Shown here one piece after another: positions 1-64,000 of a stretch of 64,000 nucleotides of DNA. The stretch comes from Escherichia phage HY03. The position numbers were made by a program, and so were the translations under genes. Under the pieces are notes generated by a model. That model ran no database searches. It had not been told where the DNA came from and worked only from the letters and a program-made list of their open reading frames with translations. Numbering within the stretch: the stretch's first letter is position 1; each line of letters opens with the position of its first letter. The stretch lies in the sequence record NC_031047.1, one strand, 5' to 3'.

Positions 1-33
1 TATAATTGGTCGAGGCAGAAGGATTCTAACCTT

Positions 34-64
<31 letters not shown>

Positions 65-86
65 ACAATTGAGCTATGCCCCGTAA

Positions 87-752
87 TTAAAATTTCATTT
101 TTCGACCTTTAAACCATCCTTCTGGAATTGGGTCAGTTTTCTTAATACGTTTAGAAACTTTTTCATCTAATGAATGAATCCACATCATACCAAATTGGGA
201 ATTCTTTTCACCTTGTTGGTGTTTATTTTTGGCGTGAGATTCTTTCATTTTATTAATAGTTTCAGGAGTATGATGCTTATTTAAAAATCTGCTATTATTT
301 AAAAATTTTTCCCTGTATTCAGGAGTTGACCACAAACGTTTAAATACATTTGAACCATGTTTACGATATTTTTCTTGAAGTAAAATATCATTTTTAAAAC
401 GTGACTTAAACGATTTAGCTCCTTTTAAACTAGCGTCTTTCTTCTGGTTTAGCATCCCAGGAATATTTATATGGTCCCATCCACCTTCACCACCTAATTT
501 CAAATTATAAACATCAGGGCGCTTTAAAAACTCTTCAGTCACAATATTCTTTTCTGACTCAAACATAGAGGTTTTATCGTCAAAGAACTCTAATATTTCT
601 TTAGAAAAATTTTCTATACCATACTTATCTTGAGCTCTTTTTAATAATTTACCAGAACCCATATATCCATCATCTAAATTTTCGGTAGAATGCACACCAA
701 TATAAATTTTATTATTAATTTTATTTGTTATTTTATAAGTGTAATGGAACAT
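87..752 (-). CDS. segB: GIY-YIG homing endonuclease (Seg-type)
   Basis: 221 aa; N-terminal GIY-YIG motifs (KIYIGVHST, YMGSGKLL); adjacent to tRNA cluster as segB is in T4; paralogous to ORF 42446..43063. Confidence 0.65.
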   Translation of the reverse strand: MFHYTYKITNKINNKIYIGVHSTENLDDGYMGSGKLLKRAQDKYGIENFSKEILEFFDDKTSMFESEKNIVTEEFLKRPDVYNLKLGGEGGWDHINIPGMLNQKKDASLKGAKSFKSRFKNDILLQEKYRKHGSNVFKRLWSTPEYREKFLNNSRFLNKHHTPETINKMKESHAKNKHQQGEKNSQFGMMWIHSLDEKVSKRIKKTDPIPEGWFKGRKMKF

Positions 753-793
753 AAATATCTCCTATTTCTAAGAGTATTTATGTTCCCAAAATA

Positions 794-865
794 TGGCCCT
801 GGGTGGAATTGAACCACCATCTGGCGATTATGAGTCGCTTGCTTGAACCTTCCAGCTACAGGGCC
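794..865 (-). tRNA. tRNA-Ile/Met (anticodon CAU)
   Basis: Manual cloverleaf fold of reverse complement: acceptor GGCCCTG/CAGGGCC, anticodon loop CTCATAA, T-arm GGTGG-TTCAATT-CCACC; the T4 CAU tRNA at this position is Ile. Confidence 0.75.
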
Positions 866-871
866 TTGATA

Positions 872-944
872 TGCTGATTGACGGAATCGAACCGCCGACG
901 TCCTCATTACAAGTGAGTTGCTCTACCTACTGAGCTAAATCAGC
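872..944 (-). tRNA. tRNA-Thr (anticodon UGU)
   Basis: Manual fold: acceptor GCTGATT/AATCAGC, anticodon loop CTTGTAA, T-loop TTCGATT. Confidence 0.8.
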
Positions 945-951
945 GAAATTA

Positions 952-1038
952 CGGAGGCGATAGGATTTGAACCTATGAGTCGCCGGAGCGACTGCCGGTT
1001 TTCAAGACCGGTGCATTAAACCACTCTGCCACGCCTCC
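952..1038 (-). tRNA. tRNA-Ser (anticodon UGA)
   Basis: Manual fold: acceptor GGAGGCG/CGCCTCC, anticodon stem CCGGT/ACCGG with loop CTTGAAA, long variable arm, T-arm ATAGG-TTCAAAT-CCTAT. Confidence 0.8.
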
Positions 1039-1040
1039 AG

Positions 1041-1114
1041 TCTCCGCGGCAGGATTTGAACCTGCGACATTCTGCTCCCAAAGCAGACGCTCTACCAAAC
1101 TGAGCTACACGGAG
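1041..1114 (-). tRNA. tRNA-Pro (anticodon UGG)
   Basis: Manual fold: anticodon stem TCTGC/GCAGA, loop TTTGGGA, T-arm GCAGG-TTCAAAT-CCTGC. Confidence 0.8.
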
Positions 1115-1126
1115 TAAATTAAATTT

Positions 1127-1198
<72 letters not shown>

Positions 1199-1204
1199 AA
1201 ACTT

Positions 1205-1291
1205 TGGTACGAGAAGTGGGACTCGAACCCACAAGGAAATCATTCCGCAGCATTTTAAGTGCTGTGCCTTTACCAATTTGACCATTCTCGC
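1205..1291 (-). tRNA. tRNA-Leu (anticodon UAA), CCA encoded
   Basis: Manual fold: acceptor GCGAGAA/TTCTCGT, anticodon stem CAGCA/TGCTG with loop CTTAAAA, long variable arm, T-arm GTGGG-TTCGAGT-CCCAC, 3' ACCA. Confidence 0.8.
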
Positions 1292-1297
1292 GTTATA

Positions 1298-1930
1298 TTA
1301 TTTATTACGTGAAAAAGACTGTTCTATCAATTCTGGACACTTTCGTTCTATCCATTTTCTAGCTTTTTGTGGGCTTATACCTATTATTTTAGCAGCTTTA
1401 CTAACCCATCCAAATTTAGAATAATCGATTTTAACTAATTCTTCGTAAATTTCATCAGTTAAAATCTTTTCATTAATATTTACCAGTAAATGATATAATT
1501 TGTTATCATTAGCAATTTTAATGAATCTTTTATAGTTTCCGCCTTTACTTAAACCTAATGAAGTAATTGCAGATGATATAGTAGCCGAATTTAATAATGC
1601 GTTTAAAATTTCTTCATCACTAACATTATAACGCTTTTTATTATTTTTAATATTTTTACCAGCAAAAGTATCAGTTTGCGAATGACAGTTTGGACATAAT
1701 AATCTTAAATTTGATTTAAGATGATTTTTGTTATTTCCATCAATATGGTCTAATTGCAGAACAATATGCTTATTTTGCCATTTTGAAATTTTACAAATTG
1801 CACACTCATATGGAAAAATATTTTCTTTTATTATTTTGTCTTTCAGCTTTCCTGTACTAAAATTTGGATGTTTTCCTTCAAAAATTTCAGCTAATTTAGT
1901 ATCCATAATATGATTCCCAATTATTAACAA
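1298..1930 (-). CDS. HNH homing endonuclease
   Basis: 210 aa; HNH motif CAICK...LQLDHIDGNNKNHLKSNLRLLCPNCH; abuts tRNA-Leu where T4 carries tRNA-Gln. Confidence 0.65.
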   Translation of the reverse strand: MLIIGNHIMDTKLAEIFEGKHPNFSTGKLKDKIIKENIFPYECAICKISKWQNKHIVLQLDHIDGNNKNHLKSNLRLLCPNCHSQTDTFAGKNIKNNKKRYNVSDEEILNALLNSATISSAITSLGLSKGGNYKRFIKIANDNKLYHLLVNINEKILTDEIYEELVKIDYSKFGWVSKAAKIIGISPQKARKWIERKCPELIEQSFSRNK

Positions 1931-2016
1931 AGGCTCTCAAACAAGAACCCTTGATGATAGAGGGTATTAATCAGTGCGATATGAGTTAATAATAACAAAT
2001 AATTCTTAAAGCATAT

Positions 2017-2304
2017 TTACCATTTATGATGATACGTATTTACGATACATTCAAGACCCAAAGGATTCTTGAAAATATCATATTCAAGAGGACCTTTTTC
2101 TGTTTCAATAAAGAAATCAAAATTTACTGTATTAAATTTACGGTCTTCCTTCACTAATTTAACTTGAGAAGATGAACGGTCAACATAAACCTTTTCAACT
2201 TCAAAACATGTTAAAACGCCATAATCATCAATCAAGGCTTTAGCCGCGTCTTGATCATATTTATATCCATTTTCAATGGACGATACTTTAGCATAAAGAA
2301 TCAT
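2017..2304 (-). CDS. hypothetical protein (95 aa)
   Basis: ORF packed between neighbours on the early strand; no recognisable motif. Confidence 0.45.
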   Translation of the reverse strand: MILYAKVSSIENGYKYDQDAAKALIDDYGVLTCFEVEKVYVDRSSSQVKLVKEDRKFNTVNFDFFIETEKGPLEYDIFKNPLGLECIVNTYHHKW

Positions 2305-2307
2305 TAT

Positions 2308-2688
2308 TTACCCTTCATCAACAATAGTATGAGTGTGGGCATTTACAATTTGCCACCAATCAAAGCGATTAGAACCATACATTGGTTTGTTCTCATTTTC
2401 TTTGATAAGGTCACGGAGTTCATCTTCGGTAGCGGCTTTCGCGATTAAATCAGCATATCCACCGCGAGGATAATAATTATCACCTGCAAAAAGTAAAAAG
2501 TTCGGTTTAATATTATTGAACTCTTCAAGAGTAATAACTGTTCCACCAGGTTGAACAATATCTACATATTTATATCCCAATTTTTGGGCAGCATCTACTG
2601 CTTCAAGCAAAGTATCATGAGCCCATCCAATTTGACAACCTGGCTTTTCAGATGGATTAGCCTGATAATCCGCGTACACTTTATACAT
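2308..2688 (-). CDS. hypothetical protein
   Basis: ORF 2308..2727; likely start at internal Met (MYKVYADYQ) which avoids overlap with upstream ORF. Confidence 0.45.
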   Translation of the reverse strand: MYKVYADYQANPSEKPGCQIGWAHDTLLEAVDAAQKLGYKYVDIVQPGGTVITLEEFNNIKPNFLLFAGDNYYPRGGYADLIAKAATEDELRDLIKENENKPMYGSNRFDWWQIVNAHTHTIVDEG

Positions 2689-2689
2689 T

Positions 2690-2875
2690 CTATTCACCTT
2701 TAGAAATTTTATCCATAACGATAGCAATTAAACCAATTAAAAATGCTACTACAAGTGAAAACACATTTTCTGCTGTAGTTAATAATCCGCATATAAATCC
2801 AACAAACATTGAAAAACTAAAAGCGGAAGCAGAAATTGCAATAGCAACATTTCGAATTAATTCACAACGTTTCAT
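2690..2875 (-). CDS. small hydrophobic (membrane) protein, 61 aa
   Basis: 61-aa ORF with one long hydrophobic stretch; early promoter immediately upstream. Confidence 0.4.
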   Translation of the reverse strand: MKRCELIRNVAIAISASAFSFSMFVGFICGLLTTAENVFSLVVAFLIGLIAIVMDKISKGE

Positions 2876-2896
2876 TTTATTCTCCTCAGTAGTTGA

Positions 2897-2947
2897 TAGG
2901 GTAATAGTATCACAACTAAAACCCTATGTAAACAACTTTGTGAAATA
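2897..2947 (-). promoter_or_regulatory. T4 early-type (sigma70) promoter
   Basis: On minus strand: -35 GTTTAC (2928-2933), 18-bp spacer, -10 TACTAT (2904-2909), preceded by conserved AATTTCACAAAGTT element. Confidence 0.55.
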
Positions 2948-2951
2948 TTTA

Positions 2952-3239
2952 TTACAAAAGATTTTTAGCAATAATTTTGAGCTGAGCTACTGAAATATGC
3001 TTGGCTTTAAACAAAGCAGTTTCTTCAGCAGGAGAGATAACGATTGTAGCACCATCCTTTTTAGCAGACCACCCATCGCCTAGGTAAACAGTACCTTTGA
3101 TTTCTTCGCCATCAACCAGACTAATCATTGGTTTACCTTCTCGTCCTTTATTTGCTTTAATAACTTCAGAAGTAAGAGTAGCTTCGGTAATGGTAGAAAC
3201 CGGGGTAGTTGTAGAAGTAAACTCTTTGAAAGTTTTCAT
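2952..3239 (-). CDS. ipI: internal protein I (IPI), capsid-targeted and injected
   Basis: 95 aa; N-terminal capsid targeting sequence MKTFKEF...ITE|A, cleavage leaving 76 aa as for T4 IPI; next to 57B. Confidence 0.75.
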   Translation of the reverse strand: MKTFKEFTSTTTPVSTITEATLTSEVIKANKGREGKPMISLVDGEEIKGTVYLGDGWSAKKDGATIVISPAEETALFKAKHISVAQLKIIAKNLL

Positions 3240-3262
3240 TTTATTTTCCTAATTAATTTTGA

Positions 3263-3311
3263 TGAGATAATAGTATCACTACCTCATCAGCATGTAAACA
3301 ACTTTGTGAAA

Positions 3312-3312
<1 letters not shown>
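3263..3312 (-). promoter_or_regulatory. T4 early-type promoter upstream of ipI
   Basis: On minus strand: -35 GTTTAC (3294-3299), 18-bp spacer, -10 TACTAT (3270-3275), same AATTTCACAAAGTT upstream element. Confidence 0.55.
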
Positions 3313-4008
<696 letters not shown>

Positions 4009-4009
<1 letters not shown>

Positions 4010-4722
4010 TATAGTACCTTTAGTGTATTTTTAATTTTAGAAAAAAGTTCTTCAAGAGAACCATCGTTTGTAATTACTAAATCACCATCACGAATTGGCA
4101 ATCCAGCTTCTGTAATATGAGTATCATTGGATTTTTGACCAGGACGAACTACATGAATTACTGTAGCACCCATCGCCCTAGCCGCATCCATTTCATGATC
4201 TTGACGAGTATCAGGAACGATATAATAATCATAACCTGAGTTAAATTTATCAAGATAATCTAAAGCAAATAATTTTACCCAATACATGCGGTCGAAGTTA
4301 TTAACAATCAAATCCGTACCTAGGGCTTGCATCAGACGACGGACTGACCATTGATCTTCAATATTATTTATAACGTCAGCAATCTTGTTAAATGCTACGA
4401 AATTAACTGCGTCATCAAAAACAAACACACCTTTAATTGGGCTTTTACTATTAAGATAGCAAAATGCTTGTTCCATAATCGTAATTACTTCTAATTTAGT
4501 CAGATTTAAATTAGTTTCACGATCATAGTCAATTCCTTCAAACTCTTTACGAGTTAAACAAGGATAGTCAGTGTTTGCTGCAAATACACCCCATGCATAA
4601 GCCAATGCATCCTTAATAGGACCAGCAAGTTGATATTTAACTGCAGAATAATTATTCATAATAAAATCAGCAGTAGTATCTTTTCCACTACGCTTTACAC
4701 CACTTAAAAAGATTAGTTTCAT
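4009..4722 (-). CDS. 1: dNMP kinase (gene 1)
   Basis: 237 aa; P-loop GVKRSGKDT; T4 gp1-like size and position. Confidence 0.9.
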
Positions 4723-4771
4723 ATGTTTCTCCTCAAATTTAGTTAAGATTATAACACATGAAACTGAAGCA

Positions 4772-5302
4772 TTAAACTTCTGCTATAATTTTTCCATCTT
4801 TTTCTACTTGAAAATACGTATAAGGAATCGTTGCAGTACATACTAAAGCCGGGTCTGAATCTTCTGTGTAGCTAAATTCTACTTCAGATAGGTCAGAAAC
4901 CCAAGGCTTATAAAAATTTATTGACATCACGATTTCAGTTTTGCTATTATCTAAGATGTAAAGCGTAATGTACTCAGGACCTGTTTTTTGGGCAGTATTT
5001 TCACCTGTAAGATAGTTGCTAGTTCCTAGCATCCATTCATACATTCCTATCCACGACTTAAGTTCTTCATCAACTATAAATCTCACGATGAGTGGGTCAT
5101 ACTCAAATGTAACACCTGGACGTTGTGCTCGGCCCAGTCCAAACGGCCCAGTCACGGTATCAGTAACAGGTATTCTAATTCCTGGAATAGGAACTGACTG
5201 AGCATTTAAAGTAAAAGCAGATGTAGTATTACTATGTGGTATTGATACTACAAAGTTAGTTGTATTTGCTTGGTTAAAAATTTGTTGCAGAGCTTGCGAC
5301 AT
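4772..5302 (-). CDS. 3: gp3 tail completion / sheath stabiliser
   Basis: ORF 4772..5383; T4 gp3 is 176 aa, so the start is probably the internal Met (MSQALQQIFNQ). Confidence 0.7.
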   Translation of the reverse strand: MSQALQQIFNQANTTNFVVSIPHSNTTSAFTLNAQSVPIPGIRIPVTDTVTGPFGLGRAQRPGVTFEYDPLIVRFIVDEELKSWIGMYEWMLGTSNYLTGENTAQKTGPEYITLYILDNSKTEIVMSINFYKPWVSDLSEVEFSYTEDSDPALVCTATIPYTYFQVEKDGKIIAEV

Positions 5303-5408
5303 ATATTCCTCATAATGCTTTATAACTGTTGGTGGTATAATGGGTCTAAGTCCCTTCCATTCAATTCCATTTAGAACAAACAATAGAAAAGAATGGAAGA
5401 TAATAGAA

Positions 5409-6083
5409 TTAATTTATTAGACTTCTTAAACGAGCAGAAGTCATAAATGGAAATTTTTCTAAAGTTGGCTTTCGCCAATATCTTGGATGACAAGTTGATT
5501 TAAAATCAAGAACAATTTTCTTTGCTTCATCAATAGTGTTAACTCCAAAGTTATCTAACATTATTTTCTTTTCTTTTTCCCACCGTTTATTAGCTAAAGC
5601 AGATTGAAGCTTTTTGTTTTTAAATGTGTCATTTTTTCTAGAATGAGTTGTTCCTTGTGTCGGACTCCATCCTCTTCCTAAAATAAATCCCTCAGGAATT
5701 ATATCTCCATCATGTAATTTTATACATCTTTTACCATTATTATAATATTTTCGTCCAGTTTGTGTATTTGAAATATTATTTGCATGTTTTCTTTTTAACC
5801 AACCATAAACTTTATTATTTCTCCTAACATATTTAGTTGAAACCGTCATTTTTATGGCTGCATAAGATAATTTTAAAGAATTTGGGTGTATTTTTACTAA
5901 TAGCTGATGTGCAACATAATGCTCTTCTGGAGTTAAATCAACCAAGTTAGAAGCATCATTACTACCGCCTAAACATTTCGGAATAATATGATGTCTTTCT
6001 TTATATCCAGTAAGGGCTCTATTGCGAGCCCTATCAATTAGTGAATTATAAATTTTTTCATAATTCATCGTACATTGCTCCAA
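5409..6083 (-). CDS. HNH homing endonuclease (Mob-type)
   Basis: 224 aa; HNH motif [29 protein letters not shown]; inserted between genes 3 and 2; N-terminal domain paralogous to ORF 44571..45263. Confidence 0.7.
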
Positions 6084-6892
6084 ACTTTGTTTGCAGAGAA
6101 ACGTTTTCCTTTGGAGTAGAAGCTTTGGAGTGGCATCAACACAACGTTCGCCCAGTCTTTCGGGGCGATTTCAACAAGGCTACCCATAATATTACCGGGG
6201 ATATATGCCTTAATCATTTGGTCTGCACCCCTAAATCCTTTCACTTGACTCCAATCAATTTTTAATTTCGTTTTATTAGTAATAGTAGGTGTATTTGAAT
6301 ATTGCTTTAAAAGCTCTTCTAGAAATTGCTGACGAGCTTTAGGTGGAATATAGTGCAAGTTTAATCCATACATTAAATTATGCTTACCTAAACCAAGGTA
6401 AATTATCAAAGGAAATTTATCCCAGTAAGGAAGAGTTTCCTTGTGTTTAGCATCATAAGCAAAAGCATATATTCGTCCCGGCTGCGGGCGAACAACCTTA
6501 TGTCCTTTTACTTGCTTAATAGTTTCAGCAAACCACTTTCTGGTTTTATTATTAATTGCTGCGCCTTCATTACGAATTTTATCGCGCAATGTTTGTCTGA
6601 ATGAATTTATCATAAGCAGTTGTCTTTCTTGCTTATTGAGTTTATTCATTGGTTTTGATTCAAGCTTTTGAATCTTTTCAGCCGTTTTAATTCCTGAAGC
6701 ATATTTTGACATTGCCGAAGTAAACGTAGAGTATTTGATTCCTCTTTCTTCAGCAAATTGCTTTCCTGTCATTCCTTTTGCTTTGGCCTTTTTATATTCA
6801 AGACCTATCTGAATCCATTTCTTTTCGTTTAATGATTGCTTAACCTTTGGAACTTGGGGAGTGCTTTCATTAATTATTTGAAAAATAGCCAT
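6065..6892 (-). CDS. 2: gp2 DNA end-protector protein
   Basis: 275 aa; T4 gp2-like size and position between 3 and 4. Confidence 0.8.
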
Positions 6893-7344
6893 TATGCCCC
6901 CTTAAAGCCAAGAGCTCGTAATCCATCTTCTGTTAGAATTCTAAATTTTATTCCACGCTTTTCAGCTAAAGATTGTGCTGCTTTCCATTTGTCGGTATTA
7001 ACAGAATATGTATAAATTTCATTCATAAATCTTTTCTTCGCTGCGGTTGTTAGATGTGCTGGTTTAACTGGTGGTTGTGTTTCTTTTTTAGGTTTTATTT
7101 CAATAAAAAATTCTTGTCCAGAAGAATCTTTCATCCAAATATCCATGAAGTATCTACGTTTTTTCCCTTCTGCATTACAAAAATAAGGAATTACTGCTGT
7201 TTCACTACCCCATGCAATAATTTCTGGATTTTTATCTAACCATTCAAAAAAGAATTTTTCCCAATTTGATCTATACGTAATTTTTTTAGGGTCACCTCTA
7301 TACTTTGATATATTTTTAGGAACCCATTTTCCAGAATATGCCAT
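6892..7344 (-). CDS. 4: gp4 head completion protein
   Basis: 150 aa; conserved position divergent from gene 53. Confidence 0.8.
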
Positions 7345-7355
7345 TGGATTCTCCT

Positions 7356-7363
7356 TATAAATA
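7356..7363 (+). promoter_or_regulatory. T4 late promoter box TATAAATA
   Basis: Exact TATAAATA about 30 bp upstream of gene 53 start. Confidence 0.5.
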
Positions 7364-7391
7364 GATAATATATTTATAAACAGGAGGGCCC

Positions 7392-7982
7392 ATGCTCTTT
7401 ACATTTTTTGATCCGATTGAATATGCGGCCAAAACGGTGAATAAAAACGCGCCGACTATTCCTATGACAGATATTTTTAGAAACTATAAAGACTATTTTA
7501 AACGCGCTCTTGCGGGATACCGCTTACGTACTTATTATATTAAAGGTTCACCACGCCCGGAAGAATTAGCAAATACTATATATGGAAATCCACAGTTGTA
7601 TTGGGTTTTATTGATGTGTAATGATAATTATGACCCGTATTATGGATGGATTACTTCACAAGAAGCTGCTTATCAAGCATCTATACAAAAATACAAAAAC
7701 GTAGGTGGAGACCAAATAGTATATCATGTAAATGAGAACGGTGAAAAATTTTATAATTTAATATCATACGATGATAATCCATATGTTTGGTATGATAAAG
7801 GTGATAAAGCTAGAAAATATCCTCAATATGAAGGAGCACTTGCTGCTGTTAATACGTATGAAGATGCTGTTCTTGAAAATGAAAAACTTCGTCAAATAAA
7901 AATAATAGCAAAATCAGACATCAATTCATTTATGAACGACCTTATACGTATAATGGAGAAATCTTATGGAAATGATAAGTAA
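7392..7982 (+). CDS. 53: gp53 baseplate wedge protein
   Basis: 196 aa as T4 gp53; precedes gene 5. Confidence 0.85.
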   Translation: MLFTFFDPIEYAAKTVNKNAPTIPMTDIFRNYKDYFKRALAGYRLRTYYIKGSPRPEELANTIYGNPQLYWVLLMCNDNYDPYYGWITSQEAAYQASIQKYKNVGGDQIVYHVNENGEKFYNLISYDDNPYVWYDKGDKARKYPQYEGALAAVNTYEDAVLENEKLRQIKIIAKSDINSFMNDLIRIMEKSYGNDK

Positions 7983-9693
7983 TAACCTTAATTGGTTTGT
8001 TGGTGTTGTTGAAGATAGAATGGACCCATTAAAATTAGGTCGTGTTCGTGTTCGTGTGGTTGGTCTGCATCCGCCTCAAAGAGCACAAGGTGATGTAATG
8101 GGTATTCCAACTGATAAATTACCATGGATGTCAGTTATTCAACCTATAACTTCGGCAGCAATGTCTGGAATTGGAGGCTCCGTTACTGGTCCGGTAGAAG
8201 GAACTAGAGTTTATGGTCATTTTTTAGACAAATGGAAAACTAACGGAATTGTCCTTGGCACGTATGGTGGGATAGTTCGCGAAAAACCTAATAGACTTGA
8301 AGGATTTTCTGACCCAACTGGACAGTATCCTAGACGTCTAGGAAATGATACTAACGTATTAAACCAAGGCGGAGAAGTAGGATATGATTCGTCTTCTAAC
8401 ATTATCCAAGATAGCAATCTAGACACTGCGATAAATCCCGATGATAGACCACTATCAGAGATTCCAACTGATGATAATCCAAATATGTCAATGGCTGAAA
8501 TGCTTCGCCGTGATGAAGGATTAAGACTAAAAGTTTATTGGGATACCGAAGGATATCCGACAATTGGTATTGGTCATCTTATCATGAAGCAGCCAGTTCG
8601 TGATATGACCCAAATTAATAAAGTTTTATCAAAACAAGTTGGTCGTGAAATTACCGGAAATCCAGGTTCCATTACAATGGAAGAAGCGGTAACTTTATTT
8701 GAACGCGATTTGGCTGATATGCAACGTGACATTAAATCACATTCTAAAGTTGGCCCAGTTTGGCAAGCAGTTAATCGTTCTCGTCAAATGGCGTTAGAAA
8801 ATATGGCATTCCAAATGGGCGTTGGTGGCGTAGCTAAATTTAACACAATGTTAACTGCTATGTTAGCCGGAGATTGGGAAAAAGCATATAAAGCCGGTCG
8901 TGATTCATTGTGGTATCAACAAACAAAAGGCCGTGCATCCCGTGTTACCATGATTATTCTTACAGGGAATTTGGAATCATACGGTATTGAAGTTAAAACA
9001 CCAGCTAGGTCTTTGTCAGCAATGGCTGCTACTGTAGCAAAGTCTTCTGACCCGGCTGACCCTCCTATTCCGAATGATTCGAGAATTTTATTCAAAGAAC
9101 CTGTTTCTTCATATAAAGGTGAATATCCGTATGTTCACACAATGGAAACTGAAAGCGGTCATATTCAGGAATTTGATGATACTCCGGGGCAAGAACGATA
9201 CAGATTAGTTCATCCAACTGGAACGTATGAGGAAGTATCACCATCAGGAAGAAGAACGAGAAAAACTGTTGATAATTTGTATGATATAACAAATGCTGAT
9301 GGTAATTTTTTGGTAGCCGGCGATAAAAAGACTAACGTCGGTGGTTCAGAAATTTATTACAACATGGATAATCGTCTTCACCAAATAGATGGAAGCAATA
9401 CGATATTTGTGCGTGGAGATGAAACCAAGACGGTTGAAGGTAATGGAACTATCCTAGTCAAAGGTAATGTTACTATTGTAGTTGAAGGTAATGCTGACAT
9501 TACAGTTAAAGGGGATGCTACCACTTTAGTTGAAGGAAATCAGACTAATACAGTAAATGGAAATCTTTCTTGGAAAGTTGCTGGAACAGTTGATTGGGAC
9601 GTTGGCGGTGATTGGACAGAAAAAATGGCATCTATGAGTTCTATTTCATCTGGTCAATACACAATTGATGGATCGAGGATTGACATTGGCTAA
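7966..9693 (+). CDS. 5: gp5 baseplate hub / tail lysozyme (cell-puncturing device)
   Basis: 575 aa; OB-fold N-terminus, lysozyme domain (MAEMLRRDEGLRLKVYWDTEGYPTIGIGHL), C-terminal VxGxxxxx beta-helix repeats. Confidence 0.95.
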   Translation: MEMISNNLNWFVGVVEDRMDPLKLGRVRVRVVGLHPPQRAQGDVMGIPTDKLPWMSVIQPITSAAMSGIGGSVTGPVEGTRVYGHFLDKWKTNGIVLGTYGGIVREKPNRLEGFSDPTGQYPRRLGNDTNVLNQGGEVGYDSSSNIIQDSNLDTAINPDDRPLSEIPTDDNPNMSMAEMLRRDEGLRLKVYWDTEGYPTIGIGHLIMKQPVRDMTQINKVLSKQVGREITGNPGSITMEEAVTLFERDLADMQRDIKSHSKVGPVWQAVNRSRQMALENMAFQMGVGGVAKFNTMLTAMLAGDWEKAYKAGRDSLWYQQTKGRASRVTMIILTGNLESYGIEVKTPARSLSAMAATVAKSSDPADPPIPNDSRILFKEPVSSYKGEYPYVHTMETESGHIQEFDDTPGQERYRLVHPTGTYEEVSPSGRRTRKTVDNLYDITNADGNFLVAGDKKTNVGGSEIYYNMDNRLHQIDGSNTIFVRGDETKTVEGNGTILVKGNVTIVVEGNADITVKGDATTLVEGNQTNTVNGNLSWKVAGTVDWDVGGDWTEKMASMSSISSGQYTIDGSRIDIG

Positions 9694-10222
9694 TATACTT
9701 CCAATGAGCGCTGATTTAGGAGAATCCATGGAAGGTTCTTCTATCGACGTCACCTTTACCGCTCAATTAGAAACAGGTGAAACGTTAGTATCTATAAATA
9801 TAACTAGTTACGAAGAAACTCCTGGGGTTTTAGTAGAAGAAAATCGCTTATACGGAACGTATGAATCTGTATTTGGATTTGGAAATGACGCATTGAAATA
9901 TCGTTTAGATGATGAATTTAAAACTGCTGCTTCATGGGAAGACCTTCCAACTGATTCTAATACTCAGTTATATCTATGGAAAGCTCCTCAAAACCTCCAG
10001 AAGACATTCACTTATGAAGTAACATTAATATATGACTACCAAGAACAAAGTGAATCTGGAGGTTCTGGCAGTAATTCTAGGTCATCTTCTGATACTACTG
10101 AACCAACGGATCCTCCTGCTCCAATAAGAAAAACTCTTGTTAAAAATTACACAAAAACTATAGTTGGAAATTGGAGCCGTTGGGCTAATAAATTGAGAAG
10201 CTACGTATATGAGAGGCAATAA
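9665..10222 (+). CDS. 5.1: gp5.1-like protein
   Basis: 185-aa ORF between 5 and 5.4; start may be an internal Met. Confidence 0.7.
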
Positions 10223-10515
10223 TGTCAGGATTAAGTTATGATAAGTGTGTTACTGCTGGCCATGAAGCGTGGCCTCCAACAGTTGTGAATGCTACACAAA
10301 GTAAAGTATTCACTGGAGGAATTGCTGTTCTCGTAGCAGGTGATCCAATTACAGAACACACAGAAATTAAAAAGCCATATGAAACACATGGCGGAGTGAC
10401 ACAACCTAGAACTTCTAAGGTATATGTCACTGGAAAGAAAGCTGTTCAAATGGCTGATCCAATATCATGCGGTGATACTGTGGCTCAGGCATCATCTAAA
10501 GTATTCATTAAATAG
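10222..10515 (+). CDS. 5.4: gp5.4 PAAR-repeat spike-tip protein
   Basis: 97 aa; sequence matches T4 gp5.4 from memory. Confidence 0.9.
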
Positions 10516-10523
10516 GATTTAAA

Positions 10524-12506
10524 ATGGCAAATACCCCTGTAAATTATCAATTAACAAGAACAGCAAATGCTATTCCCGAGATATTCGTCGGGGGTACATT
10601 TGCTGAAATAAAACAAAACCTCATTGAATGGCTTAATGGCCAAAATGAATTTTTGGATTATGATTTTGAAGGCTCAAGATTAAACGTTCTGTGCGACCTT
10701 TTGGCTTATAATACATTATACATTCAGCAGTTTGGTAATGCTGCCTTGTACGAAAGCTTTATGCGTACTGCTAATTTGCGTAGTTCAGTAGTTCAAGCTG
10801 CACAAGATAATGGATATTTACCTACTTCAAAATCAGCTGCTCAAACTGAAATTATGCTAACTTGTACAGACGCATTGAATAGAAATTACATTACTATTCC
10901 TCGTGGTACTCGCTTTTTAGCATATGCAAAAGATACTTCCGTTAATCCTTACAACTTTGTATCTACCGAAGATGTTATTGCTATTCGCGATAAAAATAAC
11001 CAATATTTTCCGCGTTTAAAATTAGCCCAGGGACGTATAGTAAGAACTGAAATCATTTATGATAAATTAACACCTATTATCATTTATGACAAAAATATAG
11101 ATAGAAATCAAGTTAAACTATATGTTGATGGAGCAGAATGGATTAACTGGACAAGAAAGTCAATGGTTCATGCTGGTTCTACATCGACAATTTACTACAT
11201 GCGTGAAACTATTGATGGAAATACTGAGTTTTATTTTGGTGAAGGTGAGATTTCTGTTAATGCGGCAGAAGGAGCATTGACTGCTAATTATATTGGAGGT
11301 CTTAAACCTACCCAGAACTCTACGATTGTTATTGAGTACATCAGTACTAACGGTGCAGATGCGAATGGCGCAGTCGGATTTTCATATGCAGATACATTAA
11401 CAAATATAACTGTCATCAATATTAATGAAAATCCAAACGATGACCCAGATTTTGTTGGGGCAGATGGCGGCGGCGATCCAGAAGATATTGAACGTATTCG
11501 CGAATTGGGTACTATTAAACGCGAAACCCAGCAACGCTGCGTAACTGCGACTGACTATGATACATTCGTTTCAGAGAGATTTGGTTCTATTATTCAAGCA
11601 GTTCAGACTTTCACTGATTCTACTAAACCTGGTTATGCATTTATTGCTGCTAAACCTAAATCAGGATTGTATTTAACTACCGTACAGCGTGAAGATATTA
11701 AAAATTATCTCAAAGACTATAATTTAGCTCCTATTACACCGTCAATTATTTCTCCTAATTATCTTTTTATTAAGACTAATTTAAAAGTCACATATGCTTT
11801 AAATAAGCTGCAAGAATCCGAACAGTGGCTCGAAGGTCAAATAATTGATAAAATTGATCGCTATTATACCGAAGATGTAGAAATTTTTAACTCATCTTTC
11901 GCTAAATCTAAGATGTTGACATATGTAGATGATGCAGATCATTCTATCATTGGTTCATCAGCGACAATTCAAATTGTTCGCGAAGTGCAAAACTTCTATA
12001 AAACGCCTGAAGCAGGTATTAAATACAATAATCAAATAAAAGACCGTTCTATGGAATCTAATACGTTTTCATTTAATTCCGGACGAAAGGTTGTAAATCC
12101 TGACACTGGTTTAGAAGAAGATGTATTATATGACGTTCGCATAGTATCAACAGACCGAGATTCTAAAGGAATTGGTAAAGTTATTATTGGTCCATTTGCT
12201 TCTGGCGATGTTACAGAAAATGAAAACATTCAGCCATATACAGGCAACGATTTTAACAAATTAGCAAATTCTGATGGACGCGACAAATACTATGTTATCG
12301 GTGAAATAAATTATCCAGCTGATGTGATTTATTGGAATATCGCTAAAATTAATTTAACATCTGAAAAATTTGAAGTTCAGACTATTGAATTATATTCTGA
12401 TCCAACCGATGATGTTATCTTTACTCGCGATGGTTCACTGATTGTATTTGAAAATGACTTACGTCCACAATACTTAACTATCGATTTGGAGCCTATATCA
12501 CAATGA
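10524..12506 (+). CDS. 6: gp6 baseplate wedge protein
   Basis: 660 aa as T4 gp6; conserved order. Confidence 0.9.
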   Translation: MANTPVNYQLTRTANAIPEIFVGGTFAEIKQNLIEWLNGQNEFLDYDFEGSRLNVLCDLLAYNTLYIQQFGNAALYESFMRTANLRSSVVQAAQDNGYLPTSKSAAQTEIMLTCTDALNRNYITIPRGTRFLAYAKDTSVNPYNFVSTEDVIAIRDKNNQYFPRLKLAQGRIVRTEIIYDKLTPIIIYDKNIDRNQVKLYVDGAEWINWTRKSMVHAGSTSTIYYMRETIDGNTEFYFGEGEISVNAAEGALTANYIGGLKPTQNSTIVIEYISTNGADANGAVGFSYADTLTNITVININENPNDDPDFVGADGGGDPEDIERIRELGTIKRETQQRCVTATDYDTFVSERFGSIIQAVQTFTDSTKPGYAFIAAKPKSGLYLTTVQREDIKNYLKDYNLAPITPSIISPNYLFIKTNLKVTYALNKLQESEQWLEGQIIDKIDRYYTEDVEIFNSSFAKSKMLTYVDDADHSIIGSSATIQIVREVQNFYKTPEAGIKYNNQIKDRSMESNTFSFNSGRKVVNPDTGLEEDVLYDVRIVSTDRDSKGIGKVIIGPFASGDVTENENIQPYTGNDFNKLANSDGRDKYYVIGEINYPADVIYWNIAKINLTSEKFEVQTIELYSDPTDDVIFTRDGSLIVFENDLRPQYLTIDLEPISQ

Positions 12507-15500
12507 CAGTAAAAGCACCTTCAGTCACTAGTCTCAGAATTTCCAAGTTATCCGCAAATCAGGTGCAAGTACGCTGGGATGACGTTGGTGCTAATTTCTA
12601 CTATTTTGTAGAAATCGCTGAGACAAAAACAGACTCGGGGGAAAATCTCCCGAGTGATCAATACCGTTGGATTAACTTAGGATATACTGCAAATAACAGC
12701 TTCTTTTTTGACGATGCTAACCCATTGACATCATACATTATTAGAGTAGCTACAGCTGCGCAAGATTTTGAGCAGTCTGATTGGATTTATACCGAAGAGT
12801 TTGAAACTTTTGCTACAAATGCTTATACATTTCAAAACATGATTGAAATGCAATTAGCTAATAAATTCATTCAGGAAAAATTTACTCTTAATAATTCTAA
12901 CTATGTTAATTTTAATAATGACACTATAATGGCTGCATTGATGAATGAATCGTTCCAATTCAGCCCATCATATGTTGACGTTTCATCAATAAGTAATTTT
13001 ATTATTGGTGAAAATGAATATCATGAAATACAAGGTTCTATTCAGCAAGTATGTAAGGATATTAACCGAGTTTATTTGATGGAATCAGAAGGGATTCTAT
13101 ATCTTTTTGAGCGCTATCAGCCTGTAGTTAAAGTATCCAATGATAAAGGACAAACCTGGAAAGCTGTAAAGCTCTTCAATGACCGTGTAGGATATCCTTT
13201 ATCTAAGACAGTATATTACCAATCTGCAAACACAACATACGTTCTAGGATACGACAAGATTTTCTATGGCCGCAAATCTACTGGTGTTAGATGGTCAGCC
13301 GATGATGTCAGATTTAGTTCTCAGGATATAACATTCGCTAAACTTGGCGACCAATTGCATTTAGGATTTGATGTAGAAATTTTTGCCACTTACGCAACTT
13401 TACCGGCGAATGTATACCGCATTGCAGAAGCTATTACTTGCACCGATGATTACATTTACGTTGTCGCCAGAGACAAAGTTAGATACATAAAAACGAGTAA
13501 TGCACCTATAGATTCTGATCCATTATCTCCAACATATTCGGAAAGGTTTTTTGAACCTGATACTATGACTATAACTGGAAATCCTAAAGCAGTATGCTAT
13601 AAAATGGATTCTATCGGTGATAAAGTTTTTGCTCTTATTATTGGTGAAGTTGAAACATTAAATGCTAATCCTAGAACATCAAAAATAATTGATTCTGCTG
13701 ATAAAGGAATATATGTTTTAAATCATGACACAAAAACATGGAAAAGAGTTTTTGGCAATACTGAAGAAGAAAGAAGACGTATTCAACCAGGGTATGCGAA
13801 TATGTCAACTGACGGTAAATTAGTTTCGCTATCTTCGAGTAATTTTAAATTTTTAAGTGATAATATTGTTAATGACCCTGAAACTGCATCAAAATACCAG
13901 TTAATCGGTGCCGTTAAATATGAATTTCCTCGTGAATGGCTAGCCGATAAGCATTATCATATGATGGCATTTATAGCAGATGAAAAGTCTGATTGGGAAA
14001 CTTTTACGCCTCAGCCGATGAAATACTATGCAGAACCATTCTTTAACTGGTCTAAAAAATCTAACACGCGTTGTTGGATAAACAACTCTGATAGAGCTGT
14101 AGTAGTTTATGCTGATTTAAAATACACTAAAGTTATTGAAAATTTTCCAGAAACATCTCCAGATAGATTAGTTCATGAATACTGGGATGACGGCGATTGC
14201 ACTATAGTAATGCCAAATGTTAAATTCACTGGATTTAAAAAATATGCATCTGGGATGCTTTTCTATAAAGCCTCCGGCGAAATAATTTCTTACTATGATT
14301 TTAACTATCGTGTTAGAGACACTGTCGAAATTATTTGGAAGCCAACTGGGGTATTTTTAAAAGCATTTTTACAAAACCAAGAGCATGAAACTCCTTGGTC
14401 GCCTGAAGAAGAGCGTGGATTAGCTGACCCTGATTTAAGACCATTGATTGGCACAATGATGCCTGATTCTTATTTGTTGCAGGATTCGAATTTTGAAGCA
14501 TTTTGCGAAGCATATATTCAATATCTTTCTGATGGATATGGAACTCAGTATAACAATTTACGAAATTTAATTCGTAACAAATATCCACGAGAAGAGCATG
14601 CATGGGAATATTTGTGGTCAGAGATATATAAAAGAAACATTTATTTAAATGCTGACAAACGTGATGCTGTTACAAGATTTTTCGAATCACGTAGTTACGA
14701 TTTTTATTCTACTAAAGGAATTGAAGCATCATACAAATTTCTTTTTAAAGTTCTTTATAATGAAGAGGTTGAAATTGAAATTGAATCTGGAGCTGGTACT
14801 GAATATGATATAATCGTTCAATCCGATTCTTTGACTGAAGATTTAGTAGGACAAACGATTTATACAGCCACAGGAAGATGTAATGTTACTTATATAGAAA
14901 GAAGCTATTCTAACGGTAAATTACAATGGACCGTAACTATTCATAATCTTTTGGGAAGATTAATTGCCGGTCAAGAAGTTAAAGCAGAAAGACTTCCTAG
15001 TTTTGAAGGCGAAATTATTCGTGGAGTTAAAGGAAAGGATTTGCTTCAAAATAATATAGACTATATTAATAGAAGTCGATCATATTATGTAATGAAAATT
15101 AAATCCAATTTGCCTTCTTCCCGCTGGAAATCTGACGTTATTCGTTTTGTTCATCCAGTAGGATTTGGATTTATAGCAATTACCCTTTTAACGATGTTTA
15201 TTAATGTTGGTTTAACTCTTAAACATACAGAGACTATAATTAATAAATACAAAAACTACAAATGGGATTCTGGATTGCCTACTGAATATGCTGATAGAGT
15301 AGCTAAATTGACTCCGACTGGTGAAATTGAGCATGATTCGGTAACAGGCGAAGCAATTTATGAACCTGGCCCAATGGCTGGCGTAGAATATCCTCTTCCT
15401 GATGACTATAATACTGAAAATAACAATTCAATATTTCAAGGTCAATTGCCGTCTGAACGACGCAAATTAATGAGTCCTCTATTTGACGCATCTGGAACAA

Positions 15501-15601
15501 CGTTTGCGCAATTTAGAGATTTAGTTAATAAACGTCTAAAAGATAATATAGGAAATCCAAGAGACCCTGAAAATCCAACACAGGTTAAAATAGATGAATG
15601 A
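12503..15601 (+). CDS. 7: gp7 baseplate wedge protein
   Basis: 1032 aa as T4 gp7. Confidence 0.9.
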   Translation: MTVKAPSVTSLRISKLSANQVQVRWDDVGANFYYFVEIAETKTDSGENLPSDQYRWINLGYTANNSFFFDDANPLTSYIIRVATAAQDFEQSDWIYTEEFETFATNAYTFQNMIEMQLANKFIQEKFTLNNSNYVNFNNDTIMAALMNESFQFSPSYVDVSSISNFIIGENEYHEIQGSIQQVCKDINRVYLMESEGILYLFERYQPVVKVSNDKGQTWKAVKLFNDRVGYPLSKTVYYQSANTTYVLGYDKIFYGRKSTGVRWSADDVRFSSQDITFAKLGDQLHLGFDVEIFATYATLPANVYRIAEAITCTDDYIYVVARDKVRYIKTSNAPIDSDPLSPTYSERFFEPDTMTITGNPKAVCYKMDSIGDKVFALIIGEVETLNANPRTSKIIDSADKGIYVLNHDTKTWKRVFGNTEEERRRIQPGYANMSTDGKLVSLSSSNFKFLSDNIVNDPETASKYQLIGAVKYEFPREWLADKHYHMMAFIADEKSDWETFTPQPMKYYAEPFFNWSKKSNTRCWINNSDRAVVVYADLKYTKVIENFPETSPDRLVHEYWDDGDCTIVMPNVKFTGFKKYASGMLFYKASGEIISYYDFNYRVRDTVEIIWKPTGVFLKAFLQNQEHETPWSPEEERGLADPDLRPLIGTMMPDSYLLQDSNFEAFCEAYIQYLSDGYGTQYNNLRNLIRNKYPREEHAWEYLWSEIYKRNIYLNADKRDAVTRFFESRSYDFYSTKGIEASYKFLFKVLYNEEVEIEIESGAGTEYDIIVQSDSLTEDLVGQTIYTATGRCNVTYIERSYSNGKLQWTVTIHNLLGRLIAGQEVKAERLPSFEGEIIRGVKGKDLLQNNIDYINRSRSYYVMKIKSNLPSSRWKSDVIRFVHPVGFGFIAITLLTMFINVGLTLKHTETIINKYKNYKWDSGLPTEYADRVAKLTPTGEIEHDSVTGEAIYEPGPMAGVEYPLPDDYNTENNNSIFQGQLPSERRKLMSPLFDASGTTFAQFRDLVNKRLKDNIGNPRDPENPTQVKIDE

Positions 15602-16598
15602 TTCAAGTGTTATCTATCGTGCGATAGTTACTTCAAAATTTAGAACAGAAAAAATGTTGAATTTTTATAATTCAATTGGAAGTGGTCCGGATAAAAACAC
15701 TATCTTTATCACATTTGGAAGATCAGAACCGTGGTCATCAAATGAAAATGAGGTGGGATTTGCCCCACCTTATCCCACCGATTCTGTATTAGGTGTAACT
15801 GACATGTGGACTCATATGATGGGAACCGTGAAGGTTCTTCCATCTATGCTTGATGCAGTTATTCCTCGTCGAGATTGGGGAGATACTAGATATCCGGATC
15901 CATACACATTTAGAATTAACGATATTGTAGTGTGTAACTCAGCTCCTTACAACGCTACCGAATCAGGCGCAGGCTGGTTAGTATATCGTTGTTTAGATGT
16001 TCCTGATACCGGAATGTGCTCAATTGAGTCTTTAACTAATAAGGATGAATGCCTTAAGCTAGGTGGAAAATGGACTCCTTCTGTTAGGTCAATGACTCCT
16101 CCTGAAGGCCGAGGAGACGCGGAAGGAACAATCGAACCTGGAGACGGGTATGTATGGGAATATCTTTTTGAGATTCCGCCTGATGTATCTATAAATAGAT
16201 GCACGAATGAATATATCGTGGTTCCTTGGCCTGAGGAATTAAAAGAAGACCCGACTAGATGGGGATATGAAGATAATCTCACTTGGCAACAAGACGATTT
16301 TGGATTAATTTATCGGGTTAAGGCAAATACTATTCGTTTTAAAGCATACTTAGATTCAGTTTATTTTCCTGAAGCTGCATTGCCAGGAAATAAAGGATTT
16401 AGACAAATATCGATAATCACGAATCCTCTTGAAGCTAAAGTTCATCCAAATGACCCAAACGTTAAAGCTGAAAAGGATTACTATGATCCGGAAGATTTAA
16501 TGAGGCATTCGGGCGAAATGATTTATATGGAAAATAGGCCACCTATTATTATGGCAATGGACCAAACAGAAGAAATCAATATTCTGTTTACATTTTAA
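15594..16598 (+). CDS. 8: gp8 baseplate wedge protein
   Basis: 334 aa as T4 gp8. Confidence 0.9.
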   Translation: MNDSSVIYRAIVTSKFRTEKMLNFYNSIGSGPDKNTIFITFGRSEPWSSNENEVGFAPPYPTDSVLGVTDMWTHMMGTVKVLPSMLDAVIPRRDWGDTRYPDPYTFRINDIVVCNSAPYNATESGAGWLVYRCLDVPDTGMCSIESLTNKDECLKLGGKWTPSVRSMTPPEGRGDAEGTIEPGDGYVWEYLFEIPPDVSINRCTNEYIVVPWPEELKEDPTRWGYEDNLTWQQDDFGLIYRVKANTIRFKAYLDSVYFPEAALPGNKGFRQISIITNPLEAKVHPNDPNVKAEKDYYDPEDLMRHSGEMIYMENRPPIIMAMDQTEEINILFTF

Positions 16599-16603
16599 AT
16601 TAA

Positions 16604-16628
16604 GGGAGCCCATGGGCTCCCTTTTTCT
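16604..16628 (+). terminator. rho-independent terminator after gene 8
   Basis: Perfect hairpin GGGAGCC-CATG-GGCTCCC followed by TTTTTCTTT. Confidence 0.6.
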
Positions 16629-16629
16629 T

Positions 16630-16637
16630 TATAAATA
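16630..16637 (+). promoter_or_regulatory. T4 late promoter box TATAAATA
   Basis: TATAAATA about 25 bp upstream of gene 9. Confidence 0.5.
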
Positions 16638-16661
16638 CTATAAACTCATAAGGAAACCGCT

Positions 16662-17528
16662 ATGTTCATTCAAGAACCAAAGAAATTGATTGATACCGGC
16701 GAAATTGGTAACGCTTCTACTGGTGATATCTTATTCGACGGTGGTAATAAAATTAATAGTGATTTTAATGCAATTTATAACGCGTTTGGCGATCAGCGTA
16801 AAATGGCAGTAGCAAATGGCACTGGTGCTGACGGCCAAATTATCCATGCTACTGGATATTATCAAAAGCATTCTATCATAGAGTACGCAACTCCGGTGAA
16901 AGTTGGTACTAGGCATGATATTGATACCTCTACTGTTGGTGTTAAAGTTATCATTGAAAGAGGAGAACTCGGTGACTGTGTTGAATTCATTAATTCTAAC
17001 GGATCGATATCAGTTACTAATCCTTTAACAATTCAAGCAATTGATTCAATTAAAGGTGTTTCGGGTAATTTGGTAGTAACTAGCCCATATAGTAAAGTTA
17101 CTTTACGTTGTATTTCATCTGATAATTCTACGTCAGTTTGGAATTATTCTATTGAAAGTATGTTTGGCCAAAAAGAATCACCGGCCGAAGGTACATGGAA
17201 TATTTCTACATCTGGGTCAGTTGACATTCCATTGTTTCATCGTACTGAATATAACATGGCTAAATTGTTAGTTACATGCCAATCAGTAGATGGAAGAAAA
17301 ATTAAAACGGCAGAAATAAATATTCTTGTAGATACTGTTAATTCAGCGGTCATTTCTTCTGAATATGCTGTCATGCGAGTTGGGAATGAAACCGAAGAAG
17401 ACGAAATCGCTAATATTGCATTTAGTATTAAAGAAAATTATGTAACGGCGACTATAAGTTCTTCAACTGTCGGTATGAGAGCAGCAGTTAAAGTTATCGC
17501 TACGCAGAAAATCGGGGTGGCTCAATAA
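16662..17528 (+). CDS. 9: gp9 baseplate protein (long tail fibre socket)
   Basis: 288 aa as T4 gp9. Confidence 0.9.
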   Translation: MFIQEPKKLIDTGEIGNASTGDILFDGGNKINSDFNAIYNAFGDQRKMAVANGTGADGQIIHATGYYQKHSIIEYATPVKVGTRHDIDTSTVGVKVIIERGELGDCVEFINSNGSISVTNPLTIQAIDSIKGVSGNLVVTSPYSKVTLRCISSDNSTSVWNYSIESMFGQKESPAEGTWNISTSGSVDIPLFHRTEYNMAKLLVTCQSVDGRKIKTAEINILVDTVNSAVISSEYAVMRVGNETEEDEIANIAFSIKENYVTATISSSTVGMRAAVKVIATQKIGVAQ

Positions 17529-19333
17529 TGAAACAAAATATTAATATCGGTAATGTTGTTGATGATGGTACCGGTGACTACCTGCGTAAAGGTGGTATAA
17601 AAATAAATGAAAACTTTGATGAACTTTATTATGAACTTGGTGATGGAGATGTTCCATATTCAGCCGGTGCCTGGAAAACTTATAATGCTTCATCTGGACA
17701 AACACTAACGGCAGAATGGGGAAAATCATATGCCATTAATACTTCGTCTGGAAGAGTAACTCTACAACTTCCTAAAGGAACTGTTAATGATTACAACAAG
17801 GTAATTAGAGCTAGAGACGTATTCGCTACATGGAACATCAATCCAGTTACTTTAGTAGCTGCTTCCGGAGATACAATTAAAGGGTCGTCATCATCGGTTG
17901 AAATTAATGTTCAATTTAGTGATTTAGAGTTAGTTTATTGCGCTCCAGGACGTTGGGAATATGTCAAAAACAAACAAATTGACAAAATTGTTAGTTCAGA
18001 TATTAGTAATGTAGCTCGCAAAGAATTTTTAGTTGAAGTTCAAGGACAAACTGACTTTTTAGATGTTTTCAATGGAACTAGTTATAATGTTAATAACATA
18101 AGAGTGAAGCATCGTGGTAACGAATTATATTACGGTGATGTATTTAGTGAAAATAGCGACTTTGGCTCTCCAGGGGAAAATGAAGGCGAATTAGTTCCTC
18201 TTGATGGATTTAATATTCGATTAAGACAGCCATGTAATATTGGTGACACCGTTCAAATTGAAACATTTATGGATGGTGTATCACAATGGAGAAGTTCATA
18301 TACAAGACGCCAAATAAAAGTACTAGATTCAAAACTAACATCAAAGACTTCATTAGAAGGAAGTATTTACGTTACTGATTTATCGGCGATGAAATCAATT
18401 CCATTTTCAGCTTTTGGATTAATTCCTGGCGAACCCATTAATCCTAATTCTCTTGAGGTTCGTTTTAATGGAATTTTACAGCAACAGGCTGGAACAGCTG
18501 GGTATCCTCTGTTTTTGTGCGAAGGCGCTAATTCAGATACGCAAGAAGGATGTATATCTCTTGGTGGTGAATGGAAAGAATCGAACACAGATTATTCTAT
18601 AGAATACGAAGATGGAAAACCTGTCAGTCTTTTATTTGATAGAAAATTTGAATCAGGAGATATAATCGTTATAACATGGTTCAATAATGATTTAGGAACT
18701 CTTTTAGAAAAAGATGACATTATTGAATTAACTGATGACCGTTATGTTAGTAAAGGATCATCTACTGAAGTTACTGGTGATGTAGCCTTAACAGATTTTG
18801 ATAAAATCGGTTGGCCAAATGTTGAAAAAGTTGATTCTTATACTAGAACGTATAATTCAATATCATCTATTTTCGACAGCATTTATCCTGTTGGTTCAAT
18901 TTATGAAAATGCTATAAACCCAAATAATCCGGTGACTTATATGGGATTTGGTTCATGGAAATTATTTGGTAAAGGACAAGTTTTAGTAGGATGGAATGAT
19001 GATGTTACAGATCCAAACTTTGCATTAAACAATAATGATTTAGATTCTAGCGGAAATCCTTCACATACCGCCGGTGGAACGGTTGGAACAACATCAGTAA
19101 CGCTTGAAAACGCAAATCTTCCTGCAACTAAAACCGACGAAAGAGTTTTAATTGAAGACGAAAATGGATCGGTTATTATTGGAGGTTGCCAATATGACCC
19201 AGATGAAACTGGTCCTATATATACAAAATATCGTGAAGATTACGCAACAACAAACTCTTCACATACTCCTCCTGCTAATATTAGTAATATTCAACCGTCT
19301 ATTACTGTATACCGTTGGATAAGGATTGCATAA
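17528..19333 (+). CDS. 10: gp10 baseplate wedge protein
   Basis: 601 aa (T4 gp10 about 602). Confidence 0.9.
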
Positions 19334-19992
19334 TGAGTTTACTTAATAATAAAGCGGGAGTTATTTCCCGCTTAGCAGATTTTCTTGGTTTTAGAACTAA
19401 GAAAAATGATATTTCGGTTATGAATAATCAGCCAGTAGGTGCTGTAACAATTTCACAAATAGCAAAAGGGTTTTATGACCCAAATGTAGAATCTGCTATT
19501 AATGATGTTAGAAATATGGCAGAGCAACAGGTTGGAGCTGTATTAGTTAATATAAGTGGCGTATCTCCTACTGGCGTGCAGCAAACAGACTATTGGTCAT
19601 TTGAAGGAACTGTTACTGATACTTCAGCCAAACCAGGTGACCCGGTTATTGTTAACATGTTTGGCATTCCTGTTAAAGCTACTAATGGAATGACTTCAAT
19701 CGAATTTACCAGTGCCGTTAGAACAGCTCTGCAGGAAATGGTTGCAAAATTTATTGCAATTGATTCATTTGAAGACCATCCTACCATAGGAAATAAAATA
19801 CAAGTTAAGTATTTAGATAATCAAGAACATATCTTAGAACAATACTCTGATAAAGGAATTACTTTCAAACAAGAAATAATTTCTCCTTCTAAACCTGGGT
19901 ATGGAACTTGGCAATTATTAGGTGCGCAAACTGTTACGCTAGATAGTCACACACAACCTACAGTATTTTATTATTTTGAGAGAATAGCATGA
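19333..19992 (+). CDS. 11: gp11 baseplate wedge protein
   Basis: ORF 19315..19992; ATGA overlap with gene 10 stop puts the start at 19333, giving 219 aa as in T4. Confidence 0.85.
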
Positions 19993-21539
19993 GTAACAAT
20001 ACATATCAGCACGTATCAAATGAATCAAAATATGTTAAATTCGATCCTACTGGATCGAATTTTCCTGACACTGTCACGACAGTGCAGTCTGCATTATCAA
20101 AAATAAGTAATATCGGCGTAAATGGTATTCCTGATGCAACTATGGAAGTTAAAGGAATAGCAATGATTGCGTCAGAGCAAGAGGTTTTAGATGGAACTAA
20201 TAATTCTAAAATCGTTACACCCGCTACATTAGCAACAAGATTATTGTATCCAAATGCTACTGAAACTAAATATGGTTTAACGCGCTATTCAACAAATGAA
20301 GAAACATTAGAAGGCTCAGATAATAATTCATCAATAACGCCGCAAAAACTGAAATACCATACTGACGATGTGTTCCAAAATAGATATTCGTCTGAGTCAT
20401 CAAATGGAGTTATTAAAATATCATCTACACCTGCGGCTTTGGCTGGTGTAGATGATACTACGGCAATGACTCCATTAAAAACCCAAAAACTTGCAATAAA
20501 ATTAATTTCACAAATAGCTCCTTCAGAAGACACAGCATCAGAATCTGTTAGAGGTGTAGTTCAGTTATCAACTGTCGCTCAAACTCGTCAAGGAACTCTT
20601 CGCGAAGGATATGCAATTTCCCCATATACCTTTATGAATTCCGTTGCAACACAAGAATATAAGGGTGTTATACGTTTAGGAACGCAGTCGGAAATTAACA
20701 GTAATTTGGGAGATGTTGCAGTAACAGGCGAAACATTAAATGGTCGAGGAGCTACTGGTTCTATGCGCGGTGTAGTAAAATTAACGACGCAAGCCGGTAT
20801 TGCCCCCGAGGGTGATGGCTCTGGAGCATTAGCATGGAACGCAGATGTAATTAATACACGCGGTGGACAAACTATTAATGGTTCTTTAAATTTAGACCAT
20901 CTTACAGCAAATGGAATTTGGTCGCGCGGCGGTATGTGGAAAAATGGTGATCAACCTGTTGCCACTGAAAGATATGCGTCTGAAAGGGTTCCAGTTGGAA
21001 CTATTATGATGTTTGCGGGTGATTCTGCACCTCCAGGTTGGATTATGTGCCACGGTGGAACCGTGTCAGGAGATCAATATCCTGATTATAGAAACACAGT
21101 TGGAACAAGATTTGGTGGTGATTGGAATAACCCTGGCATTCCTGATATGCGAGGTCTTTTCGTCAGAGGAGCTGGCACAGGAGGTCATATTTTAAATCAA
21201 CGAGGACAAGATGGTTATGGAAAGGATAGACTTGGCGTAGGATGTGACGGAATGCATGTTGGCGGTGTTCAAGCACAACAAATGTCATACCATAAACATG
21301 CTGGTGGCTGGGGAGAATACCAAAGACATGAAGCTCCATTTGGCGCGTCCGTTTATCAAGGATATCTTGGAACTAGAAAATATGCCGACTGGGATAACGC
21401 TTCATACTTCACTAATGATGGATTTGAATTAGGTGGACCGAGAGATGCCCTTGGTACACTTAATCGTGAAGGATTAATTGGTTATGAAACTAGACCATGG
21501 AATATATCATTAAACTATATTATTAAAATTCATTACTAA
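19989..21539 (+). CDS. 12: gp12 short tail fibre
   Basis: 516 aa (T4 gp12 about 527); conserved position. Confidence 0.85.
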
Positions 21540-21548
21540 GGATTACAA

Positions 21549-23006
21549 ATGATTGAATTAAAAGAGTTACCTTTTGTTGATAGCGTTCCTGGCGAAGGTC
21601 AGGAACGTATTTCATGGATTAAAAATGGTGAAGAAATATTAGGAGCTAGTACTAAGTATGGAAACGATGGGTCAATGAATAGACCAACTGTTTCCGTGTT
21701 TAAAAACGTCGAGGTTCTCGACGAAAATGTAGGAATTCTTAAAACTGCCATTGAAACATCTCAGGAAGATATTAAAACTATTCAAGGCATTTTAGATGTA
21801 TCAGGAGATATAGAAGCGCTATCACAGATCAGCGTTAATAAAAATGATATATCAAGTTTAAAGACGCTCACAAGTGAACATACTGATATATTAAATGGTA
21901 CAAATACTACGGTTGATAATATTCTTTCTGATATTGGTCCATTTAATTCGCAAGCAAATTCAGTTTATAGAACGATTAGAAATGATTTGCTGTGGATTAA
22001 AAGGGAACTAGGACAATATGCTGGACAAGATATTAATGGTCTTCCTGTTGTAGGAAATAGCAGCACGGGGATGAAGCACCGTATCATTAATAATACAGAT
22101 GCTATAACTTCCCAAGGAATACGTCTAAGTGATTTGGAAGAAAAATTTATTGAATCTGATGTAGGTTCGCTTACAATCGAAGTAGGAAATCTTAGACAGG
22201 AATTAGGACAAAGACCGCCTTCATTTAGTGAAAGTATATATTCGCGTGTGCATAATTTAGATCAATCACAAATTAATCTTAATTCCGAAATTAAATCTAT
22301 CAAAACTTCTATTGGATATCCAGGAAATACTTCAATAATCACAGATGTTAACACTAATACACGAGAAATTTCAGCTTTAACTGATGAGCTAAATAAAAGC
22401 GGAGGTGTTAAACAGCGATTAACTGTCATTGAAACATCAATTGGCTCAGATGATATTCCTTCTAGTATTAAAGGTAAAATTAAAGATAATACAACATCTA
22501 TTGAGTTTTTAAATGGAATTGTTGGTGAAAACACTTCATCTGGACTACGAGCAAACGTTTCGTGGTTAAACCAAATTGTTGGAACTGATTCTAGCGGTGG
22601 ACAACCTTCTCCTCCTGGGTCTCTTTTAAATAGAGTTTCAACAGTTGAAACTTCCGTTAATAGACTGAATAATGATGTTCAAAACTTGCAAGTTGAAATT
22701 GGTAATAACAATTCCGGAATTAAAGGACAGGTTGTAACATTAAATAAATTAGTAAATGGAACAAATCCAAATGGTTCAACTGTCGAAGAACGTGGATTAA
22801 CTAATTCAATAAAAGCTAATGAAACTAACATTTCTTCTATTAATCAAGAAATGCGTAGTATTAAAAGTAATGTATCTTCATTACAGGCGGATGTTCAGAC
22901 TTTACAGGAAGCAGGTTATATTCCTGAAGCTCCAAAAGATGGTCAAGCTTACGTTCGTAAAGACGGCGAATGGGTATTACTTTCTACCTTTTTATCACCA
23001 GCATAA
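21549..23006 (+). CDS. wac: fibritin (whisker antigen control)
   Basis: 485 aa; long coiled-coil with C-terminal foldon ([27 protein letters not shown]). Confidence 0.95.
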
Positions 23007-23038
23007 CATGGGGCCGCAAGGCCCCAAAGGATTTTTAA

Positions 23039-24740
<1,702 letters not shown>

Positions 24741-24781
24741 TAAATATTATAAACTAATTAAAGCCCAGATTAGGAGAAATC

Positions 24782-28942
<4,161 letters not shown>

Positions 28943-28970
28943 TATTAAAGCATATTAAAGAGGATTAAAA

Positions 28971-30950
28971 ATGACTTTATTATCTCCGGGCATTGAGCTC
29001 AAAGAAACTACGGTTCAAAGCACCGTGGTTAATAACTCTACTGGTACAGCAGCTTTGGCCGGTAAATTCCAGTGGGGTCCTGCTTTTCAGATTAAACAGG
29101 TTACAAACGAAGTAGATTTAGTTAATACTTTTGGTCAACCTACAGCTGAAACTGCTGACTATTTTATGTCTGCAATGAATTTCTTACAATATGGAAATGA
29201 TTTGCGAGTTGTGCGCGCTGTCGATAGAGATACCGCTAAAAACTCATCTCCGATTGCTGGTAATATTGAATACACAATTTCTACCCCAGGTAGTAACTAC
29301 GCGGTTGGAGATAAAATCACGGTCAAATATGTTTCAGAAGATGTTGAAACAGAAGGTAAAATTACCGAAGTAGATGCTGATGGAAAAATTAAGAAAATTA
29401 ATATTCCTACTGCAAAAATTATTGCTAAAGCTAAAGAAGTTGGCGAATACCCAACATTAGGTTCTAACTGGACTGCAGAAATTTCTTCATCTTCTTCCGG
29501 TTTAGCTGCAGTAATAACTCTTGGAAAAATTATTACTGATTCCGGTATTTTATTAGCTGAAATCGAGAGCGCTGAAACTGCTATGACAGCAGTTGATTTT
29601 CAGGCAAATCTTGAAAAATATGGAATTCCAGGAGTAGTAGCTCTCTATCCAGGCGAATTAGGCGATAAAATTGAAATTGAAATCGTATCTAAAGCTGACT
29701 ATGCGAAAGGCGCTTCTGCATTACTGCCAATTTATCCAGGTGGTGGTACTCGTGCATCTACTGCCAAGGCAGTATTTGGATATGGGCCGCAGACTGACTC
29801 ACAGTACGCTATTATAGTTCGTCGAAATGATGCTATTGTTCAAAGCGTTGTTCTTTCAACTAAGCGTGGTGAAAAAGATATTTACGATAGTAACATCTAT
29901 ATCGATGACTTTTTCGCAAAAGGTGGTTCAGAATATATTTTTGCAACTGCACAAAACTGGCCAGAAGGATTCTCTGGAATTTTAACTCTTTCTGGTGGAT
30001 TATCATCAAATGCTGAAGTTACAGCAGGAGATTTGATGGAAGCTTGGGACTTCTTTGCTGACCGTGAATCTGTTGACGTTCAACTGTTTATTGCGGGTTC
30101 TTGTGCCGGTGAATCTTTAGAAACAGCATCTACTGTCCAAAAACACGTCGTTTCAATTGGAGATGCTCGCCAAGATTGCTTAGTATTGTGCTCACCACCG
30201 CGTGAAACTGTTGTTGGAATTCCTGTAACTCGTGCAGTAGATAATTTAGTTAACTGGAGAACTGCGGCAGGTTCATATACTGATAATAACTTTAATATTA
30301 GTTCAACCTACGCAGCAATTGATGGTAACTACAAATATCAGTATGACAAATATAATGATGTAAATCGTTGGGTTCCATTAGCAGCTGACATTGCTGGTTT
30401 ATGCGCGAGAACTGATAACGTTTCTCAGACTTGGATGTCTCCAGCTGGTTATAATCGTGGTCAGATTCTTAACGTTATTAAACTTGCTATTGAAACTCGC
30501 CAAGCTCAGCGCGACCGTTTATATCAAGAAGCTATCAACCCAGTAACTGGTACAGGTGGTGATGGTTACGTATTGTATGGTGATAAAACAGCTACTTCTG
30601 TTCCTTCTCCATTTGATCGTATTAACGTTCGTCGTCTGTTTAATATGTTGAAAACGAATATCGGACGTAGTTCAAAATATCGTTTGTTCGAATTAAACAA
30701 CGCGTTTACTCGTTCATCATTCCGCACAGAAACTGCCCAGTACTTACAGGGAATTAAAGCTCTCGGTGGAATTTATGAATATCGTGTAGTTTGCGATACA
30801 ACAAATAACACTCCGTCAGTAATTGATAGAAATGAGTTTGTTGCAACATTCTACATCCAACCGGCGCGCAGTATAAATTATATTACTTTGAATTTCGTCG
30901 CAACTGCTACTGGTGCAGACTTCGATGAGTTAACTGGTCTTGCAGGTTAA
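28971..30950 (+). CDS. 18: gp18 contractile tail sheath
   Basis: 659 aa as T4 gp18. Confidence 0.95.
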   Translation: MTLLSPGIELKETTVQSTVVNNSTGTAALAGKFQWGPAFQIKQVTNEVDLVNTFGQPTAETADYFMSAMNFLQYGNDLRVVRAVDRDTAKNSSPIAGNIEYTISTPGSNYAVGDKITVKYVSEDVETEGKITEVDADGKIKKINIPTAKIIAKAKEVGEYPTLGSNWTAEISSSSSGLAAVITLGKIITDSGILLAEIESAETAMTAVDFQANLEKYGIPGVVALYPGELGDKIEIEIVSKADYAKGASALLPIYPGGGTRASTAKAVFGYGPQTDSQYAIIVRRNDAIVQSVVLSTKRGEKDIYDSNIYIDDFFAKGGSEYIFATAQNWPEGFSGILTLSGGLSSNAEVTAGDLMEAWDFFADRESVDVQLFIAGSCAGESLETASTVQKHVVSIGDARQDCLVLCSPPRETVVGIPVTRAVDNLVNWRTAAGSYTDNNFNISSTYAAIDGNYKYQYDKYNDVNRWVPLAADIAGLCARTDNVSQTWMSPAGYNRGQILNVIKLAIETRQAQRDRLYQEAINPVTGTGGDGYVLYGDKTATSVPSPFDRINVRRLFNMLKTNIGRSSKYRLFELNNAFTRSSFRTETAQYLQGIKALGGIYEYRVVCDTTNNTPSVIDRNEFVATFYIQPARSINYITLNFVATATGADFDELTGLAG

Positions 30951-31607
30951 TTGATTATGGGGCTTCGGCCCCTATTCTCGAGGAAACAAGTGATTATTTC
31001 TAAGTTTGTTAAAGTGAAAATTGTACCATCAAATTTTAAACATTATCAATCAAAGGGTTATAAATTAACACCTCTTGGAGCGGTTAAACATGGATTTAGG
31101 TATTATGAAATTGATGTTAAAGTTGAAGACATTAAAGGTAGTACCGCGTATGTAAAATGCCGTTGCGATAAATGTGGAATTGAATATAACCAACGCATTG
31201 GAAGAAACACTGATATTTGTCGTGATTGCCGTCATAAAGATAAAATGCGCAATAATTCATATGGTTCCGCGAATAAAGGAAAAACAGTAGAATGTATGCA
31301 TGGCGTAAATCATCCAAGATGGAACCCAAATAAATCTGAAATGCGTGAATATATTTCATTGGTATATAAAGAAACTCGTAAGCATAAGAAAATTTGGTCA
31401 AAATGGCCAAATGCTGATAAAATAGGAGTGTGCGGTACAAAAGGTGCTTACCAACTTGATCATAAGGTATCTATCAAATACGGTTTTGATAATTTAATTC
31501 CTGCTGAAATAATTGGCGGTATTAATAATTTAGAAATAATCACTTGGGAATCTAACCGAGAAAAGTCAAAAAGAAATAGTGTAGATCTTTGGGATTTACT
31601 AGAATGA
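30951..31607 (+). CDS. HNH homing endonuclease
   Basis: C-terminal HNH motif (YQLDHKVSIKYGFDNLIPAEIIGGINNLEIITWESN) plus Cys-rich region CRCDKCG...CRDCRH; true start probably the GTG near 30991 after GAGG. Confidence 0.65.
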   Translation: MIMGLRPLFSRKQVIISKFVKVKIVPSNFKHYQSKGYKLTPLGAVKHGFRYYEIDVKVEDIKGSTAYVKCRCDKCGIEYNQRIGRNTDICRDCRHKDKMRNNSYGSANKGKTVECMHGVNHPRWNPNKSEMREYISLVYKETRKHKKIWSKWPNADKIGVCGTKGAYQLDHKVSIKYGFDNLIPAEIIGGINNLEIITWESNREKSKRNSVDLWDLLE

Positions 31608-31692
31608 TTCTAAAGGCCTGTTTCGGCAGGCCATATAAATACACTATATCCTTAATTCTTTAATTCTATATGCCCTAGGTTAAACATAGGGA

Positions 31693-31700
31693 TATAAATA
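31693..31700 (+). promoter_or_regulatory. T4 late promoter box TATAAATA
   Basis: TATAAATA upstream of gene 19. Confidence 0.5.
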
Positions 31701-31714
31701 CTACAGAGGCTAAT

Positions 31715-32206
31715 ATGTTTGTAGATGATGTAACACGAGCGTTTGAATCTGGTGATTTTGCTCGACCTAACTTATTCCAAGTAGAAATTTCTTATCTTGG
31801 ACAAAATTTTACATTCCAATGTAAAGCCACTGCTTTACCAGCTGGTATTGTAGAAAAAATTCCAGTCGGATTTATGAACCGTAAAATTAACGTAGCAGGC
31901 GATCGTACATTCGATGACTGGACTGTTACAGTAATGAACGATGAAGCTCATGATGCTCGCCAGAAGTTTGTTGATTGGCAAAGCATTGCTGCTGGTCAAG
32001 GAAACGAAATTACTGGTGGAAAACCTGCAGAGTATAAAAAGAGCGCTATTGTTCGTCAATATGCTCGTGATGCTAAAACAGTAACAAAAGAAATTGAAAT
32101 TAAAGGTCTGTGGCCTACTAACGTGGGTGAACTTCAATTAGATTGGGATTCAAACAATGAAATCCAAACCTTTGAAGTAACTCTTGCTCTCGATTATTGG
32201 GAATAA
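31715..32206 (+). CDS. 19: gp19 tail tube protein
   Basis: 163 aa as T4 gp19. Confidence 0.95.
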   Translation: MFVDDVTRAFESGDFARPNLFQVEISYLGQNFTFQCKATALPAGIVEKIPVGFMNRKINVAGDRTFDDWTVTVMNDEAHDARQKFVDWQSIAAGQGNEITGGKPAEYKKSAIVRQYARDAKTVTKEIEIKGLWPTNVGELQLDWDSNNEIQTFEVTLALDYWE

Positions 32207-32238
32207 AATGAATGGGGAGAAATCCCCATCCTGCTTAA

Positions 32239-33863
<1,625 letters not shown>

Positions 33864-33864
<1 letters not shown>

Positions 33865-34103
33865 TGGAAGGTTTAATTGAAGCTATTAAATCAAACGACC
33901 TCGTAGCCGCTCGTAAATTATTTGCTGAAGCCATGGCTGCAAGAACGACTGATTTAATTAAAGAAGAAAAAATCGCTATCGCTCGTAATTTCTTAATCGA
34001 AGGTGAAGAACCTGATGACGAGGATGATGACGAAGACGAAGATAGTGATGATAAAGACGACAAAAAAGACAAAGACTCTGACGAAGACGAGGATGATGAA
34101 TAA
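33864..34103 (+). CDS. 67: gp67 prohead core protein
   Basis: 79 aa, highly acidic C-terminus ([13 protein letters not shown]); T4 gp67-like. Confidence 0.85.
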
Positions 34104-34528
34104 TGCTTCTGATCCCTGAAACTCATGAATTAGTTCTCGAGAATGTCGAAGCACTTATTCCTGAAGCACAGGGTCGCTTTGACGAATTGTCTTCTGCTTT
34201 AAATAAAGACGATATAAATACAATTGTCGAGAATATGCTTGATGATGAAACTGATTTAGCGGTTGCATTAGCTTCTATTAATGAAAATATGCCGTTAAAT
34301 GAATTTATCGTTAAACATGTTTCTGCCCGTGGTGAAATTACTCGCACTAAAGATCGCAAAACCCGCGAACGTAATGCATTTCAAACTACCGGGTTGTCTA
34401 AAGCAAAACGTAGACAAATTGCTCGTAAAGCTACCAAAACGAAGATTGCCAATCCAGCAGGTCAATCTCGTGCTCAGCGTAAGCGTAAAAAAGCTCTTAA
34501 ACGCCGTAAAGCATTAGGATTAAGCTAA
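34103..34528 (+). CDS. 68: gp68 prohead core protein
   Basis: 141 aa as T4 gp68. Confidence 0.85.
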
Positions 34529-35166
34529 TGAATGAACCCCAATTACTAATTGAAACTTGGGGTCAACCTGGCGAAATTATTGATGGCGTACCAATGCTTG
34601 AATCTCATGATGGAAAAGACTTAGGTTTAAAACCGGGTTTATACATCGAAGGAATATTCATGCAAGCGGAAGTCGTCAATAGAAATAAACGTCTTTATCC
34701 AAAACGTATATTAGAAAAAGCGGTAAAAGACTATATTAATGAGCAAGTTTTAACTAAACAAGCTCTCGGAGAATTAAATCATCCTCCACGCGCTAATGTT
34801 GACCCGATGCAAGCCGCTATCATTATAGAAGATATGTGGTGGAAAGGAAATGACGTATACGGACGAGCTCGTGTTATTGAAGGTGACCACGGTCCTGGAG
34901 ATAAATTAGCAGCTAATATTCGTGCCGGATGGATTCCAGGAGTTTCTTCTCGTGGATTAGGTTCATTGACTGACACAAATAAAGGTTATCGTATCGTAAA
35001 CGAAGGATTCAAATTAACTGTAGGTGTTGATGCAGTATGGGGTCCAAGTGCTCCAGATGCATGGGTAACTCCTAAGGAAATTACAGAATCACAGACGGCG
35101 GAAGCCGATACAAGTGCCGATGACGCCTATATGGCTCTCGCAGAGGCCATGAAAAAAGCGTTATAA
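34528..35166 (+). CDS. 21: gp21 prohead core protease
   Basis: 212 aa as T4 gp21. Confidence 0.9.
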   Translation: MNEPQLLIETWGQPGEIIDGVPMLESHDGKDLGLKPGLYIEGIFMQAEVVNRNKRLYPKRILEKAVKDYINEQVLTKQALGELNHPPRANVDPMQAAIIIEDMWWKGNDVYGRARVIEGDHGPGDKLAANIRAGWIPGVSSRGLGSLTDTNKGYRIVNEGFKLTVGVDAVWGPSAPDAWVTPKEITESQTAEADTSADDAYMALAEAMKKAL

Positions 35167-35169
35167 ATA
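35162..35169 (+). promoter_or_regulatory. T4 late promoter box TATAAATA
   Basis: TATAAATA overlapping gene 21 stop, upstream of gene 22. Confidence 0.5.
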
Positions 35170-35196
35170 TTATTATCTAAACAACAGGACTACAAA

Positions 35197-36006
35197 ATGC
35201 TTAAAGAACAACTGATTGCCGAAGCGCAGAAAATTGATGCTTCCGTTGCTCTTGATAGTATTTTCGAATCAGTTAATATTTCTCCGGAAGCAAAAGAAAC
35301 TTTCGGCACTGTATTCGAAGCTACCGTCAAGCAGCACGCCGTTAAATTAGCTGAATCTCATATCGCTAAAATTGCTGAAAAAGCAGAAGAAGAAGTAGAA
35401 AAAAATAAAGAAGAAGCAGAAGAAAAAGCTGAGAAGAAAATCGCTGAGCAAGCTTCTAAATTCCTTGACCATCTTGCAAAAGAATGGCTCACTGAAAATA
35501 AATTAGCAGTAGATAAAGGTATCAAAGCCGAACTGTTTGAATCCATGCTTGGTGGATTGAAAGAGCTCTTCGTTGAACACAACGTTGTTGTTCCAGAAGA
35601 ATCAGTTGATGTTGTAGCTGAAATGGAAGAAGAACTGCAAGAACATAAAGAAGAATCAGCTCGTCTGTTCGAAGAACTCAATAAGCGTGACGCATATATC
35701 AATTATGTGCAGCGTGAAGTGGCATTGAGCGAAAGTACTAAAGATCTGACTGAGTCTCAAAAAGAAAAAGTCTCTGCTCTGGTCGAAGGTATGGATTATT
35801 CAGATGCATTCTCAAGTAAATTGAGTGCAATCGTAGAAATGGTGAAGAAATCTAATAAAGATGAAAGCACTATTACTGAGAGTATAAATACTCCTGATAC
35901 TGAAGCAGCCGGACTGAATTTCGTCACTGAAGCTGTAGAAGATAAATCTGCACAAGGTGCAGAAGATATTGTAAGTGTATATGCGAAAGTCGCATCTCGT
36001 TTCTAA
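35197..36006 (+). CDS. 22: gp22 prohead scaffold protein
   Basis: 269 aa, Glu/Lys-rich coiled-coil as T4 gp22. Confidence 0.9.
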   Translation: MLKEQLIAEAQKIDASVALDSIFESVNISPEAKETFGTVFEATVKQHAVKLAESHIAKIAEKAEEEVEKNKEEAEEKAEKKIAEQASKFLDHLAKEWLTENKLAVDKGIKAELFESMLGGLKELFVEHNVVVPEESVDVVAEMEEELQEHKEESARLFEELNKRDAYINYVQREVALSESTKDLTESQKEKVSALVEGMDYSDAFSSKLSAIVEMVKKSNKDESTITESINTPDTEAAGLNFVTEAVEDKSAQGAEDIVSVYAKVASRF

Positions 36007-36024
36007 TTTTAAAGGTTAACACAA

Positions 36025-37590
36025 ATGACTATCAAAACTAAAGCTGAACTTTTGAACAAATGGAAGCCATTACTGGAAGGTGAAGGTTTACCGGAAATTG
36101 CTAATAGCAAACAAGCGATTATCGCTAAAATCTTTGAAAACCAGGAAAAAGATTTCCAGACAGCTCCGGAATATAAAGACGAAAAAATTGCTCAGGCATT
36201 CGGTTCTTTCTTAACAGAAGCTGAAATCGGTGGTGACCACGGTTACAATGCTACCAACATCGCCGCAGGTCAGACTTCTGGCGCAGTAACTCAGATTGGC
36301 CCAGCTGTTATGGGTATGGTACGTCGTGCTATTCCTAACCTGATTGCTTTCGATATTTGTGGTGTTCAGCCAATGAACAGCCCGACTGGCCAGGTATTCG
36401 CGCTGCGCGCAGTATATGGTAAAGATCCAATCGCTTCCGGCGCTAAAGAAGCATTCCACCCAATGTATGGTCCAGATGCAATGTTCTCTGGTCAGGGTGC
36501 TGCTAAGAAATTCGCTGCTTTGAAAGCAAGTGATACTCTTGAAGTCGGAACTATTTACACTCACTTCTTCCAGGAAACTGGTACAGTATATCTGCAAGCT
36601 ACAGCAGCTAAACAAATTGATTCAGGCGCATCTGACGCAGACAAATTAGATGCTGAAATTAAGAAACAAATGGAAGCTGGTGTACTGGTAGAAATCGCTG
36701 AAGGTATGGCTACTTCTATCGCTGAACTTCAGGAAGGTTTCAACGGTTCTACCGATAACCCATGGAATGAAATGGGCTTCCGTATCGATAAACAAGTTAT
36801 CGAAGCTAAATCTCGTCAGCTGAAAGCTGCTTACTCTATTGAATTAGCACAAGACCTCCGCGCTGTTCATGGTATGGATGCTGATGCTGAACTGTCTGGT
36901 ATTCTGGCTACAGAAATTATGCTGGAAATCAACCGCGAAGTTGTTGATTGGATTAACTACTCCGCTCAGGTTGGTAAATCTGGTATGACCCTGACTCCGG
37001 GTTCTAAAGCTGGTGTATTTGACTTCCAGGACCCAATCGATATTCGTGGTGCTCGCTGGGCAGGTGAATCCTTTAAAGCTCTGTTGTTCCAGATTGACAA
37101 AGAAGCAGTTGAAATTGCTCGTCAGACTGGTCGCGGCGAAGGTAACTTCATTATCGCTTCCCGTAACGTAGTTAACGTTCTGGCTTCAGTTGATACCGGC
37201 ATTTCTTATGCTGCACAGGGTCTGGCTACCGGCTTTAACACTGATACTACCAAGTCAGTATTTGCTGGTGTTCTGGGTGGTAAATACCGTGTATATATCG
37301 ACCAGTATGCTAAACAGGATTATTTCACTGTAGGTTATAAAGGTCCGAACGAAATGGATGCTGGTATTTACTACGCTCCATATGTAGCTCTGACTCCGCT
37401 GCGTGGTTCCGATCCGAAGAACTTCCAACCGGTAATGGGATTCAAAACTCGTTACGGTATCGGTATCAACCCATTTGCAGAATCCGCTGCTCAGGCTCCG
37501 GCTTCTCGCATCCAGAGCGGTATGCCTTCTATTCTGAATAGCCTTGGTAAAAATGCTTACTTCCGCCGTGTATATGTTAAAGGTATCTAA
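36025..37590 (+). CDS. 23: gp23 major capsid protein
   Basis: 521 aa; high-expression codon usage; T4 gp23 sequence recognised. Confidence 0.95.
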   Translation: MTIKTKAELLNKWKPLLEGEGLPEIANSKQAIIAKIFENQEKDFQTAPEYKDEKIAQAFGSFLTEAEIGGDHGYNATNIAAGQTSGAVTQIGPAVMGMVRRAIPNLIAFDICGVQPMNSPTGQVFALRAVYGKDPIASGAKEAFHPMYGPDAMFSGQGAAKKFAALKASDTLEVGTIYTHFFQETGTVYLQATAAKQIDSGASDADKLDAEIKKQMEAGVLVEIAEGMATSIAELQEGFNGSTDNPWNEMGFRIDKQVIEAKSRQLKAAYSIELAQDLRAVHGMDADAELSGILATEIMLEINREVVDWINYSAQVGKSGMTLTPGSKAGVFDFQDPIDIRGARWAGESFKALLFQIDKEAVEIARQTGRGEGNFIIASRNVVNVLASVDTGISYAAQGLATGFNTDTTKSVFAGVLGGKYRVYIDQYAKQDYFTVGYKGPNEMDAGIYYAPYVALTPLRGSDPKNFQPVMGFKTRYGIGINPFAESAAQAPASRIQSGMPSILNSLGKNAYFRRVYVKGI

Positions 37591-37605
37591 TCTTTGACGA
37601 TTTAA

Positions 37606-37630
37606 GGGACCTTCGGGTCCCTTTAGTTGT
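37606..37630 (+). terminator. rho-independent terminator after gene 23
   Basis: Hairpin GGGACC-TTCG-GGTCCC followed by T-rich run. Confidence 0.6.
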
Positions 37631-37638
37631 TTTTATGG

Positions 37639-37646
37639 TATAAATA
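37639..37646 (+). promoter_or_regulatory. T4 late promoter box TATAAATA
   Basis: TATAAATA upstream of gene 24. Confidence 0.5.
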
Positions 37647-37673
37647 AATCATATAAACCAAAAGGAAAGCGCA

Positions 37674-38957
37674 ATGGCTAAAATCAACGAACTTTTGCGC
37701 GAATCAACCACAACGAATAGCAACTCAATCGGTCGCCCAAATCTCGTTGCTTTGACTCGCGCTACCACTAAATTAATATATTCTGACATTGTAGCAACGC
37801 AAAGAACTAATCAACCTGTTGCTGCTTTTTACGGTATCAAATACCTTAACCCAGACAATGAATTTACATTTAAAACTGGTGCTACTTATGCTGGCGAAGC
37901 TGGATATGTAGACCGAGAACAAATCACAGAATTAACAGAAGAGTCTAAATTAACTCTCAATAAGGGCGATTTATTCAAATATAATAATATCGTTTATAAA
38001 GTATTAGAAGATACACCATTTGCTGATATTGAAGAAAGCGATTTAGAATTAGCTCTTCAGATTGCAATTGTTCTTTTAAAGGTTCGTCTATTTTCTGACG
38101 CAGCGTCAACAAGCAAATTTGAAAGCTCTGATAGTGAAATTGCGGATGCTAGATTCCAGATTAATAAATGGCAAACCGCAGTTAAATCTCGTAAACTTAA
38201 AACTGGTATCACAGTTGAATTAGCACAAGATTTAGAAGCAAATGGATTCGATGCTCCTAATTTCCTGGAAGATTTGCTTGCAACTGAAATGGCGGATGAA
38301 ATCAATAAAGATATTTTACAGTCTTTGATTACAGTATCAAAACGCTATAAAGTTACAGGAATTACTGATACTGGATTCATTGATTTGAGCTATGCATCTG
38401 CACCTGAAGCTGGTCGTTCATTATACCGAATGGTATGTGAAATGGTTTCACATATCCAAAAAGAATCAACTTATACAGCAACGTTCTGTGTTGCTTCAGC
38501 TCGTGCCGCTGCGATTCTTGCTGCATCAGGTTGGTTAAAACATAAACCAGAAGATGATAAATATCTTTCACAAAATGCCTACGGGTTCTTAGCTAATGGT
38601 TTACCGCTTTATTGCGATACTAACAGCCCATTAGATTATGTAATCGTTGGTGTAGTAGAAAATATCGGCGAAAAAGAAATTGTTGGATCAATTTTCTATG
38701 CTCCGTATACAGAAGGTCTTGACTTAGATGACCCTGAACATGTAGGTGCATTTAAAGTTGTAGTTGACCCAGAAAGTTTGCAGCCATCTATCGGTTTATT
38801 AGTTAGATATGCTTTATCAGCAAATCCTTACACTGTAGCAAAAGATGAAAAAGAAGCAAGAATAATTGATGGTGGAGACATGGATAAAATGGCGGGTCGT
38901 TCAGATTTGTCTGTTTTATTAGGTGTTAAGCTACCAAAAATTATCGTTGATGAATAA
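37674..38957 (+). CDS. 24: gp24 capsid vertex protein
   Basis: 427 aa as T4 gp24; gp23 paralogue. Confidence 0.9.
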   Translation: MAKINELLRESTTTNSNSIGRPNLVALTRATTKLIYSDIVATQRTNQPVAAFYGIKYLNPDNEFTFKTGATYAGEAGYVDREQITELTEESKLTLNKGDLFKYNNIVYKVLEDTPFADIEESDLELALQIAIVLLKVRLFSDAASTSKFESSDSEIADARFQINKWQTAVKSRKLKTGITVELAQDLEANGFDAPNFLEDLLATEMADEINKDILQSLITVSKRYKVTGITDTGFIDLSYASAPEAGRSLYRMVCEMVSHIQKESTYTATFCVASARAAAILAASGWLKHKPEDDKYLSQNAYGFLANGLPLYCDTNSPLDYVIVGVVENIGEKEIVGSIFYAPYTEGLDLDDPEHVGAFKVVVDPESLQPSIGLLVRYALSANPYTVAKDEKEARIIDGGDMDKMAGRSDLSVLLGVKLPKIIVDE

Positions 38958-38962
38958 AACAA

Positions 38963-38986
38963 AGGGACCTTTCGGTCCCTTTTTAT
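38963..38986. terminator. bidirectional rho-independent terminator (gene 24 / rnlB convergent)
   Basis: Hairpin AGGGACC-TTTC-GGTCCCT flanked by A-run and T-run. Confidence 0.6.
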
Positions 38987-39990
38987 TTAACTTACCAATT
39001 CAATCCAAGCCGGACGAAGTACATCTTGTACCATTTTAACTAATTCCTTTTTAACCAAAGAAGGATTATCTGCTTGAGTTAGAGTAATACCTTCACGAGA
39101 AGTTTCTTCCAAAATATCTTGAACAGTTAGTCCCATCACCTTTCCAAAATCCTTCGAACCAATTTCACCAATTTTAGAAATAACGTTATTTACTCGGTTC
39201 AGTGTAACGTAGCAAGCTAAAATTCCCACCAATTTGTTATCAGCTTCTGATAGTTCAACTTTAGCTTTAATAGGCTTATCAGACTTTTTCTTTTCACTAA
39301 ATTTGGAATTCTTGCATTTGATGGCTACACGATTTCCATTATGAAGCCAAGAAGGATAACAAGGTTTCAATACATATCCTTCAGCGGTAAATACTTCGCC
39401 TTTGGCTTCAGCTTTCCAAACACATTTGTTAGCGTCAACTAATCCAGCATGGTCTACCGTAAAATTATAATCCTGTACGACAGAATCTAAATCATTTGGC
39501 AATTTAATAAGTTCTTCAAATTTACCACGACCTAAAAGTGGAGCCATTTTAAATTTAAATGTATTACAGAATGATTCCATCATATAATCATCGACATAAG
39601 TCACATCACCACTTTCTGTAGTGACAATAATGTCAAATACATAAAAATCTTTACGCCATAATCGACATTCTTCTGAATGCCAGGTCCAGCGAATTCGCCA
39701 AAGACTTGATAAGATACAACCGCTGAGGTTTCCATAATATCTTGTACTGCTTTAATAGAATCTTCGTAATTCTTTAGAATAATTTCATACCCAAAGAAAT
39801 CTTCAGCAGGAAGAATCGGTCCAGTACGTTTAGCGCAAGTTACTTTATCACGCTCAATAATCAATGAGAAATTTGTGCCGTGAATCTTTTCACGAGCTAC
39901 CCACTCCCCACCAGTCAATCCCAAGCTATAAAGTTTTTCAATAAATTTAGAGTTGTAATGATTTTCAAGACTGCTATACTTTTTAAACAT
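38987..39990 (-). pseudogene. rnlB: RNA ligase 2 (rnlB) interrupted by a frameshift
   Basis: ORFs 39601..39990 (129 aa, ligase nucleophile motif KIHGTN) and 38987..39604 (205 aa) together give 334 aa = T4 Rnl2, but the reading frame shifts around 39640-39660. Confidence 0.6.
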
Positions 39991-39999
39991 AATTAATCC

Positions 40000-40278
40000 T
40001 CAAAATGTAATTTCTAACCAATCACCATCACGCTGATCACTATTGACTTTAAAGCTGAATCCTTCTTTTCTCAGCCAATCACCAATTTCTTCAGTAATCA
40101 ATTTATCACGAGCAATACAATAATAACTAAAATGTGTTTTACCTTGTTCAGCTGCTTTATTAGCAAGTTCCGAAAAATCTTTAATAAAACACTCTAGCTT
40201 AAACTGTTTACTTTTAAGTGCTTTTTCGCGCAATTGATTAGCAAAAGATTCATTTTCATAAAGATCATACTGTTCCAT
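40000..40278 (-). CDS. hypothetical protein (92 aa)
   Basis: ORF between rnlB and hoc; T4 24.2-like position. Confidence 0.5.
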   Translation of the reverse strand: MEQYDLYENESFANQLREKALKSKQFKLECFIKDFSELANKAAEQGKTHFSYYCIARDKLITEEIGDWLRKEGFSFKVNSDQRDGDWLEITF

Positions 40279-40480
40279 TTTTCACCTTTTTATTGATATG
40301 TCTTTTTCTATAGACGACTTTTTCTCGAGTTTCAAATTTATTTTTAGCAGTCATAGCTCGAGCCCATAATACAGCCACTTCTTTTGCCTGTAAGTTTAAT
40401 TCACGAGCAATTTCAATGAATGACTTTCCAGACTCATGAAGAGTAAACACCACAACCTCAGTTCTCATAATCAATCTCAT
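40265..40480 (-). CDS. hypothetical small DNA-binding-like protein (71 aa)
   Basis: Possible helix-turn-helix segment (SFIEIARELNLQAKEVAVLWARA); T4 24.3-like position. Confidence 0.45.
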   Translation of the reverse strand: MRLIMRTEVVVFTLHESGKSFIEIARELNLQAKEVAVLWARAMTAKNKFETREKVVYRKRHINKKVKNGTV

Positions 40481-40547
40481 GTTATCGAGTTGATGCCATT
40501 ATATACATCATTTTCTGAGTATGTTTTGTGTGCTTTCAAAATGAAGA

Positions 40548-40566
40548 AAGGGGCCGAAGCCCCTTA
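40548..40566 (-). terminator. rho-independent terminator after hoc
   Basis: Minus-strand hairpin AAGGGGC-TTCG-GCCCCTT followed by T-rich run. Confidence 0.5.
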
Positions 40567-40575
40567 TGATTATGA

Positions 40576-41706
40576 TTATGGATAGGTATAGATGATACCA
40601 GTTTCTAAAGCAGTTTTATGAATGATGTATCCATTACGCGATTCTTGAACATCAACTTCTGGATATTCTTTCATCATCTTCTGAAGAGTGTAACGATGTA
40701 GGTAATATTTACTATCTGGGTCGTCAGTTTTCCAATCTTTACCTTCTTCGGTCATTTTTTGGATTTCATCCATAACCCACCAACCGCACCAGATATAAGC
40801 TGAAGTACGATGTGGAAGAGGATGAACATAAGGTAGTTCACCTTCTGGTTCTGGAGCAACTTTATCAGTTACCTGAACTTGACCTTCTGCTGTAATAGTT
40901 TTGCTATCGTAATCAGTTGCAGTAACGACAGCAGTAACTTCAATAGTTTGACTTCCAACAGATGAGGTATCGACAGTATATACGTTAGTTGACCCTTCTA
41001 CAGGAGAAGAATCTTTCTTCCATGAGTAAGTAATTTGTGCTTCTTCTGGAGCACCCGTAACATTAGCCGTAAATGTAGCCGAAGCATCTTGCTGAACATT
41101 AATAGAAGGAGGAGTCAATGTAACCTGTGGATTCATTGTCTTCTTATTAACTGTCAATGATACTTCATTAGAAGTAACTTCCTTTTCATTGTAATTTTCA
41201 GCAGTTACTTGGGCTACGCATTTAATTCTTTTTACTCCACTTGTAGTTGGAGTATAGCTAAATGTAGAGTTAGTTTCTCCACCAACTTGTGAATCATCTA
41301 CATACCACTGATACGTAGCCGATGCGCCTGGTGGCTGCGAATCTAAGGCAGCAGTAAATTGAACAGCTGTTCCAATTACTCCAGCGTCAGGGCTATTAGG
41401 AGTTACAGCTAAGGTGGTCGTTTGTGTCTTATTTTGAACTGTGATAGTTGTAGTAGCTTCTGCTGTTTCAGCATCAGTATCTGGAACTGTATTTGTTGCA
41501 ACTACTTTAATAGTCTTTTGTCCAGCAGGTCCTTTTAATACATAATCAAAAGTTGCTTCAGCTCCATCTTGTGGAGCATCATCTACAGTCCAAGCATATG
41601 TAATAGTTCCGCCTCCAGTTTCACCACTGGGTGTAGCAGTAAACTGCTTAGTTTCATCAATAACCCCTGTCGGTGTTTTAGGAGTTATATCAACTGTAAA
41701 AGTCAT
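40576..41706 (-). CDS. hoc: Hoc highly immunogenic outer capsid protein
   Basis: 376 aa; repeated Ig-like domain pattern (TYQWYVDD..., ITYSWKKD...). Confidence 0.85.
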   Translation of the reverse strand: MTFTVDITPKTPTGVIDETKQFTATPSGETGGGTITYAWTVDDAPQDGAEATFDYVLKGPAGQKTIKVVATNTVPDTDAETAEATTTITVQNKTQTTTLAVTPNSPDAGVIGTAVQFTAALDSQPPGASATYQWYVDDSQVGGETNSTFSYTPTTSGVKRIKCVAQVTAENYNEKEVTSNEVSLTVNKKTMNPQVTLTPPSINVQQDASATFTANVTGAPEEAQITYSWKKDSSPVEGSTNVYTVDTSSVGSQTIEVTAVVTATDYDSKTITAEGQVQVTDKVAPEPEGELPYVHPLPHRTSAYIWCGWWVMDEIQKMTEEGKDWKTDDPDSKYYLHRYTLQKMMKEYPEVDVQESRNGYIIHKTALETGIIYTYP

Positions 41707-41715
41707 AAGTTATCC

Positions 41716-42396
41716 TTATTTTAATGTTACGAAAGAAGAGTTGCGTGTTTCACGAATTAAAACTGATCCGTCACGGTTAATGTAATAAATTAAGCTAAAT
41801 AAAGTTTGGTGTGCTGACGCATGTTCAAAACTAGTTGGGTGAGATTTCCAATCTGGGGTTTCAGCAATCCATTGATAAATCCACCAAGGAACAGTGCAGA
41901 ATCCTGGATTTTTTCCAATCAGCTGAAGATTCGGACTAAAGTTTTCCGGAAGAGTAAATACAGACGGCTTTTCAGATTCAATAATCTCAGCTACAGCCTG
42001 TTCGAATTTTTCTTCAACAAAAGGAGTATCTTCAATTAAAACAGTGGTATTTTCAGGAATTTTATCCGTTTCTACTACTTCAATTTTAATGTCAGATTTA
42101 ACCGGAGAATCAATCAGAAGTGCTGCCTCTGGATTGACTTCTTCATCGTCATATTTTAATCCGTCTGCGGCATCAGCAGCATCAATTAAGTCTTTAATAG
42201 ATAACCCATCAGTCTCTGGCATAGGTTCACTAGCGAGCTTCTGGAGAGCTTCTTCAATATCATTAACGATATTATCAAAAGATTTATTCTTTTTGACCTT
42301 TATACCAAACTGTTCAGCATATTCAGCTAATTTAGCTTTAGCTTCTTTATTATCATCAAGAGCCTTCAGCTCTGCAATATAATCTTTATCTATCAT
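41716..42396 (-). CDS. inh: Inh, inhibitor of prohead protease
   Basis: 226 aa; conserved position beside hoc. Confidence 0.75.
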   Translation of the reverse strand: MIDKDYIAELKALDDNKEAKAKLAEYAEQFGIKVKKNKSFDNIVNDIEEALQKLASEPMPETDGLSIKDLIDAADAADGLKYDDEEVNPEAALLIDSPVKSDIKIEVVETDKIPENTTVLIEDTPFVEEKFEQAVAEIIESEKPSVFTLPENFSPNLQLIGKNPGFCTVPWWIYQWIAETPDWKSHPTSFEHASAHQTLFSLIYYINRDGSVLIRETRNSSFVTLK

Positions 42397-42445
42397 AATA
42401 TTTCCTCAGTATAAATATAGATATATTTATTACTCGGAAAATAGT

Positions 42446-43063
42446 ATGTACCACTTTGTATATGAAACAACAAATCTAATAAATGGTAAAAAGTATATAG
42501 GAAAACACTCTACTGATGACTTGAATGATGGTTACCTTGGTTCCGGTAAGGCAATTCAGCAGGCTATAAAGAAATATGGTGAAAACAATTTCTCTAGAAC
42601 AATACTAAAAGAGTTTAAAACTTCCGAAGAAGCGTACATGTATGAAGAAGAAATTATAACTCCTGAACTAATAAAAAGCAAAAATTATTATAATATGAAA
42701 CCTGGTGGAATTGGTGGAATTGTTATGACTACAGAGGTTATAGCAAAGATGAAAGAATCTTCCGCTAAAAGATTTGAAAACTCACCAGGCACGGTATTAG
42801 GTAAAACTTGTTACACCAATGGAACTAAAAATATTTTTATTAAACCTGGAGAACTTGTTCCAGAAGGATTTGTAAAAGGGATGGTTCATCCTAATAGAAA
42901 GTCCAGAAAAGGATGTAAAGTCAAACCGACTACCACAGGAACTTTTTGGGTCAATAATGGCGCAATAAATAAATTAATACAACCAGACGGTATTATTCCC
43001 GACGGATTTATTAAAGGTCGTCTCATGAAAAGAGATTCTAAAGGCAAATTTAGTAAGGCATAA
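42446..43063 (+). CDS. segE: GIY-YIG homing endonuclease SegE
   Basis: 205 aa; GIY-YIG motifs KKYIGKHST, YLGSGKAI; T4 segE position upstream of uvsW. Confidence 0.8.
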   Translation: MYHFVYETTNLINGKKYIGKHSTDDLNDGYLGSGKAIQQAIKKYGENNFSRTILKEFKTSEEAYMYEEEIITPELIKSKNYYNMKPGGIGGIVMTTEVIAKMKESSAKRFENSPGTVLGKTCYTNGTKNIFIKPGELVPEGFVKGMVHPNRKSRKGCKVKPTTTGTFWVNNGAINKLIQPDGIIPDGFIKGRLMKRDSKGKFSKA

Positions 43064-43065
43064 TT

Positions 43066-44574
43066 ATGGATATTAAAGTACATTTTCACGACTTCAGTCA
43101 TGTACGCATCGATTGTGAAGAGAGCACGTTCCACGAATTAAGAGATTTCTTTTCGTTTGAGGCCGATGGATATAGATTTAACCCTCGCTTCAGATATGGC
43201 AACTGGGATGGACGAATCCGTCTTTTAGATTATAATCGTCTTCTTCCATTCGGCTTAGTCGGGCAAATTAAAAAGTTCTGTGATAACTTTGGCTATAAAG
43301 CCTGGATTGACCCACAAATTAACGAAAAAGAAGAATTATCAAGAAAAGATTTTGATGAATGGCTTTCTAAATTAGAAATCTATTCAGGAAATAAAAGAAT
43401 TGAACCACACTGGTATCAAAAAGATGCAGTGTTCGAAGGATTAGTTAATCGTCGTAGAATTCTTAATCTTCCAACATCCGCTGGTAAATCGTTAATTCAA
43501 GCTTTGCTTGCGCGATATTATTTGGAAAATTATGAAGGTAAAATTCTTATCATTGTTCCAACAACTGCTCTAACAACTCAGATGGCTGATGACTTCGTTG
43601 ACTATCGTTTATTCAGTCATGCAATGATAAAGAAAATTGGTGGCGGAGCATCAAAAGATGATAAATATAAAAATGATGCACCAGTCGTTGTTGGTACATG
43701 GCAAACTGTAGTAAAACAACCGAAAGAATGGTTCTCACAGTTTGGAATGATGATGAATGATGAATGCCATCTTGCTACAGGAAAAAGTATTTCATCTATC
43801 ATATCAGGTTTAAATAACTGCATGTTCAAATTTGGTCTATCTGGTTCATTACGTGATGGCAAAGCCAATATCATGCAGTATGTTGGAATGTTTGGTGAAA
43901 TATTTAAGCCAGTAACGACTTCTAAGTTAATGGAAGATGGACAAGTAACTGAGCTAAAAATTAATAGTATTTTTCTTCGCTATCCCGATGAGTTCACTAC
44001 TAAATTAAAGGGAAAAACTTATCAAGAAGAAATAAAAATTATTACGGGGCTTAGTAAAAGAAATAAATGGATCGCTAAATTGGCTATTAAGCTTGCACAA
44101 AAAGATGAAAACGCTTTTGTCATGTTTAAACACGTATCGCACGGTAAAGCTATTTTCGATTTAATTAAAAATGAATACGATAAAGTTTATTACGTATCAG
44201 GGGAAGTTGATACCGAAACCCGCAACGTAATGAAAACCTTAGCTGAAAATGGTAAAGGAATAATTATAGTAGCTAGTTATGGTGTATTTTCTACTGGTAT
44301 TTCAGTTAAAAATCTGCATCACGTTGTTTTAGCGCACGGTGTTAAATCAAAAATCATTGTATTACAAACAATCGGTCGTGTATTACGTAAGCATGGTTCT
44401 AAGACAATAGCAACGGTCTGGGACCTCATTGATGACGCGGGCGTAGTTTCTAAATCAAAAACATCTTCTAAAAAATACTCGCATTTAAACTATCTTTTAA
44501 AACATGGACTTGATCGTATTCAGCGTTATGCTGATGAGAAGTTTAATTATGTGATGAAAGAGGTTAAACTTTGA
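43066..44574 (+). CDS. uvsW: UvsW SF2 DNA helicase
   Basis: 502 aa; helicase motifs (PTSAGKS, DECH); T4 UvsW sequence recognised. Confidence 0.9.
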   Translation: MDIKVHFHDFSHVRIDCEESTFHELRDFFSFEADGYRFNPRFRYGNWDGRIRLLDYNRLLPFGLVGQIKKFCDNFGYKAWIDPQINEKEELSRKDFDEWLSKLEIYSGNKRIEPHWYQKDAVFEGLVNRRRILNLPTSAGKSLIQALLARYYLENYEGKILIIVPTTALTTQMADDFVDYRLFSHAMIKKIGGGASKDDKYKNDAPVVVGTWQTVVKQPKEWFSQFGMMMNDECHLATGKSISSIISGLNNCMFKFGLSGSLRDGKANIMQYVGMFGEIFKPVTTSKLMEDGQVTELKINSIFLRYPDEFTTKLKGKTYQEEIKIITGLSKRNKWIAKLAIKLAQKDENAFVMFKHVSHGKAIFDLIKNEYDKVYYVSGEVDTETRNVMKTLAENGKGIIIVASYGVFSTGISVKNLHHVVLAHGVKSKIIVLQTIGRVLRKHGSKTIATVWDLIDDAGVVSKSKTSSKKYSHLNYLLKHGLDRIQRYADEKFNYVMKEVKL

Positions 44575-45263
44575 ATTATAAATTAATATACGATAATTTA
44601 ATTAATAGAGCCCAGAATCGGGCTCGCCTTAATGGATACACTGAAACTCATCATATAATTCCTAGATGTATGGGCGGTACAGATGATAAGTGTAATTTGG
44701 TAGAACTAACAGCTGAAGAGCATTTTATAGCTCATAAACTTTTAGCTAAAATTCATCCAAACCATTACGGTATAATTAAAGCCGTTATATGTATGGGGAT
44801 GAATTCAAAAACTCATGAAAGACACGTTAATAAATCTTACGCCTGGGAACGTCGTAAAATGGCAGAACTTCAATCAGGTGAAGGTAATCCATTTTACGGA
44901 AAACACCATACGGAAGAACATAAACAATATATGTCAAAACTCATGAAAAATCGTCCAATTACGTGGGGAAGTAAAATTAGTAAAACTAAAAGAATGAACC
45001 CAACAAAATGGACTGAAGAAGCTAAAAGATTGCATTCTATCAATCAATCAGGTAAAAATAATGGCATGTATGGAAGGAAACATTCCGCTAAATCTATTCA
45101 GAAAATTAAAGATAACATGCCAGATAATTCAGGAGCTAATAACCCAGCTGCTAAACCTATAGAAGTAAATGGTGTTAAGTATAAATGCATGAAAGATGCT
45201 TCTAAAGCTACTGGATTATCAATGTACAAACTAAGAATACTTAGAAAAACAGTTAATTTATAA
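44571..45263 (+). CDS. HNH homing endonuclease (Mob-type)
   Basis: 230 aa; HNH motif HHIIPRCMGGTDDKCNLVELTAEEHFIAH; N-terminal 65 aa closely parallel ORF 5409..6083. Confidence 0.7.
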   Translation: MNYKLIYDNLINRAQNRARLNGYTETHHIIPRCMGGTDDKCNLVELTAEEHFIAHKLLAKIHPNHYGIIKAVICMGMNSKTHERHVNKSYAWERRKMAELQSGEGNPFYGKHHTEEHKQYMSKLMKNRPITWGSKISKTKRMNPTKWTEEAKRLHSINQSGKNNGMYGRKHSAKSIQKIKDNMPDNSGANNPAAKPIEVNGVKYKCMKDASKATGLSMYKLRILRKTVNL

Positions 45264-45276
45264 GGGCTTCGGCCCT

Positions 45277-45519
45277 TTGGAGAAAAAGATGTTACTAGAA
45301 TTTAAACAATTTCTTTATGAAGCTTCTATTGATGAATTTATGGGTAAAATTGCCTCTTGCCAAACATTAGAAGGTCTAGAAGAACTTGAAGCTTATTACA
45401 AGAAAAGAGTTAAAGAAACTGAATTAAAAGATACTGATGACATCTCTGTGAGAGATGCTTTGGCAGGAAAAAGAGCTGAATTAGAAGATTCAGACGATGA
45501 AGTAGAAGAAAGCTTTTAA
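45277..45519 (+). CDS. uvsW.1: UvsW.1-like small acidic protein
   Basis: 80 aa; position downstream of uvsW (here separated from it by the HNH gene). Confidence 0.6.
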   Translation: MEKKMLLEFKQFLYEASIDEFMGKIASCQTLEGLEELEAYYKKRVKETELKDTDDISVRDALAGKRAELEDSDDEVEESF

Positions 45520-45574
45520 ATTAAAAAAGGCCCAACCAAAAAGGAAGGGCCAAAACTATAGACTAAAGGTCACA

Positions 45575-45805
45575 CTATAGCAAAAGTTGTGTTTCATTTA
45601 ATTGTTCTTCCGAACTTTCTGAAACTGGTAGTTCTTTAATGTAATTATAGCAAGGCCCAGGATGTACAGGACCTTTGTCTGTTTCAACAACCAATGCAGA
45701 ATCGATTGGAGTTTTACAGACAACACAAATCTTATCTGACATGATTGTCTCCTTTTGAATATAGTAATATTTATAAACCCATTTTAATCCGCATTTCTTG
45801 TACAC
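45575..45805 (-). CDS. hypothetical Cys-containing small protein
   Basis: ORF upstream of uvsY; CVVCKTP...PGPCYNY suggests a zinc-binding motif; start may be internal Met. Confidence 0.45.
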   Translation of the reverse strand: MYKKCGLKWVYKYYYIQKETIMSDKICVVCKTPIDSALVVETDKGPVHPGPCYNYIKELPVSESSEEQLNETQLLL

Positions 45806-45865
45806 GGATTAAGCAAGCTTCCATCTCTGCTAATAGTCGAAATACTTCTTTATAATCTGTCATAT

Positions 45866-46093
45866 TTACCCCATATCTCTCATATGCATATCAATGCCCA
45901 TATCTTTAGAATAAAAATATTCATCAAGATATCCGGCAAATTTTCCTTTAATATAAAGGACATCTTCACCACACGGGTGGTCGGCCAGGATACGAATATC
46001 CTGACGCTTAAGATTATGCTTTTTCATTAAGAATTGAATCTCAGTTTCAAATTCTTCTTCATAATTAAAAGCATCATCAATGCTATATCTCAT
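45866..46093 (-). CDS. hypothetical protein (75 aa)
   Basis: ORF immediately upstream of uvsY. Confidence 0.45.
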   Translation of the reverse strand: MRYSIDDAFNYEEEFETEIQFLMKKHNLKRQDIRILADHPCGEDVLYIKGKFAGYLDEYFYSKDMGIDMHMRDMG

Positions 46094-46506
46094 TATTTTC
46101 CAGCCTCAAATGCCCGCATGTCTTGAATATGCTTAATAGCAAATCCACGTGATTTAATAGCATCAAGAGCTCCGCTACAGAAATCTAATAAAATTCCCCA
46201 ATATTGTAATGAAGTATCAACCTTTAAAACATCCTTATCAGCTGATAGAACTGTCTTCATTTCTGATTTCTCGTAACGATCCATACTAAATTCATCACCA
46301 TCTCCTCGTCCCGAGTAGTAGTCTAATCTAGCTTTAAGAGCAACTTTTTTCTGTGCGTCAATTCTAAGCATTTCCTTTTTAATACTTGAATGCTTATTAA
46401 GCCATTTACTATATAACATCACATTATTAGCTGCTTCATACTGTAATTTAGTCGAATCTATAAACACATCTTTCTTCAATTCTTCTTGAAGATCTTCTAA
46501 TCTCAT
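46093..46506 (-). CDS. uvsY: UvsY recombination mediator
   Basis: 137 aa as T4 UvsY. Confidence 0.9.
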   Translation of the reverse strand: MRLEDLQEELKKDVFIDSTKLQYEAANNVMLYSKWLNKHSSIKKEMLRIDAQKKVALKARLDYYSGRGDGDEFSMDRYEKSEMKTVLSADKDVLKVDTSLQYWGILLDFCSGALDAIKSRGFAIKHIQDMRAFEAGK

Positions 46507-46572
46507 ATTGTTCTCTATTCAATTGTTATTGGATGGACTTAGATTCATTATACCACGTTTTAACGTGAAGCA

Positions 46573-46971
46573 TTATACCCTATTACTCGAAGCCAGTTGC
46601 AGTTTTATCTGCTCAATATCATCAGGGTTATCGATGACCGAAAAGCGTATTTCTACTATCAGAGTATAATCATCATAAACTGGTATCACATTAACTGATA
46701 ATTTATCAATACGTGGCTCATAGTTTCTTACTGCGCTTTCGATATTGCGCTCAACTGTGTCAGCAGTAAGAGGAGTCATATTTTCAAAAAGCTGGTCTGA
46801 TAAATCACATCCAAATTCAGGGTCAAACGGTCTTGAACCTTTTCTTGTTGTAATAATTCCCAAAAGACTGTTTTTAATTGACCTTAATCCAAGTGATCTG
46901 GAAACATCTTTGTTCCAATCCATTTTCATTTCCGGGTCAATATCAGAATAAAGCTTATTAATATTTGCCAT
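46573..46971 (-). CDS. 25: gp25 baseplate wedge / sheath initiator (LysM-like)
   Basis: 132 aa as T4 gp25. Confidence 0.9.
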   Translation of the reverse strand: MANINKLYSDIDPEMKMDWNKDVSRSLGLRSIKNSLLGIITTRKGSRPFDPEFGCDLSDQLFENMTPLTADTVERNIESAVRNYEPRIDKLSVNVIPVYDDYTLIVEIRFSVIDNPDDIEQIKLQLASSNRV

Positions 46972-47597
46972 TATAGTAACTCAAAGAACTCTTTGAGGCC
47001 TCTTATTACATGAGCATGGGTTTTTCCACACTCTGGACATTTAATTGGAACAGCCAAATAGACGGTAGGTTTTAAAAGCATATCTTTTATAGCTACAATA
47101 TCTGACTCTGTGATGATAGAATATAAATCTTCTAGTTCCTTTTCATTTAAGTCTTCAACTGGAATGCTTTCCCCGTTAGCATGAATCGTTTCTATGCATG
47201 ATACTATCATGTGGGCTATATTTTTATCATCAAAAATTTTAGGGTATCGGAATTTAATTTTAATGTCACCCAGTGTATACCAGAGGTCTTCTGGTGCATC
47301 TATTTGTGTATGTAATAGATTTATATGGGTTGGTATTTCAGTTCCACAGGTGCACTTCCAGGAGTTTTCGTGATTAACTTCGCCGAGAGAATGTGCCCAT
47401 AAATGAATCAACAATAGTTCTGATTCTTGGCGGTTTAAATCTTTTGCATTTGTGCAGTCTTTGATTAGCTTTTTAACAATTACTTCTACAGAACCATTAT
47501 TTTTGGCAGTAATAAGTTCTAGATATTCTTTAAGCGTGAATGCGCGACAATTGATTATTTTAGAACCAACTCTCACATCAAATTTGTATTCATACAT
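46971..47597 (-). CDS. 26: gp26 baseplate hub protein
   Basis: 208 aa as T4 gp26. Confidence 0.85.
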
Positions 47598-47622
47598 ATT
47601 TAGCTCCTTTATTTATCATATT

Positions 47623-47630
47623 TATAAATA
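47623..47630 (+). promoter_or_regulatory. T4 late promoter box TATAAATA
   Basis: TATAAATA upstream of gene 51. Confidence 0.45.
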
Positions 47631-47647
47631 GAATAAAAGGAGCATCT

Positions 47648-48397
47648 ATGGCAAACATTATTCGTTGTAAATTACCAGATGGTGTTCATCGTTTTAAACC
47701 ATTTACGGTAGAAGATTATCGAGATTTTTTGTTAGTTCGAAACGATATAGAACATCGGTCACCACAAGAACAAAAAGAAGTAATTGCTGATTTAATTGCT
47801 GATTATTTTGGAGACTATCCGAAGACTTGGCAACCATTTATATTTTTGCAGGTATTTGTAGGGTCGATAGGTAAAACTAAAGTACCGGTCACATTTGTAT
47901 GCCCAAAATGTAAAAAAGAAAAGACAGTTCCATTTGAAATATATCAAAAAGAATTAAAGGAACCTATTTTTGACGTAGCTAATGTTAGAATTAAATTAAA
48001 TTTTCCTTCTGAGTTTTATGAAAATAAAGCAAAGATGATTACTGAAAATATTCATTCTGTTCAAGTAGATGAAATATGGTATGATTGGAAGGAAATTAGT
48101 GAATCAAGTCAAATAGAACTTGTTGACGCCATTGAGATAGAAACATTAGAAAAAATTCTCGATGCAATGAATCCTATTAATTTAACACTGCATATGTCGT
48201 GTTGTAATAAGTATGTAAAAAAATACACTGATATAGTAGATGTGTTTAAGCTATTAGTTAACCCAGATGAAATATTTACTTTTTATCAAATTAATCACAC
48301 ACTTGTAAAAAGTAATTATAGCTTAAATTCAATAATGAAAATGATTCCTGCTGAGCGCGGATTCGTATTAAAACTGATTGAGAAGGATAAACAATAA
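47648..48397 (+). CDS. 51: gp51 baseplate hub assembly protein
   Basis: 249 aa as T4 gp51. Confidence 0.85.
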
Positions 48398-49572
48398 TGA
48401 GTATGTTGCAACGCCCCGGATATCCAAATCTCAGCGTTAAATTATTTGAGAGTTATGACGCTTGGAGTAATAATAGATTTGTTGAATTAGCTGCTACTAT
48501 TACCACATTAACTATGCGGGATTCTCTTTATGGTCGAAATGAAGGAATGCTACAGTTTTATGATTCTAAAAATATCCATACAAAAATGGATGGAAATGAA
48601 ATAATTCAGATTTCTGTAGCTAACGCAAACGATATTAATAATGTTAAAACACGAATTTATGGATGTAAGCATTTTTCTGTATCTGTAGATTCAAAGGGCG
48701 ATAACATCATTGCTATTGAATTGGGAACTATTCATTCCATAGAAAATCTTAAATTTGGCAGACCGTTTTTCTCTGATGCAGGTGAATCTATAAAAGAAAT
48801 GCTTGGTGTCATTTATCAAGACCGCACATTATTAACTCCAGCAATAAATGCTATAAATGCTTATGTTCCTGATATTCCATGGACTAGTACATTTGAAAAT
48901 TATTTGTCCTATGTAAGAGAAGTTGCTCTAGCTGTAGGAAGTGACAAATTTGTATTTGTGTGGCAAGACATCATGGGAGTTAACATGATGGATTATGATA
49001 TGATGATAAATCAAGAACCATATCCAATGATTGTAGGTGAGCCATCTTTAATAGGTCAATTCATCCAAGAATTAAAATATCCATTGGCATATGATTTTGT
49101 TTGGTTGACTAAATCAAACCCGCATAAACGTGATCCAATGAAAAATGCTACTATCTATGCTCATTCGTTTTTAGATTCTTCACTGCCAATGATTACTACA
49201 GGAAAGGGTGAAAACTCTATTGTAGTGTCAAGGTCAGGTGCTTATTCTGAAATGACTTATAGGAATGGATATGAAGAAGCTATTCGTCTTCAAACTATGG
49301 CGCAATATGACGGCTATGCTAAATGTTCTACTGTCGGTAATTTTAACTTGACACCTGGCGTTAAAATTATTTTTAATGATAGTAAAAACCAATTTAAAAC
49401 AGAATTTTACGTTGATGAAGTTATCCACGAATTATCCAATAATAATTCAGTAACTCATCTATATATGTTCACTAATGCAACGAAACTGGAAACAATAGAC
49501 CCAGTTAAGGTTAAAAATGAATTTAAATCTGATACTACCACTGAAGAAAGTAGTTCTTCCAATAAGCAATAA
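48397..49572 (+). CDS. 27: gp27 baseplate hub protein
   Basis: 391 aa as T4 gp27. Confidence 0.9.
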
Positions 49573-50050
49573 AGAAGTTTCTATTCCTAAAATGGGTCTT
49601 AAACACTATAACATTTTAAAAGATGTTAAAGGTCCTGATGAAAATTTAAAACTTTTGATCGATTCTATTTGTCCGAATTTGTCACCGGCAGAAGTTGATT
49701 TCGTTTCTATTCATTTATTGGAATTTAATGGAAAGATTAAATCTCGTAAAGAAATAGATGGTTATACTTATGACATTAATGATGTTTATGTGTGCCAAAG
49801 ATTAGAATTTCAATACCAAGGAAATACATTTTATTTTAGACCTCCTGGAAAATTTGAGCAATTTTTGACAGTAAGCGATATGTTATCTAAATGCTTGCTT
49901 AAGGTCAATGATGAAGTTAAAGAAATTAATTTTCTTGAGATGCCAGCATTTGTATTAAAATGGGCAAATGATATTTCTACAACTTTAGCAATTCCTGGCC
50001 CTAATGGTCCAATAACTGGAATTGGCAATATTATTGGATTATTTGAATGA
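49517..50050 (+). CDS. 28: gp28 baseplate hub distal protein
   Basis: 177 aa as T4 gp28. Confidence 0.85.
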
Positions 50051-51819
50051 AAAAGCCACAAGAAATGCAAACGATGCGTAGAAAAGTTATTTCAGATAAT
50101 AAACCAGTTCAGGAAGCGGCTAAATCCGCTTCTAATACTTTATCTGGACTTAACGATATATCTACGAAATTGGATGATGCTCAAGCTGCTTCTGAATTAA
50201 TTGCTCAAACTGTCGAAGAAAAATCGAATGAAATAATTGGAGCAATTGACAATGTAGAAAGCGCAGTGAGTGATACTACTGCTGGTTCTGAGTTAATTGC
50301 TGAAACTGTTGAAATTGGCAATAATATTAATAAAGAAATCGGCGAATCGCTCGGGAGCAAATTAGATAAATTAACAAGTTTACTAGAGCAAAAAATTCAG
50401 ACAGCTGGAATTCAACAGACTGGAACTAGTTTAGCCACGGTTGAAAGCGCTATTCCTGTTAAAGTTGTTGAGGACGATACAGCTGAATCTGTGGGTCCTT
50501 TATTACCGGCTCCTGAAGCAGTTAATAATGATCCTGATGCTGATTTTTTCCCTACCCCTCAGCCAGTTGAACCCAAACAAGAATCGCCAGAAGAAAAACA
50601 GAAAAAAGAAGCATTTAATTTAAAATTATCTCAAGCTTTAGATAAATTAACAAAGACTGTTGATTTTGGATTTAAAAAATCCATTTCAATTACTGATAAA
50701 ATATCAAGTATGCTATTTAAGTATACTGTCAGTGCTGCTATTGAAGCTGCTAAAATGGTTGCATTAATAATGGCTGTTGTTATTGGAATAGACCTACTGA
50801 TGGTTCATTTTAAATATTGGTCAGATAAATTTTCAAAAGCCTGGGATTTGTTTAGCACTGATTTTAAAACTTTTTCAAGCGAAACCGGAACTTGGGGTCC
50901 TTTATTACAGAGCATCTTTGAATCTATTGATGAAATTAAAAAGTTCTGGGAAGCTGGAGACTGGGGTGGATTGACAGTAGCTATTGTGGAAGGACTTGGA
51001 AGTGTTCTTTATAATTTAGGAGAACTTATTCAACTTGGAATGGCTAAATTATCAGCAGCAATTCTTCGAGTTATTCCTGGTATGAAGGATACCGCTGATG
51101 AAGTAGAAGGAAGAGCATTAGAAAATTTCCAAAATTCTACTGGAGCATCTCTCAATAAAGAAGACCAAGAAAAAGTAGCAAATTATCAAGATAAACGAAT
51201 GAATGACGATCTTGGTCCAATAGCAAAAGGATTAGATAAAATTGCTAATTGGAAAACCCGTGCATCTAACTGGATTCGTGGTGTTGATAATAAAGAAGCA
51301 TTGACAACCGATGAAGAACGCGCAGCAGAAGAAGAAAAATTAAAGCAACTTTCACCAGAAGAAAGAAAAAACGCTTTAATGAAGGCTAATGAAGCTCGTG
51401 CTGCGATGATTCGTTTTGAAAAATATGCCGATTCAGCTGATATGAGTAAAGACTCAACAGTTAAATCAATTGAAGCCGCTCATGAAGACCTTAAAAAACG
51501 GATGAATGACCCGGATTTAAATAATTCACCTGCAGTTAAAAAGGAGCTTGCTTCTAGATTTGCTAAAATTGATGCTACTTATCAAGAGCTTAAGAAAAAT
51601 CAACCTGAGGCCAAACCTGAAACTTCTGCTAAATCGCCAGAAGCAAAACAAGTCCAGGTAATAGAAAAGAACAAAGCGCAACAAGCTCCTGTTCAACAAG
51701 CATCTCCTTCAATCAATAATACTAATAATGTTATTAAGAAAAATACTGTCGTTCATAATATGACACCTGTTACGAGTACAACTGCTCCTGGTGTATTTGG
51801 CGCGACTGGAGTTAATTAA
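50047..51819 (+). CDS. 29: gp29 tail tape-measure / baseplate hub protein
   Basis: 590 aa as T4 gp29. Confidence 0.9.
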   Translation: MKKPQEMQTMRRKVISDNKPVQEAAKSASNTLSGLNDISTKLDDAQAASELIAQTVEEKSNEIIGAIDNVESAVSDTTAGSELIAETVEIGNNINKEIGESLGSKLDKLTSLLEQKIQTAGIQQTGTSLATVESAIPVKVVEDDTAESVGPLLPAPEAVNNDPDADFFPTPQPVEPKQESPEEKQKKEAFNLKLSQALDKLTKTVDFGFKKSISITDKISSMLFKYTVSAAIEAAKMVALIMAVVIGIDLLMVHFKYWSDKFSKAWDLFSTDFKTFSSETGTWGPLLQSIFESIDEIKKFWEAGDWGGLTVAIVEGLGSVLYNLGELIQLGMAKLSAAILRVIPGMKDTADEVEGRALENFQNSTGASLNKEDQEKVANYQDKRMNDDLGPIAKGLDKIANWKTRASNWIRGVDNKEALTTDEERAAEEEKLKQLSPEERKNALMKANEARAAMIRFEKYADSADMSKDSTVKSIEAAHEDLKKRMNDPDLNNSPAVKKELASRFAKIDATYQELKKNQPEAKPETSAKSPEAKQVQVIEKNKAQQAPVQQASPSINNTNNVIKKNTVVHNMTPVTSTTAPGVFGATGVN

Positions 51820-51827
51820 GGAATAAT

Positions 51828-52922
51828 ATGGCAATTGTTAAAGAAATAACTGCTGATTTAATTAAAAAGTCTGGCGAGACAATTTCAGCTGGACAGAGTA
51901 CTAAATCAGAAGTAGGAACTAAAACATACACAGCCCAGTTTCCAACTGGGCGTGCTAGTGGGAATGACACTACAGGGGACTTCCAGGTAACAGATCTATA
52001 TAAGAATGGATTATTATTTACTGCATACAATATGTCATCTAGGGATTCTGGAAGTCTCAGAACGATGAGATCTAACTACTCTTCTTCATCTTCTAGTATT
52101 TTACGTACAGCCAGAAACACTATCAGTAATACAGTATCAAAACTGTCAAATGGATTAATATCAGATAATAATTCAGGAACAATAAGTAAAGCCCCTGTTG
52201 CAAATATTCTTTTACCAAGATCTAAATCTGATGTTGATACATCATCACATAGATTTAATGATGTTCAAGAAAGTCTTATCAGCAGAGGCGGAGGTACTGC
52301 TACTGGTGTGCTAAGTAATATTGCTTCAACTGCAGTATTTGGGGCACTGGAAAGTATAACACAAGGTATAATGGCTGATAATAATGAGCAGATTTATACT
52401 ACAGCCAGAAGTATGTATGGTGGTGCTGAGAATAGAACTAAAGTGTTTACATGGGATTTGACTCCACGTTCAACAGAAGATTTAATGGCTATTATTAATA
52501 TCTATCAGTATTTTAACTATTTTTCTTATGGTGAAACGGGCAAATCTCAATATGCTGCTGAAATAAAGGGGTATTTAGATGATTGGTATCGTTCTACGTT
52601 AATTGAACCTTTATCTCCGGAAGACGCAGCTAAAAATAAAACACTATTTGAGAAAATGACATCGAGTTTAACTAACGTTTTAGTAGTTTCAAACCCGACA
52701 ATTTGGATGGTGAAAAACTTTGGTGCAACATCTAAGTTTGATGGAAAAACTGAAATATTTGGTCCATGCCAAATACAGAGCATCAGATTTGATAAAACAC
52801 CTAATGGTAACTTTAACGGATTAGCTATTGCTCCAAACCTCCCTAGTACATTTACTCTTGAGATTACTATGAGAGAAATTATCACGTTAAACCGTGCTTC
52901 TTTATATGCGGGGACTTTTTAA
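51828..52922 (+). CDS. 48: gp48 baseplate tail-tube junction protein
   Basis: 364 aa as T4 gp48. Confidence 0.9.
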   Translation: MAIVKEITADLIKKSGETISAGQSTKSEVGTKTYTAQFPTGRASGNDTTGDFQVTDLYKNGLLFTAYNMSSRDSGSLRTMRSNYSSSSSSILRTARNTISNTVSKLSNGLISDNNSGTISKAPVANILLPRSKSDVDTSSHRFNDVQESLISRGGGTATGVLSNIASTAVFGALESITQGIMADNNEQIYTTARSMYGGAENRTKVFTWDLTPRSTEDLMAIINIYQYFNYFSYGETGKSQYAAEIKGYLDDWYRSTLIEPLSPEDAAKNKTLFEKMTSSLTNVLVVSNPTIWMVKNFGATSKFDGKTEIFGPCQIQSIRFDKTPNGNFNGLAIAPNLPSTFTLEITMREIITLNRASLYAGTF

Positions 52923-53845
52923 TGTATTCTTTAGAGGAATTTAATAATCAAGCAATAAACGCAGATTTCCAACGTAATAATATGTTTAGCTGCGTTTTTG
53001 CGACAACTCCATCAACTAAAAGCTCTTCGTTGATAAGTTCAATTAGCAACTTTTCTTATAATAACTTGGGCTTAAATTCAGATTGGTTAGGATTGACTCA
53101 AGACGATATTAATCAGGGAATTACTACGCTAATTACTGCTGGCACACAAAAACTGATAAGAAAATCAGGGGTTAGTAAATATCTTATTGGTGCCATGAGT
53201 CAACGTACAGTTCAAAGCTTATTAGGCTCATTTACAGTTGGTACATATTTAATTGACTTCTTTAACATGGCATATAACTCATCTGGATTGATGATATACT
53301 CCGTAAAAATGCCAGAGAATAGATTATCCTATGAAACTGACTGGAACTATAATTCTCCTAATATTCGCATAACCGGAAGAGAATTAGACCCTTTGGTTAT
53401 TTCATTTAGAATGGATTCAGAAGCTTGTAACTATCGTGCAATGCAAGACTGGGTTAACTCCGTTCAAGACCCAGTAACTGGATTACGCGCTTTGCCGCAA
53501 GATGTCGAGGCAGATATTCAGGTTAATCTTCATTCTCGCAATGGATTGCCTCATACTGCGGTGATGTTCACCGGATGCATTCCAATATCAGTGAGCGCTC
53601 CTGAGTTATCATATGATGGAGATAACCAAATAACTACATTTGATGTTACTTTTGCGTATAGAGTGATGCAGGCTGGAGCGGTTGATAGGCAAGCTGCGCT
53701 TGAATGGCTTGAATCTGCTGCTATAAATGGTATTCAAAGCGTTCTCGGAAATAGTGGAGGTGTTACTGGACTATCTAATTCGCTTTCACGACTTAGTAGA
53801 CTAGGAGGAACCTCAGGAAGCATTTCAAATATTAGTATACTATGA
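52922..53845 (+). CDS. 54: gp54 baseplate tail-tube initiator
   Basis: 307-aa ORF (T4 gp54 about 320; start may be non-ATG upstream). Confidence 0.85.
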   Translation: MYSLEEFNNQAINADFQRNNMFSCVFATTPSTKSSSLISSISNFSYNNLGLNSDWLGLTQDDINQGITTLITAGTQKLIRKSGVSKYLIGAMSQRTVQSLLGSFTVGTYLIDFFNMAYNSSGLMIYSVKMPENRLSYETDWNYNSPNIRITGRELDPLVISFRMDSEACNYRAMQDWVNSVQDPVTGLRALPQDVEADIQVNLHSRNGLPHTAVMFTGCIPISVSAPELSYDGDNQITTFDVTFAYRVMQAGAVDRQAALEWLESAAINGIQSVLGNSGGVTGLSNSLSRLSRLGGTSGSISNISIL

Positions 53846-53893
53846 CAGGGATTGTCAATTCGCAGAGTAAAATATTAGGAGCAATATAACAAC

Positions 53894-53920
53894 GGGGACC
53901 TTTCGGTCCCCATATTTTTA
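53894..53920. terminator. bidirectional rho-independent terminator after gene 54
   Basis: Hairpin GGGGACC-TTTC-GGTCCCC followed by T-rich run. Confidence 0.6.
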
Positions 53921-54208
53921 TTTGCGGAATGAAATGAAAGCAGAAACTGAAGCAACTAAACTGTCTTCAATATAAACTTCAATTTTTACCGGAGCTTCTG
54001 ACTCAAATTTACCTGTTACTACACCCTGAAAAATACTTTCAGTCTGTTCTGGCTTTGAAAAATTTTCAGAAGGAAAAATTCCGAACTTTTTATCTGTTCC
54101 AAAAATTTTAATAAATTCATCGTAAACCGCTTCGTTAAAAGCATTATCAGCAGGAATAACGCCTTCAACTACAAGTTCTTGACCTAAAAAGCGTAAAGAA
54201 GATTTCAT
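53918..54208 (-). CDS. hypothetical protein (96 aa)
   Basis: Minus-strand ORF convergent with gene 54. Confidence 0.45.
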   Translation of the reverse strand: MKSSLRFLGQELVVEGVIPADNAFNEAVYDEFIKIFGTDKKFGIFPSENFSKPEQTESIFQGVVTGKFESEAPVKIEVYIEDSLVASVSAFISFRK

Positions 54209-54636
54209 TTTGTGTTCCTCATGTTATGTCAGTAAGACTACTATAACACAACACGAGGGACTTGTAAACTACATTTTGAACTTTTTAGTACGCGTAATAG
54301 GCATGCGTCGATTTTATACTGTTTCATTGTTTGAAGAGCAGTATCAAAAACAGCATTAATGACACCAATTGGATTTCCACCCAAGTTTTTAAGCTTAACT
54401 AATGATAGTTTCTAGTTTCTCATTAACACCTATCATTACGATATGCATCATTTTGTCGCCTGGTTTAACGTTTTATCTGTATCACCGCCAGAGGTGTATG
54501 TACAAAATCTAAATCCAGGAAGCACGCTTTCTTCGCCGGCTTGAATAGCAAAAATTTGTGGTATTTTATGCTTAGGATTTAAGTTAACAACCGGCGCCGA
54601 AGCGCCGTCAAATAATTATGTAATAAGTTCCATGAT

Positions 54637-55281
54637 TTATCCTTGAACGAACTTGTAAGGCATGTTTGCAATATCTATGCAAGACGCAATAATTCCAAGA
54701 GATGATTCTACTTTCTGTTTAACATTTGATGAAACAAATGATGCAAAGTCAACTCTGTCTTCTATTTCAATATCACCTGTCATTGCAACTACTTCACCAG
54801 TTTCCATTAGACGGTCACCGTCATAAATTACTGATTCGGTGAGTTCTTCCGTAGTCATAACTTCAGCTTGAATGAGTTTTGTATTATTAAATGTTGTTCC
54901 GTCATTATTAGAAGCATCAGTTATTTTATTAACTTTGACCATCAATCCACGTGGTAGAATAACTTCAGCTTCTGTTGCTATTCCGAGACTTCCTGGATAT
55001 ACAACATTAACTTTATGAGCTCCATCAATTGCCCATCCTATTTGAACTTTAACGTATTCAGGATTTTCTTTATACGCTCTTATTTCGTTTGGATTAATAG
55101 TTATTCCTTCTTCATTTTTATCAACTGTCAATTCATTACGAGCTTCTGGTTCTAAAAGACCGATACCAGCATGTGTAATTCCAAAACGTCCAAAAATGAT
55201 AGGAGTTAAAGAAGTAGATACAAAATTTCTGAAATAGAACACTTTATTTTTAACTAATGCTTCGTATATAGGAGCAGTCAA
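54637..55281 (-). CDS. ADP-ribosyltransferase-like protein, apparently N-terminally truncated (Alt/Mod-like)
   Basis: 214-aa ORF from a TTG start; STS motif (FVSTSLTP) and E-x-E (TEAEV) about 90 aa later, but no upstream Arg-motif region; in-frame stop 5 codons upstream. Confidence 0.4.
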   Translation of the reverse strand: MTAPIYEALVKNKVFYFRNFVSTSLTPIIFGRFGITHAGIGLLEPEARNELTVDKNEEGITINPNEIRAYKENPEYVKVQIGWAIDGAHKVNVVYPGSLGIATEAEVILPRGLMVKVNKITDASNNDGTTFNNTKLIQAEVMTTEELTESVIYDGDRLMETGEVVAMTGDIEIEDRVDFASFVSSNVKQKVESSLGIIASCIDIANMPYKFVQG

Positions 55282-55282
55282 T

Positions 55283-55633
55283 ATGAAAGGTAATGTTTAT
55301 TTAGTAGTTCATGATTTAACATTCTATTTTAATCATAATGATACTGTTATTTCTGAACGTGTAATTAATTTGCTTTATCAGCATGCAGATTATGTTTATG
55401 TCGAAAACGAATATGGTCATTGGCAATTTCTCAAAAATCGTTCATTTGGTTTAGATGGTTACGAATATTTTGATCGTAAAGACCTTTTAGATACAATTCC
55501 GTTATCTACACAATATCAAAATCATAAGTCTTTACATAAATGCCGGCTAATTCGAAATGCTGAATCCGCGTATGAAGCAATTGATTTATGGCGTAAACGC
55601 CGTGAACAGATTGATGCTTTAAAAGAATATTAA
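55283..55633 (+). CDS. hypothetical protein (116 aa)
   Basis: ORF with Shine-Dalgarno GGAG before ATG; begins at the synteny breakpoint. Confidence 0.5.
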   Translation: MKGNVYLVVHDLTFYFNHNDTVISERVINLLYQHADYVYVENEYGHWQFLKNRSFGLDGYEYFDRKDLLDTIPLSTQYQNHKSLHKCRLIRNAESAYEAIDLWRKRREQIDALKEY

Positions 55634-55639
55634 GAAACC

Positions 55640-55995
55640 GGGTCGCTACCGGTAAGTCGTCGGACTGATGTTCCCTGGAGTATAGTTTCCTCCCACAGTT
55701 TTACTGTGTTCTGGCTCTTTACTATTACAGCAGAAACGGCGCACCGAATTATCGATTCGAGGAAATATCTTTGCCATAAGCCGAGTAGCGTTTTTGACGG
55801 AACGTTCGGATATGGTCGAGATATGGCCTTTTAAAAATATTGAGTAGCGTCAACTACTTAATAACCGGGTTCAAATCCCGGCGTTTCGTACAAACACTTG
55901 CCTTAGCAGGTGGAACCCCGACAAGGTTGCCGCAAGGCTTAGCCCTGACCGAAAGGTTGGGGCTTTTTAGTTTGAATCACTCAGAGAATGCTGTT
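55640..55995 (+). ncRNA. candidate structured small-RNA locus
   Basis: About 400 bp with no ORF of 60 aa or more; tRNA-like T-arm CCGGG-TTCAAAT-CCCGG (55864-55880); terminal hairpin CCCTGACC-GAAA-GGTTGGGG plus T-run (55951-55976). Confidence 0.25.
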
Positions 55996-56043
55996 ACGGA
56001 TAATAAATAATTAATAACCAATAAATTATTTCAAGGATTTTAA

Positions 56044-56607
56044 ATGAAAACCTATGCCGAATTTTTAACTGAAGCAGCAAAATTACCATCTGAAGCAGAT
56101 CTTACTAAAGTATTCTTCCACTTGGACCCAAAAGACCGGGGCGATTTTCTTAAGTGGAAAGCTAAAGCTATTGAAATGTATAACATCGATAACAGTTCTT
56201 TTACGATGAGCCAAGAAAATAGTTTCAATAAAGCATTTTTCAAAATTTCTAAGAAATTGGCATCTGGCGCTCAGGTTTCTAAATCTGCATTAGCTACTCC
56301 TGAACGTGCACCTGTTAAAATTTCTAAGAATATGTTTGACACTAAAAAATATGTCAATGCTTTGAATAAAGCTCTTGATGCATTGGATGATGCAAAGAAG
56401 GCAGCCCGCGATCTTCAAGACGTGTATACCGATTTTGATCGTAAAACTAAAGGTTCTATTTCAAATAGCGAACGCAATAGTGTAAGTGTTTATTCTGATA
56501 GCCTTGATGTTCTTGGCGATGCATATACTGAAATTAAAAATCGTATTAACACCGCATCTAAGCTAAAAGCTGCTGCAGAAGCTATAATAACTAAACTAGG
56601 TAAATAA
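56044..56607 (+). CDS. internal-protein-like capsid-targeted protein
   Basis: 187 aa; N-terminal MKTYAEFLTE|A matches the T4 capsid targeting sequence cleaved by gp21. Confidence 0.6.
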   Translation: MKTYAEFLTEAAKLPSEADLTKVFFHLDPKDRGDFLKWKAKAIEMYNIDNSSFTMSQENSFNKAFFKISKKLASGAQVSKSALATPERAPVKISKNMFDTKKYVNALNKALDALDDAKKAARDLQDVYTDFDRKTKGSISNSERNSVSVYSDSLDVLGDAYTEIKNRINTASKLKAAAEAIITKLGK

Positions 56608-56615
56608 TTTTAAAT

Positions 56616-56640
56616 CCCTATCTAAATGATAGGGCTTTTT
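56616..56640 (+). terminator. rho-independent terminator
   Basis: Hairpin CCCTATC-TAAATG-ATAGGG followed by CTTTTT. Confidence 0.55.
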
Positions 56641-56762
56641 GGTATCTAGGCCTTTCCGGGCCTCTCTAGGCATCATTTAGTTTATATCCTTTATAATATA
56701 TTATCCTACCTTTTAATTGCCCCTCCCCGCCCTAAAATTCCCTAAAAATTTTTCACAAAACT

Positions 56763-56792
56763 GTTTACATCCCTGTTCTTCTATGGTACTAT
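56763..56792 (+). promoter_or_regulatory. T4 early-type promoter
   Basis: -35 GTTTAC, 18-bp spacer, -10 TACTAT, upstream of ORF 56836. Confidence 0.55.
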
Positions 56793-56835
56793 ATCAATAT
56801 CAACTACTGATACAGAAAACAACTTGGAGAATAAA

Positions 56836-57099
56836 ATGGATAATTACGGTGAACTGTTCAACTTCTTTATGAAATGTGTTTCAGAAGATTTCGGTCGTAC
56901 AGTGAATGATATTAAAGTTATCGGTCCTGATCATCCGATGTTTGAAACTTACGCAGTAATGGGTAATGAAGATGGTCAGTGGTATACTGTAAAGGTTGTG
57001 ATTAACATGTTCACTGCTGAAGGTTATGTTAAACTGTCTTCTAAAGTTTACCATGATAACGATGAAATCGCAGAAGAATATTTCAATAATATGAAATAA
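56836..57099 (+). CDS. hypothetical protein
   Basis: ORF 56824..57099; ATG at 56836 preceded by GGAGA. Confidence 0.5.
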   Translation: MDNYGELFNFFMKCVSEDFGRTVNDIKVIGPDHPMFETYAVMGNEDGQWYTVKVVINMFTAEGYVKLSSKVYHDNDEIAEEYFNNMK

Positions 57100-57167
57100 T
57101 TGTGTACAAACACCAAGGACGGTGTTATTATAGACTTATCAAAACAAATACAGAAACGGAGAAATAA

Positions 57168-57332
57168 ATGACTACTTTAATTATTTGGTTTGACGAAAAT
57201 GAAGAAACATACTGCGTGAACATTGGCGAAAGCCCAATGCCAGAATTTGAATCTTCGGATAAAAACTCGGTTGTATCTTGGGCTGAAGGTTATAAAGCAG
57301 CAAAAGGCGATGTTGAAATAGTTTACAAATAA
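57168..57332 (+). CDS. small hypothetical protein (54 aa)
   Basis: Below the 60-aa cutoff of the ORF track; ATG preceded by ACGGAGAAATAA; fills an otherwise empty 270-bp gap. Confidence 0.4.
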   Translation: MTTLIIWFDENEETYCVNIGESPMPEFESSDKNSVVSWAEGYKAAKGDVEIVYK

Positions 57333-57375
57333 TACTCTTATGGATTTTAAATCTTAATTAACCTAAGGAAATACT

Positions 57376-57969
57376 ATGAACACACTGAAGAAAATTGTTG
57401 AGTTTATTCGCACTAAACTTGGTTCTGCTATGGCTAAAAATTTATCCGTTGAAGAACAGTATACTGCTGCGGCAGCAAAACTACTTGATAAGATTAAAGA
57501 TCTAAAAACTGCTTCTGTTAAATCTATTAATGAAGAAAAGCGTATTCGTGAACTTATTGTCGAAAAGAATAAGCAGGCCGAATCAAAAGAGCGTGAAATT
57601 CGCAAGCTTCTTTCTGAAGGTCAAGATGTAACAATGCATGCTAAACTTGGTTTGCTATATCGTCGAACAGCTGAACAGTTGACTACTAAAGCTGATGGTT
57701 ATGCTGAAATGCGAATTGAAATCGCCAAGAAAGTAGTTGAGTTAGATGATGCTCGCCAAGAACTTGCAGTTAAATTGGAATATATCCGTGAAACTCGTGC
57801 AGCAAATGCCCTTGGAATTAGTACTGCTGATGATGTAGTTGAAATTGCAGCGCTGACTAAGGTTGATATTGAAGATACTCTTGCTCGAGTTGAAACCTTT
57901 AATGGTAATATTTCTGGGGTTGAAACTACCTCTGCCGATGTTCAGGAATACATTAATTCTCTGAAATAA
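57376..57969 (+). CDS. hypothetical coiled-coil protein (197 aa)
   Basis: Lys/Glu-rich helical sequence; hairpin GGGGCTTAGGCCCC downstream. Confidence 0.5.
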
Positions 57970-58010
57970 TGATAAGGGGCTTAGGCCCCTATTACTTGGA
58001 GTAAATAGGA

Positions 58011-58619
58011 ATGAAAATGCAAAGTGATTTCAATTCAATGTTTGAAGAGTTCCAAAGACAGGTTGATGTTCCAGACCAATTGCTAAATGCTCTTAAACGC
58101 ATGGCAGAAGGACGTAATTATTATTGGGGTTCTTCATATGAAACAGACGAAAGCCTTTCTGGAAGATTTTCCAGAGGTAAAAAGTCTTTAATACGTCCTG
58201 GAATACTTATTAACAGTATTGAATCAATTTATTCATTGACATGCGATTTTGATGTTGAATTTACTGATTTCATTTCTCCTGAATGGACAGTTTGTTATTT
58301 AAACGACGATTTTGATTATCTCGGTGTTTATAGTTTAAGTGACGCATGGTTTAAACGTAACTTACAAAAGTCAAATTTATTCTATATTGATACTACAGTA
58401 AAATTTCAGGGAAAGAAATATTTCTTTACTCTTATAGTTGATTCTGAAACGAAGCATGAAAATAAACGTATTCTTAGTAAAAGAAATATCTTGAATATTG
58501 TTGATGATCTTTTTGATAAATTAGTGGAAAATCCTAATTTTGAAAGTGATTTATTACTAGAAAAATTTGTTAAGGAATGTAGAGAATATGTCAAAACCAT
58601 CACTATACCTTCCAAGTAA
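58011..58619 (+). CDS. hypothetical protein (202 aa)
   Basis: First of four consecutive ORFs sharing a C-terminal F-x-x-E-C-R-K/E motif. Confidence 0.5.
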   Translation: MKMQSDFNSMFEEFQRQVDVPDQLLNALKRMAEGRNYYWGSSYETDESLSGRFSRGKKSLIRPGILINSIESIYSLTCDFDVEFTDFISPEWTVCYLNDDFDYLGVYSLSDAWFKRNLQKSNLFYIDTTVKFQGKKYFFTLIVDSETKHENKRILSKRNILNIVDDLFDKLVENPNFESDLLLEKFVKECREYVKTITIPSK

Positions 58620-58980
58620 ACCGTTGAAGTATGAATTAAAGCGTCAGATAATTTCTACTGATGTATTAATAGGTCCTGTTATACTTATATCATTTGTAAT
58701 TCTATTGATTATTGGAGGTGTTTTAGATGTTATGACTGATATTGATTCTGGCGAAATACTTGTGTTAATGCTAATTCTTCCATTAATAGTTCCATTTTTA
58801 TTAGTACCTATAAATTGGGTAGGATACTGGTATCAAGGAAGGCATTATCGTAAACGTGTACGTGATTGGAAAGCACAGTGTAAAAAGATTAAAAAGGAAC
58901 ACCAGCTTAAACTTGCTGCGTATGAATTTGATGAAATTATGAAATTTGTTAAGGAATCACGATGCAAAAGCCAAAACTAA
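58588..58980 (+). CDS. small membrane protein (two predicted TM helices)
   Basis: ORF 58567..58980; probable start MSKPSLY with RBS; hydrophobic stretches VILISFVILLIIGGVL and ILVLMLILPLIVPFLLVPI. Confidence 0.5.
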   Translation: MSKPSLYLPSKPLKYELKRQIISTDVLIGPVILISFVILLIIGGVLDVMTDIDSGEILVLMLILPLIVPFLLVPINWVGYWYQGRHYRKRVRDWKAQCKKIKKEHQLKLAAYEFDEIMKFVKESRCKSQN

Positions 58981-59324
58981 ATAAAGTCAAATATTCGCTT
59001 CCTGAGTCATTTTTAATTTTTGCTGTGGCGTTGGCTGCAGCTCTTGCAGGTAGTATTTTTGGATTGTTAATTGACTGTCTTATTTTAAACATCGACGACA
59101 CAGTAAATATAACAGAAGTTTGGAGTGAGCTTTGTTATACTAAAATTATTTCATTGTTTTCATTCTTTGGTACAATGTTATATTTTCATTATGATAATTT
59201 TAAAATAAATTGGCAAAGAAAAAAGGATTACAAAATACAATTAAAAGAATATAACAACTACGTGTCTTATATTGAAAAAGAATCAATGGAAGAGTTTGTG
59301 AGTGATTGTAGGAAAATCAAATGA
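58962..59324 (+). CDS. small membrane protein
   Basis: 120 aa; hydrophobic N-terminal segments; C-terminal ...EEFVSDCRKIK. Confidence 0.5.
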   Translation: MQKPKLNKVKYSLPESFLIFAVALAAALAGSIFGLLIDCLILNIDDTVNITEVWSELCYTKIISLFSFFGTMLYFHYDNFKINWQRKKDYKIQLKEYNNYVSYIEKESMEEFVSDCRKIK

Positions 59325-59809
59325 TTTTAAAAACTCGCTGGTATGATTTAGATGATGGGGATGATGGCATTTCAGTTGATAGAGTTGATTGGAATGGTTG
59401 TTCCGAAGATACAAAGAAACGATTAATTAGGGAGTTTAGAATGGGATATCAAGCAGCTAAACCATTTACTGTAACAGATGATAAATTCGTGTGTATTCAA
59501 AATGGTCGCGCTAAGTTAACGAATGCCGATTGGTTCACAGATAAGAAGGTTATTCTGTGGTATATCATTAGTCTTCCTATATCATCGTTCGTATTTTACT
59601 TTTTTATAAAAAATCCAATGGACAGAATAGGAGATTGGGTTCTTTTAACTATACTTGTTAATATTTTTACAGCAGCAGTATTATCAGGAATATGGCGTAT
59701 GTTCATTGAAATGCCATGGCGTTTACGCAGACAGCAAAAGATTTTTGATGAAAAGAAATATGCTCAAAATTTAAATAACTTTATCACTGAATGCAGGAAA
59801 TTAAAATGA
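59321..59809 (+). CDS. small membrane protein
   Basis: 162 aa; two hydrophobic segments; C-terminal ...NFITECRKLK. Confidence 0.5.
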   Translation: MILKTRWYDLDDGDDGISVDRVDWNGCSEDTKKRLIREFRMGYQAAKPFTVTDDKFVCIQNGRAKLTNADWFTDKKVILWYIISLPISSFVFYFFIKNPMDRIGDWVLLTILVNIFTAAVLSGIWRMFIEMPWRLRRQQKIFDEKKYAQNLNNFITECRKLK

Positions 59810-60246
59810 AAACATTATCAGCTGGTATTATCTTCATGACAGAAGATAAAGATTTATTTATGGGTCGGGTTACTGGTTCTCGTAAGCCTGGAATGATGGC
59901 ACATCGCTGGGATATTCCAAAGGGACGTGTAGAAAGTTCTGATTTGAATGCACTGGAAGCTGCAAAAAGAGAATGCTTAGAAGAGACCGGTTTTAGCAAT
60001 TATAATCCAGACCTTCTAGAAGACCTAGGTGTATTTAAATATTCTAGTAATAAAGACTTACAGTTATTTTATTATACGATTCCAGTAGAGCATGAGATGT
60101 TTAGAAATTGCCATTGTGAGTCTTATTTTGAAAATAAAGATGGTGTTATGATTCCAGAGATGGACGCTTTTGCTCTTATTCCTCGTACTCAGTGGCAATA
60201 TGTGATGGGTCCTTCACTTTACCGAATAATGAACAACCTCTTTTAA
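59791..60246 (+). CDS. nudE: Nudix hydrolase NudE (e.1)
   Basis: 151 aa; Nudix box GRVESSDLNALEAAKRECLEETGF; directly upstream of lysozyme gene. Confidence 0.8.
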   Translation: MQEIKMKTLSAGIIFMTEDKDLFMGRVTGSRKPGMMAHRWDIPKGRVESSDLNALEAAKRECLEETGFSNYNPDLLEDLGVFKYSSNKDLQLFYYTIPVEHEMFRNCHCESYFENKDGVMIPEMDAFALIPRTQWQYVMGPSLYRIMNNLF

Positions 60247-60777
<531 letters not shown>

Positions 60778-60781
60778 AGCT

Positions 60782-60811
60782 GTTTACTTTCTCTTAGAAT
60801 TGTGATAGTAT
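60782..60811 (+). promoter_or_regulatory. T4 early-type promoter
   Basis: -35 GTTTAC, 18-bp spacer, -10 TAGTAT, upstream of ORF 60871. Confidence 0.5.
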
Positions 60812-60870
60812 ATTCACAGTTACTTGAATAGACAATTACCAATTAAAATATTTACATTTAAAGGAAACAC

Positions 60871-61344
60871 ATGAAAACATATCAAGAATTTATTACTGAA
60901 GCAGCTATTAATTCTCAAATTATTGCTGAATCTTTTACTGATCTTTTGAAATTTAAAAAAGGACAGAAAATCACTGCTGTATTGGATGATGGTACAGAAG
61001 TTGAGATGGATGTACAGGGATATAATTATGCAGTAGATGGAAAACTGTATAATAAATCTCATGCTAAATTTGATTCATTTGACGACTTTGTTAATACAGT
61101 TGAAGATGAAAAAACTCGTCGATCCATTGCAACTGGTGATGCTAAGGTTCTTATGGCACATGGTCATGAACGCATTCGCGCTAAACAGAATAAAATGGGT
61201 GAAGATAATTTTGCATTAGTTGGTTATCAATCTGGTAAGCAAACTTATGGCTATCAGCGTACTGCTACCATGTATAATAAAAATGGTAAAATCGCTTTCG
61301 TGAATAGTAAAGGTTCTATTCAGTACGTTAAATCGTTCAAATAA
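60871..61344 (+). CDS. internal protein (ipII/ipIII position) with capsid targeting sequence
   Basis: 157 aa; N-terminal MKTYQEFITE|A is the T4 internal-protein targeting signal; lies beside gene e. Confidence 0.65.
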   Translation: MKTYQEFITEAAINSQIIAESFTDLLKFKKGQKITAVLDDGTEVEMDVQGYNYAVDGKLYNKSHAKFDSFDDFVNTVEDEKTRRSIATGDAKVLMAHGHERIRAKQNKMGEDNFALVGYQSGKQTYGYQRTATMYNKNGKIAFVNSKGSIQYVKSFK

Positions 61345-61485
61345 TATGGGAACAACCTGGACCTCATGATTCTGTGAGGGATTCCCGCCAACCTGTAATA
61401 AGGTCGAGCCCAAGTGCGGTAATGGGTAAATACAGAAATGGACAATTCATGCGCCATGGAATGGCCCAAACCTAGAGAGAACAAA

Positions 61486-62025
61486 ATGAGAACATTTTTA
61501 ACTGGTCCTTATCTATCCCTGATGAATGCTTTTACACACCATTCTGATGCTAGAGTAGAAGAAATTTGTAAAAACGATTATATCCCGCCATTTGAAGACT
61601 TACTTAAGCAGTATTGCACACTTCGACTAGATGGTGGACGTCAATCCGGTAAATCAACTGCAGTAACTAATTTTGCCGCTAATTGGTTGTATGACGGTGG
61701 AACAGTTATTGTTCTTTCTAATACTTCAGCTTACGCTAAAATTTCTGCAAATAGCATCAAAAAGGAATTTTTGCGTTATTCTAATGATGATATACGTTTT
61801 CGTTTATTTACTGATTCTGTGCGCAGTTTTATCGGTAATAAAGGAAGCAAGTTCAGAGGTTTAAAGCTTTCGCGAATTTTGTATATAATTGATGAGCCTG
61901 TCAAATCTCCTGATATGGATAAGATTTATAGTGTCCATATTGACACTGTACACTGCTGCTGTAATATTAAATGTTGTATTGGTGGTATTACTCGTCCACA
62001 GTTTTTCGTAATCGGAATGCAATGA
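61486..62025 (+). CDS. hypothetical P-loop NTPase-like protein
   Basis: ORF 61438..62025; Walker A-like GGRQSGKST and Walker B-like ILYIIDEP; start probably MRTFLT. Confidence 0.45.
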   Translation: MRTFLTGPYLSLMNAFTHHSDARVEEICKNDYIPPFEDLLKQYCTLRLDGGRQSGKSTAVTNFAANWLYDGGTVIVLSNTSAYAKISANSIKKEFLRYSNDDIRFRLFTDSVRSFIGNKGSKFRGLKLSRILYIIDEPVKSPDMDKIYSVHIDTVHCCCNIKCCIGGITRPQFFVIGMQ

Positions 62026-62351
62026 TGACAGACACTCAGCTTTTCGAATATCTTTATTTTTCGCCAAAAACTATTAAAAATAAATTAGTGAATCATTTTG
62101 AAATTTTGGCAAATAACAACGTCTTGAGCGAATTTTATCCTAAGCAATACAAATTACAAAAAGGCGTATTCAAAGGATGCAGAGTTTTGTGTACTGCTCC
62201 TAATGCACGGCTAATGAATAAAATTCCATATTTTACCATGGAATTTATTGATGGGCCTTTTAAAGGACTAATCACCCAAAGTTTAATGGCATATGATTCT
62301 GAGCCATTTTTAATTAAAGAACAATCTTGGATAAATTTATTTTCTAATTGA
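62022..62351 (+). CDS. hypothetical protein
   Basis: ORF 61971..62351; likely start at ATGATG overlapping the upstream stop (ATGA). Confidence 0.45.
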
Positions 62352-62358
62352 GGTTTAT

Positions 62359-62721
62359 ATGAAAGCATATCAAATTCTTGAAGGCACACATAAAGGTACT
62401 ATTTATTTTGAAGATGGTATTCAAGCACGAATTATCGTTTCTAAAACCTTTAAAGAGGACTCTTTTGTAGACCCAGAAATTTTCTACGGTTTGCATGCCC
62501 GTGAAATTGAAATTGAGCAACAGCCTACAGTTAAAATTGAAGGTGGTCAACACCTGAACGTTAACGTTCTGCGTCGTGAAACTCTGGAAGATGCAGTTAA
62601 GCATCCGGAAAAATATCCGCAGCTGACCATCCGTGTATCCGGTTATGCAGTTCGCTTTAACTCTCTGACTCCGGAACAGCAGCGCGACGTTATCGCTCGT
62701 ACCTTCACCGAGAGTTTGTAA
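62359..62721 (+). CDS. autonomous glycyl-radical cofactor (GrcA/YfiD-like)
   Basis: 120 aa; C-terminal ~60 aa [60 protein letters not shown] matches E. coli GrcA with RVSGY glycyl-radical motif; host-like codon usage in the 3' half. Confidence 0.75.
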
Positions 62722-62942
62722 TGGCAAAGATAATTATTGAAGGTTCTGAAGATGTGCTAAATGCTTTCGCCGAATGGTTTAGTAATTCAGGCGAACAGCA
62801 ATTTAACGAAGCATGGAACATGGGTGATATTGATGGAATTTATCCCACGACAGAAATTTCTGTTCAAGGATATGGAATTCATGAGCCTATTCGTTTAGTT
62901 GAATATGATTTAGGTACTGGTGAGGAAGTAAAATATGATTGA
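62721..62942 (+). CDS. hypothetical small acidic protein (73 aa)
   Basis: Tightly packed early ORF. Confidence 0.45.
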   Translation: MAKIIIEGSEDVLNAFAEWFSNSGEQQFNEAWNMGDIDGIYPTTEISVQGYGIHEPIRLVEYDLGTGEEVKYD

Positions 62943-63201
62943 AGATATTAAGGGTTATAAGCCACATACTGAAGAGAAAATCGGTAAAGTGAATGCTATT
63001 AAAGACGCTGAAGTTCGTTTAGGACTTATCTTTGATGCTTTATACGATGAATTCTGGGAAGCACTAGATAATTGTGAAGACTGTGAATTCGCGAAGAATT
63101 ATGCTGAAAGCCTCGATCAGTTAACTATTGCTAAAACGAAACTCAAAGAAGCCAGTATGTGGGCTTGCCGTGCTGTGTTCCAACCAGAGGAAAAATACTA
63201 A
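62935..63201 (+). CDS. hypothetical small protein (88 aa)
   Basis: Tightly packed early ORF, two ORFs upstream of regB (vs.4-like position). Confidence 0.45.
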
Positions 63202-63479
63202 TGGCTCAATTAAGCGCAGGGTTTGGTTATGAGTATTATACTGCCCCTCGTCGTGTATCTGTTGCTCCTAAGAAAATTCAAAGTCTTGATGACTTCCAGG
63301 AAGTAGTTCGTAACGCTTTCCAGGACTATGCACGTTATCTTAAAGAAGATTCACAGGACTGTCTCGAAGAAGATGAAATTGCTTACTATGAGCAGCGTCT
63401 TGAACAGCTCAAAAATCTACATGAGGTTCGTGCAGAAGTTTCAAAGTCTATGAATAAATTGGTCAGATTTAAAGAATAA
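63159..63479 (+). CDS. hypothetical small protein (106 aa)
   Basis: Early ORF adjacent to regB. Confidence 0.45.
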
Positions 63480-63481
63480 CT

Positions 63482-63511
63482 GTTTACTTTTCCTCTTGAC
63501 TGTGGTATAAT
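63482..63511 (+). promoter_or_regulatory. T4 early-type promoter upstream of regB
   Basis: -35 GTTTAC, 18-bp spacer, -10 TATAAT, then GAGGAG RBS. Confidence 0.6.
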
Positions 63512-63538
63512 TTTTCTATCAGTTAAGAGGAGAATAAC

Positions 63539-64000
63539 ATGACTATCAACACAGAAGTTTTTATTCGTCGAAATAAGCTCCGTCGTCACTTTGAGTCGGA
63601 GTTTCGTCAAATTAACAATGAGATTCGTGAGGCATCAAAAGCAGCAGGGGTCTCATCGTTTCATCTAAAATATTCTCAACATCTTCTTGATCGCGCAATT
63701 CAACGGGAGATTGATGAGACATACGTTTTTGAATTATTCCATAAAATAAAAGACCATGTTTTAGAAGTTAATGAATTCCTGAGTATGCCTCCGCGTCCTG
63801 ACATTGACGAGGATTTTATTGATGGGGTTGAATATCGTCCTGGACGTTTAGAAATCACAGATGGAAATCTTTGGCTTGGATTTACAGTTTGTAAACCTAA
63901 CGAGAAGTTCAAAAACCCGTCACTTCAATGTAGGATGGCAATTATCAACAGTCGTCGTTTACCAGGAAAGGCTTCTAAAGCAGTAATTAAAACTCAATGA
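63539..64000 (+). CDS. regB: RegB endoribonuclease
   Basis: 153 aa as T4 RegB (MTINTEVFIRRNKLRR...); identification from memory. Confidence 0.6.
   Translation: MTINTEVFIRRNKLRRHFESEFRQINNEIREASKAAGVSSFHLKYSQHLLDRAIQREIDETYVFELFHKIKDHVLEVNEFLSMPPRPDIDEDFIDGVEYRPGRLEITDGNLWLGFTVCKPNEKFKNPSLQCRMAIINSRRLPGKASKAVIKTQ

Follow-up and report, generated by a model that had tools for sequence, protein, structure and literature searches.

A putative Mob-type HNH homing endonuclease gene, free-standing at the end of gene 2 in a T4-like phage

Genes 2 and 3 of phage T4 are separated by a 106-nt spacer that is empty of annotated genes. In Escherichia phage HY03 (NC_031047.1) an additional reading frame lies at this junction, and an earlier note, made from the letters of a 64,000-nt stretch of the genome (the window), had read it as a mobile insertion encoding an HNH homing endonuclease. 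What does this frame encode, how did it come to lie between two structural genes, and how would it be maintained there? The comparisons below argue that the element is very probably a free-standing Mob-type HNH homing endonuclease gene (HEG), the same as RB32ORF146c, with the gene 2 stop codon as its precise point of insertion.

The reading frame and its junctions with genes 2 and 3

The six-frame ORF list contains the frame that the earlier note had described: 5409..6083 on the minus strand, 224 aa from a TTG start, including the protein motif quoted there and overlapping gene 2 (6065..6892, minus strand) by 19 nt. The TTG is, however, unlikely to be the biological start. RB32 annotates an ATG start and all orthologues begin MNY, so that translation most likely begins at the ATG at 6068-6066 and yields a product of 219 aa. 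The HEG then spans 5409..6068 (minus strand), with its TAA stop at 5409-5411, and the overlap with gene 2 shrinks from 19 to 4 nt. The coding strand around the gene 2 stop reads ...AGC AAT GTA CGA TGA ATT ATG..., and the HEG start codon and the gene 2 stop thus share the sequence ATGA (6065..6068, minus strand), an overlap presumed to couple their translation.

The frame is not open by chance, since its product matches PHROG 655 ('homing endonuclease') with an E-value of 1e-58 and 2885 database proteins at E<=1e-10. Its G+C content, 29.4%, is lower than that of gene 2 (35.7%) or gene 3 (37.1%). Both neighbors were assigned from PHROG and Pfam matches and from annotated relatives. Gene 2, upstream of the HEG, encodes the DNA end protector (275 aa); gene 3 (4772..5302, minus strand) encodes the tail completion/sheath stabilizer protein (176 aa). 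The most likely start of gene 3 is the ATG at 5302, which gives the T4-like length of 176 aa, rather than an upstream TTG at 5383. With this start, the spacer between the HEG stop and gene 3 (5303..5408, minus strand) measures 106 nt, equal in length to the T4 gene 2-gene 3 spacer and collinear with the whole of it.

To place the insertion, we aligned the junctions of the window, RB32, CT01, and T4. Relative to T4, approximately 660 bp are added between the last sense codons of gene 2 and the position of the T4 gene 2 stop. The TAA of the HEG aligns with the TAA of T4 gene 2, and the spacer and gene 3 beyond it are collinear and nearly identical. The neighboring kilobases differ from T4 by 0-6 substitutions per 100 nt. 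The claims that T4 has no gene at this position and that the element entered the late 4-2-3 structural block are therefore borne out: T4 has the empty spacer there and nothing else, and the flanks are undisturbed. Differences from T4 in the last 66 nt of gene 2 fall into two clusters. The first, an 18-nt stretch that we call tract A (6113..6130, minus strand), reads CTCCAAAGCTTCTACTCC in the window and CTTCAGCAGTTCGTTTCA in T4, changing LQQFVS to LQSFYS. The second comprises the final codons (6065-6083), TGG AGC AAT GTA CGA TGA in the window versus TGG TCA AAT ATC TAA in T4. Farther along, gene 1 (dNMP kinase) carries a 12-column indel relative to T4 at 4400-4499 and encodes 237 aa, compared with 241 aa in T4.

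The gene itself is already known. Its protein is 100% identical to RB32ORF146c (ABI94970.1), which occupies the same junction, with the same ATGA overlap with gene 2, in RB32, RB33, vB_EcoM_112, fPS-2, ELT1, and others; the 2.2-kb region is ~99% identical in DNA between the window and these phages, and we found no substantive difference. RB32ORF146c is annotated as 'putative site-specific intron-like DNA endonuclease; similar to mobB; not conserved from T4 position', and later records name the product homing endonuclease, HNH endonuclease, or hypothetical protein. The gene has thus been annotated since 2006 in RB32/RB33 and then in many later genomes. A literature search for ORF146c or for its ortholog VR7ORF161c returned no papers, and we infer the activity and target site of the enzyme by analogy. 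Beyond annotation, the finding has limited meaning: the window is an RB32-like Tequatrovirus carrying a known Mob-type endonuclease gene. No phage record matches the 25-kb structural block at 9001-34000 of the window at 99% over its full length (the best reach 96-98%), and the top genomes for this block differ from the best matches of the gene 2/3 region. Judged by these matches, the window is a mosaic Tequatrovirus, not identical to RB32.

A shared nuclease domain and a C-terminal half found at one site

The N-terminal domain (approximately residues 1-95; 5784..6068, minus strand) is a Mob-type HNH nuclease domain common to HEGs at many other loci. It contains the core motif H26 H27...N41...H50...H54 (5907..5993, minus strand), which aligns to the solved HNH domains in 6me0, 6ghc, and 8ydb. 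These five residues are invariant both in a 15-sequence alignment that includes the T4 Mob proteins and in an alignment of 30 homologues, and the window copy has them all. In blastp searches against the five T4 Mob proteins, the HEG matched MobB (45% identity over 126 columns, residues 1-114, E 8e-30), MobE (62% over the N-terminal 62 residues, E 1e-26), MobD (53%, E 9e-23), MobC (34%, E 1e-17), and the annotated MobA fragment (E about 2e-6). The alignments begin at or near residue 1 and cover 31-134 aligned residues at 34-62% identity; past HEG residue 128 these searches detected no similarity to any of the five.

Curated Pfam models match below their gathering cut-offs: HNH_5 scores 17.8 bits (cut-off 27.5, E 0.003) and HNH 16.5 bits (cut-off 21.4, E 0.009). 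The only NCBIfam match is a weak one to the HNH region of IscB, and a phmmer search of PDB sequences with the single HEG protein returned nothing relevant. A profile built from the family, in contrast to the single sequence, matched solved HNH domains among PDB sequences, namely the En domain of a group II intron maturase (6me0, 1.4e-4) and McrA (6ghc, 4.4e-4) and, more weakly, Cas8-HNH (6e-3) and pyocin AP41 (0.17), all over positions 22-56. In an AlphaFold2 model made with 30 sequences (mean pLDDT 89.7), a strand (24-27), a second strand (42-45), and a helix (47-60) are placed at the motif, a predicted ββα arrangement. The HNH assignment is, on the whole, sound at the family level, whereas the curated Pfam models by themselves fall short of it. 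Homology to T4 MobA-E, the invariant H26, H27, N41, H50, and H54, and the profile matches to solved HNH domains all uphold the Mob-type HNH claim. The earlier note had regarded a lack of HNH similarity in profile searches as grounds for abandoning that claim; the family profile does match HNH domains, with Pfam HNH remaining below its cut-off. The protein displays four features of a Mob family member: N-terminal homology, intact HNH residues, a C-terminus of its own, and an intergenic position with sporadic distribution.

In the C-terminal half (residues 111-219; 5412..5738, minus strand), a β hairpin is followed by a linker of low confidence and then by a bundle of helices. This half is presumed to be a DNA-recognition domain specific to the lineage at the gene 2/3 junction. 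Neither NUMOD nor any other Pfam domain was detected in this half at E<=10. I-HmuI of Bacillus phage SPO1 is likewise an HNH homing enzyme with an extended nuclease plus DNA-binding build, and it nicks one strand; I-HmuI is, however, intron-encoded, whereas the HEG is not and has no detected NUMOD domains. We rejected an intron-encoded, I-HmuI/NUMOD-type origin on the grounds that the ORF lies between two intact genes, its flanks are collinear with T4, and no NUMOD domain was found.

Searches with the whole protein and with its C-terminal half gave distinct results. The whole protein retrieved 1068 records by tblastn, mostly through its first ~95-115 residues and at many loci (next to nrdA, helicase, topoisomerase, and others). 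Residues 111-219 alone retrieved 76 records, all from T4-like phages. We read ten carriers out of these 76, from eight named genera plus two unclassified phages: RB32 (Tequatrovirus), Citrobacter phage Ursula, Escherichia virus TH55 and VR7 (Gaprivervirus), Erwinia phage Cronus (Roskildevirus), Acinetobacter phage Morttis (Hadassahvirus, Twarogvirinae), Kosakonia phage 305 (Kanagawavirus), Providencia phage PSTRCR_121 (Gualtarvirus), Serratia phage 4S, and Serratia phage SP1 (Muldoonvirus). All ten have their homologue at the gene 2 stop, ahead of gene 3. In all nine orthologs from other genera, the HEG start lies at most 2 nt from the gene 2 stop, in the contexts ATGA, TAATG, TGATG, TTGA, or TAATATG. 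VR7ORF161c and its orthologs in Cronus, Ursula, Kosakonia 305, Morttis, PSTRCR_121, 4S, SP1, and TH55 share the full-length, two-domain build of the HEG and have diverged about as far as the flanking genes; their gene 2 tails differ, so that details of the target site may differ as well.

Klebsiella phage KEN25_1 has a more remote homologue (43% identity) one gene off, upstream of gene 4. KEN25_1 (2001-2669) and PSTRCR_121 (1-218) have another homing endonuclease gene just upstream of gene 4, at the 53/4 junction, and in KEN25_1 the head-closure gene beside it is annotated as two pieces. The window itself holds a second Mob-type HNH ORF (44571-45263, plus strand; 230 aa), whose TTG start overlaps the stop of a uvsW-like helicase ORF (502 aa, 43066-44574). 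Its N-terminal 96 residues are 54% identical to the gene 2/3 HEG and its C-terminal half is different; other phages at similar matches carry the annotations 'homing endonuclease' and 'DNA helicase'.

Distribution, divergence, and decay

How old is the element at this site, and does it still move? Of the 517 phage records matched by the 2.2-kb region around the HEG, 35 span the whole HEG. A search with the 660-nt HEG on its own gives 36 records (~7% of 517), always at the gene 2/3 junction, the 36th being a remnant; three genomes are counted twice, once from GenBank and once from RefSeq. Among the full-length copies DNA identity is 98.6-100%, and in no fewer than 33 of the 36 carrier records the encoded protein is at least 99% identical to that of the window. 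Universal presence in T4-like phages, which the earlier note had named as speaking against an insertion, is not observed: the gene occurs in 36 of 517 records, and T4 is without it. Carriers are also mixed with non-carriers among the closest relatives. The best matches of the adjacent 25 kb include the carriers CJY920, CE1, ELT1, Pinarejo, KMB39, and ESh32, and mixed in with them the non-carriers pSe_SNUABM_01, pSs-1, ECp13, sb1-4, HP3, RB3/5/6/7/9/10, and RPN226. The reading of the HEG as a free-standing mobile element is supported, where 'mobile' is to be understood from this distribution and from family membership.

Junctions that lack the HEG are clean, 246 nt long, and without a scar. That of Escherichia phage vB-Eco-KMB23 is 266 nt rather than 246 because it contains extra tandem copies of a spacer repeat, GGAATTGAAT, relative to the window (equivalent of 5340-5365) and T4. 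A scan of IMG/VR with a conserved 28-mer of the 3/2 spacer found three loci, all HEG-less; as these are too few for allele statistics, short-query BLAST counts were used instead. By such counts, the window-type 72-nt stretch that includes tract A occurs in 50-56 records (at >=95% and >=90% identity, respectively), compared with 36 that have HEG DNA. Escherichia phage vB_EcoM-RPN226 combines a carrier-type tract A with a T4-type gene 2 end and has no HEG; its sequence identifies it as a recombinant within ~35 nt of the insertion point. Roughly 14-20 records seem to be of this kind, with tract A and without the HEG. Linkage of tract A to the HEG is therefore not strict. Tract A was also rejected as a carrier signature across genera, since the gp2 tails of carriers vary (QSFYS, QSFQS, QQFVS, QAFYS).

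Comparison between genera gives a different time scale. The HEG is 50-65% identical to its orthologs in other genera, compared with 43-59% for gp3, 42-65% for gp1, and 60-74% for gp2. Because this divergence resembles that of the flanks, the lineage looks old at this site and not like one that moved between genera recently, as far as such identities can tell; the same values fit long residence with loss as readily as they do recent spread. They raise the possibility that the HEG was present in an early T4-like ancestor and was inherited vertically with repeated loss, so that the empty junction of T4 is derived and there is little active homing. The shared site in 10 of 10 carriers from two subfamilies is in keeping with such a history, as is the match in divergence with gp3, gp1, and gp2. 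Within Tequatrovirus, however, full-length copies are at least 98.6% identical and are interspersed with non-carriers, the clean 246-nt junctions have the look of unoccupied sites (or of precise replacement by recombination), and RPN226 documents exchange right at the junction. We therefore consider purely vertical descent with loss unlikely. It and insertion do not exclude each other, as both are compatible with cycles of homing within each genus in which the gene is gained, decays, and is lost.

Several copies are decaying, as expected for a selfish element. In CT01 an internal deletion has spared ~45 nt at the start of the HEG and ~130 nt at its end, which form an in-frame ORF of 57 aa devoid of the nuclease motif. 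FL23 and FL44 have both lost one nucleotide of an A run, which changes the frame beyond residue 60 and is possibly a sequencing error, and the HEG of CE1 is missing one codon. In Salmonella phage Manna (PP987310.1, 72529-73824), a 1-nt deletion and substitutions at the 3' end of the HEG remove the stop codon; the annotated 431-aa ORF runs from the HEG through the spacer into gene 3 and is either a real fusion or a sequencing error.

Among homing endonucleases, T4 mobA and I-TevIII are examples of defunct or dormant genes. The HEG, too, could be a dormant relic, an intact ORF whose enzyme cuts no extant allele and which persists by drift, hitch-hiking, or homing in trans. The broken copies in CT01, FL23/FL44, and Manna and the presence of the gene in ~7% of related genomes would be consistent with this state, and the ~14-20 HEG-less genomes with a carrier-type tract A could represent resistant alleles. 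Yet the window copy is full length and retains every invariant catalytic residue, the protein is at least 99% identical in at least 33 of 36 carrier records, and conservation of the C-terminal half across many genera suggests purifying selection on both domains. Dormancy thus appears rather doubtful, and we favor a homing endonuclease gene that is intact in the window.

Expression and proposed homing at the 3' end of gene 2

The HEG has no late-promoter consensus of its own. The nearest T4 late-promoter consensus upstream on the same strand, TATAAATA, precedes gene 4 (7371..7378, minus strand), and no other minus-strand copy lies between 7378 and 4372. Scans for sigma-70 promoters and terminators yielded nothing above shuffled expectation. 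A GGGCTC/GAGCCC hairpin at 6014-6031 is not claimed as a terminator, as no T-tract follows it and it overlaps conserved RAxxRA codons. The last codons of gene 2 contain a Shine-Dalgarno-like GGAGC (6077..6081, minus strand), a putative ribosome-binding site: a synonymous Ser change relative to T4, TCA to AGC, creates GGAG 9 nt before the HEG ATG. Together, the ATGA overlap and the upstream GGAG make a promoterless cassette, transcribed late with genes 4-2-3 and translated by coupling, the simplest reading; HEG translation is probably coupled to that of gene 2. This agrees with several T4 mob genes and with the lack of early promoters in phage homing endonucleases (PMC2988022).

These elements can be assembled into a model of intronless homing. 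The late promoter ahead of gene 4 would yield a 4-2-HEG-3 message that includes the promoterless HEG, whose translation would be coupled to that of gene 2 by means of the ATGA overlap and the GGAG in the final gene 2 codons. In a mixed infection with a HEG-less phage such as T4, the C-terminal domain would bind a conserved sequence where gene 2 ends or close to that point, and the HNH domain would nick or cut close by, as MobE and MobA nick their sites. Recombinational repair from the HEG-bearing genome would then copy the HEG and some flanking DNA into the recipient. The carrier genome would be protected by the insert, which may split the site, by the substitutions that cluster in the final 66 nt of gene 2, or by both.

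Known systems suggest where the enzyme may bind. MobE nicks T2 nrdB and favors inheritance of its own gene (PMC2790892); nicking needs the HNH motif, and polymorphisms around the nick site separate carriers from non-carriers, whereas the two share the presumed binding site (PMC2790892, PMC2988022). By analogy, a run of codons close to the gene 2 end that is conserved from genus to genus, KGKR[FY]SA.KVW, is a candidate binding sequence, and tract A may be a patch that confers resistance or was acquired by co-conversion.

It is possible, and we propose it tentatively, that the lineage has resided at the gene 2 stop since ancient times, strictly faithful to that site across T4-like phages, and that the 3' end of gene 2 has a triple role. 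The lineage, spread over at least eight named genera and two subfamilies, may have co-diverged with its flanks while always being joined to gp2 translation, and the 3' end of gene 2 may act as ribosome-binding site, as recognition site (the KGKR[FY]SA.KVW codons), and as resistance patch (tract A, 6113-6130). If true, the lineage would be a clean natural system for target choice by Mob-type HNH enzymes and for the origin of resistant HEG-less alleles such as that of RPN226. For the homing-endonuclease field its value is modest, in that one domain is paired with one site across many genera and natural decayed and recombinant HEG-less alleles exist.

Long-term fidelity to one site, and a start codon tied to the stop codon of gene 2, an essential gene, throughout the genera examined, would also be compatible with a nuclease co-opted by the phage, beneficial rather than purely selfish, that excludes the gene 2/3 alleles of competitors or serves another late function. 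Marker exclusion between T-even phages is a known effect of homing endonucleases (PMC2988022). Against such a benefit, ~93% of close relatives, T4 included, do without the HEG, decayed copies are tolerated, and homing is the sole function that analogy supports here; we regard co-option as very improbable and retain the selfish homing gene as the preferred reading.

The two closest T4 counterparts illustrate what the HEG shares with the Mob family and what it does not. MobE, a free-standing HNH enzyme that has been studied experimentally, is encoded between nrdA and nrdB and, like the HEG, is promoterless and joined to its upstream gene. Its C-terminal region differs from that of the HEG, and therefore so does its target; its locus is an early nucleotide-metabolism operon, whereas the HEG resides in a late structural one; and mobE has an internal terminator, whereas a consensus scan of the HEG coding strand found none. 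MobB, encoded between alpha-gt and alpha-gt.2, is the best T4 match of the HEG (45% over residues 1-114), which accounts for the 'mobB-like' annotation. MobB, however, has 264 aa, a C-terminal half unrelated to that of the HEG, a different locus, and its own promoter (PMC2988022). The label 'mobB' on the copy in CAM-21 is, by position, a misnomer.

What the first reader, a model, noticed from the sequence alone, without database searches (positions are those of the whole stretch)
30951..31607. HNH endonuclease between tail sheath (18) and tail tube (19) genes, start overlapping a hairpin
An HNH ORF (C-terminal QLDHKVSIKYGF...N...N plus a Cys-rich region) is wedged between genes 18 and 19. The first 20 nt of the tool-called ORF include a GGGGCTTCGGCCCC hairpin right after the gene 18 stop, so the real start is probably the GTG near 30991 after a GAGG Shine-Dalgarno, and the hairpin may be a terminator or RNA-processing element controlling its expression.
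Basis: partly seen in the sequence, partly recalled or inferred. Interest (0 to 1): 0.4.

Follow-up and report, generated by a model that had tools for sequence, protein, structure and literature searches.

The report
Free-standing HNH-like endonuclease cassette, T4-type phage
A small, optional selfish-gene cassette (an RNA hairpin, a ribosome-binding site and a 205-codon nuclease-like gene) sits between the tail sheath and tail tube genes of this T4-like phage; it is real, but it is an ordinary example of the homing-endonuclease-type insertions common in these phages.

Summary
The window is a Tequatrovirus. In this window, 656 bp (30951-31606) lie where T4 has 8 bp between the gene 18 stop and gene 18's own hairpin. 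The block carries a GGGGC(UUCG)GCCCC hairpin (30959-30972), a GAGG Shine-Dalgarno (30980-30983) and an ORF that almost certainly starts at GTG 30990. Homologues begin there (M-I-I-S-K), the PHROG profile starts there, and RB3 has a 1-nt deletion that puts the TTG out of frame.

The close subfamily lies beside the tail sheath gene in every GenBank and metagenomic locus inspected and in about half of the IMG/VR loci, once in inverted orientation. More distant relatives sit beside replication genes. T4 and T2 lack the gene, RB3 has this allele, and T6 and PST have a second allele with a diverged N-terminal half.

Best reading: a promoter-less, free-standing HNH-type homing endonuclease cassette with its own 5' hairpin. 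Cleavage, target and hairpin function are inferred, not shown. It is a new member of a known kind and of modest interest.

The parts
28971..30950 (+). Gene 18 (tail sheath), the conserved upstream neighbour and the likely source of the late transcripts that read into the cassette.
   Evidence: ORF listing. Same length as T4 gene 18, with 105 differences in 1980 nt.
30866..30899 (+). Cluster of 11 synonymous differences from T4 over 12 consecutive codons of gene 18, 49-82 nt upstream of the stop codon. Candidate endonuclease target or immunity polymorphism (inference only).
   Evidence: It is the densest 42-nt stretch of differences in gene 18 (permutation P=0.0015), and all changes are silent. 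The window haplotype accompanies allele A, a second haplotype accompanies allele B, and the T4 haplotype is in most genomes without the insert. The association is not exclusive, since FriedrichZschokke and T2 have the window haplotype with an empty site.
30951..31606 (+). The inserted cassette: 656 bp present where T4, T2 and other insert-free Tequatroviruses have the 8 bp TACGGTGC.
   Evidence: Direct comparison of junctions. Flanks are identical on both sides: the TAA of gene 18 on the left, and ATTCTAAAGGCCTG... on the right.
30959..30972 (+). Cassette-borne RNA hairpin GGGGC(UUCG)GCCCC. It has no U tract after it and does not contain the Shine-Dalgarno.
   Evidence: MFE -10.8 kcal/mol when folded alone. 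It is absent from insert-free genomes. The same stem with a GAAA loop precedes a 42%-identical homologue in L033, and the same hairpin occurs in Shewanella phage Thanatos-2. The terminator scan did not call it.
30980..30983 (+). Shine-Dalgarno GAGG, 6 nt before the GTG.
   Evidence: Sequence. Equivalent AGGA/AAGGA motifs precede the aligned start in VR7, Roth16 and L033.
30990..31607 (+). Endonuclease-like ORF read from its probable GTG start: 205 aa, TGA stop at 31605-31607.
   Evidence: PHROG 5104 profile position 1 aligns to this codon. RB3 annotates this start, and its 1-nt deletion puts the TTG out of frame. Homologues start M-I-I-[ST]-K here, with non-homologous upstream sequence and an in-frame stop 5 codons upstream in Melin.
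31011..31385 (+). N-terminal half (residues 8-132), including a C59-x2-C62...C77-x2-C80 zinc-ribbon-like motif. Presumed DNA-binding module and the allele-variable region.
   Evidence: Only 38 of 111 aligned residues are identical between allele A (window) and allele B (PST, T6). The first 7 codons are identical, and the last 73 residues are 65/73 identical. C59, C62 and C77 are invariant.
31386..31604 (+). C-terminal HNH-like (beta-beta-alpha-metal) nuclease domain: D157-H158 at 31458-31463, N180 at 31527-31529, N189 at 31554-31556, K192 at 31563-31565.
31615..31632 (+). Native gene 18 3' hairpin GGCCUGU(UUCG)GCAGGCC, now downstream of the cassette.
   Evidence: It is present at the same place relative to gene 19 in T4 and all insert-free relatives. 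MFE -12.8 kcal/mol, with 0 of 200 shuffles folding as well.
31634..31700 (+). Two consensus late promoters TATAAATA (31634-31641, 31693-31700) for gene 19, left intact by the insertion.
   Evidence: Pattern search. The sequence is identical in T4. A hairpin abutting a late promoter is the general 18-19 spacer design in T4-like phages.
31715..32206 (+). Gene 19 (tail tube), the downstream neighbour.
   Evidence: ORF listing. 100% protein identity to T4 gp19.

Best explanation
The feature is a promoter-less, free-standing homing-endonuclease-type cassette of an uncatalogued HNH-like family.

Structure (shown): it is a 656-bp optional block inserted exactly between the stop codon of tail sheath gene 18 and that gene's native 3' hairpin. 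It contains its own stable UUCG hairpin, a GAGG ribosome-binding site, and a 205-codon gene that starts at GTG 30990. The protein has an N-terminal zinc-ribbon-containing half, presumed to bind DNA, and a C-terminal beta-beta-alpha-metal (HNH-type) nuclease domain with an invariant D-H...N...N...K.

Mechanism (inferred):
- The gene is transcribed late, as read-through from gene 18.
- The hairpin takes over the job of protecting or ending most gene 18 mRNA, and together with the weak GUG start it keeps nuclease expression low.
- In mixed infections the enzyme cuts insert-free relatives in or near the 3' end of gene 18.
- Repair from the insert-carrying genome copies the cassette in.
- The silent-substitution cluster at 30866-30899 may mark the target or immunity site.
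For: Presence/absence with exact boundaries among nearly identical genomes:
- T4, T2, FriedrichZschokke, e11/2 and five IMG/VR Tequatroviruses have TAA-TACGGTGC-ATTCTAAAGG.
- The window, RB3, ADUt, PST and T6 have the cassette at that point.
- About 117 of 709 matching phage records carry an insert.

Start codon: PHROG profile, RB3 frameshift of the TTG, and aligned M-I-I-S-K starts with a stop upstream in Melin.

Mobile-element behaviour:
- Close relatives lie next to the sheath gene in very different phages: Tequatrovirus, Gaprivervirus, Dhakavirus, Winklervirus, Acinetobacter, Shewanella, Klebsiella and Sinorhizobium phages.
- The same holds in three metagenomic contigs and in 38 of 80 IMG/VR loci. 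A further IMG/VR locus, L043, has it in inverted orientation between sheath and tube.
- Distant relatives sit beside clamp-loader-like and topoisomerase-like genes.
- Two alleles with diverged N-terminal halves occupy the same site.

Hairpin as part of the cassette:
- It is absent from empty sites.
- VR7 likewise carries its own hairpin upstream of the ORF and keeps the native one downstream.
- L033 has the same stem with a GAAA loop.

Precedents: promoter-less seg/mob cassettes, terminators in the 5' ends of mobE and segF, the seg43(25) hairpin just upstream of the RBS (PMC2988022), and hairpins upstream of 15 of 16 free-standing endonuclease ORFs (PMC2677866).
Against: - No cleavage, homing or expression data exist for any member that I could find.
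- The gene 18 haplotype association is not exclusive, my sample is small, and it is not corrected for phylogeny.
- In 8 of 17 distinct IMG/VR spacers, and in metagenomic contigs such as L031 and L034, the gene is packed within 0-34 nt of the sheath stop with no hairpin. That looks like a stable operon resident rather than a recent invader.
- In Melin and CHI14 it shares the strong late promoter with gene 19, which is unexpected for a tightly repressed selfish nuclease.
Confidence: 0.65

Rival explanations
1. It is a long-resident accessory nuclease that benefits the phage, for example by degrading competitor or host DNA late in infection or by another role linked to tail-gene expression. It is inherited mostly vertically and lost repeatedly, rather than being an actively homing element.
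For: Strict position next to the sheath gene persists across very deep divergence, down to about 30% protein identity. Many environmental members are packed into the sheath-tube operon with spacers of 0-12 nt. Melin and CHI14 transcribe it from the same late promoter as gene 19. The ORF is intact in 231 of 235 phage records.
Against: It is dispensable: T4, T2 and most Tequatroviruses lack it while their flanks are nearly identical. One locus has it inverted between the same two genes. Allele mosaicism and relatives beside replication genes are typical of homing endonuclease families. A conserved position is also seen for mobE between nrdA and nrdB (PMC2988022).
Confidence: 0.2
2. The protein keeps an HNH-like fold but is not a nuclease. 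It could be, for instance, a DNA- or RNA-binding regulator or a degenerate relic of a homing endonuclease.
For: No curated HNH model matches. The usual second His is replaced by Asn, and the flanking CxxC pairs of many HNH domains are missing from the C-domain.
Against: The general-base His with its preceding Asp, both Asn and the Lys are invariant over a family of more than 6000 clusters at 50% identity. H-N-N variants such as Cas9 are active nucleases (established knowledge). A relic would not stay intact in 231 of 235 records.
Confidence: 0.07
3. The hairpin acts mainly on translation of the endonuclease, like the RBS-sequestering hairpins of I-TevI and mobE, rather than on gene 18 mRNA ends.
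For: Such control is documented for several T-even homing endonucleases (PMC2988022). In the 101-nt fold, a weak 4-bp extension of the stem pairs the first two bases of GAGG. Relatives VR7 and Melin embed a TATAAATA late promoter in their hairpins, the classical arrangement.
Against: In the window the SD lies 8 nt and the GTG 18 nt beyond the stem. The extension is not kept in RB3. The 101-nt region folds no better than shuffles, z = -0.16. There is no TATAAATA between the gene 18 stop and the GTG.
Confidence: 0.15
4. Translation starts upstream, at ATG 30957 or TTG 30951, and runs through the hairpin, giving a protein of 216 or 218 aa.
For: The frame is open from the TTG. ADUt and some metagenomic gene callers annotate the longer form.
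Against: RB3's 1-nt deletion puts the TTG out of frame. The ATG is inside the stem and has no good SD. N-terminal extensions in homologues are unrelated to each other and simply translate hairpin DNA. Melin has an in-frame stop 5 codons upstream of the aligned start. The PHROG profile starts at the GTG.
Confidence: 0.05

Closest known systems
T4 free-standing HNH homing endonucleases (mobA-E, best studied MobE between nrdA and nrdB)
   Same: It is an optional intergenic gene next to a conserved gene, and a promoter-less cassette that uses upstream transcription. An RNA hairpin or terminator sits at the 5' end. The distribution among close relatives is patchy, and the same locus is occupied in distant phages (PMC2988022).
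   Different: No detectable sequence similarity: tblastn at E<=1e-5 finds one place per record, although RB3 and similar phages carry mob genes (PMC2993671 table). No Pfam HNH hit. The nuclease domain is C-terminal, behind a zinc-ribbon half. Activity and target are unknown.
seg43(25) of Aeromonas phage 25, and the 5' hairpins of free-standing endonucleases in 'fractured genes' (Dassa et al. 2009)
   Same: A very stable hairpin lies immediately upstream of, but does not include, the RBS (seg43(25)). Hairpins occur upstream of 15 of 16 endonuclease ORFs, and 10 of them contain TATAAATA. The VR7 and Melin relatives of this gene follow that pattern.
   Different: Those endonucleases are GIY-YIG or Vsr-like and split a coding gene. 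Here the insertion is intergenic, and the window's hairpin has no late promoter.
Small phage HNH nicking endonucleases (Geobacter Gme HNH 4h9d; phage GVE2 HNH 5h0o)
   Different: Sequence identity is only 8-15%. Those proteins are about 90-100 aa single domains associated with terminase or cos packaging, whereas this one has an extra N-terminal half, sits between sheath and tube genes, and is dispensable.
C(UUCG)G hairpins of T4 intercistronic regions (Tuerk et al. 1988, from my own knowledge)
   Same: A G+C-rich stem closed by C-G around a UUCG tetraloop, in an intergenic position after a highly expressed gene. Several occur in this window.
   Different: This copy travels with a mobile cassette rather than belonging to the core genome. 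A homologous cassette in L033 has a GAAA loop instead.

Membership tests
HNH / beta-beta-alpha-metal nuclease superfamily | Beta-hairpin followed by an alpha-helix (beta-beta-alpha-metal fold). | tested here: met
HNH / beta-beta-alpha-metal nuclease superfamily | Catalytic His at the end of strand 1 (usually preceded by Asp), a structural Asn, and a metal-binding His or Asn in the helix. | tested here: met
   D157, H158, N180, N189 and K192 are invariant in 35 close and 32 diverse members. The DH aligns with the Cas9 HNH catalytic DH.
HNH / beta-beta-alpha-metal nuclease superfamily | Match to a curated HNH sequence profile (Pfam HNH clan, NCBIfam). | tested here: not met
   No HNH family at E<=1 for the protein. 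None in 10 distant relatives, which show only DUF7487. The PDB profile search gave at best E=0.23. Foldseek against the PDB found nothing.
HNH / beta-beta-alpha-metal nuclease superfamily | Divalent-metal-dependent DNA cleavage. | not testable with these tools
   Needs purified protein and a cleavage assay.
Free-standing homing endonuclease gene of T-even phages | Optional gene at a precise intergenic site between conserved genes, with otherwise near-identical flanks. | tested here: met
   The 656-bp block stands where empty sites have 8 bp, and flanks are identical. Roughly 117 of 709 records carry an insert.
Free-standing homing endonuclease gene of T-even phages | Site-specific cleavage of the endonuclease-free allele, with unidirectional inheritance (marker exclusion) in mixed infection. 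| not testable with these tools
   No experimental data were found. Crosses and cleavage mapping are required.
Free-standing homing endonuclease gene of T-even phages | Target-site differences that make the carrier genome immune. | tested here: inconclusive
   There are 11 silent differences from T4 within 34 nt of gene 18 (P=0.0015). However, the carrier haplotypes also occur with empty sites.
T4 Mob (mobA-E) protein family | Detectable sequence similarity to Mob proteins. | tested here: not met
   tblastn against 50,697 phage records finds 236 places in 235 records, that is, only this locus even in genomes that carry mob genes.
Intrinsic (Rho-independent) terminator | G+C-rich stem with a short loop. 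| tested here: met
   5-bp G/C stem with a UUCG loop, -10.8 kcal/mol.
Intrinsic (Rho-independent) terminator | U tract immediately after the stem. | tested here: not met
   The stem is followed by UAUUCUCGAGG. The terminator scan did not call it.
RBS-sequestering regulatory hairpin (I-TevI / Aeh1 mobE type) | Shine-Dalgarno and/or start codon base-paired in the stem, with a late promoter inside the hairpin. | tested here: not met
   The SD is 8 nt and the GTG 18 nt downstream of the stem. Only a weak, non-conserved 4-bp extension touches the SD. There is no TATAAATA upstream of the ORF in the window. The relatives VR7 and Melin do embed one.

The most novel reading that the evidence does not exclude
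This would be a locus-specialised homing endonuclease lineage that has tracked the tail sheath gene across much of the T4-like phage world. The same catalytic domain would be re-armed by swapping diverged N-terminal DNA-binding halves (alleles A and B at one site), each matched to a different silent-site haplotype of gene 18, giving an ongoing target/immunity arms race. The cassette would carry its own hairpin so that it can replace the mRNA 3'-end function it displaces.
Probability: 0.25. Interest if true: 0.5.

Novelty: new member of a known kind. Interest (0 to 1): 0.3.

Why it matters
If confirmed, the result gives a function to a widespread phage protein family that current libraries list as unknown. 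The family has more than 6000 clusters at 50% identity, no Pfam model, and is PHROG 5104 'unknown function'. More than 200 sequenced phage genomes carry it annotated as 'hypothetical protein'.

It would add a sixth kind of free-standing HNH element to the T-even repertoire, at a structural-gene locus rather than a nucleotide-metabolism locus.

RB3, T6, T4 and T2 would then form a ready-made natural system, carrying two alleles and empty sites, for studying how homing endonucleases change target specificity. The same system could show how inserted cassettes preserve the mRNA punctuation of highly expressed late genes.

For annotation, the practical points are the GTG start and the HNH-like assignment.

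Tried and rejected
- Pfam, NCBIfam and PHROG scans of the protein gave no named function.
- Pfam on ten distant, longer relatives showed only DUF7487.
- phmmer and a profile search against PDB sequences gave only a marginal Cas9 hit, plus spurious leucine-rich-repeat hits caused by the NLxxxxxxN pattern.
- Foldseek of the full model against the PDB returned nothing, probably because the model is a two-domain one with pTM 0.48.
- hhalign of the C-domain profile against Bp7's annotated HNH endonuclease showed no relation. The template was a single sequence, so this is uninformative.
- Rfam at E<=1 over 30800-31800 found nothing.
- The sigma-70 and terminator scan gave no call at the hairpin, and sigma-70-like hits were near chance.
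- TATAAATT at 30872-30879, inside the silent-substitution cluster, was considered as a variant late promoter that could drive the ORF. This is not convincing: 11 such octamers occur in the window at about the chance rate, although single-deviation late promoters do exist (PMC2988020).
- A strict link between gene 18 haplotype and the insert was rejected, because both carrier haplotypes also occur with empty sites.
- A universal hairpin in the family was rejected, because 8 of 17 distinct IMG/VR spacers are too short to hold one.
- Universal sheath-gene synteny for the whole superfamily was rejected, because distant relatives sit elsewhere.
- Literature searches for 'gp19.1' or for a described 18/19 endonuclease found nothing relevant.

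Full report
**What is there**

The window is a Tequatrovirus. The 1.9-kb stretch around the finding is 99.4% identical to Escherichia phage HP3 and 98.6% identical to RB3. The tool-called ORF at 30951-31607 lies between gene 18 (tail sheath, 28971-30950) and gene 19 (tail tube, 31715-32206). The GGGGC-TTCG-GCCCC hairpin is at 30959-30972, GAGG at 30980-30983, and the in-frame GTG at 30990.

**It is an insertion, and the hairpin belongs to it**

T4 reads gene 18 TAA, then TACGGTGC, then ATTCTAAAGGCCTGTTTCGGCAGGCC, followed by the late promoter TATAAATA. The same empty site occurs in T2, FriedrichZschokke, e11/2 and five IMG/VR Tequatroviruses.

In the window, 656 bp (30951-31606) lie where those genomes have the 8 bp TACGGTGC. 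Everything to the right is unchanged:
- the native hairpin at 31615-31632;
- two TATAAATA late promoters at 31634 and 31693;
- gene 19.

It arrived with the ORF, and the native gene 18 hairpin now lies behind the ORF. The same design is seen independently in Gaprivervirus. VR7 has a cassette hairpin, this time with a TATAAATA in its loop, in front of the ORF, and it keeps the native hairpin/promoter module of its insert-free relatives behind the ORF.

**Start codon**

Four lines of evidence point to GTG 30990:
- PHROG 5104 (E = 3e-91, function unknown) aligns its first profile position to residue 14 of the long ORF, which is this GTG.
- RB3 has a 1-nt deletion upstream that puts the TTG out of frame, and its annotators chose the GTG.
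- In 35 homologues the proteins align from M-I-I-[ST]-K. N-terminal extensions called in some records are unrelated to each other and are simply translated hairpin DNA. In Acinetobacter phage Melin an in-frame stop lies five codons upstream of the aligned ATG.
- GAGG lies 6 nt before the GTG, and the alternative ATG 30957 is buried in the stem.

GTG is also the start in PST, VR7 and Klebsiella phage Roth16.

**Is it an HNH nuclease?**

- Pfam and NCBIfam give no HNH hit, even at E<=1.
- None of 37 homologous clusters has any precomputed Pfam domain.
- Ten longer, distant relatives show only DUF7487.
- Foldseek against the PDB found nothing.

Other evidence points to a divergent HNH/beta-beta-alpha-metal domain:
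- D157, H158, N180, N189 and K192 are invariant in both a close and a diverse alignment.
- The C-terminal 106 residues model with pLDDT 94.7 as strand (ending in DH), two short helices, strand (preceded by NL), then a helix carrying the second Asn.
- The only non-spurious profile hit in PDB sequences is a Cas9 HNH fragment (E = 0.23) that aligns YQLDH with the catalytic YEVDH.

I therefore accept an HNH-type nuclease domain of the H-N-N variety. The support is at fold and motif level and is moderate, not decisive.

The N-terminal half carries C59-x2-C62...C77-x2-C80, a zinc-ribbon-like motif, and is the obvious candidate for DNA binding. That role is inferred.

**Family and distribution**

A profile search over 1.84 billion representatives finds 6129 clusters at E<=1e-3 and 1346 at E<=1e-10. 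The family is large and entirely uncatalogued.

In GenBank phages the protein is found in 235 records. It is full-length in 231 of them, with one copy per genome. It is annotated mostly as 'hypothetical protein', and occasionally as 'homing endonuclease' (ADUt), 'HNH endonuclease' (Ptacy1496) or 'type II restriction endonuclease' (Roth16).

Every GenBank locus I opened has it directly after the tail sheath gene. These were RB3, ADUt, PST, T6, VR7 (named gp19.1), Bp7, CHI14, Roth16, Acinetobacter phage Melin, Shewanella phage Thanatos-2 and Sinorhizobium phage phiM7. Three metagenomic contigs show the same arrangement.

Among 80 IMG/VR loci, 38 have a T4-type sheath gene immediately upstream. 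In a further locus, L043, the gene lies between sheath and tube in the opposite orientation. More distant relatives that share the domains lie elsewhere, for example next to a clamp-loader-like ATPase and a gyrase-B/topoisomerase-like gene. A family split into sub-lineages, each tied to a conserved phage gene, is the usual pattern for homing endonucleases (PMC2988022).

**Two alleles at one site**

T6 and PST carry a 201-aa version at exactly the same junctions. Comparing it with the window's version gives:

| Region | Similarity between alleles |
|---|---|
| Hairpin, SD and first 7 codons | identical |
| Last 219 nt | 89% identical (65 of 73 residues) |
| Residues 8-132 | 34% identical in protein; not alignable as DNA |

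One catalytic module therefore combines with two diverged N-terminal modules, consistent with recombination between family members.

**A possible target or immunity signature**

Between the window and T4, gene 18 differs at 105 of 1980 positions. Eleven of these, all silent, fall within 34 nt (30866-30899) across 12 consecutive codons. This is the densest cluster in the gene (permutation P = 0.0015). The 45 nt nearest the insertion and the 400 nt downstream of it are almost invariant.

Three haplotypes exist:
- the window type, found with allele A;
- a second type, found with allele B;
- the T4 type, found in most insert-free genomes (18 of 24 sampled).

Both carrier haplotypes also occur with empty sites. 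This fits a sensitive-versus-resistant target model but does not prove it, because hitch-hiking with a donor lineage would look similar.

**The hairpin**

The hairpin is stable (-10.8 kcal/mol) but lacks a U tract, and the terminator scan does not call it. It does not contain the SD, and the surrounding 101 nt fold no better than shuffles. No Rfam family matches.

Insert-free T4-like phages all place a hairpin directly after gene 18 whose 3' arm abuts the gene 19 late promoter. By inserting between the stop codon and that hairpin, the cassette would separate gene 18 from its 3' structure, and its own hairpin restores one.

A 42%-identical metagenomic homologue (L033) has the same GGGGC/GCCCC stem with a GAAA loop and a similar AGGAACAAT-ATG leader, and Thanatos-2 has the identical hairpin. 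This suggests the element is inherited with the gene. However, the same core also occurs elsewhere in this genome, so convergence cannot be excluded.

All the GenBank phage loci I folded have a strong hairpin in front of the ORF. In VR7 and Melin it embeds TATAAATA, and CHI14 and Bp7 have TATAAATA next to the start codon. Among 17 distinct IMG/VR spacers, 9 are strongly structured and 8 are too short (0-34 nt) to hold a hairpin. The hairpin is thus frequent in the family but not defining.

Published parallels are:
- promoter-less seg/mob cassettes;
- weak terminators in the 5' ends of mobE and segF;
- the seg43(25) hairpin just upstream of the RBS (PMC2988022);
- hairpins upstream of 15 of 16 free-standing endonuclease ORFs in fractured genes (PMC2677866).

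There is no late promoter between the gene 18 stop and the GTG in the window. Expression most likely depends on read-through of late gene 18 transcripts, attenuated by the hairpin and by the GUG start. This step is inferred.

**Verdict**

The feature is an optional, free-standing, HNH-like homing-endonuclease-type cassette, a well-known kind of element in T-even phages. It belongs to a family that has not been characterised or catalogued.

- Shown here: the boundaries of the insertion, ownership of the hairpin, the start codon (by comparison), fold-level assignment of the nuclease domain, the sheath-gene association, and the two-allele mosaic.
- Inferred: nuclease activity, the target in gene 18, homing, and the role of the hairpin.

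Novelty: a new member of a known kind. Interest: modest.

Noticed in passing
window 26087-28939: The large terminase gene 17 is a 'fractured gene'. The N-fragment (26087-26980) is T4 gp17 residues 1-256 followed by a 41-aa intein-N piece that starts with Cys ([10 protein letters not shown]...). A free-standing endonuclease ORF (26967-27566) follows, with Pfam hits to TnsA-like N-terminal (1.9e-9) and endonuclease I (1.1e-5). The C-fragment (27554-28939) is a 107-aa intein-C piece ending ...VESHN, then C257-AFIPNF... of gp17. The split is exactly after the Walker B DE. The same arrangement is in 15 phage records, including pSe_SNUABM_01 at 100%, JEP6, SG1, PD112 and phiR1-RT at 79%, while RB3 and T4 have an intact gene. 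A metagenomic gp17 precedent is described in PMC2677866. It may be more interesting than the assigned finding.
   Followed up: partly
window 30866-30899 (gene 18): Eleven silent substitutions relative to T4 fall in 12 consecutive codons, in an otherwise almost identical region. Three haplotypes circulate among Tequatroviruses. The window haplotype also creates TATAAATT at 30872-30879, one base off the late-promoter consensus.
   Followed up: partly
L001-L030 and IMG/VR loci, gene 18-19 spacers: In all insert-free T4-like phages examined, from enterobacterial phages to distant large-genome relatives of about 245 kb, gene 18 is followed by a stable hairpin whose 3' arm runs directly into the gene 19 late promoter (C)ATAAATA. 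This is a conserved terminator/stabiliser-plus-promoter module.
   Followed up: partly
L025 (Escherichia phage Bp7) 3769-5630: Bp7 has a second, annotated HNH endonuclease gene between genes 19 and 20, and its portal gene 20 is annotated in two pieces. That HNH shows no profile similarity to the family studied here.
   Followed up: no
GenBank MG010123.1 (hits H31, H41): A 32-kb record labelled 'Staphylococcus phage SAJK-IND' contains T4-type gene 18, this ORF and gene 19 DNA at 98% identity. The record is probably mislabelled or contaminated.
   Followed up: no
L043 (IMGVR_UViG_3300009563_000455) 1833-4125: A 43%-identical homologue lies between the sheath and tube genes but on the opposite strand to both, which fits insertion in either orientation.
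   Followed up: no
window 40548-40565 (- strand), 37604-37623, 45262-45277, 54592-54607 (- strand): There are further strong G+C-rich UUCG-loop hairpins, one with the same GGGGCTTCGGCCCC core as the cassette hairpin. The total count of TTCG-loop stems of at least 4 bp (14) is close to the shuffle expectation (9.5), but the long G+C-rich ones stand out.
   Followed up: no

Follow-up and report, generated by a model that had tools for sequence, protein, structure and literature searches.

A single-base deletion interrupts the RNA ligase 2 gene (rnlB) in the genome record of the T4-like phage HY03

The rnlB locus and its two reading frames

Escherichia phage HY03 is a T4-like phage (Tequatrovirus), and the window analyzed here, a stretch of 64,000 nucleotides from its record NC_031047.1, holds gene 24, rnlB, 24.2, 24.3 and hoc in an order that matches T4, as seen from synteny as well as from orthology at the nucleotide level (table 1). 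The hairpin that separates rnlB from gene 24 is the same element that is annotated as a terminator in phage DalCa. In place of one continuous frame of ~334 aa, the rnlB locus holds two adjacent minus-strand ORFs of 129 aa, with the KIHGTN motif, and 205 aa, exactly as a first-pass annotation made from the letters of the window had described them. Their lengths were noted there to sum to 334 aa; this holds, and it does so because the TGA of the first ORF overlaps the GTG of the second as GTGA (39604-39601). The public annotation already lists both fragments as separate proteins, HY03_0045 and HY03_0044, and both products are on record from one HY03 contig of 170,770 bp only; in an assembly index, the 129-aa product was absent from the called genes.

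The first-pass annotation had also named the locus as the gene for T4 RNA ligase 2 (Rnl2), and this is borne out by structure matches, domain searches and alignments. The 129-aa product matches PDB 2HVQ and 1S68 (E about 1e-72) over residues 1-119/120, and it contains the lysine nucleophile of motif I (KxHGxN, Lys35), aligned to that of 2HVQ; motifs Ia (Arg55) and III (Glu99) lie on the same polypeptide, the residues 1-112 of which are identical or near-identical to T4 Rnl2. In Pfam, positions 2-81 of the RNA_ligase profile (PF09414) fall in the 129-aa ORF, whereas the 205-aa ORF takes up positions 103-170 (below the cut-off) together with T4_Rnl2_C (PF18043, at 7.8e-24); positions 82-102 are covered by neither ORF. 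A tblastn search of the window with T4 RnlB places residues 1-116 in frame -2 and residues 114-334 in frame -1. Judged by these comparisons, the gene at this locus is rnlB itself and not a relative of it, and, as written, it is a disrupted allele.

Table 1. Positions in the window of the rnlB features and of further genes mentioned in the text.
Feature	Position	Strand	Remarks
rnlB locus (orthologue of T4 gene 24.1, RNA ligase 2)	38987-39990	minus	1004 nt versus the usual 1005
129-aa ORF	39601-39990	minus	Carries AREKIHGTN, so Lys35 is present
Authentic N-terminal coding part, residues 1-112	39655-39990	minus	Motif I Lys35, motif Ia Arg55, motif III Glu99
Deletion site	between 39654 and 39653	minus	A of codon Asp113 (GAT) absent
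17 out-of-frame codons closing the 129-aa ORF	39604-39654	minus	From translation
Codons 114-129, including motif IIIa Phe119/Asp120	39605-39652	minus	In the downstream frame, upstream of any start codon
Premature TGA of the 129-aa ORF	39601-39603	minus	Overlaps the GTG at 39604-39602 as GTGA
205-aa ORF	38987-39604	minus	Starts at the GTG of Val130 inside the gene and covers residues 130-334, with motifs IV and V and the C-terminal domain
Bidirectional terminator-like hairpin	38961-38982		Between convergent rnlB and gene 24; from a terminator scan
tRNA-Arg(tct)	7-83
Free-standing HNH ORF, 210 aa	1298-1930	minus	Between tRNA-Leu and trna.2
Gene 17 in three ORFs	26087-28939	plus
Gene 17, ORF 1	26087-26980	plus
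Gene 17, ORF 2	26967-27566	plus
Gene 17, ORF 3	27554-28939	plus
Free-standing HNH ORF, 218 aa	30951-31607	plus	Between genes 18 and 19
uvsW	43066-45519	plus	Split into ORFs of 502 aa and 80 aa
HNH endonuclease ORF, 230 aa	44571-45263		Splits uvsW
Truncated alt	54637-55281	minus	About residues 486-682
116-aa ORF	55283-55633		Abuts the truncated alt

The one-base deletion and its relatives

A megablast search with the rnlB locus found 684 phage records, the best matches among which are Shigella phage S2_01 (OP137232) and the four phages EC.W2-1, EC.W5-4, EC.W15-4 and EC.W15-3, all with 99.9% identity over 1102 nt against 1101 nt in HY03. The S2_01 gene, which was checked directly, keeps the A and encodes an intact 334-aa ligase (WHL25993.1), and each of the EC.W phages has a single RNA ligase by annotation. 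Pairwise alignment of HY03 with S2_01 reveals one missing A, GGCG[A]TAAAG, as the sole difference in 1101 nt, through which GGCGATAAAG has become GGCGTAAAG with the loss of a base from the codon for Asp113; the same single gap is placed in the alignments to S2_01, ACG-C40, DalCa and T4. The deleted A is flanked by G and T and does not lie in a homopolymer. Its re-insertion in silico yields a 334-aa ORF that is 100% identical to the S2_01 protein, and the restoration of such an ORF argues that the deletion pattern is not due to chance. A single-base deletion near GATTATGGCGTAAAG had been proposed in the first-pass annotation with reference to a stretch of T4 Rnl2, NVDYCDKDF: this stretch is correct for NC_000866, the comparison with T4 rnlB DNA that was suggested there gives the same single gap, and the alignments and the restored ORF confirm the deletion.

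With the A restored, HY03 Rnl2 corresponds to T4 RnlB (gene 24.1; NP_049790; PDB 2HVQ, 1S68) in gene, in position between gene 24 and 24.2 and in length, and differs from it at 6 of 334 residues (A76E, C112G, N193K, R217H, P279S, I313V). Unlike T4 RnlB, the HY03 gene as written is without one base in codon 113, so that no continuous 334-aa product is encoded. It should be noted that residue 112 is Cys in T4 NC_000866 but Gly in 2HVQ, HY03 (codon 39655-39657), S2_01 and nearly all sampled homologues, a minor mismatch between the T4 reference genome and the structural construct.

The distribution of the deletion was assessed with a 61-nt query spanning the junction, which matched 454 phage records; all 454 align with 62 nt and keep the base. 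None of these matches lies in the band of at least 99% identity, and HY03's own record is seemingly outside the phage collection behind this count, where no end-to-end match of at least 99% identity was found for positions 1-25000, 27001-52000 and 54000-59000 of the window. Exact scans with the junction 23-mer found it absent from viral, metagenome and genome collections, but the wild-type 24-mer used as a control matched only one viral contig, and the negative results of these scans therefore have little power; the BLAST comparison with 454 records is the stronger test of privacy. On this sequence evidence, the deletion is private to HY03.

Disruption of rnlB as such is not restricted to HY03: in at least six other T4-like records, with genomes that are otherwise normal, the gene is split into two or more ORFs. 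These include W215* (TGG to TGA) in ACG-C40, a nonsense mutation at codon 283 in DalCa and a 77-nt insertion at codon 42 in BYEP02, all three annotated with two RNA ligase ORFs, as well as two 2-nt deletions in SV76, where RnlB and hypothetical proteins are annotated, and 1-nt indels at codons 222 and 99 in the IMG/VR loci L036 and L042, respectively. The positions and the types of mutation differ, and these disruptions are independent events. Base-calling errors are an unlikely source of nonsense substitutions and of a 77-nt insertion, so in some phages the loss of rnlB is real. In the samples inspected, the gene is disrupted in about 2-5% of records; ~95% of the relatives keep it intact, indicating that it is normally under selection.

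Further interrupted genes and the orientation of the record

Gene 17, encoding the large terminase, is found in three ORFs (table 1). The first encodes gp17 residues 1-256 up to the Walker B site (MIYIDE/C), continues into the intein sequence CVAKDT and stops after 41 aa; the second, in a different frame, encodes a 199-aa TnsA-like (PF08722) endonuclease; and the third opens with a 107-aa leader ending in ESHN, after which gp17 resumes at CAFIPNF, residue 257. A fusion of the flanking intein pieces matches PDB 6DSL_B, "Consensus engineered intein CatC" (E = 2.8e-12), a member of the AceL/GOS-TerL family, whose atypically split inteins are known from metagenomes (PMC11766414). The annotation of pSe_SNUABM_01 shows an identical arrangement of three ORFs, and about a dozen cultured T4-like phages carry the insert, including SG1, JEP6, PD112, CE1, phiR1-RT, TG1 and PspYZU05, with hosts in Escherichia, Salmonella, Shigella, Yersinia and Pseudomonas. 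Its presence in about a dozen T4-like phages indicates that the insert is real and not an artefact of HY03, and from this coding arrangement an essential gene of cultivable coliphages seems to be dependent on protein trans-splicing.

HNH endonuclease ORFs are inserted elsewhere in the window. One of these splits uvsW, and several relatives are likewise annotated with two helicase ORFs at this gene. Another is free-standing and separates gene 18 from gene 19, which in S2_01 and T4 are set apart by only a short spacer, and a further free-standing one, flanked by tRNA-Leu and trna.2, is found where tRNA-Gln stands in T4 and G4498; no tRNA-Gln is among the 7 tRNAs detected in the window with ARAGORN. 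Gene 67, for which 50 of 80 residues were matched, was considered as a second frameshift and rejected: its 79-aa ORF is intact, and the partial match is due to an acidic tail of low complexity.

With the two rnlB fragments numbered as genes 44 and 45, the window apparently begins at the start of the record. Toward its other end, the truncated alt abuts a 116-aa ORF that follows tRNA-Arg(tct) in G4498, whereas the tRNA-Arg(tct) of the window is found close to position 1 (table 1), and from 55283 on the T4 genes e.8 to e.4 run opposite to the rest of the window. The junction 55281/55283 is spanned by 0 of 762 related records. The probable explanation for the first ~55,281 nt of the HY03 record is a contig that was put in backwards during assembly; a genuine inversion of 55 kb in HY03 is less likely.

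Consequences for the enzyme and origin of the allele

All six catalytic motifs of T4 Rnl2 (I, Ia, III, IIIa, IV and V) lie in the adenylyltransferase domain (residues 1-243); Lys35 is the nucleophile, Glu99 belongs to motif III, Glu204 to motif IV and Lys225/Lys227 to motif V, and Phe119 of motif IIIa is in contact with the AMP adenine (PMC3149579). The break at codon 113 parts motifs I-III from IV-V and removes IIIa: the 129-aa ORF is made up of residues 1-112 and 17 wrong-frame residues, motifs IV and V and the C-terminal domain of Rnl2 are confined to the separate 205-aa ORF, and by frame analysis residues 113-129, including motif IIIa, are encoded by neither. The lost segment, VDYG[D/E]KDFYVFD, is strongly conserved in 36 intact IMG/VR homologues, which are 41-100% identical to the query. 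Translation would start normally and produce residues 1-112 with motifs I, Ia and III, then add 17 wrong residues and end at the TGA, leaving motifs IIIa, IV and V and the C-terminal domain unattached to the N-terminal fragment. This fragment would be unable to form the adenylyltransferase fold, so that no active Rnl2 would be expected from HY03, and the 205-aa ORF would be a remnant read from an internal GTG and not a gene in its own right. The engineered T4 Rnl2(1-249) is likewise an N-terminal fragment, but it retains the adenylyltransferase domain in full, with its six motifs, and shows activity in steps 1 and 3 (PMC3149579), whereas the authentic sequence of the HY03 fragment stops at residue 112 and is without motifs IIIa, IV and V. 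As written, HY03 rnlB is predicted to be a null allele, and the "RNA ligase" entries of 129 aa and 205 aa are best read as fragments of one disrupted gene rather than as separate proteins.

Among the outcomes that the first-pass annotation had listed, a pseudogene, a sequencing error and a genuinely split ligase, the last has to be given up. It would have both products made, by termination-reinitiation at the GTGA, and assembled into an active two-subunit Rnl2, in keeping with the stop/start overlap, with GGTGAT just upstream, and with the motifs I, Ia, III, IV and V and the C-terminal domain that the two ORFs jointly carry. However, this GTG is no more than codon Val130 of the wild-type gene, the break falls within the adenylyltransferase domain (1-243) and not between domains, Pfam profile positions 82-102 are covered by neither product, and the split is seen in 0 of 454 relatives and 0 of 38 IMG/VR loci; because residues 113-129 with motif IIIa are in neither product, 17 unrelated residues being found instead, a working two-piece ligase is not credible, and we regard this outcome as exceedingly improbable. 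It is also very unlikely that a real deletion is leakily rescued, with ribosomes slipping by -1 at the new A_AAG (GUA AAG), or at the U_UUU just after it, to make some full-length Asp113Val Rnl2, such that the phage is not fully null. The 0 frame after the deletion reads GGC GUA AAG AUU UUU and the correct frame is indeed the -1 frame, no tetramer in E. coli is more prone to shifting than A_AA.G (PMC4066793), and a modest hairpin (-17.2 kcal/mol, z = -2.07) begins about 5 nt downstream. The HY03 A_AAG thus stands just after the deletion in the same frame relation as the tetramer-type -1 sites (A_AA.G) of E. coli IS elements, but unlike those sites it comes without a heptamer (no X_XXY_YYZ is found, the site offering the tetramers A_AAG and U_UUU only), without a strong stimulator and without conservation, and its expected efficiency is about background. 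Tetramers that have no strong stimulator shift at background (0.147% vs 0.112%), and 5.6% shifting was reached only with the IS3 pseudoknot (PMC4066793). The hairpin, moreover, is native to all wild-type alleles and folds weakly better than shuffled sequences (9 of 200 shuffled versions fold equally well or better), the gene is un-shifted in all 454 related records, and, the allele being private, no selection for recoding is possible. A trace of full-length Asp113Val Rnl2 may be made, but nothing suggests that it would be of importance.

The pseudogene and the sequencing error both stand, with the evidence leaning moderately toward a real mutation. In the event of a consensus or assembly error, the phage would have an intact 334-aa rnlB, and the A would be missing only in the deposited record. 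That the allele is unique against the 454 related records would fit such an error, as would the absence of its junction 23-mer from the low-power scans and the 100% identity of the rest of the gene to the intact allele; this identity means that HY03 rnlB shows no sign of decay, as would be expected of either an error or a very young mutation. The apparently mis-oriented 55.3-kb segment suggests limited finishing and lowers trust in the curation of the record. The 454 platform is prone to indel errors; these concentrate in homopolymers, and as the deleted base is not in a homopolymer, the rnlB site is atypical for an error of this type. The platform was used, with assembly in Newbler, for the sister phage HY01, apparently from the same originating laboratory (PMC5201272), and HY03 may have been sequenced in the same way. 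Against an error in the record stands also the rest of the assembly. HY03 and S2_01 share 99.56% identity over 10,828 aligned nt; they differ by 47 mismatches and a single gap, the rnlB deletion itself. No gap is present in the 4,045 nt aligned to G4498 or the 3,798 nt aligned to pSe_SNUABM_01; the rnlB deletion is the sole indel in 18.7 kb aligned to relatives at 98.0-99.6% identity. By tblastn, rnlB is also the only T4 homologue in the window whose match changes frame. With no other indel or frame break, consensus indel errors are indicated to be rare in the HY03 assembly, and the chance that the sole error would fall into one given 1-kb gene is small compared with the roughly 2-5% rnlB disruption among relatives. 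We take an error in the record to be a serious possibility, but on balance a doubtful one.

The reading that we favor, and hold to be fairly probable, is that rnlB of HY03 is a real and very recent null allele, generated by a private single-base deletion; that the base is absent from the DNA of the phage, and not only from the record, is what we infer here. The loss would have been tolerated because rnlB was dispensable under the growth conditions used. Frameshifts of a single base are routine in dispensable, well-characterised genes, and the HY03 allele, whether a knock-out or a sequence error, is an ordinary one and not a new type of split enzyme.

The role of Rnl2 in T4 infection is listed as unknown (PMC3884662). 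If the deletion is real, HY03 and S2_01 would be a natural near-isogenic pair at rnlB for asking what role Rnl2 has in infection. More speculatively, and with rather low probability, HY03 may be one of at least seven independent natural rnlB knock-outs, with Rnl2 being a conditionally dispensable counter-defence enzyme that is repeatedly lost on hosts without a matching RNA-nicking defence; if this were true, comparing the host ranges of the natural nulls with those of near-identical intact relatives (e.g., HY03 vs S2_01) could point to the in vivo target of Rnl2.

What the first reader, a model, noticed from the sequence alone, without database searches (positions are those of the whole stretch)
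44571..45263. HNH endonuclease separates uvsW from uvsW.1 and is a paralogue of the gene 3/2 insert
A 230-aa HNH ORF overlaps the uvsW stop (ATGA) and pushes the small acidic uvsW.1-like ORF about 700 bp downstream. Its first ~65 residues parallel ORF 5409..6083 almost position by position (MNYKLIYDNLINRAQNRAR...HHIIPRCMGG vs [19 protein letters not shown]...[10 protein letters not shown]) while the C-terminal halves diverge, suggesting a shared catalytic module with swapped DNA-recognition domains.
Basis: seen in the sequence. Interest (0 to 1): 0.45.

Follow-up and report, generated by a model that had tools for sequence, protein, structure and literature searches.

The report
Selfish HNH endonuclease gene beside uvsW
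This is an ordinary selfish "homing endonuclease" gene of the phage-T4 Mob family, wedged into the last codons of the helicase gene uvsW; it is already annotated in phage T6 and 46 other sequenced relatives.

Summary
The ORF is real: 44571..45263, + strand, 230 aa. One detail is wrong. The start is TTG in a TTGA overlap with the uvsW stop; the ATGA overlap belongs to the paralogue after gene 2.

The N-terminal 98 residues of the two proteins are 55% identical (E 4e-34). The C-terminal halves are unrelated (best E 0.35). Both proteins belong to the T4 Mob family of free-standing HNH homing endonucleases and are about as close to T4 MobE and MobB as to each other.

The uvsW copy carries two NUMOD3 repeats and a probable I-TevI-type helix-turn-helix. 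The gene 2/3 copy carries a 34-residue motif shared with the GIY-YIG enzyme SegE, followed by a helical domain with no solved relative.

The element is present in 47 of 522 matching phage records and absent from T4. Orthologues 56-70% identical occupy the same junction in other T4-like lineages. dN/dS is about 0.05.

The insert (net 689 bp) lies four codons inside uvsW. It brings a recoded UvsW tail that holds its own ribosome-binding site and start codon. It travels with a roughly 120-bp divergent tract of uvsW.

Verdict: a known kind, already annotated, of low to moderate interest.

The parts
42410..42417 (+). T4 late-promoter consensus TATAAATA. It is the only exact match upstream of segE-uvsW-HNH-uvsW.1, so the HNH gene looks like a promoterless cassette in a late polycistronic unit.
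   Evidence: The function is inferred from the established T4 late-promoter consensus.
42446..43063 (+). segE, a GIY-YIG homing endonuclease gene on the other flank of uvsW. Its C-terminal repeats carry the motif shared with the gene 2/3 HNH protein.
   Evidence: Pfam SegE_GIY-YIG E 6.6e-9; same position as T4 segE; motif match.
43066..44574 (+). uvsW helicase gene (502 aa), with a recoded tail ...YVMKEVKL* instead of ...YVMKTVNL*.
44439..44553 (+). Insert-linked divergent tract in the uvsW 3' end. It holds all 31 differences fixed between 4 insert-bearing and 3 insert-free alleles and is the candidate region for the endonuclease's target and immunity site. The most altered patch is 44445-44481 (VVSKSKTSSKKYS instead of VKPKSANxKKKYV).
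   Evidence: Exactly 47 records carry this tract at >=95% identity, the same number as carry the insert.
44560..45248 (+). Inserted segment, net 689 bp relative to insert-free alleles. The junction is ambiguous by the triplet AAA, so the insert is either 44557-45245 or 44560-45248.
   Evidence: BLAST and alignment against T4, L008 and L009
44560..44563 (+). GAGG ribosome-binding site for the HNH ORF, 7 nt before the TTG. It is created by the recoded UvsW codon (ACA to GAG).
   Evidence: Read from the sequence. The same GAGGT-N-TTGA arrangement occurs in phage PSD2002.
44571..45263 (+). Mob-type HNH homing endonuclease ORF, 230 aa, TTG start, 4-nt TTGA overlap with the uvsW stop.
   Evidence: (phrog_655, E 1.6e-61)
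44571..44864 (+). HNH (beta-beta-alpha-metal) nuclease domain, residues 1-98. Conserved residues are H27, H28, N42, H51 and H55.
   Evidence: Alignments A1 and A2; AF2 strands 25-28 and 43-46 plus helix 48-61; profile hit to the EcoKMcrA HNH domain, E 4.9e-4.
44608..44625 (+). GC-rich stem-loop GAGCCC-AGAAUC-GGGCUC inside the ORF (codons 13-18), at the position of the T4 mobE internal terminator but without a U-tract.
   Evidence: z-score -3.2; strongest 30-nt fold in the gene; comparison across genes; mobE terminator described in PMC2790892.
44850..45125 (+). Two NUMOD3 repeats (residues 94-122 and about 157-185) with the linker between them.
   Evidence: Pfam NUMOD3 E 7.7e-14, two stretches; alignment to I-TevI residues 39-95.
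45147..45251 (+). C-terminal two-strand plus two-helix unit (residues 193-227), likely an I-TevI-type helix-turn-helix.
   Evidence: Pfam I-TevI_DNA-bd E 0.03, below its cut-off; 1i3j phmmer E 0.006; AF2 secondary structure; Foldseek.
45249..45263 (+). The displaced original last four codons and stop of uvsW (ACA GTT AAT TTA TAA = TVNL*), now read as the end of the HNH ORF.
   Evidence: Identical to the uvsW end in insert-free alleles L008 and L009. The same arrangement, with the local tail MKQVDL*, occurs in PSD2002.
45264..45275 (+). GGGCTTCGGCCC tetraloop hairpin between the displaced uvsW stop and uvsW.1. It is also present in insert-free alleles.
   Evidence: -9.3 kcal/mol, z-score -1.5
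45289..45519 (+). uvsW.1 (76 aa), with its own GGAG ribosome-binding site at 45279-45282.
   Evidence: Pfam UvsW-1 E 1.5e-30
5409..6068 (-). Paralogous Mob-type HNH homing endonuclease gene between genes 2 and 3 (219 aa). Its ATG at 6068-6066 overlaps the gene 2 stop (ATGA). It replaces 9 bp of the T4 sequence with 668 bp (5412-6079).
6014..6031 (-). Stem-loop GGGCUC-GCAAUA-GAGCCC at the equivalent codons of the paralogue. The arms are swapped relative to the uvsW copy.
   Evidence: z-score -2.8
6073..6128 (-). Divergent patch in the 3' end of gene 2 next to the paralogue. It includes the Ser codon change TCA to AGC, which creates a GGAG ribosome-binding site.
   Evidence: 49 records carry the patch at >=95% identity against 35 with the insert.

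Best explanation
The ORF at 44571..45263 encodes an intact, selectively maintained, free-standing HNH homing endonuclease of the T4 Mob family.

It has no promoter of its own and is carried on the late segE-uvsW-HNH-uvsW.1 transcript. It is translated at a low level from a TTG start that overlaps the uvsW stop, using a GAGG ribosome-binding site built into the recoded last codons of uvsW.

The protein has three parts. The N-terminal domain of about 98 residues is the nuclease. The extended C-terminal part (two NUMOD3 repeats and a probable I-TevI-type helix-turn-helix) recognises DNA.

In a mixed infection with a relative that lacks the insert, the enzyme nicks or cuts that relative's uvsW 3' region. 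The most likely place is the highly conserved stretch encoding VKPKSANxKKKYVH, about 90-115 bp upstream of the insertion point. Repair from the insert-bearing genome then copies in the endonuclease gene together with the roughly 120-bp variant uvsW tail. That variant tail also protects the carrier from self-cutting.

The gene 2/3 insert is a family paralogue built the same way, but with a different C-terminal DNA-binding region, and it homes to a different site.

Shown here: the ORF, the homology, the domain content, the insertion anatomy, the presence/absence polymorphism, the linkage with the variant tract, and purifying selection.

Inferred: nuclease activity, the target site, the expression mode, and homing itself.
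For: Family membership:
- BLASTP between the two window proteins gives E 4e-34.
- Both match phrog_655 'homing endonuclease' (E 1.6e-61 and 9.9e-59).
- In the alignment with T4 MobB-E, 27 columns are invariant, including HH, N and H..AH.
- N-domain identities to the Mob proteins are 44-61%.

Domains:
- NUMOD3 scores above Pfam's cut-off.
- I-TevI DNA-binding domain 1i3j is matched by sequence (E 0.006 single sequence, 2.4e-4 profile) and is the Foldseek top hit with probability 0.99. The AF2 model has pLDDT 88.7.

Mobility signature:
- The insert is present in 47 of 522 matching phage records, including T6, Yersinia phage PST and ACG-C40. It is absent from T4 and T2.
- Orthologues 70%, 59% and 56% identical sit at the same uvsW|uvsW.1 junction in other T4-like phages, including a Morganella phage.
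- All 31 fixed insert-bearing versus insert-free differences fall in 44439-44553. Divergence there is about 20 per 100 bp against a background of 0-5.
- Exactly 47 records carry that tract at >=95% identity.

Functional constraint: dN/dS is 0.04-0.12 between alleles.

Expression: there is one late-promoter consensus upstream. The GAGG-7 nt-TTG arrangement is conserved in a 59%-identical orthologue.

Precedent: T4 MobE is promoterless, has a start overlapping the stop of nrdA, has an internal 5' hairpin, nicks nrdB of T2 at a distance from its own gene, and co-converts flanking markers (PMC2790892; PMC2988022).
Against: - No biochemical or genetic test exists for this enzyme, and I found no paper on it in the held library.
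- The Pfam HNH (16.8 against 21.4 bits) and I-TevI_DNA-bd (14.7 against 27 bits) single-sequence scores are below the curated cut-offs.
- The target-site assignment is weak. One insert-bearing lineage (L024) keeps the insert-free type KSANAKKKYV patch at protein level. Linkage of a variant tract to the insert could also be mere hitch-hiking from a divergent donor.
- TTG starts are weak, so the protein level might be very low.
- The internal hairpin lacks the U-tract that makes the mobE hairpin a terminator.
Confidence: 0.85

Rival explanations
1. The gene is a decaying or inactive remnant of a homing endonuclease that merely persists because deleting it would damage the uvsW tail or uvsW.1 expression.
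For: T4's own mobA and I-TevIII are defective (annotations). The start codon is a weak TTG. A truncated 146-aa relative exists in phage UFV-AREG1 (P0008). The insert now supplies the uvsW stop codon, so imprecise loss would be harmful.
Against: The ORF is full length in all alleles examined. dN/dS is about 0.05. The catalytic H, N and H residues are conserved. Full-length orthologues are kept at the same site at 56-70% identity across genera.
Confidence: 0.07
2. The two window proteins arose by a recent duplication, and their C-termini simply diverged beyond recognition. No exchange of DNA-binding modules took place.
For: They are each other's best match among the proteins compared for the N-domain (108 bits against 100 bits to MobE). 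The alignment loosely pairs their extreme C-terminal helices.
Against: Each C-terminus matches a module found in unrelated GIY-YIG nucleases: NUMOD3 and helix-turn-helix as in I-TevI, and the SegE repeat motif. Each protein has its own orthologue lineage at its own site at 52-70% identity, so the split is old. The N-domains are no closer to each other than to T4 MobE, MobB or MobD.
Confidence: 0.05
3. The nuclease has been co-opted. Its main role is not its own spread but exclusion of competing phages, or a function coupled to UvsW and UvsW.1 in late recombination-dependent replication.
For: It is co-transcribed and probably translationally coupled with uvsW. It has been retained at the same junction for a long time in several genera. 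Marker exclusion by T4 Seg and Mob enzymes is documented (PMC2988022).
Against: About 90% of close relatives do without it. The presence/absence pattern with a tightly linked flanking tract is the classic signature of homing. Nothing ties it functionally to UvsW.
Confidence: 0.08

Closest known systems
T4 MobE (free-standing HNH homing endonuclease between nrdA and nrdB)
   Same: The N-domain is 51% identical. Both genes are free-standing and promoterless, have a start codon overlapping the stop of the upstream gene, and have a GC-rich hairpin about 30-60 nt into the ORF. Full-length MobE relatives (213 aa, for example P0106) also carry NUMOD3 repeats.
   Different: The insertion site is different (uvsW 3' end). 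The C-terminal end differs: a helix-turn-helix instead of the Cys-rich tail of full-length MobE. The start is TTG instead of ATG. The hairpin lacks a U-tract. The target of the window enzyme is unknown.
The same gene in phage T6, Yersinia phage PST, ACG-C40, EC121, ZN18 and others (annotated 'homing endonuclease', 'mobD' or 'putative mobile endonuclease E')
   Same: 97-98.8% nucleotide identity, with the same junctions, the same TTG start and the same uvsW variant tract.
   Different: Only allelic differences (for example 5 amino-acid differences from T6). None of these copies has been characterised experimentally, as far as the held library shows.
I-TevI DNA-binding domain (PDB 1i3j) and the NUMOD3 motif
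   Same: Residues 157-216 align with I-TevI residues 39-95, that is the NUMOD3 helix plus the helix-turn-helix.
   Different: I-TevI is intron-encoded and has a GIY-YIG catalytic domain. Here the module is attached to an HNH domain, and the NUMOD3 unit is duplicated.
I-HmuI of Bacillus phage SPO1 (HNH nicking enzyme with NUMOD-type repeats and a helix-turn-helix; recalled from memory)
   Same: The same overall N-to-C order: HNH, extended linker repeats, helix-turn-helix. It is a nicking enzyme, as MobE appears to be.
   Different: I-HmuI is intron-encoded. No significant sequence or Foldseek match to it was returned here, so the resemblance is architectural only and was not tested.
HNH gene between genes 2 and 3 of RB32, RB33 and others (the window's paralogue) and T4 SegE
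   Same: The paralogue is 99% identical to the RB32 and RB33 copy. Its residues 98-131 match both SegE C-terminal repeats. It has the same insertion style: it sits in the last codons of the upstream gene, the start overlaps the new stop, and the ribosome-binding site is created by recoding.

Membership tests
T4 Mob-type free-standing HNH homing endonucleases (MobA-E) | N-terminal HNH nuclease domain with the family motif NY..IY..L ... E.HHIIP..GG.D..NLV.LT..EH..AH.LL.KI | tested here: met
   27 invariant columns in the alignment with T4 MobB-E. 44-58% N-domain identity, E 1e-21 to 2e-33. phrog_655 E 1.6e-61.
T4 Mob-type free-standing HNH homing endonucleases (MobA-E) | Free-standing (not inside an intron or intein), located between conserved phage genes, and present or absent among close relatives | tested here: met
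   47 of 522 matching records carry it. T4, T2 and others lack it, with otherwise collinear flanks.
T4 Mob-type free-standing HNH homing endonucleases (MobA-E) | Distinct C-terminal region, presumed to bind DNA, fused to the conserved HNH domain | tested here: met
   NUMOD3 x2 plus a helix-turn-helix in the uvsW copy. SegE-type motif plus a helical domain in the gene 2/3 copy. No similarity between the two C-termini.
T4 Mob-type free-standing HNH homing endonucleases (MobA-E) | Site-specific nicking or cleavage of the insert-free allele, and preferential inheritance in mixed infection | not testable with these tools
   Indirect signatures only: the linked divergent tract, site conservation across genera and dN/dS 0.05.
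T4 Mob-type free-standing HNH homing endonucleases (MobA-E) | Promoterless cassette expressed from upstream transcription, with a start overlapping the upstream stop (as for mobE) | tested here: inconclusive
   The 4-nt TTGA overlap and the embedded GAGG are seen directly. The only exact late-promoter consensus is at 42410. No transcript data.
Pfam HNH (PF01844) | Score at or above the curated gathering threshold (21.4 bits) | tested here: not met
   16.8 bits, E 0.0079. Superfamily membership rests instead on the Mob alignment, on profile hits to the EcoKMcrA and group II intron HNH domains (E 4.9e-4 and 5.7e-3) and on the predicted beta-beta-alpha core.
NUMOD3 (PF07460) | Score at or above the curated threshold (20.4 bits) | tested here: met
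   51.8 bits, E 7.7e-14, two stretches.
I-TevI-type C-terminal helix-turn-helix (PF20987) | Score at or above the curated threshold (27 bits), or a clear structural match | tested here: inconclusive
   Pfam 14.7 bits, E 0.03. 1i3j phmmer E 0.006 covering the helix-turn-helix. Foldseek probability 0.99 but E 0.14 and target-normalised TM-score 0.45.
mobE-type internal 5' terminator | Stable stem-loop about 27 nt after the start codon, followed by a U-tract | tested here: inconclusive
   The stem-loop is present at the equivalent position and is the strongest local fold in 7 of 7 MobE-like genes. There is no U-tract in the window copies, and no + strand terminator was called there. Synonymous-codon resampling gives p = 0.10 and 0.04 for the window copies, 0.001-0.003 for four others and 0.37 for the gene 2/3 orthologue L026.

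The most novel reading that the evidence does not exclude
The insert may be more than an ORF. It may be a three-part mobile cassette shared by MobE-like endonuclease genes at three or more different genomic sites.
- Part 1: a recoded replacement tail for the host gene that embeds the endonuclease's own ribosome-binding site and a deliberately weak or coupled start.
- Part 2: a covarying GC hairpin at nt ~35-60 of the ORF that throttles expression. It is known only as the T4 mobE terminator and here lacks a U-tract.
- Part 3: a linked immunity patch in the host gene. The KSAN-to-KSK.S change in UvsW recurs in three insert-bearing lineages and would mark the cleavage site.

If this is right, target sites and regulatory logic of uncharacterised free-standing endonucleases could be read directly from comparative sequence.
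Probability: 0.3. Interest if true: 0.4.

Novelty: already known. Interest (0 to 1): 0.22.

Why it matters
As a finding it mainly confirms textbook biology. T-even phage genomes are littered with free-standing homing endonuclease genes that combine a few nuclease domains with interchangeable DNA-binding modules.

The practical value is modest:
- It explains why the uvsW 3' end and UvsW C-terminus differ between otherwise near-identical phages.
- It gives a concrete and cheap experimental target, about 120 bp of uvsW, for mapping the specificity of an uncharacterised Mob enzyme.
- It shows that uvsW in this phage is flanked by two different endonuclease genes (segE and the HNH gene), each with its own linked variant patch. 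That makes uvsW a likely hotspot of gene conversion in mixed infections.

Tried and rejected
- The T4 RefSeq record could not serve as the insert-free reference at the junction. It carries the known sequencing error that fuses uvsW and uvsW.1 into 587 aa (PMC1524935; PMC6486255). Insert-free alleles L008 and L009 from IMG/VR were used instead.
- Idea: the uvsW/uvsW.1 split is itself a scar of an old endonuclease-gene insertion. A search with UvsW.1 found 75 homologues, all 52-96 aa and none fused to a helicase, so nothing supports it (the search is word-based and of limited sensitivity).
- A Foldseek search of the whole uvsW-HNH model gave weak E-values, as expected for an extended multi-domain model. 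Only the I-TevI hit is meaningful.
- Single-sequence PDB searches found no I-HmuI match.
- No intrinsic terminator was called on the + strand in 42300-45700.
- Literature searches for a description of this particular endonuclease found none in the held library.
- The window's phage could not be identified. The best records are about 96-97% identical over 24 kb, so it is a mosaic Tequatrovirus not in the collection.
- Rejected: that the hairpin follows merely from the R-A-x-N-R-A peptide. Orthologues with different peptides (RSRKASK, ERRKASP, KGLERGL) keep a hairpin with different stems. For the two window copies alone, however, codon-resampling support is only p = 0.10 and 0.04.
Full report
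**1. What is there**

The window is a T4-like (Tequatrovirus) genome segment. Around the finding the gene order is:
- inh (41716-42396, - strand)
- segE (42446-43063, +)
- uvsW (43066-44574, +)
- the 230-aa ORF (44571-45263, +)
- a GGGCTTCGGCCC hairpin (45264-45275)
- uvsW.1 (45289-45519, +; Pfam UvsW-1, E 1.5e-30)
- uvsY.-2, uvsY.-1, uvsY, 25 and 26 on the - strand

The one factual error concerns the overlap. The sequence reads ...GAG GTT AAA CTT TGA. The ORF starts at a TTG (44571-44573), and the 4-nt overlap is TTGA, not ATGA. A GAGG lies 7 nt upstream of the TTG.

The ATGA overlap is a property of the paralogue. Its real start is the ATG at 6068-6066, which overlaps the TGA of gene 2 at 6067-6065.

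**2. The similarity is real**

- BLASTP of the two proteins gives 54/98 identities (55%), E 4e-34.
- The C-terminal halves compared alone give nothing. The best hit is E 0.35 over 17 residues.
- A tblastn of either protein against the whole window finds no third copy of this family.

**3. Family**

- Both proteins hit phrog_655 'homing endonuclease' (E 1.6e-61 and 9.9e-59).
- Both align from residue 2 onward with T4 MobB, MobC, MobD and MobE. There are 27 invariant columns, including H27, H28, N42, H51 and H55.
- N-domain identities among all six proteins are 37-61%. The window pair scores 55% (108 bits), while the uvsW copy against MobE scores 51% (100 bits). They are therefore family-level paralogues, not a special pair.
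- Single-sequence Pfam HNH scores are below the curated cut-off (16.8 and 16.5 bits against 21.4).
- Profiles built from 121 homologues each hit the EcoKMcrA HNH domain (E 4.9e-4 and 3.7e-3). The uvsW-copy profile also hits the HNH domain of a group II intron maturase (second profile).
- The AF2 models (pLDDT 88.7 and 91.0) show the two-strand plus helix core.

**4. C-terminal modules**

The uvsW copy:
- It has two NUMOD3 repeats (Pfam 51.8 bits against a cut-off of 20.4).
- Residues 157-216 align with the I-TevI DNA-binding domain, PDB 1i3j. The match covers the NUMOD3 helix and the helix-turn-helix. Scores are phmmer E 0.006, profile E 2.4e-4, and Foldseek top hit with probability 0.99.

The gene 2/3 copy:
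- It has no NUMOD3 repeat.
- Residues 98-131 ([27 protein letters not shown], a predicted beta-hairpin) match both C-terminal repeats of the neighbouring GIY-YIG enzyme SegE (E 3e-6 and 1e-4; first seen).

Both recognition modules are shared with GIY-YIG enzymes. This is the established picture for Mob proteins (Edgell et al. 2010, PMC2988022).

**5. Distribution**

- Megablast of 43900-45600 finds 522 phage records, and 47 of them contain the insert. Examples are T6, Yersinia phage PST (annotated 'mobD'), ACG-C40, EC121, ZN18 and W143 ('putative mobile endonuclease E') at 97-98.8% identity. The rest, including T4 and T2, lack it.
- The gene 2/3 insert is present in 35 of 517 records, including RB32 and RB33.
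- The protein database holds full-length relatives of the uvsW copy at 55-70% identity. The three looked up all lie between uvsW and uvsW.1 with a 4-nt start/stop overlap: L024 (70%), Escherichia phage PSD2002 (59%) and Morganella phage Rgz1 (56%).
- A 59%-identical relative of the other copy lies between gp2 and gp3.
- Each lineage is therefore tied to its own site across T4-like genera.

**6. Insertion anatomy**

The insert-free alleles L008 and L009 read ...TAC GTA ATG AAA ACA GTT AAT TTA TAA GGGCTTCGGCCC..., which encodes YVMKTVNL*. T4 RefSeq has the known sequencing error at this point (PMC1524935; PMC6486255).

The window reads ...TAT GTG ATG AAA | GAG GTT AAA CTT TGA ... AGA AAA | ACA GTT AAT TTA TAA GGGCTTCGGCCC.

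From this comparison:
- The net insertion is 689 bp, with a 3-nt AAA ambiguity at the junction, and it lies four codons inside uvsW.
- The insert supplies a replacement UvsW tail (EVKL* in place of TVNL*). The new codons create the GAGG ribosome-binding site and the TTG/TGA overlap.
- The displaced original codons TVNL* now terminate the endonuclease ORF.
- PSD2002 has the same design. Its uvsW ends MKEVQI* with a TTGA overlap, and its endonuclease ends in the local uvsW tail MKQVDL*.
- L024 and Rgz1 use a plain ATGA overlap.
- The gene 2/3 copy is built the same way. Here 668 bp replace 9 bp at the end of gene 2. The Ser codon TCA becomes AGC, which creates GGAG. The new stop overlaps the ATG.

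**7. Linked variant tract**

I aligned 4 insert-bearing alleles (window, T6, L007, L010) and 3 insert-free alleles (T4, L008, L009).
- All 31 fixed differences fall in 44439-44553.
- Divergence there is about 20 per 100 bp, against 0-5 elsewhere and 1-3 downstream of the insert.
- A database search with that 124-bp tract finds exactly 47 records at >=95% identity, the same number as carry the insert.
- Phage OES_C-2 is an insert-free recombinant. It keeps only the distal patch (VVSKSKTSSKKYS) and has the insert-free sequence from about 44487 onward.
- Across genera, insert-free alleles encode a conserved VKPKSAN.KKKYVH. One of them (L012) reads VKPKSLNTKKKYTH.
- Three of the four insert-bearing lineages have KSK.S at the same place. 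L024 does not.

I read this tract as the co-converted flank and the best candidate for the target and immunity site. MobE similarly nicks T2 nrdB at a distance from its own gene (PMC2790892). This step is inference, and I give it roughly 40% confidence.

At the gene 2/3 site the analogous patch (6128-6073) is found in 49 records against 35 with the insert, so the linkage there is looser.

**8. Functionality and expression**

- dN/dS between alleles is 0.04-0.12, so the protein is under purifying selection.
- The only exact T4 late-promoter consensus upstream is at 42410-42417, before segE. The gene is probably part of a late segE-uvsW-HNH-uvsW.1 message, like the promoterless mobE.
- A GC-rich stem-loop lies at 44608-44625, codons 13-18 (z-score -3.2).
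- The paralogue has one at the same codons with its arms swapped (6031-6014, z-score -2.8).
- In 7 of 7 MobE-like genes examined, the most stable 30-nt fold in the whole gene lies at this position. These are four uvsW-site genes, two gene 2/3-site genes and T4 mobE. Their stem sequences and encoded peptides differ. MobB, MobC and MobD lack it.
- In T4 mobE this hairpin is an experimentally shown weak terminator (PMC2790892). The window copies lack the U-tract.
- Codon-resampling support is p = 0.10 and 0.04 for the window copies, 0.001-0.003 for four others and 0.37 for the gene 2/3 orthologue L026. I treat it as a probable conserved regulatory element of unproven function.

**9. Verdict**

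This is a real, intact, Mob-type free-standing HNH homing endonuclease gene. It is already annotated as such in T6 and many other records, although I found no experimental paper on it in the held library.

Novelty is low.

The insertion anatomy, the linked tract and the family-wide hairpin are useful details for anyone who wants to map this enzyme's target, but they fit known biology.

Noticed in passing
window 26087-28939 (+): The large terminase gene 17 is split into two ORFs. ORF 26087-26980 covers Terminase_6N profile positions 2-106. ORF 27554-28939 covers positions 105-214 plus Terminase_6C. Between them is a 199-aa ORF (26967-27566) with TnsA-like and endonuclease-I (PD-(D/E)XK) hits (Pfam E 1.9e-9; phrog_15427 'endonuclease' E 2.8e-102). 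The same arrangement is found in 15 of 398 matching phage records (for example Salmonella phages pSe_SNUABM_01 and SG1, and Escherichia phage JEP6), annotated as two terminase pieces plus an endonuclease. An essential ATPase domain split by a mobile nuclease gene seems more unusual than the finding I was given.
   Followed up: partly
window 30951-31607 (+): A 218-aa ORF with a TTG start begins immediately after the gene 18 stop and lies before gene 19. There is no Pfam hit, and it matches phrog_5104 (unknown function). By eye the translation shows a Cys cluster (CRCDKCG...CRDC) and a C-terminal D-H...N...N pattern reminiscent of an HNH motif, so it may be another mobile nuclease gene.
   Followed up: partly
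window 1298-1930 (-) and tRNA cluster 7-1291: A 210-aa HNH endonuclease ORF of a different family (phrog_14736, E 6e-124) abuts tRNA-Leu. ARAGORN finds 7 tRNAs (Arg, Met(cat), Thr, Ser, Pro, Gly, Leu) but no tRNA-Gln, which T4 has next to tRNA-Leu.
   Followed up: partly
window 87-752 (-): A segB-like GIY-YIG endonuclease gene lies between tRNA-Arg and tRNA-Met(cat). It is 32% identical to the window's SegE.
   Followed up: partly
window 43066-43266 (+): The first ~200 bp of uvsW form a second polymorphic patch. Alleles with segE upstream (window, T4, T6) share one haplotype. Alleles whose upstream region does not align with the window's segE (L007-L010) differ from it at about 26 + 12 positions per 100 bp. 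uvsW is thus flanked by two endonuclease genes, each with its own linked variant tract. The two occur independently, since ZN18 and G8 have the HNH gene without segE.
   Followed up: partly
window 38987-39604 (-): The rnlB (RNA ligase 2) ORF is only 205 aa, against 334 aa in T4. The Pfam RNA_ligase match covers only profile positions 103-170, so the N-terminal part of the nucleotidyltransferase domain appears to be missing.
   Followed up: no
L023 2897-3595 (-) (Logan contig DRR827159_75102): In a relative of phage PSD2002, a 232-aa ORF with no Pfam hit sits between the DUF2685 gene (uvsY.-2) and uvsY. It may be yet another insert in this neighbourhood.
   Followed up: no
L021 (Escherichia phage OES_C-2, PQ642263.1) 2501-2640: This insert-free uvsW allele is a recombinant. 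It carries the distal, insert-type patch (VVSKSKTSSKKYS) joined to an insert-free-type proximal 70 bp and tail. It would be a natural test substrate for locating the endonuclease's target.
   Followed up: yes

Follow-up and report, generated by a model that had tools for sequence, protein, structure and literature searches.

Among complete genomes in the phage collection, Escherichia phage HY03 is most closely related to Escherichia phage JEP6 (MT764206) and to Salmonella phage SG1 ('Tequatrovirus sgallinarium'). In T4, as annotated in NC_000866, the module carrying e and regB lies beyond the tRNA cluster, on the strand opposite to genes 48 and 54, and the sequence-only reading of the HY03 DNA had stated this arrangement correctly. 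Gene order in Tequatrovirus is constant over the several hundred phage records compared. Programmed invertible segments, such as those of phages Mu (G/Gin) and P1 (C/Cin), are 3-4 kb long, flanked by inverted repeats and adjacent to a serine invertase gene. HY03 shares with Mu G and P1 C only the presence of a block that faces the opposite way, whereas its block is 55 kb long, the sites lack inverted repeats and no invertase gene adjoins them. The feature described below is almost certainly an artefact rather than a real feature of the genome.

The analysed stretch of HY03 DNA, hereafter the window, comprises 64,000 nucleotides of the record NC_031047.1 (Table 1). According to exact look-ups of its proteins, the window corresponds to the first 64 kb of the HY03 GenBank record, KR269718.1. 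When compared by blastn with T4 60-126 kb and with JEP6, the window resolved into exactly two collinear blocks, A and B, whose mutual orientation is inverted relative to both genomes. Inside each block, the gene content and order are the same as those of T4 and JEP6. HY03 differs from these two phages in the relative orientation of the blocks and in the alt gene, which is cut to its last 214 codons. Several details of JEP6 are also found in HY03, namely an HNH gene replacing tRNA-Gln, segB, ORF116 following tRNA-Arg, a split gene 17 and a short C-terminus of gp54. The genes were named by tblastn with 74 T4 proteins. T4 71247-123777 is collinear with window 82-54966 on the plus strand, and the earlier statement that the T4 order is kept up to gene 54 was borne out over this interval by both blastn and tblastn. 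The late essential genes of block A are all intact, as revealed by tblastn. The same search detected the plus-strand block that had been reported from about 55283, with nudE, e, an internal-protein-like gene and regB. The last letters of the window are the stop codon of regB.

The identity with JEP6 is alike in blocks A and B, mostly 96-98%, and within each block the sequence is that of an ordinary Tequatrovirus of the JEP6/SG1 lineage. According to the indel list, frameshifts relative to JEP6 are few (rnlB, vs.8 and a tandem duplication of 7 nt at ~54406 in alt.-2), and most of the other indels are alignment noise within divergent stretches. The sequence quality of the window is otherwise good, and the window is not obviously a poor assembly. 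Given that genuine frameshifts are few, low assembly quality is a weak argument for an artefact. Separately, contigs encoding an identical fibritin (wac) are 97.3-99.0% identical to the window, and none of them is its source.

Table 1. Features of the HY03 window and of the aberrant junction (positions are those of the window).
Feature	Position	Strand	Description	Identifiers
Window/record start	1..83	-	TATAAT, then tRNA-Arg at 7-83 (ARAGORN)	
Block A	1..55280	+	T4 71.2-124.1 kb; JEP6 144158, wrapping the record origin, to 27994 (blastn); tRNA cluster, segB, trna.2-4, ipI, 57B/A, 1, 3, 2, 4, 53, 5 ... 24 ... 29, 48, 54, alt.-3, alt.-2, alt.-1, 3' end of alt	
segB	87-752		found in HY03 only (exact look-up)	AKJ72665.1
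trna.2	2017-2304			AKJ72667.1, HY03_0003
trna.3	2311-2691			HY03_0004
Gene 54	52922..53845	+	baseplate-tail tube initiator, 307 aa	AKJ72727.1
alt.-3	53918..54208	-	96 aa; Pfam DUF5498	AKJ72728.1, HY03_0067
alt.-2/alt.-1 remnants	54244..54633	-	old partial duplicate of alt (tblastn)	
alt 3' fragment	54637..55280 (ORF to 55281)	-	last 214 codons; ends at the junction	
Aberrant junction	55280..55281		...GGAGCAGTCA joined to ATATGAAAGG... (megablast match limits and direct sequence comparison)	
Block B	55281..64000	+	T4 71168 to 62279; JEP6 144148 to 135372 in reverse (blastn); ORF116, rnaD/rnaC homologues, ORF187, e.8, e.6-e.2, nudE, e, IpIV-like protein, vs.8-vs.3, regB	
ORF116	55283..55633	+	hypothetical protein	AKJ72730.1, HY03_0070
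rnaD/rnaC homologues (T4 stable RNAs)	55633..55971	+	90% identity with T4 71168-70827	
Terminator-like hairpin	55941-55964		terminator scan	
ORF187	56044-56607		187 aa	AKJ72731.1, HY03_0071
e.3	58962-59324			HY03_0078
IpIV-like protein	60871-61344			HY03_0082

On the left flank of the break, gp54 is 97% identical to residues 1-306 of T4 gp54 (tblastn), and an exact look-up found its exact sequence in phage HY03 only. The 96-aa minus-strand ORF that had been noticed after gene 54 is present and corresponds to alt.-3, the usual neighbour of gene 54 in T4, with 99% identity to its T4 counterpart. The truncated minus-strand ORF resembling an ADP-ribosyltransferase (ART) was likewise identified correctly and represents the 3' end of alt. 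Only positions 102-195 of the 196 in the PF03496 (ADP-ribosyltransferase) profile are matched, corresponding to the C-terminal half of the domain; a complete ART domain in a protein of ~680-700 aa is not encoded by ORF 54637-55281. The fragment aligns with the last 644 nt of JEP6 alt (27351-27994) at 97-99% identity. The JEP6 gene (27351-29444; 2094 nt, 697 codons) runs on past the break point, and 351 of 354 phage records have an unbroken alt at this position. When the truncated ORF was looked up exactly with six alternative starts, five versions were absent and the 73-aa version occurred in short ENA contigs only. The sequence-only reading had placed the loss of synteny directly after gene 54, with the early module standing in the place of alt. 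The break itself is real, but its position has to be moved, since collinearity extends ~1.4 kb further through alt.-3 and alt.-2/-1 into alt. The claim that alt is replaced was inaccurate, as the window retains the 3' third of the gene together with its three small downstream genes.

The right flank starts 2-3 nt upstream of the ATG of ORF116, a protein for which no Pfam family was found. In JEP6, VEc20 and ten independent contigs encoding an identical ORF116, tRNA-Arg directly precedes this ORF, and the canonical intervening sequence reads ...CGACCAATTATA-AGTGAGGAAA-ATATG.... The passage from tRNA-Arg to ORF116 is unbroken in 279 of 503 phage records. Unlike JEP6, HY03 lacks 9-10 nt between tRNA-Arg and ORF116. 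The native Shine-Dalgarno sequence of ORF116 (GAGG) falls within the missing nucleotides, and the ORF is here without it. The rnaD/rnaC region that follows represents the distal end of the tRNA operon. An Rfam scan of 54000-57200 returned nothing, and there is no Rfam family for T4 rnaC/rnaD.

The break at 55280/55281 is truly in the sequence. The megablast matches of the left flank terminate at 55280 and those of the right flank start at 55280, and the breakpoint that had been predicted near 55.28 kb was confirmed as a single sharp point. The junction is blunt, with an ambiguity of 1 nt (A at 55280, common to both flanks). Megablast detected the junction in none of the matching phage records (0 of 761 and 0 of 590), and an exact 46-mer over it had no match in IMG/VR, GTDB genomes or JGI metagenomes. 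All of the contigs with an identical ORF116 (10 of 10) have the canonical arrangement, and none has the junction.

Flanking inverted repeats, which the earlier reading had considered at the breakpoints, were not found: within 300 nt on either side, no direct or inverted repeat is common to both sites. The longest strings shared between the sites are 10-12 nt, as compared to 8-11 nt in shuffled controls, and none of them lies at the breakpoints. The longest string in inverted orientation within the same ±300 nt is 12 nt and also lies off the breakpoints. Since the two sites share no sequence, a repeat-mediated inversion and a repeat-caused assembly ambiguity are both ruled out. No recombinase or other inversion-driving feature was found at either site, and there is no invertase among the genes adjacent to the junction (gene 54, alt.-3/-2/-1, alt, ORF116 and ORF187). 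A promoter scan around the junction gave no signal above the shuffled expectation.

The apparent inversion has its reciprocal breakpoint right at base 1 of the window. This breakpoint had been expected to emerge from genome alignment as a second junction, but it is not an internal junction and coincides with the start of both the window and the record. The reverse complement of window 1-100 terminates exactly at ...CGACCAATTATA, and therefore bases 1 and 55281 are neighbours in canonical genomes. In VEc20, JEP6 and the ten contigs, the two bases are 9-10 nt apart (AGTGAGGAA[A]), and the reverse complement of AGTGAGGAA is TTCCTCACT. A window start this close to the reciprocal breakpoint would occur by chance in about 1 of 10^4 cases. 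When the join was re-flipped, by placing the reverse complement of window 1-700 before window 55281-55980, the resulting sequence gave one continuous match in 25 phage records, and the re-flipped tRNA-Arg/ORF116 join is 96.7% identical to JEP6.

The numbering of the HY03 record extends these observations beyond the window. The first genes of the window (87-2691) bear the lowest HY03 locus tags, HY03_0001-0004, so the boundary of block A is the record start. At the other side, regB is AKJ72748.1, 30.1 is AKJ72930.1 and alt.1 is AKJ72932.1, which is HY03_0291, the highest tag seen, and the protein series up to this point amounts to 268 proteins. From the accessions of regB, 30.1 and alt.1, it follows that T4 genes succeed one another in descending order beyond the window, the record finishing with ...30.1, 30, alt.1. 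On the basis of the numbering, alt.1, which adjoins the missing 5' part of alt, probably lies at or near the record end, and the protein and locus-tag series together suggest that the record ends inside alt. The accessions are consecutive over the junction in window order (AKJ72727, AKJ72728, AKJ72730, AKJ72731); the numbering runs on across the junction, and therefore the aberrant order was already present in the annotated deposit. The look-up of the window proteins also returned BI016_gp locus tags. The record thus has the form of a piece from tRNA-Arg to mid-alt followed by a piece from ORF116 backwards to alt.1, and probably onwards into the rest of alt. Given that the block boundaries lie at the record ends, what looks like a second "breakpoint" is no more than the two ends of the record, and there is one aberrant junction only.

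The join is very probably a finishing or concatenation artefact, in which two pieces were put together in the wrong relative orientation. As expected of a misjoin, the block boundaries are the ends of sequence units, with the start of gene 0001 on one side and alt.1 (HY03_0291) at the far end. Reverse-complementing one block, which is also expected to restore the reference order, does so at the tRNA-Arg/ORF116 contact and, from the numbering, would do so at the alt contact too. Blocks A and B would then cover, end to end, a circularly permuted genome in normal T4 order, the numbering pointing to their contact within alt. The simplest source of the blocks would be two contigs, or one contig that was cut and re-pasted. 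Their concatenation with one block reverse-complemented would create a single aberrant internal junction, the remaining contact would then fall at both ends of the linear record, and ~9 nt would have been lost where tRNA-Arg meets ORF116. A manual or assembler step presumably lies behind the flip.

In all respects that could be tested, the apparent rearrangement resembles a scaffolding misjoin. Like HY03, scaffolding and finishing misjoins have one aberrant internal junction with the other breakpoint at the record ends, a blunt join without homology, a loss of a few bases and an order that a single flip restores, although the HY03 join is unmarked by a gap or N, and its cause is deduced for a record whose assembly history is undocumented. 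Some observations speak against an artefact: the sequence is clean, with few frameshifts; the join contains no Ns or linker; and illegitimate recombination, too, would leave a blunt join with 1-nt microhomology and a 9-nt loss. The sequence-only reading had offered a large inversion or a misjoin; the geometry that it described stands, and the evidence strongly favours the misjoin over the inversion.

It is very improbable that two different T4-like phages were co-assembled into a chimera, or that the sample was a mixed population with both orientations or variants, so that contigs ended at heterogeneous points and were then joined arbitrarily. The break near tRNA-Arg is where two tRNA-Arg/segB sequence types, the T4/JEP6 type and the VEc20 type (83% identical), converge on common sequence, and this convergence point would branch the assembly graph of a mixed sample. 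However, blocks A and B are about equally close to JEP6/SG1, mostly at 96-98%, and they tile one genome with no overlap or duplication within the window, no part of which demands two sources. Even a chimera of this kind is still an assembly artefact and not a genome feature.

It is highly improbable that HY03 carries a genuine inversion of ~55.3 kb, running from tRNA-Arg through gene 54 to the 3' part of alt and generated by illegitimate breakage and rejoining. Such an event would have truncated alt and severed the tRNA operon, separating tRNA-Arg from ORF116/rnaD/rnaC, with the loss of the ORF116 Shine-Dalgarno sequence, and the record would have been linearised at the second junction by coincidence, or as a by-product of a mixed population. 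The clean blunt junction with its 1-nt microhomology is compatible with this event, the essential late genes of block A are all intact, and the two blocks are similarly distant from JEP6. Moreover, the two loci that would be hit, alt and the distal tRNA operon, are dispensable in T4, as established by T4 genetics. However, an inversion leaves unexplained why the second junction is exactly the start and end of the record, a ~1-in-10^4 coincidence, and it should have created two novel internal junctions, whereas only 55280/55281 is internal. The junction is present in no other Tequatrovirus record or contig searched, and it thus lacks the independent instances among relatives that would be expected of a genuine rearrangement. 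Neither site has inverted repeats or a recombinase, which usually, though not obligatorily, accompany inversions. An inversion would also have deprived ORF116 of its ribosome-binding site and rnaD/rnaC of the operon promoter. The literature on inversions in Tequatrovirus and T4-related phages, and on HY03, yielded nothing relevant: the matches to "inversion" were laboratory mixing steps, and HY03 occurred only in a BLAST table giving its accession and length (KR269718.1, 170,770 bp; PMC10253784).

A join made after deposit, for example during construction of the window, and absent from the public record is scarcely credible, as it has no direct support and is raised only since the end of the window falls exactly at the stop codon of regB, while the GenBank accessions and locus tags are consecutive over the junction.

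The misjoin most likely means that the public record contains an orientation error, which was apparently passed into RefSeq, as the BI016_gp tags indicate. When HY03 is included in whole-genome alignments, synteny plots or pangenome graphs, these would display a 55-kb inversion that is spurious, together with a shortened alt, and automated scans can be expected to flag the HY03 join repeatedly. If the arrangement were true, a large inversion of a kind unusual for Tequatrovirus would have reversed the entire late structural block with respect to the early regions, in a phage that otherwise shows ~97% identity to T-even phages with collinear genomes. HY03 would then offer a natural experiment on whether it matters which way the late block faces with respect to the early regions and the replication origins.

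The large terminase gene 17 (26087-28939) is divided into two ORFs, with the break at codon 257. The N-terminal piece carries about 40 extra amino acids after ...IYIDE, while the C-terminal piece begins with about 107 extra residues, which run up to the boundary ...VESHN/CAFIP. The extension of the C-terminal piece matched CatC, an engineered 'consensus atypical split intein' (PDB 6DSL_B), with an E-value of 3e-12. The extra ends on both pieces look like the halves of an atypically split intein. Between the two pieces lies a 199-aa TnsA-like/endonuclease ORF (26967-27566, PF08722). An endonuclease ORF placed between two gene 17 pieces, as in the window, constitutes a 'fractured gene' arrangement. 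The gene 17 insertion is present in 15 of the 521 matching phage records, including pSe_SNUABM_01 and the closest complete Tequatrovirus relatives in the phage collection, Escherichia phage JEP6 and Salmonella phage SG1.

In T4, tRNA-Gln directly follows tRNA-Leu, whereas in the window a 210-aa ORF, whose JEP6 counterpart carries a homing endonuclease annotation, occupies that place. ARAGORN detected seven tRNAs in the window and did not find tRNA-Gln among them. The arrangement at tRNA-Leu is the same in JEP6, with an HNH gene where T4 carries tRNA-Gln. Besides the 210-aa ORF, the window contains three free-standing ORFs of the homing-endonuclease type that T4 lacks at the same sites. The exact sequences of those next to genes 3 and 18 were not found in the protein collection searched. 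For the ORF next to uvsW, an identical protein is on record from HY03 and from several other phages, where it is annotated as a homing endonuclease.

ORFs with homing-endonuclease annotation or type in the window
ORF	Coordinates	Strand	Location	Remarks
210-aa ORF	1298-1930	minus		weak, sub-threshold HNH match
Homing-endonuclease-type ORF	5409-6083		between genes 3 and 2	not in T4, not in JEP6
Homing-endonuclease-type ORF	30951-31607		between genes 18 and 19	not in T4, not in JEP6
Homing-endonuclease-type ORF	44571-45263		between uvsW and uvsW.1	not in T4

The gp54 protein ends early at its C-terminus: it comprises 307 aa in the window, whereas its length is 320-321 aa in T4 and in most of the relatives. 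HY03 is the only recorded source of this exact 307-aa form. Over the stretch 53842-53917, the DNA has no frame-shifting indel relative to JEP6, and the spacing from gene 54 to the neighbouring small gene alt.-3 is equal in the two phages. Apparent frameshifts were observed in three non-essential genes: a 1-nt deletion relative to JEP6 splits rnlB (RNA ligase 2) into two frames at about 39643-39654, the N-terminus of vs.8 is out of frame at about 61470-61480, and alt.-2 bears a 7-nt tandem duplication (TAGTTTC) at about 54406. These changes could be real or sequencing errors.

The window closes at base 64000 with the complete stop codon of regB, whose last base corresponds to T4 position 62279; this exact coincidence is probably due to chance. 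T4 ipII, ipIII and denV were not found within the 64-kb window. The protein encoded at 60871-61344 belongs to DUF7412 and is named IpIV in some records. The product of 56044-56607 and this protein share an N-terminal motif (MKTYAEFLTEAA and MKTYQEFITEAA, respectively), which presumably resembles the capsid-targeting sequence of the T4 internal proteins.

Follow-up and report, generated by a model that had tools for sequence, protein, structure and literature searches.

An undamaged 3' fragment of alt at the edge of a 55-kb flipped block in a T4-like phage genome segment, probably produced by a wrong-orientation join

Results

The window, by which we mean the whole 64,000-nucleotide stretch of DNA analysed here, is a segment of a Tequatrovirus (T4-like) genome. 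A tRNA cluster occupies positions 1-1291 and is followed by late structural genes, with genes 48 and 54 at 51828-53845. Beyond these, on the minus strand, lie a homologue of alt.-3 (DUF5498; 53918..54208), which is the normal downstream neighbour of alt, and a decayed duplicate of the alt 5' end (54280..54633), which is 51% identical to Alt residues 1-117 at the amino acid level and is interrupted by stops. The duplicate is the counterpart of T4 alt.-1/alt.-2, an annotated old partial duplication at the same locus, and it begins 4 nt downstream of the stop codon of the open reading frame (ORF) that concerns us here. This ORF (54637..55281, minus strand) runs from a TTG at 55279-55281 to a TAA at 54637-54639 and has a product of 214 amino acids. 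An earlier reading made from the letters alone (hereafter the sequence-only reading) had described a TTG-opened frame with an in-frame stop just upstream and with the motifs FVSTSLTP and TEAEV, reminiscent of an ADP-ribosyltransferase (ART). These particulars hold: a TAA at 55297-55299 lies 5 codons upstream of the TTG, and both motifs are within the ORF.

The ORF is the undamaged 3' 644 nt of a Tequatrovirus alt gene and not a gene in its own right. All 644 of its alt-derived bases equal those at the 3' end of the intact alt gene of Salmonella phage SG1 (697 amino acids; YP_010075090.1), and the sole mismatch in the 645-nt ORF is base 1, the junction base, which changes the SG1 Met484 codon from ATG to TTG. 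On alignment, the protein matches SG1 Alt residues 484-697 with 100% identity, so that the ORF carries the last 214 of 697 codons plus the stop. Over these residues it is identical, in protein and in DNA, to the type of Alt found in T2, T6, RB32, SG1 and JEP6, and its downstream neighbours (the alt.-1/alt.-2 remnant, alt.-3 and gene 54) are also those of an SG1-type alt locus. It differs from that locus in having inverted ORF116 sequence joined in place of residues 1-483. The sequence-only reading had suggested comparison with T4 Alt, ModA and ModB. Identity to T4 Alt (NP_049811.1, 682 amino acids) is 75% over 214 residues; the two share the STS and ExE motifs and a conserved C-terminal stretch of ~100 residues, whereas the allele in the window differs in the variable middle and has neither the Arg motif (LYRSQR in T4) nor any of the N-terminal region. 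Identity to ModA and ModB is only 13-21%, which rules out a mod origin, although these proteins belong to the same fold family as Alt and the C2, iota, CDTa and C3 exoenzymes (PF03496, R-S-ExE ARTs) and their ExE motifs align. The PF03496 profile (ADPrib_exo_Tox) itself was matched with E = 1.1e-14 and 54.7 bits, against a curated cut-off of 23.4 bits. That match, together with complete identity to a characterised family, settles the question of an ART fold, which the sequence-only reading had left exposed to the chance that no such profile would be found. The family, the Alt ADP-ribosyltransferases, is already known, and Alt itself ranks among the most familiar phage ADP-ribosyltransferases. 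Of the two origins that reading had offered, we find the first, an Alt/Mod-type gene of which a rearrangement has left the 3' portion, the gene being alt proper and the homology ending exactly at 55280; its other option, a remnant, does not agree with zero differences in 644 nt from SG1 alt.

What has been retained is only part of the catalytic domain. The fragment covers PF03496 profile positions 103-195 of 196, whereas intact Alt covers positions 2-195 (residues 378-627 in SG1 and 374-614 in T4). Two elements of the R-S-ExE active site are in place: the S-T-S motif (55210..55218, minus strand; ORF residues 22-24, equivalent to S505-T-S507 of SG1 Alt) and the E-A-E of the ExE motif (54964..54972, minus strand; E104/E106, equivalent to E587/E589), which aligns with the EYE of CdtA and the EQE of ModA and ModB. 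The third is absent. In SG1 Alt, the catalytic Arg is found at Y479-R480, which aligns with the catalytic VYR of CdtA and of iota toxin Ia; it stands 25 residues before the STS motif and 4 codons beyond the cut. The sequence-only reading was therefore right that the Arg motif is missing, but the 40-50 residues at which it had placed that motif upstream of STS is not the spacing in Alt. In all, the cut takes away residues 1-483. With them go the initial ~106 residues of the ART domain and everything N-terminal to it, a region of ~370 residues that every Alt protein carries ahead of this domain. The N-terminal region of Alt is presumably needed for packaging into the head. In T4, Alt is an injected head protein, a mono-ADP-ribosyltransferase whose target is Arg265 in one of the RNA polymerase alpha subunits (PMC2988021), and in the related ModB the catalytically important residue is R73, the R73A/G74A active-site mutant being inactive (PMC10468400).

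The lost portion is not elsewhere in the window. A tblastn search of the 64-kb window with SG1 Alt returned only residues 484-697 and the decayed copy of residues 1-117; residues 118-483 are encoded nowhere in it. This rules out rescue of a full alt by a relocated 5' part or by correction of the frame, the latter being an outcome that the sequence-only reading had allowed for. Upstream of the TTG the minus strand is simply the antisense of ORF116. There is no Shine-Dalgarno sequence before the TTG, and promoter-like matches for the fragment (13, compared with 8.8 +/- 3.1 in shuffles) are not above expectation. Since residues 1-483 including YR480 are lost, and since the only start is a TTG made by the junction and lacking a Shine-Dalgarno sequence, the ORF as written is not expected, from its sequence, to give an active or packaged Alt.

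The cut itself (55280..55281; J1 below) is a non-homologous join of alt to the start of ORF116, and the TTG 'start' is created by this junction. Positions 1..55280 are colinear with relatives. In megablast comparisons, alt homology stops at window position 55280 in 755 phage records, and from that same position there begins an inverted match to a region ordinarily situated on the far side of tRNA-Arg and holding ORF116, rnaD/rnaC and e.8-e.1. In a local comparison with SG1, the forward arm (window 1..55280) corresponds to SG1 from position 10397 of locus L004 through position 14056 of L005, and the reversed arm (window 55280..64000) to L004 from 10387 down to 1411. The reference endpoints 10397 and 10387 leave 9 nt (AGTGAGGAA) missing between the arms; this is the native ribosome-binding site of ORF116 and is conserved in 11 of the 11 relatives examined. 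Base 1 of the window is accordingly the other edge of a flipped block of ~55.3 kb (55,280 nt) and lies 9 nt from the partner sequence at J1. Microhomology at J1 amounts to 1 nt. We found no repeats or inverted repeats of at least 14 nt at either break, and therefore no substrate for homologous recombination; repeat-mediated recombination and a de Bruijn mis-join are both ruled out on this ground.

Immediately beyond J1 on the plus strand is ORF116 (55283..55633), a conserved hypothetical gene of 116 codons that is directly downstream of tRNA-Arg in every relative examined. The sequence-only reading had credited this neighbour with its own ribosome-binding site, and an AGGAG (55270..55274, plus strand) does lie 8 nt upstream of the ATG at 55283. 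It is the reverse complement of alt codons and stands in for the lost native GAGG of ORF116. By chance, a core so spaced would be expected in 0.9% of cases if a 5-mer is required and in 4.8% if a 4-mer is accepted. Downstream there is a partial match to rnaD at 55633-55745 and a match to rnaC at 55752-55890, the latter with 97.8% identity to species 1 RNA of T4; neither RNA is represented by a family in Rfam, and the small 'ORFs' at 55633..55890 (plus strand) overlap these stable RNAs. In T4 and T6, rnaD/rnaC directly follow tRNA-Arg, whereas in the window, SG1, JEP6 and G4498 ORF116 stands in between.

The junction has no counterpart in the collections that we searched. No junction-spanning record was found by megablast among 50,697 phage records; neither J1 nor a comparable junction occurs in the 755 records that carry the region; and there is no exact match to the junction in IMG/VR, JGI metagenomes or GTDB genomes. 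The exact 214-residue product has no entry in a gene-position collection of public assemblies, and an exact look-up of the SegB protein of the window likewise found no record. An identical ORF116 was found on 12 contigs, with tRNA-Arg upstream (the normal context) in 10 of the 10 displayed. At the alt break, 800 nt are contiguous in 351 of 403 phage records, and comparisons with T4, G4498 and JEP6 give no HSP boundary there, results which together rule out a natural mosaic boundary or a paralogue-repeat boundary at this point.

The other edge of the block falls at a conspicuous place. The window opens with tRNA-Arg (7..83, minus strand) and 6 nt of its 3' flank (1..83 in all), adjoined by a segB-type gene for a GIY-YIG homing endonuclease (87..752, minus strand). 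The recognition sequence of SegB is GGTTCRANTCC...CCAR, of which GGTTCRANTCC is the T-psi-C motif; cleavage follows immediately upon CCAR at tRNA 3' ends, and the tRNA-Arg of T2L is among the tRNAs concerned (PMC2330249). The recognition core is present here, in the order GGTTAGAATCC, 11 nt, CCAA, TTATA and then the window edge. In T6, the strongest genome-wide SegB SITE-seq peak (65665-65668; log2FC 8.5) (PMC13096335 Supplementary Data 1) lies 8-11 nt past the CCA of tRNA-Arg (65676..65750). The homologous position is within the 9 nt missing at J1, and the flipped block has its edge 6 nt beyond the CCA of tRNA-Arg in the window, inside the SegB cleavage zone. No such signal is seen at the alt break: the nearest T6 SITE-seq peak is weak and ~145 nt away, and a single SegB motif with one mismatch, 48 nt away, is at background frequency, leaving a SegB site at this break unsupported.

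Discussion

Whether the join is an artefact or real, the alt fragment is neither a new nor a working enzyme. The most likely cause of the join, and one that we consider probable, is a wrong-orientation concatenation of two pieces of a normal genome, in which case alt is intact in the phage. The sequence would then open with a block of 55,280 nt, from tRNA-Arg to the middle of alt, and continue with the remainder of the genome in reverse complement; a circularly permuted normal genome would have been obtained in two pieces, of which one was reversed at concatenation. On such a scheme the 5' 1,450 nt of alt (codons 1-483) should lie, in reverse complement, at the distal end of the source record, whose final bases would be ...GTTTATCGTGCTCAAAGTA or close to it. 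We infer an artefact in preference to a real inversion because the edge of the block is base 1 of the window, the fragment shows no decay whatever, the junction is unique among hundreds of relatives and neither break offers a substrate for recombination. Each arm remains colinear with relatives up to the joint itself, and an end of the sequence forms the limit of the flipped block. An arbitrary start within ~10 nt of the breakpoint in a genome of ~168 kb has odds of ~1e-4, whereas a start at this place is to be expected if it is the end of an assembly piece. The lack of decay in the fragment, next to a genuinely old alt remnant that is heavily decayed, implies that the truncation is very recent if it is real at all.

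Two other accounts of the fragment seem to us much harder to sustain. In the first, the ORF is an alt pseudogene of long standing that is decaying, or else a truncated ART that has been recruited to a new function, with translation beginning at the TTG. The STS and ExE motifs are intact, the frame is open for 214 codons, and T-even phages do keep old partial copies of alt in the form of alt.-1 and alt.-2. Those copies, however, derive from the 5' end of the gene and are decayed, while the ORF here derives from the 3' end and is not; its 0/644 differences from SG1 alt mean that it has had no independent history. With the ART fold halved and its catalytic Arg gone, a TTG that lacks a Shine-Dalgarno sequence, and no instance of the exact product in the public assemblies searched, we regard this account as highly improbable. 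Scarcely more credible is a chimera, either a contig built from two co-occurring related phages or a chimeric long read. The alt side is indeed closest to SG1/JEP6 (98-100%) and the ORF116 side to G4498 (99.8-100%), but which of JEP6, G4498 and SG1 is closest changes repeatedly over the whole window, as is ordinary in T-even mosaicism, so that a switch at the junction is uninformative and a two-phage origin is not indicated. Nor does a chimera account for the partner end being 9 nt from base 1 of the window.

The more serious competitor to a wrong-orientation join is a real and recent inversion of ~55 kb, linked to SegB, that has knocked out alt, and we think of it as possible if rather doubtful. 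A SegB break just past tRNA-Arg and a second break in alt would have been followed by inverted end joining with the loss of a few nucleotides, and the 1-nt microhomology and 9-nt deletion at J1 fit such end joining. The alt gene is dispensable in T4. The case draws further on the presence of segB beside tRNA-Arg, on the intact recognition core, on an edge within the SegB zone and on the top T6 peak mapping inside the missing 9 nt. A break at this place is what a real nuclease-generated double-strand break would give and so counts against an artefact, the more so as a random contig end would fall in the SegB zone only ~1e-4 to 1e-3 of the time. The AGGAG gained by ORF116 could reflect selection; as a coincidence it has a chance of 0.9-5%. 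Nor did we find anything in the middle of alt, a repeat or a mosaic boundary for instance, that would make an assembler break there. SegB is known, moreover, to drive rearrangements both at and away from its own locus (PMC13096335). Against all this, an inversion in a circularly permuted genome gives no reason for the block to start at base 1 of the window, unless the second junction could not be assembled; no clear SegB signal is seen at the alt break; and none of the 755 related records has a comparable junction. Mock-treated T6 virion DNA has no natural ends at the tRNA-Arg site, and what has been described of SegB-driven events to date is tandem amplification that depends on UvsX/UvsY, not inversion (PMC13096335). 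The segmental amplification of T6 (Chihara et al. 2026, PMC13096335) resembles the present case in its SegB-zone break beside tRNA-Arg and segB, but there the products are tandem repeats formed by homologous recombination, whereas the event supposed here is one inversion of 55 kb whose junctions are non-homologous.

If, as we favour, two pieces were joined in the wrong orientation, the practical value of these findings is as a flag: the source record probably holds a wrongly oriented block of 55 kb, and the 'truncated Alt' call at 55280 and the gene calls at the ends of the record should not be taken as biology unless supported by reads. Were the inversion true, the phage would be alt-null, and ORF116, rnaD/rnaC and e.8-e.1 would be cut off from the promoters of the tRNA cluster. 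Large inversions are, to our knowledge, essentially unreported among T-even phages, and this would be the first large inversion in Tequatrovirus driven by a homing endonuclease, as distinct from homing or tandem amplification. We hold it somewhat unlikely that a real join has left a wild T-even phage with its late structural block of ~55 kb, from tRNA-Arg to the middle of alt, inverted at the strongest SegB site, and with a natural alt-null state. Such a phage would add a breakpoint at a SegB cut site to what was recently found about the reshaping of phage genomes by SegB, and would offer a natural knockout in which the contribution of Alt to early transcription could be tested.

Several features near the fragment concern the older history of the locus. 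Directly after the alt stop is a remnant of the duplicated alt start (54619..54633, minus strand), reading ATG GAA CTT ATT ACA TAA (MELIT*). A hairpin then follows (CGGCGC-TTCG-GCGCCG; 54592..54607, minus strand), with a perfect stem of six GC pairs and a TTCG loop, and interrupts the old alt-like frame. The whole of this stretch is 99.3% identical to SG1, and the hairpin may serve alt as a terminator or influence the stability of its RNA. The alt.-2-like ORF at 54241..54384 (minus strand) has 47 amino acids; its SG1 equivalent is annotated as a 92-residue 'RNA polymerase-ADP-ribosyltransferase' fragment. The old duplicate of alt decays differently across lineages.

The window also carries further candidate homing endonucleases. 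At the place of tRNA-Gln in SG1 and G4498 there is a 210-residue ORF with HNH-like Cys/His motifs (1298..1930, minus strand); it has no Pfam match at E <= 0.001, neither ARAGORN nor Rfam finds a tRNA-Gln in the window, and JEP6 has an annotated 'homing endonuclease' at this spot. Four free-standing ORFs (5409..6083, minus strand; 30951..31607, 42446..43063 and 44571..45263, plus strand) occupy stretches of the window for which SG1 offers no match or only a partial one, as is also the case for JEP6 and G4498 when judged by bin coverage. Two of these ORFs look like homing endonucleases: that at 42446..43063, upstream of uvsW, is GIY-YIG/SegE-like, and that at 44571..45263 has NUMOD3 motifs. The ORFs at 5409..6083 and 30951..31607 have no Pfam match, and the latter directly follows the tail sheath gene.
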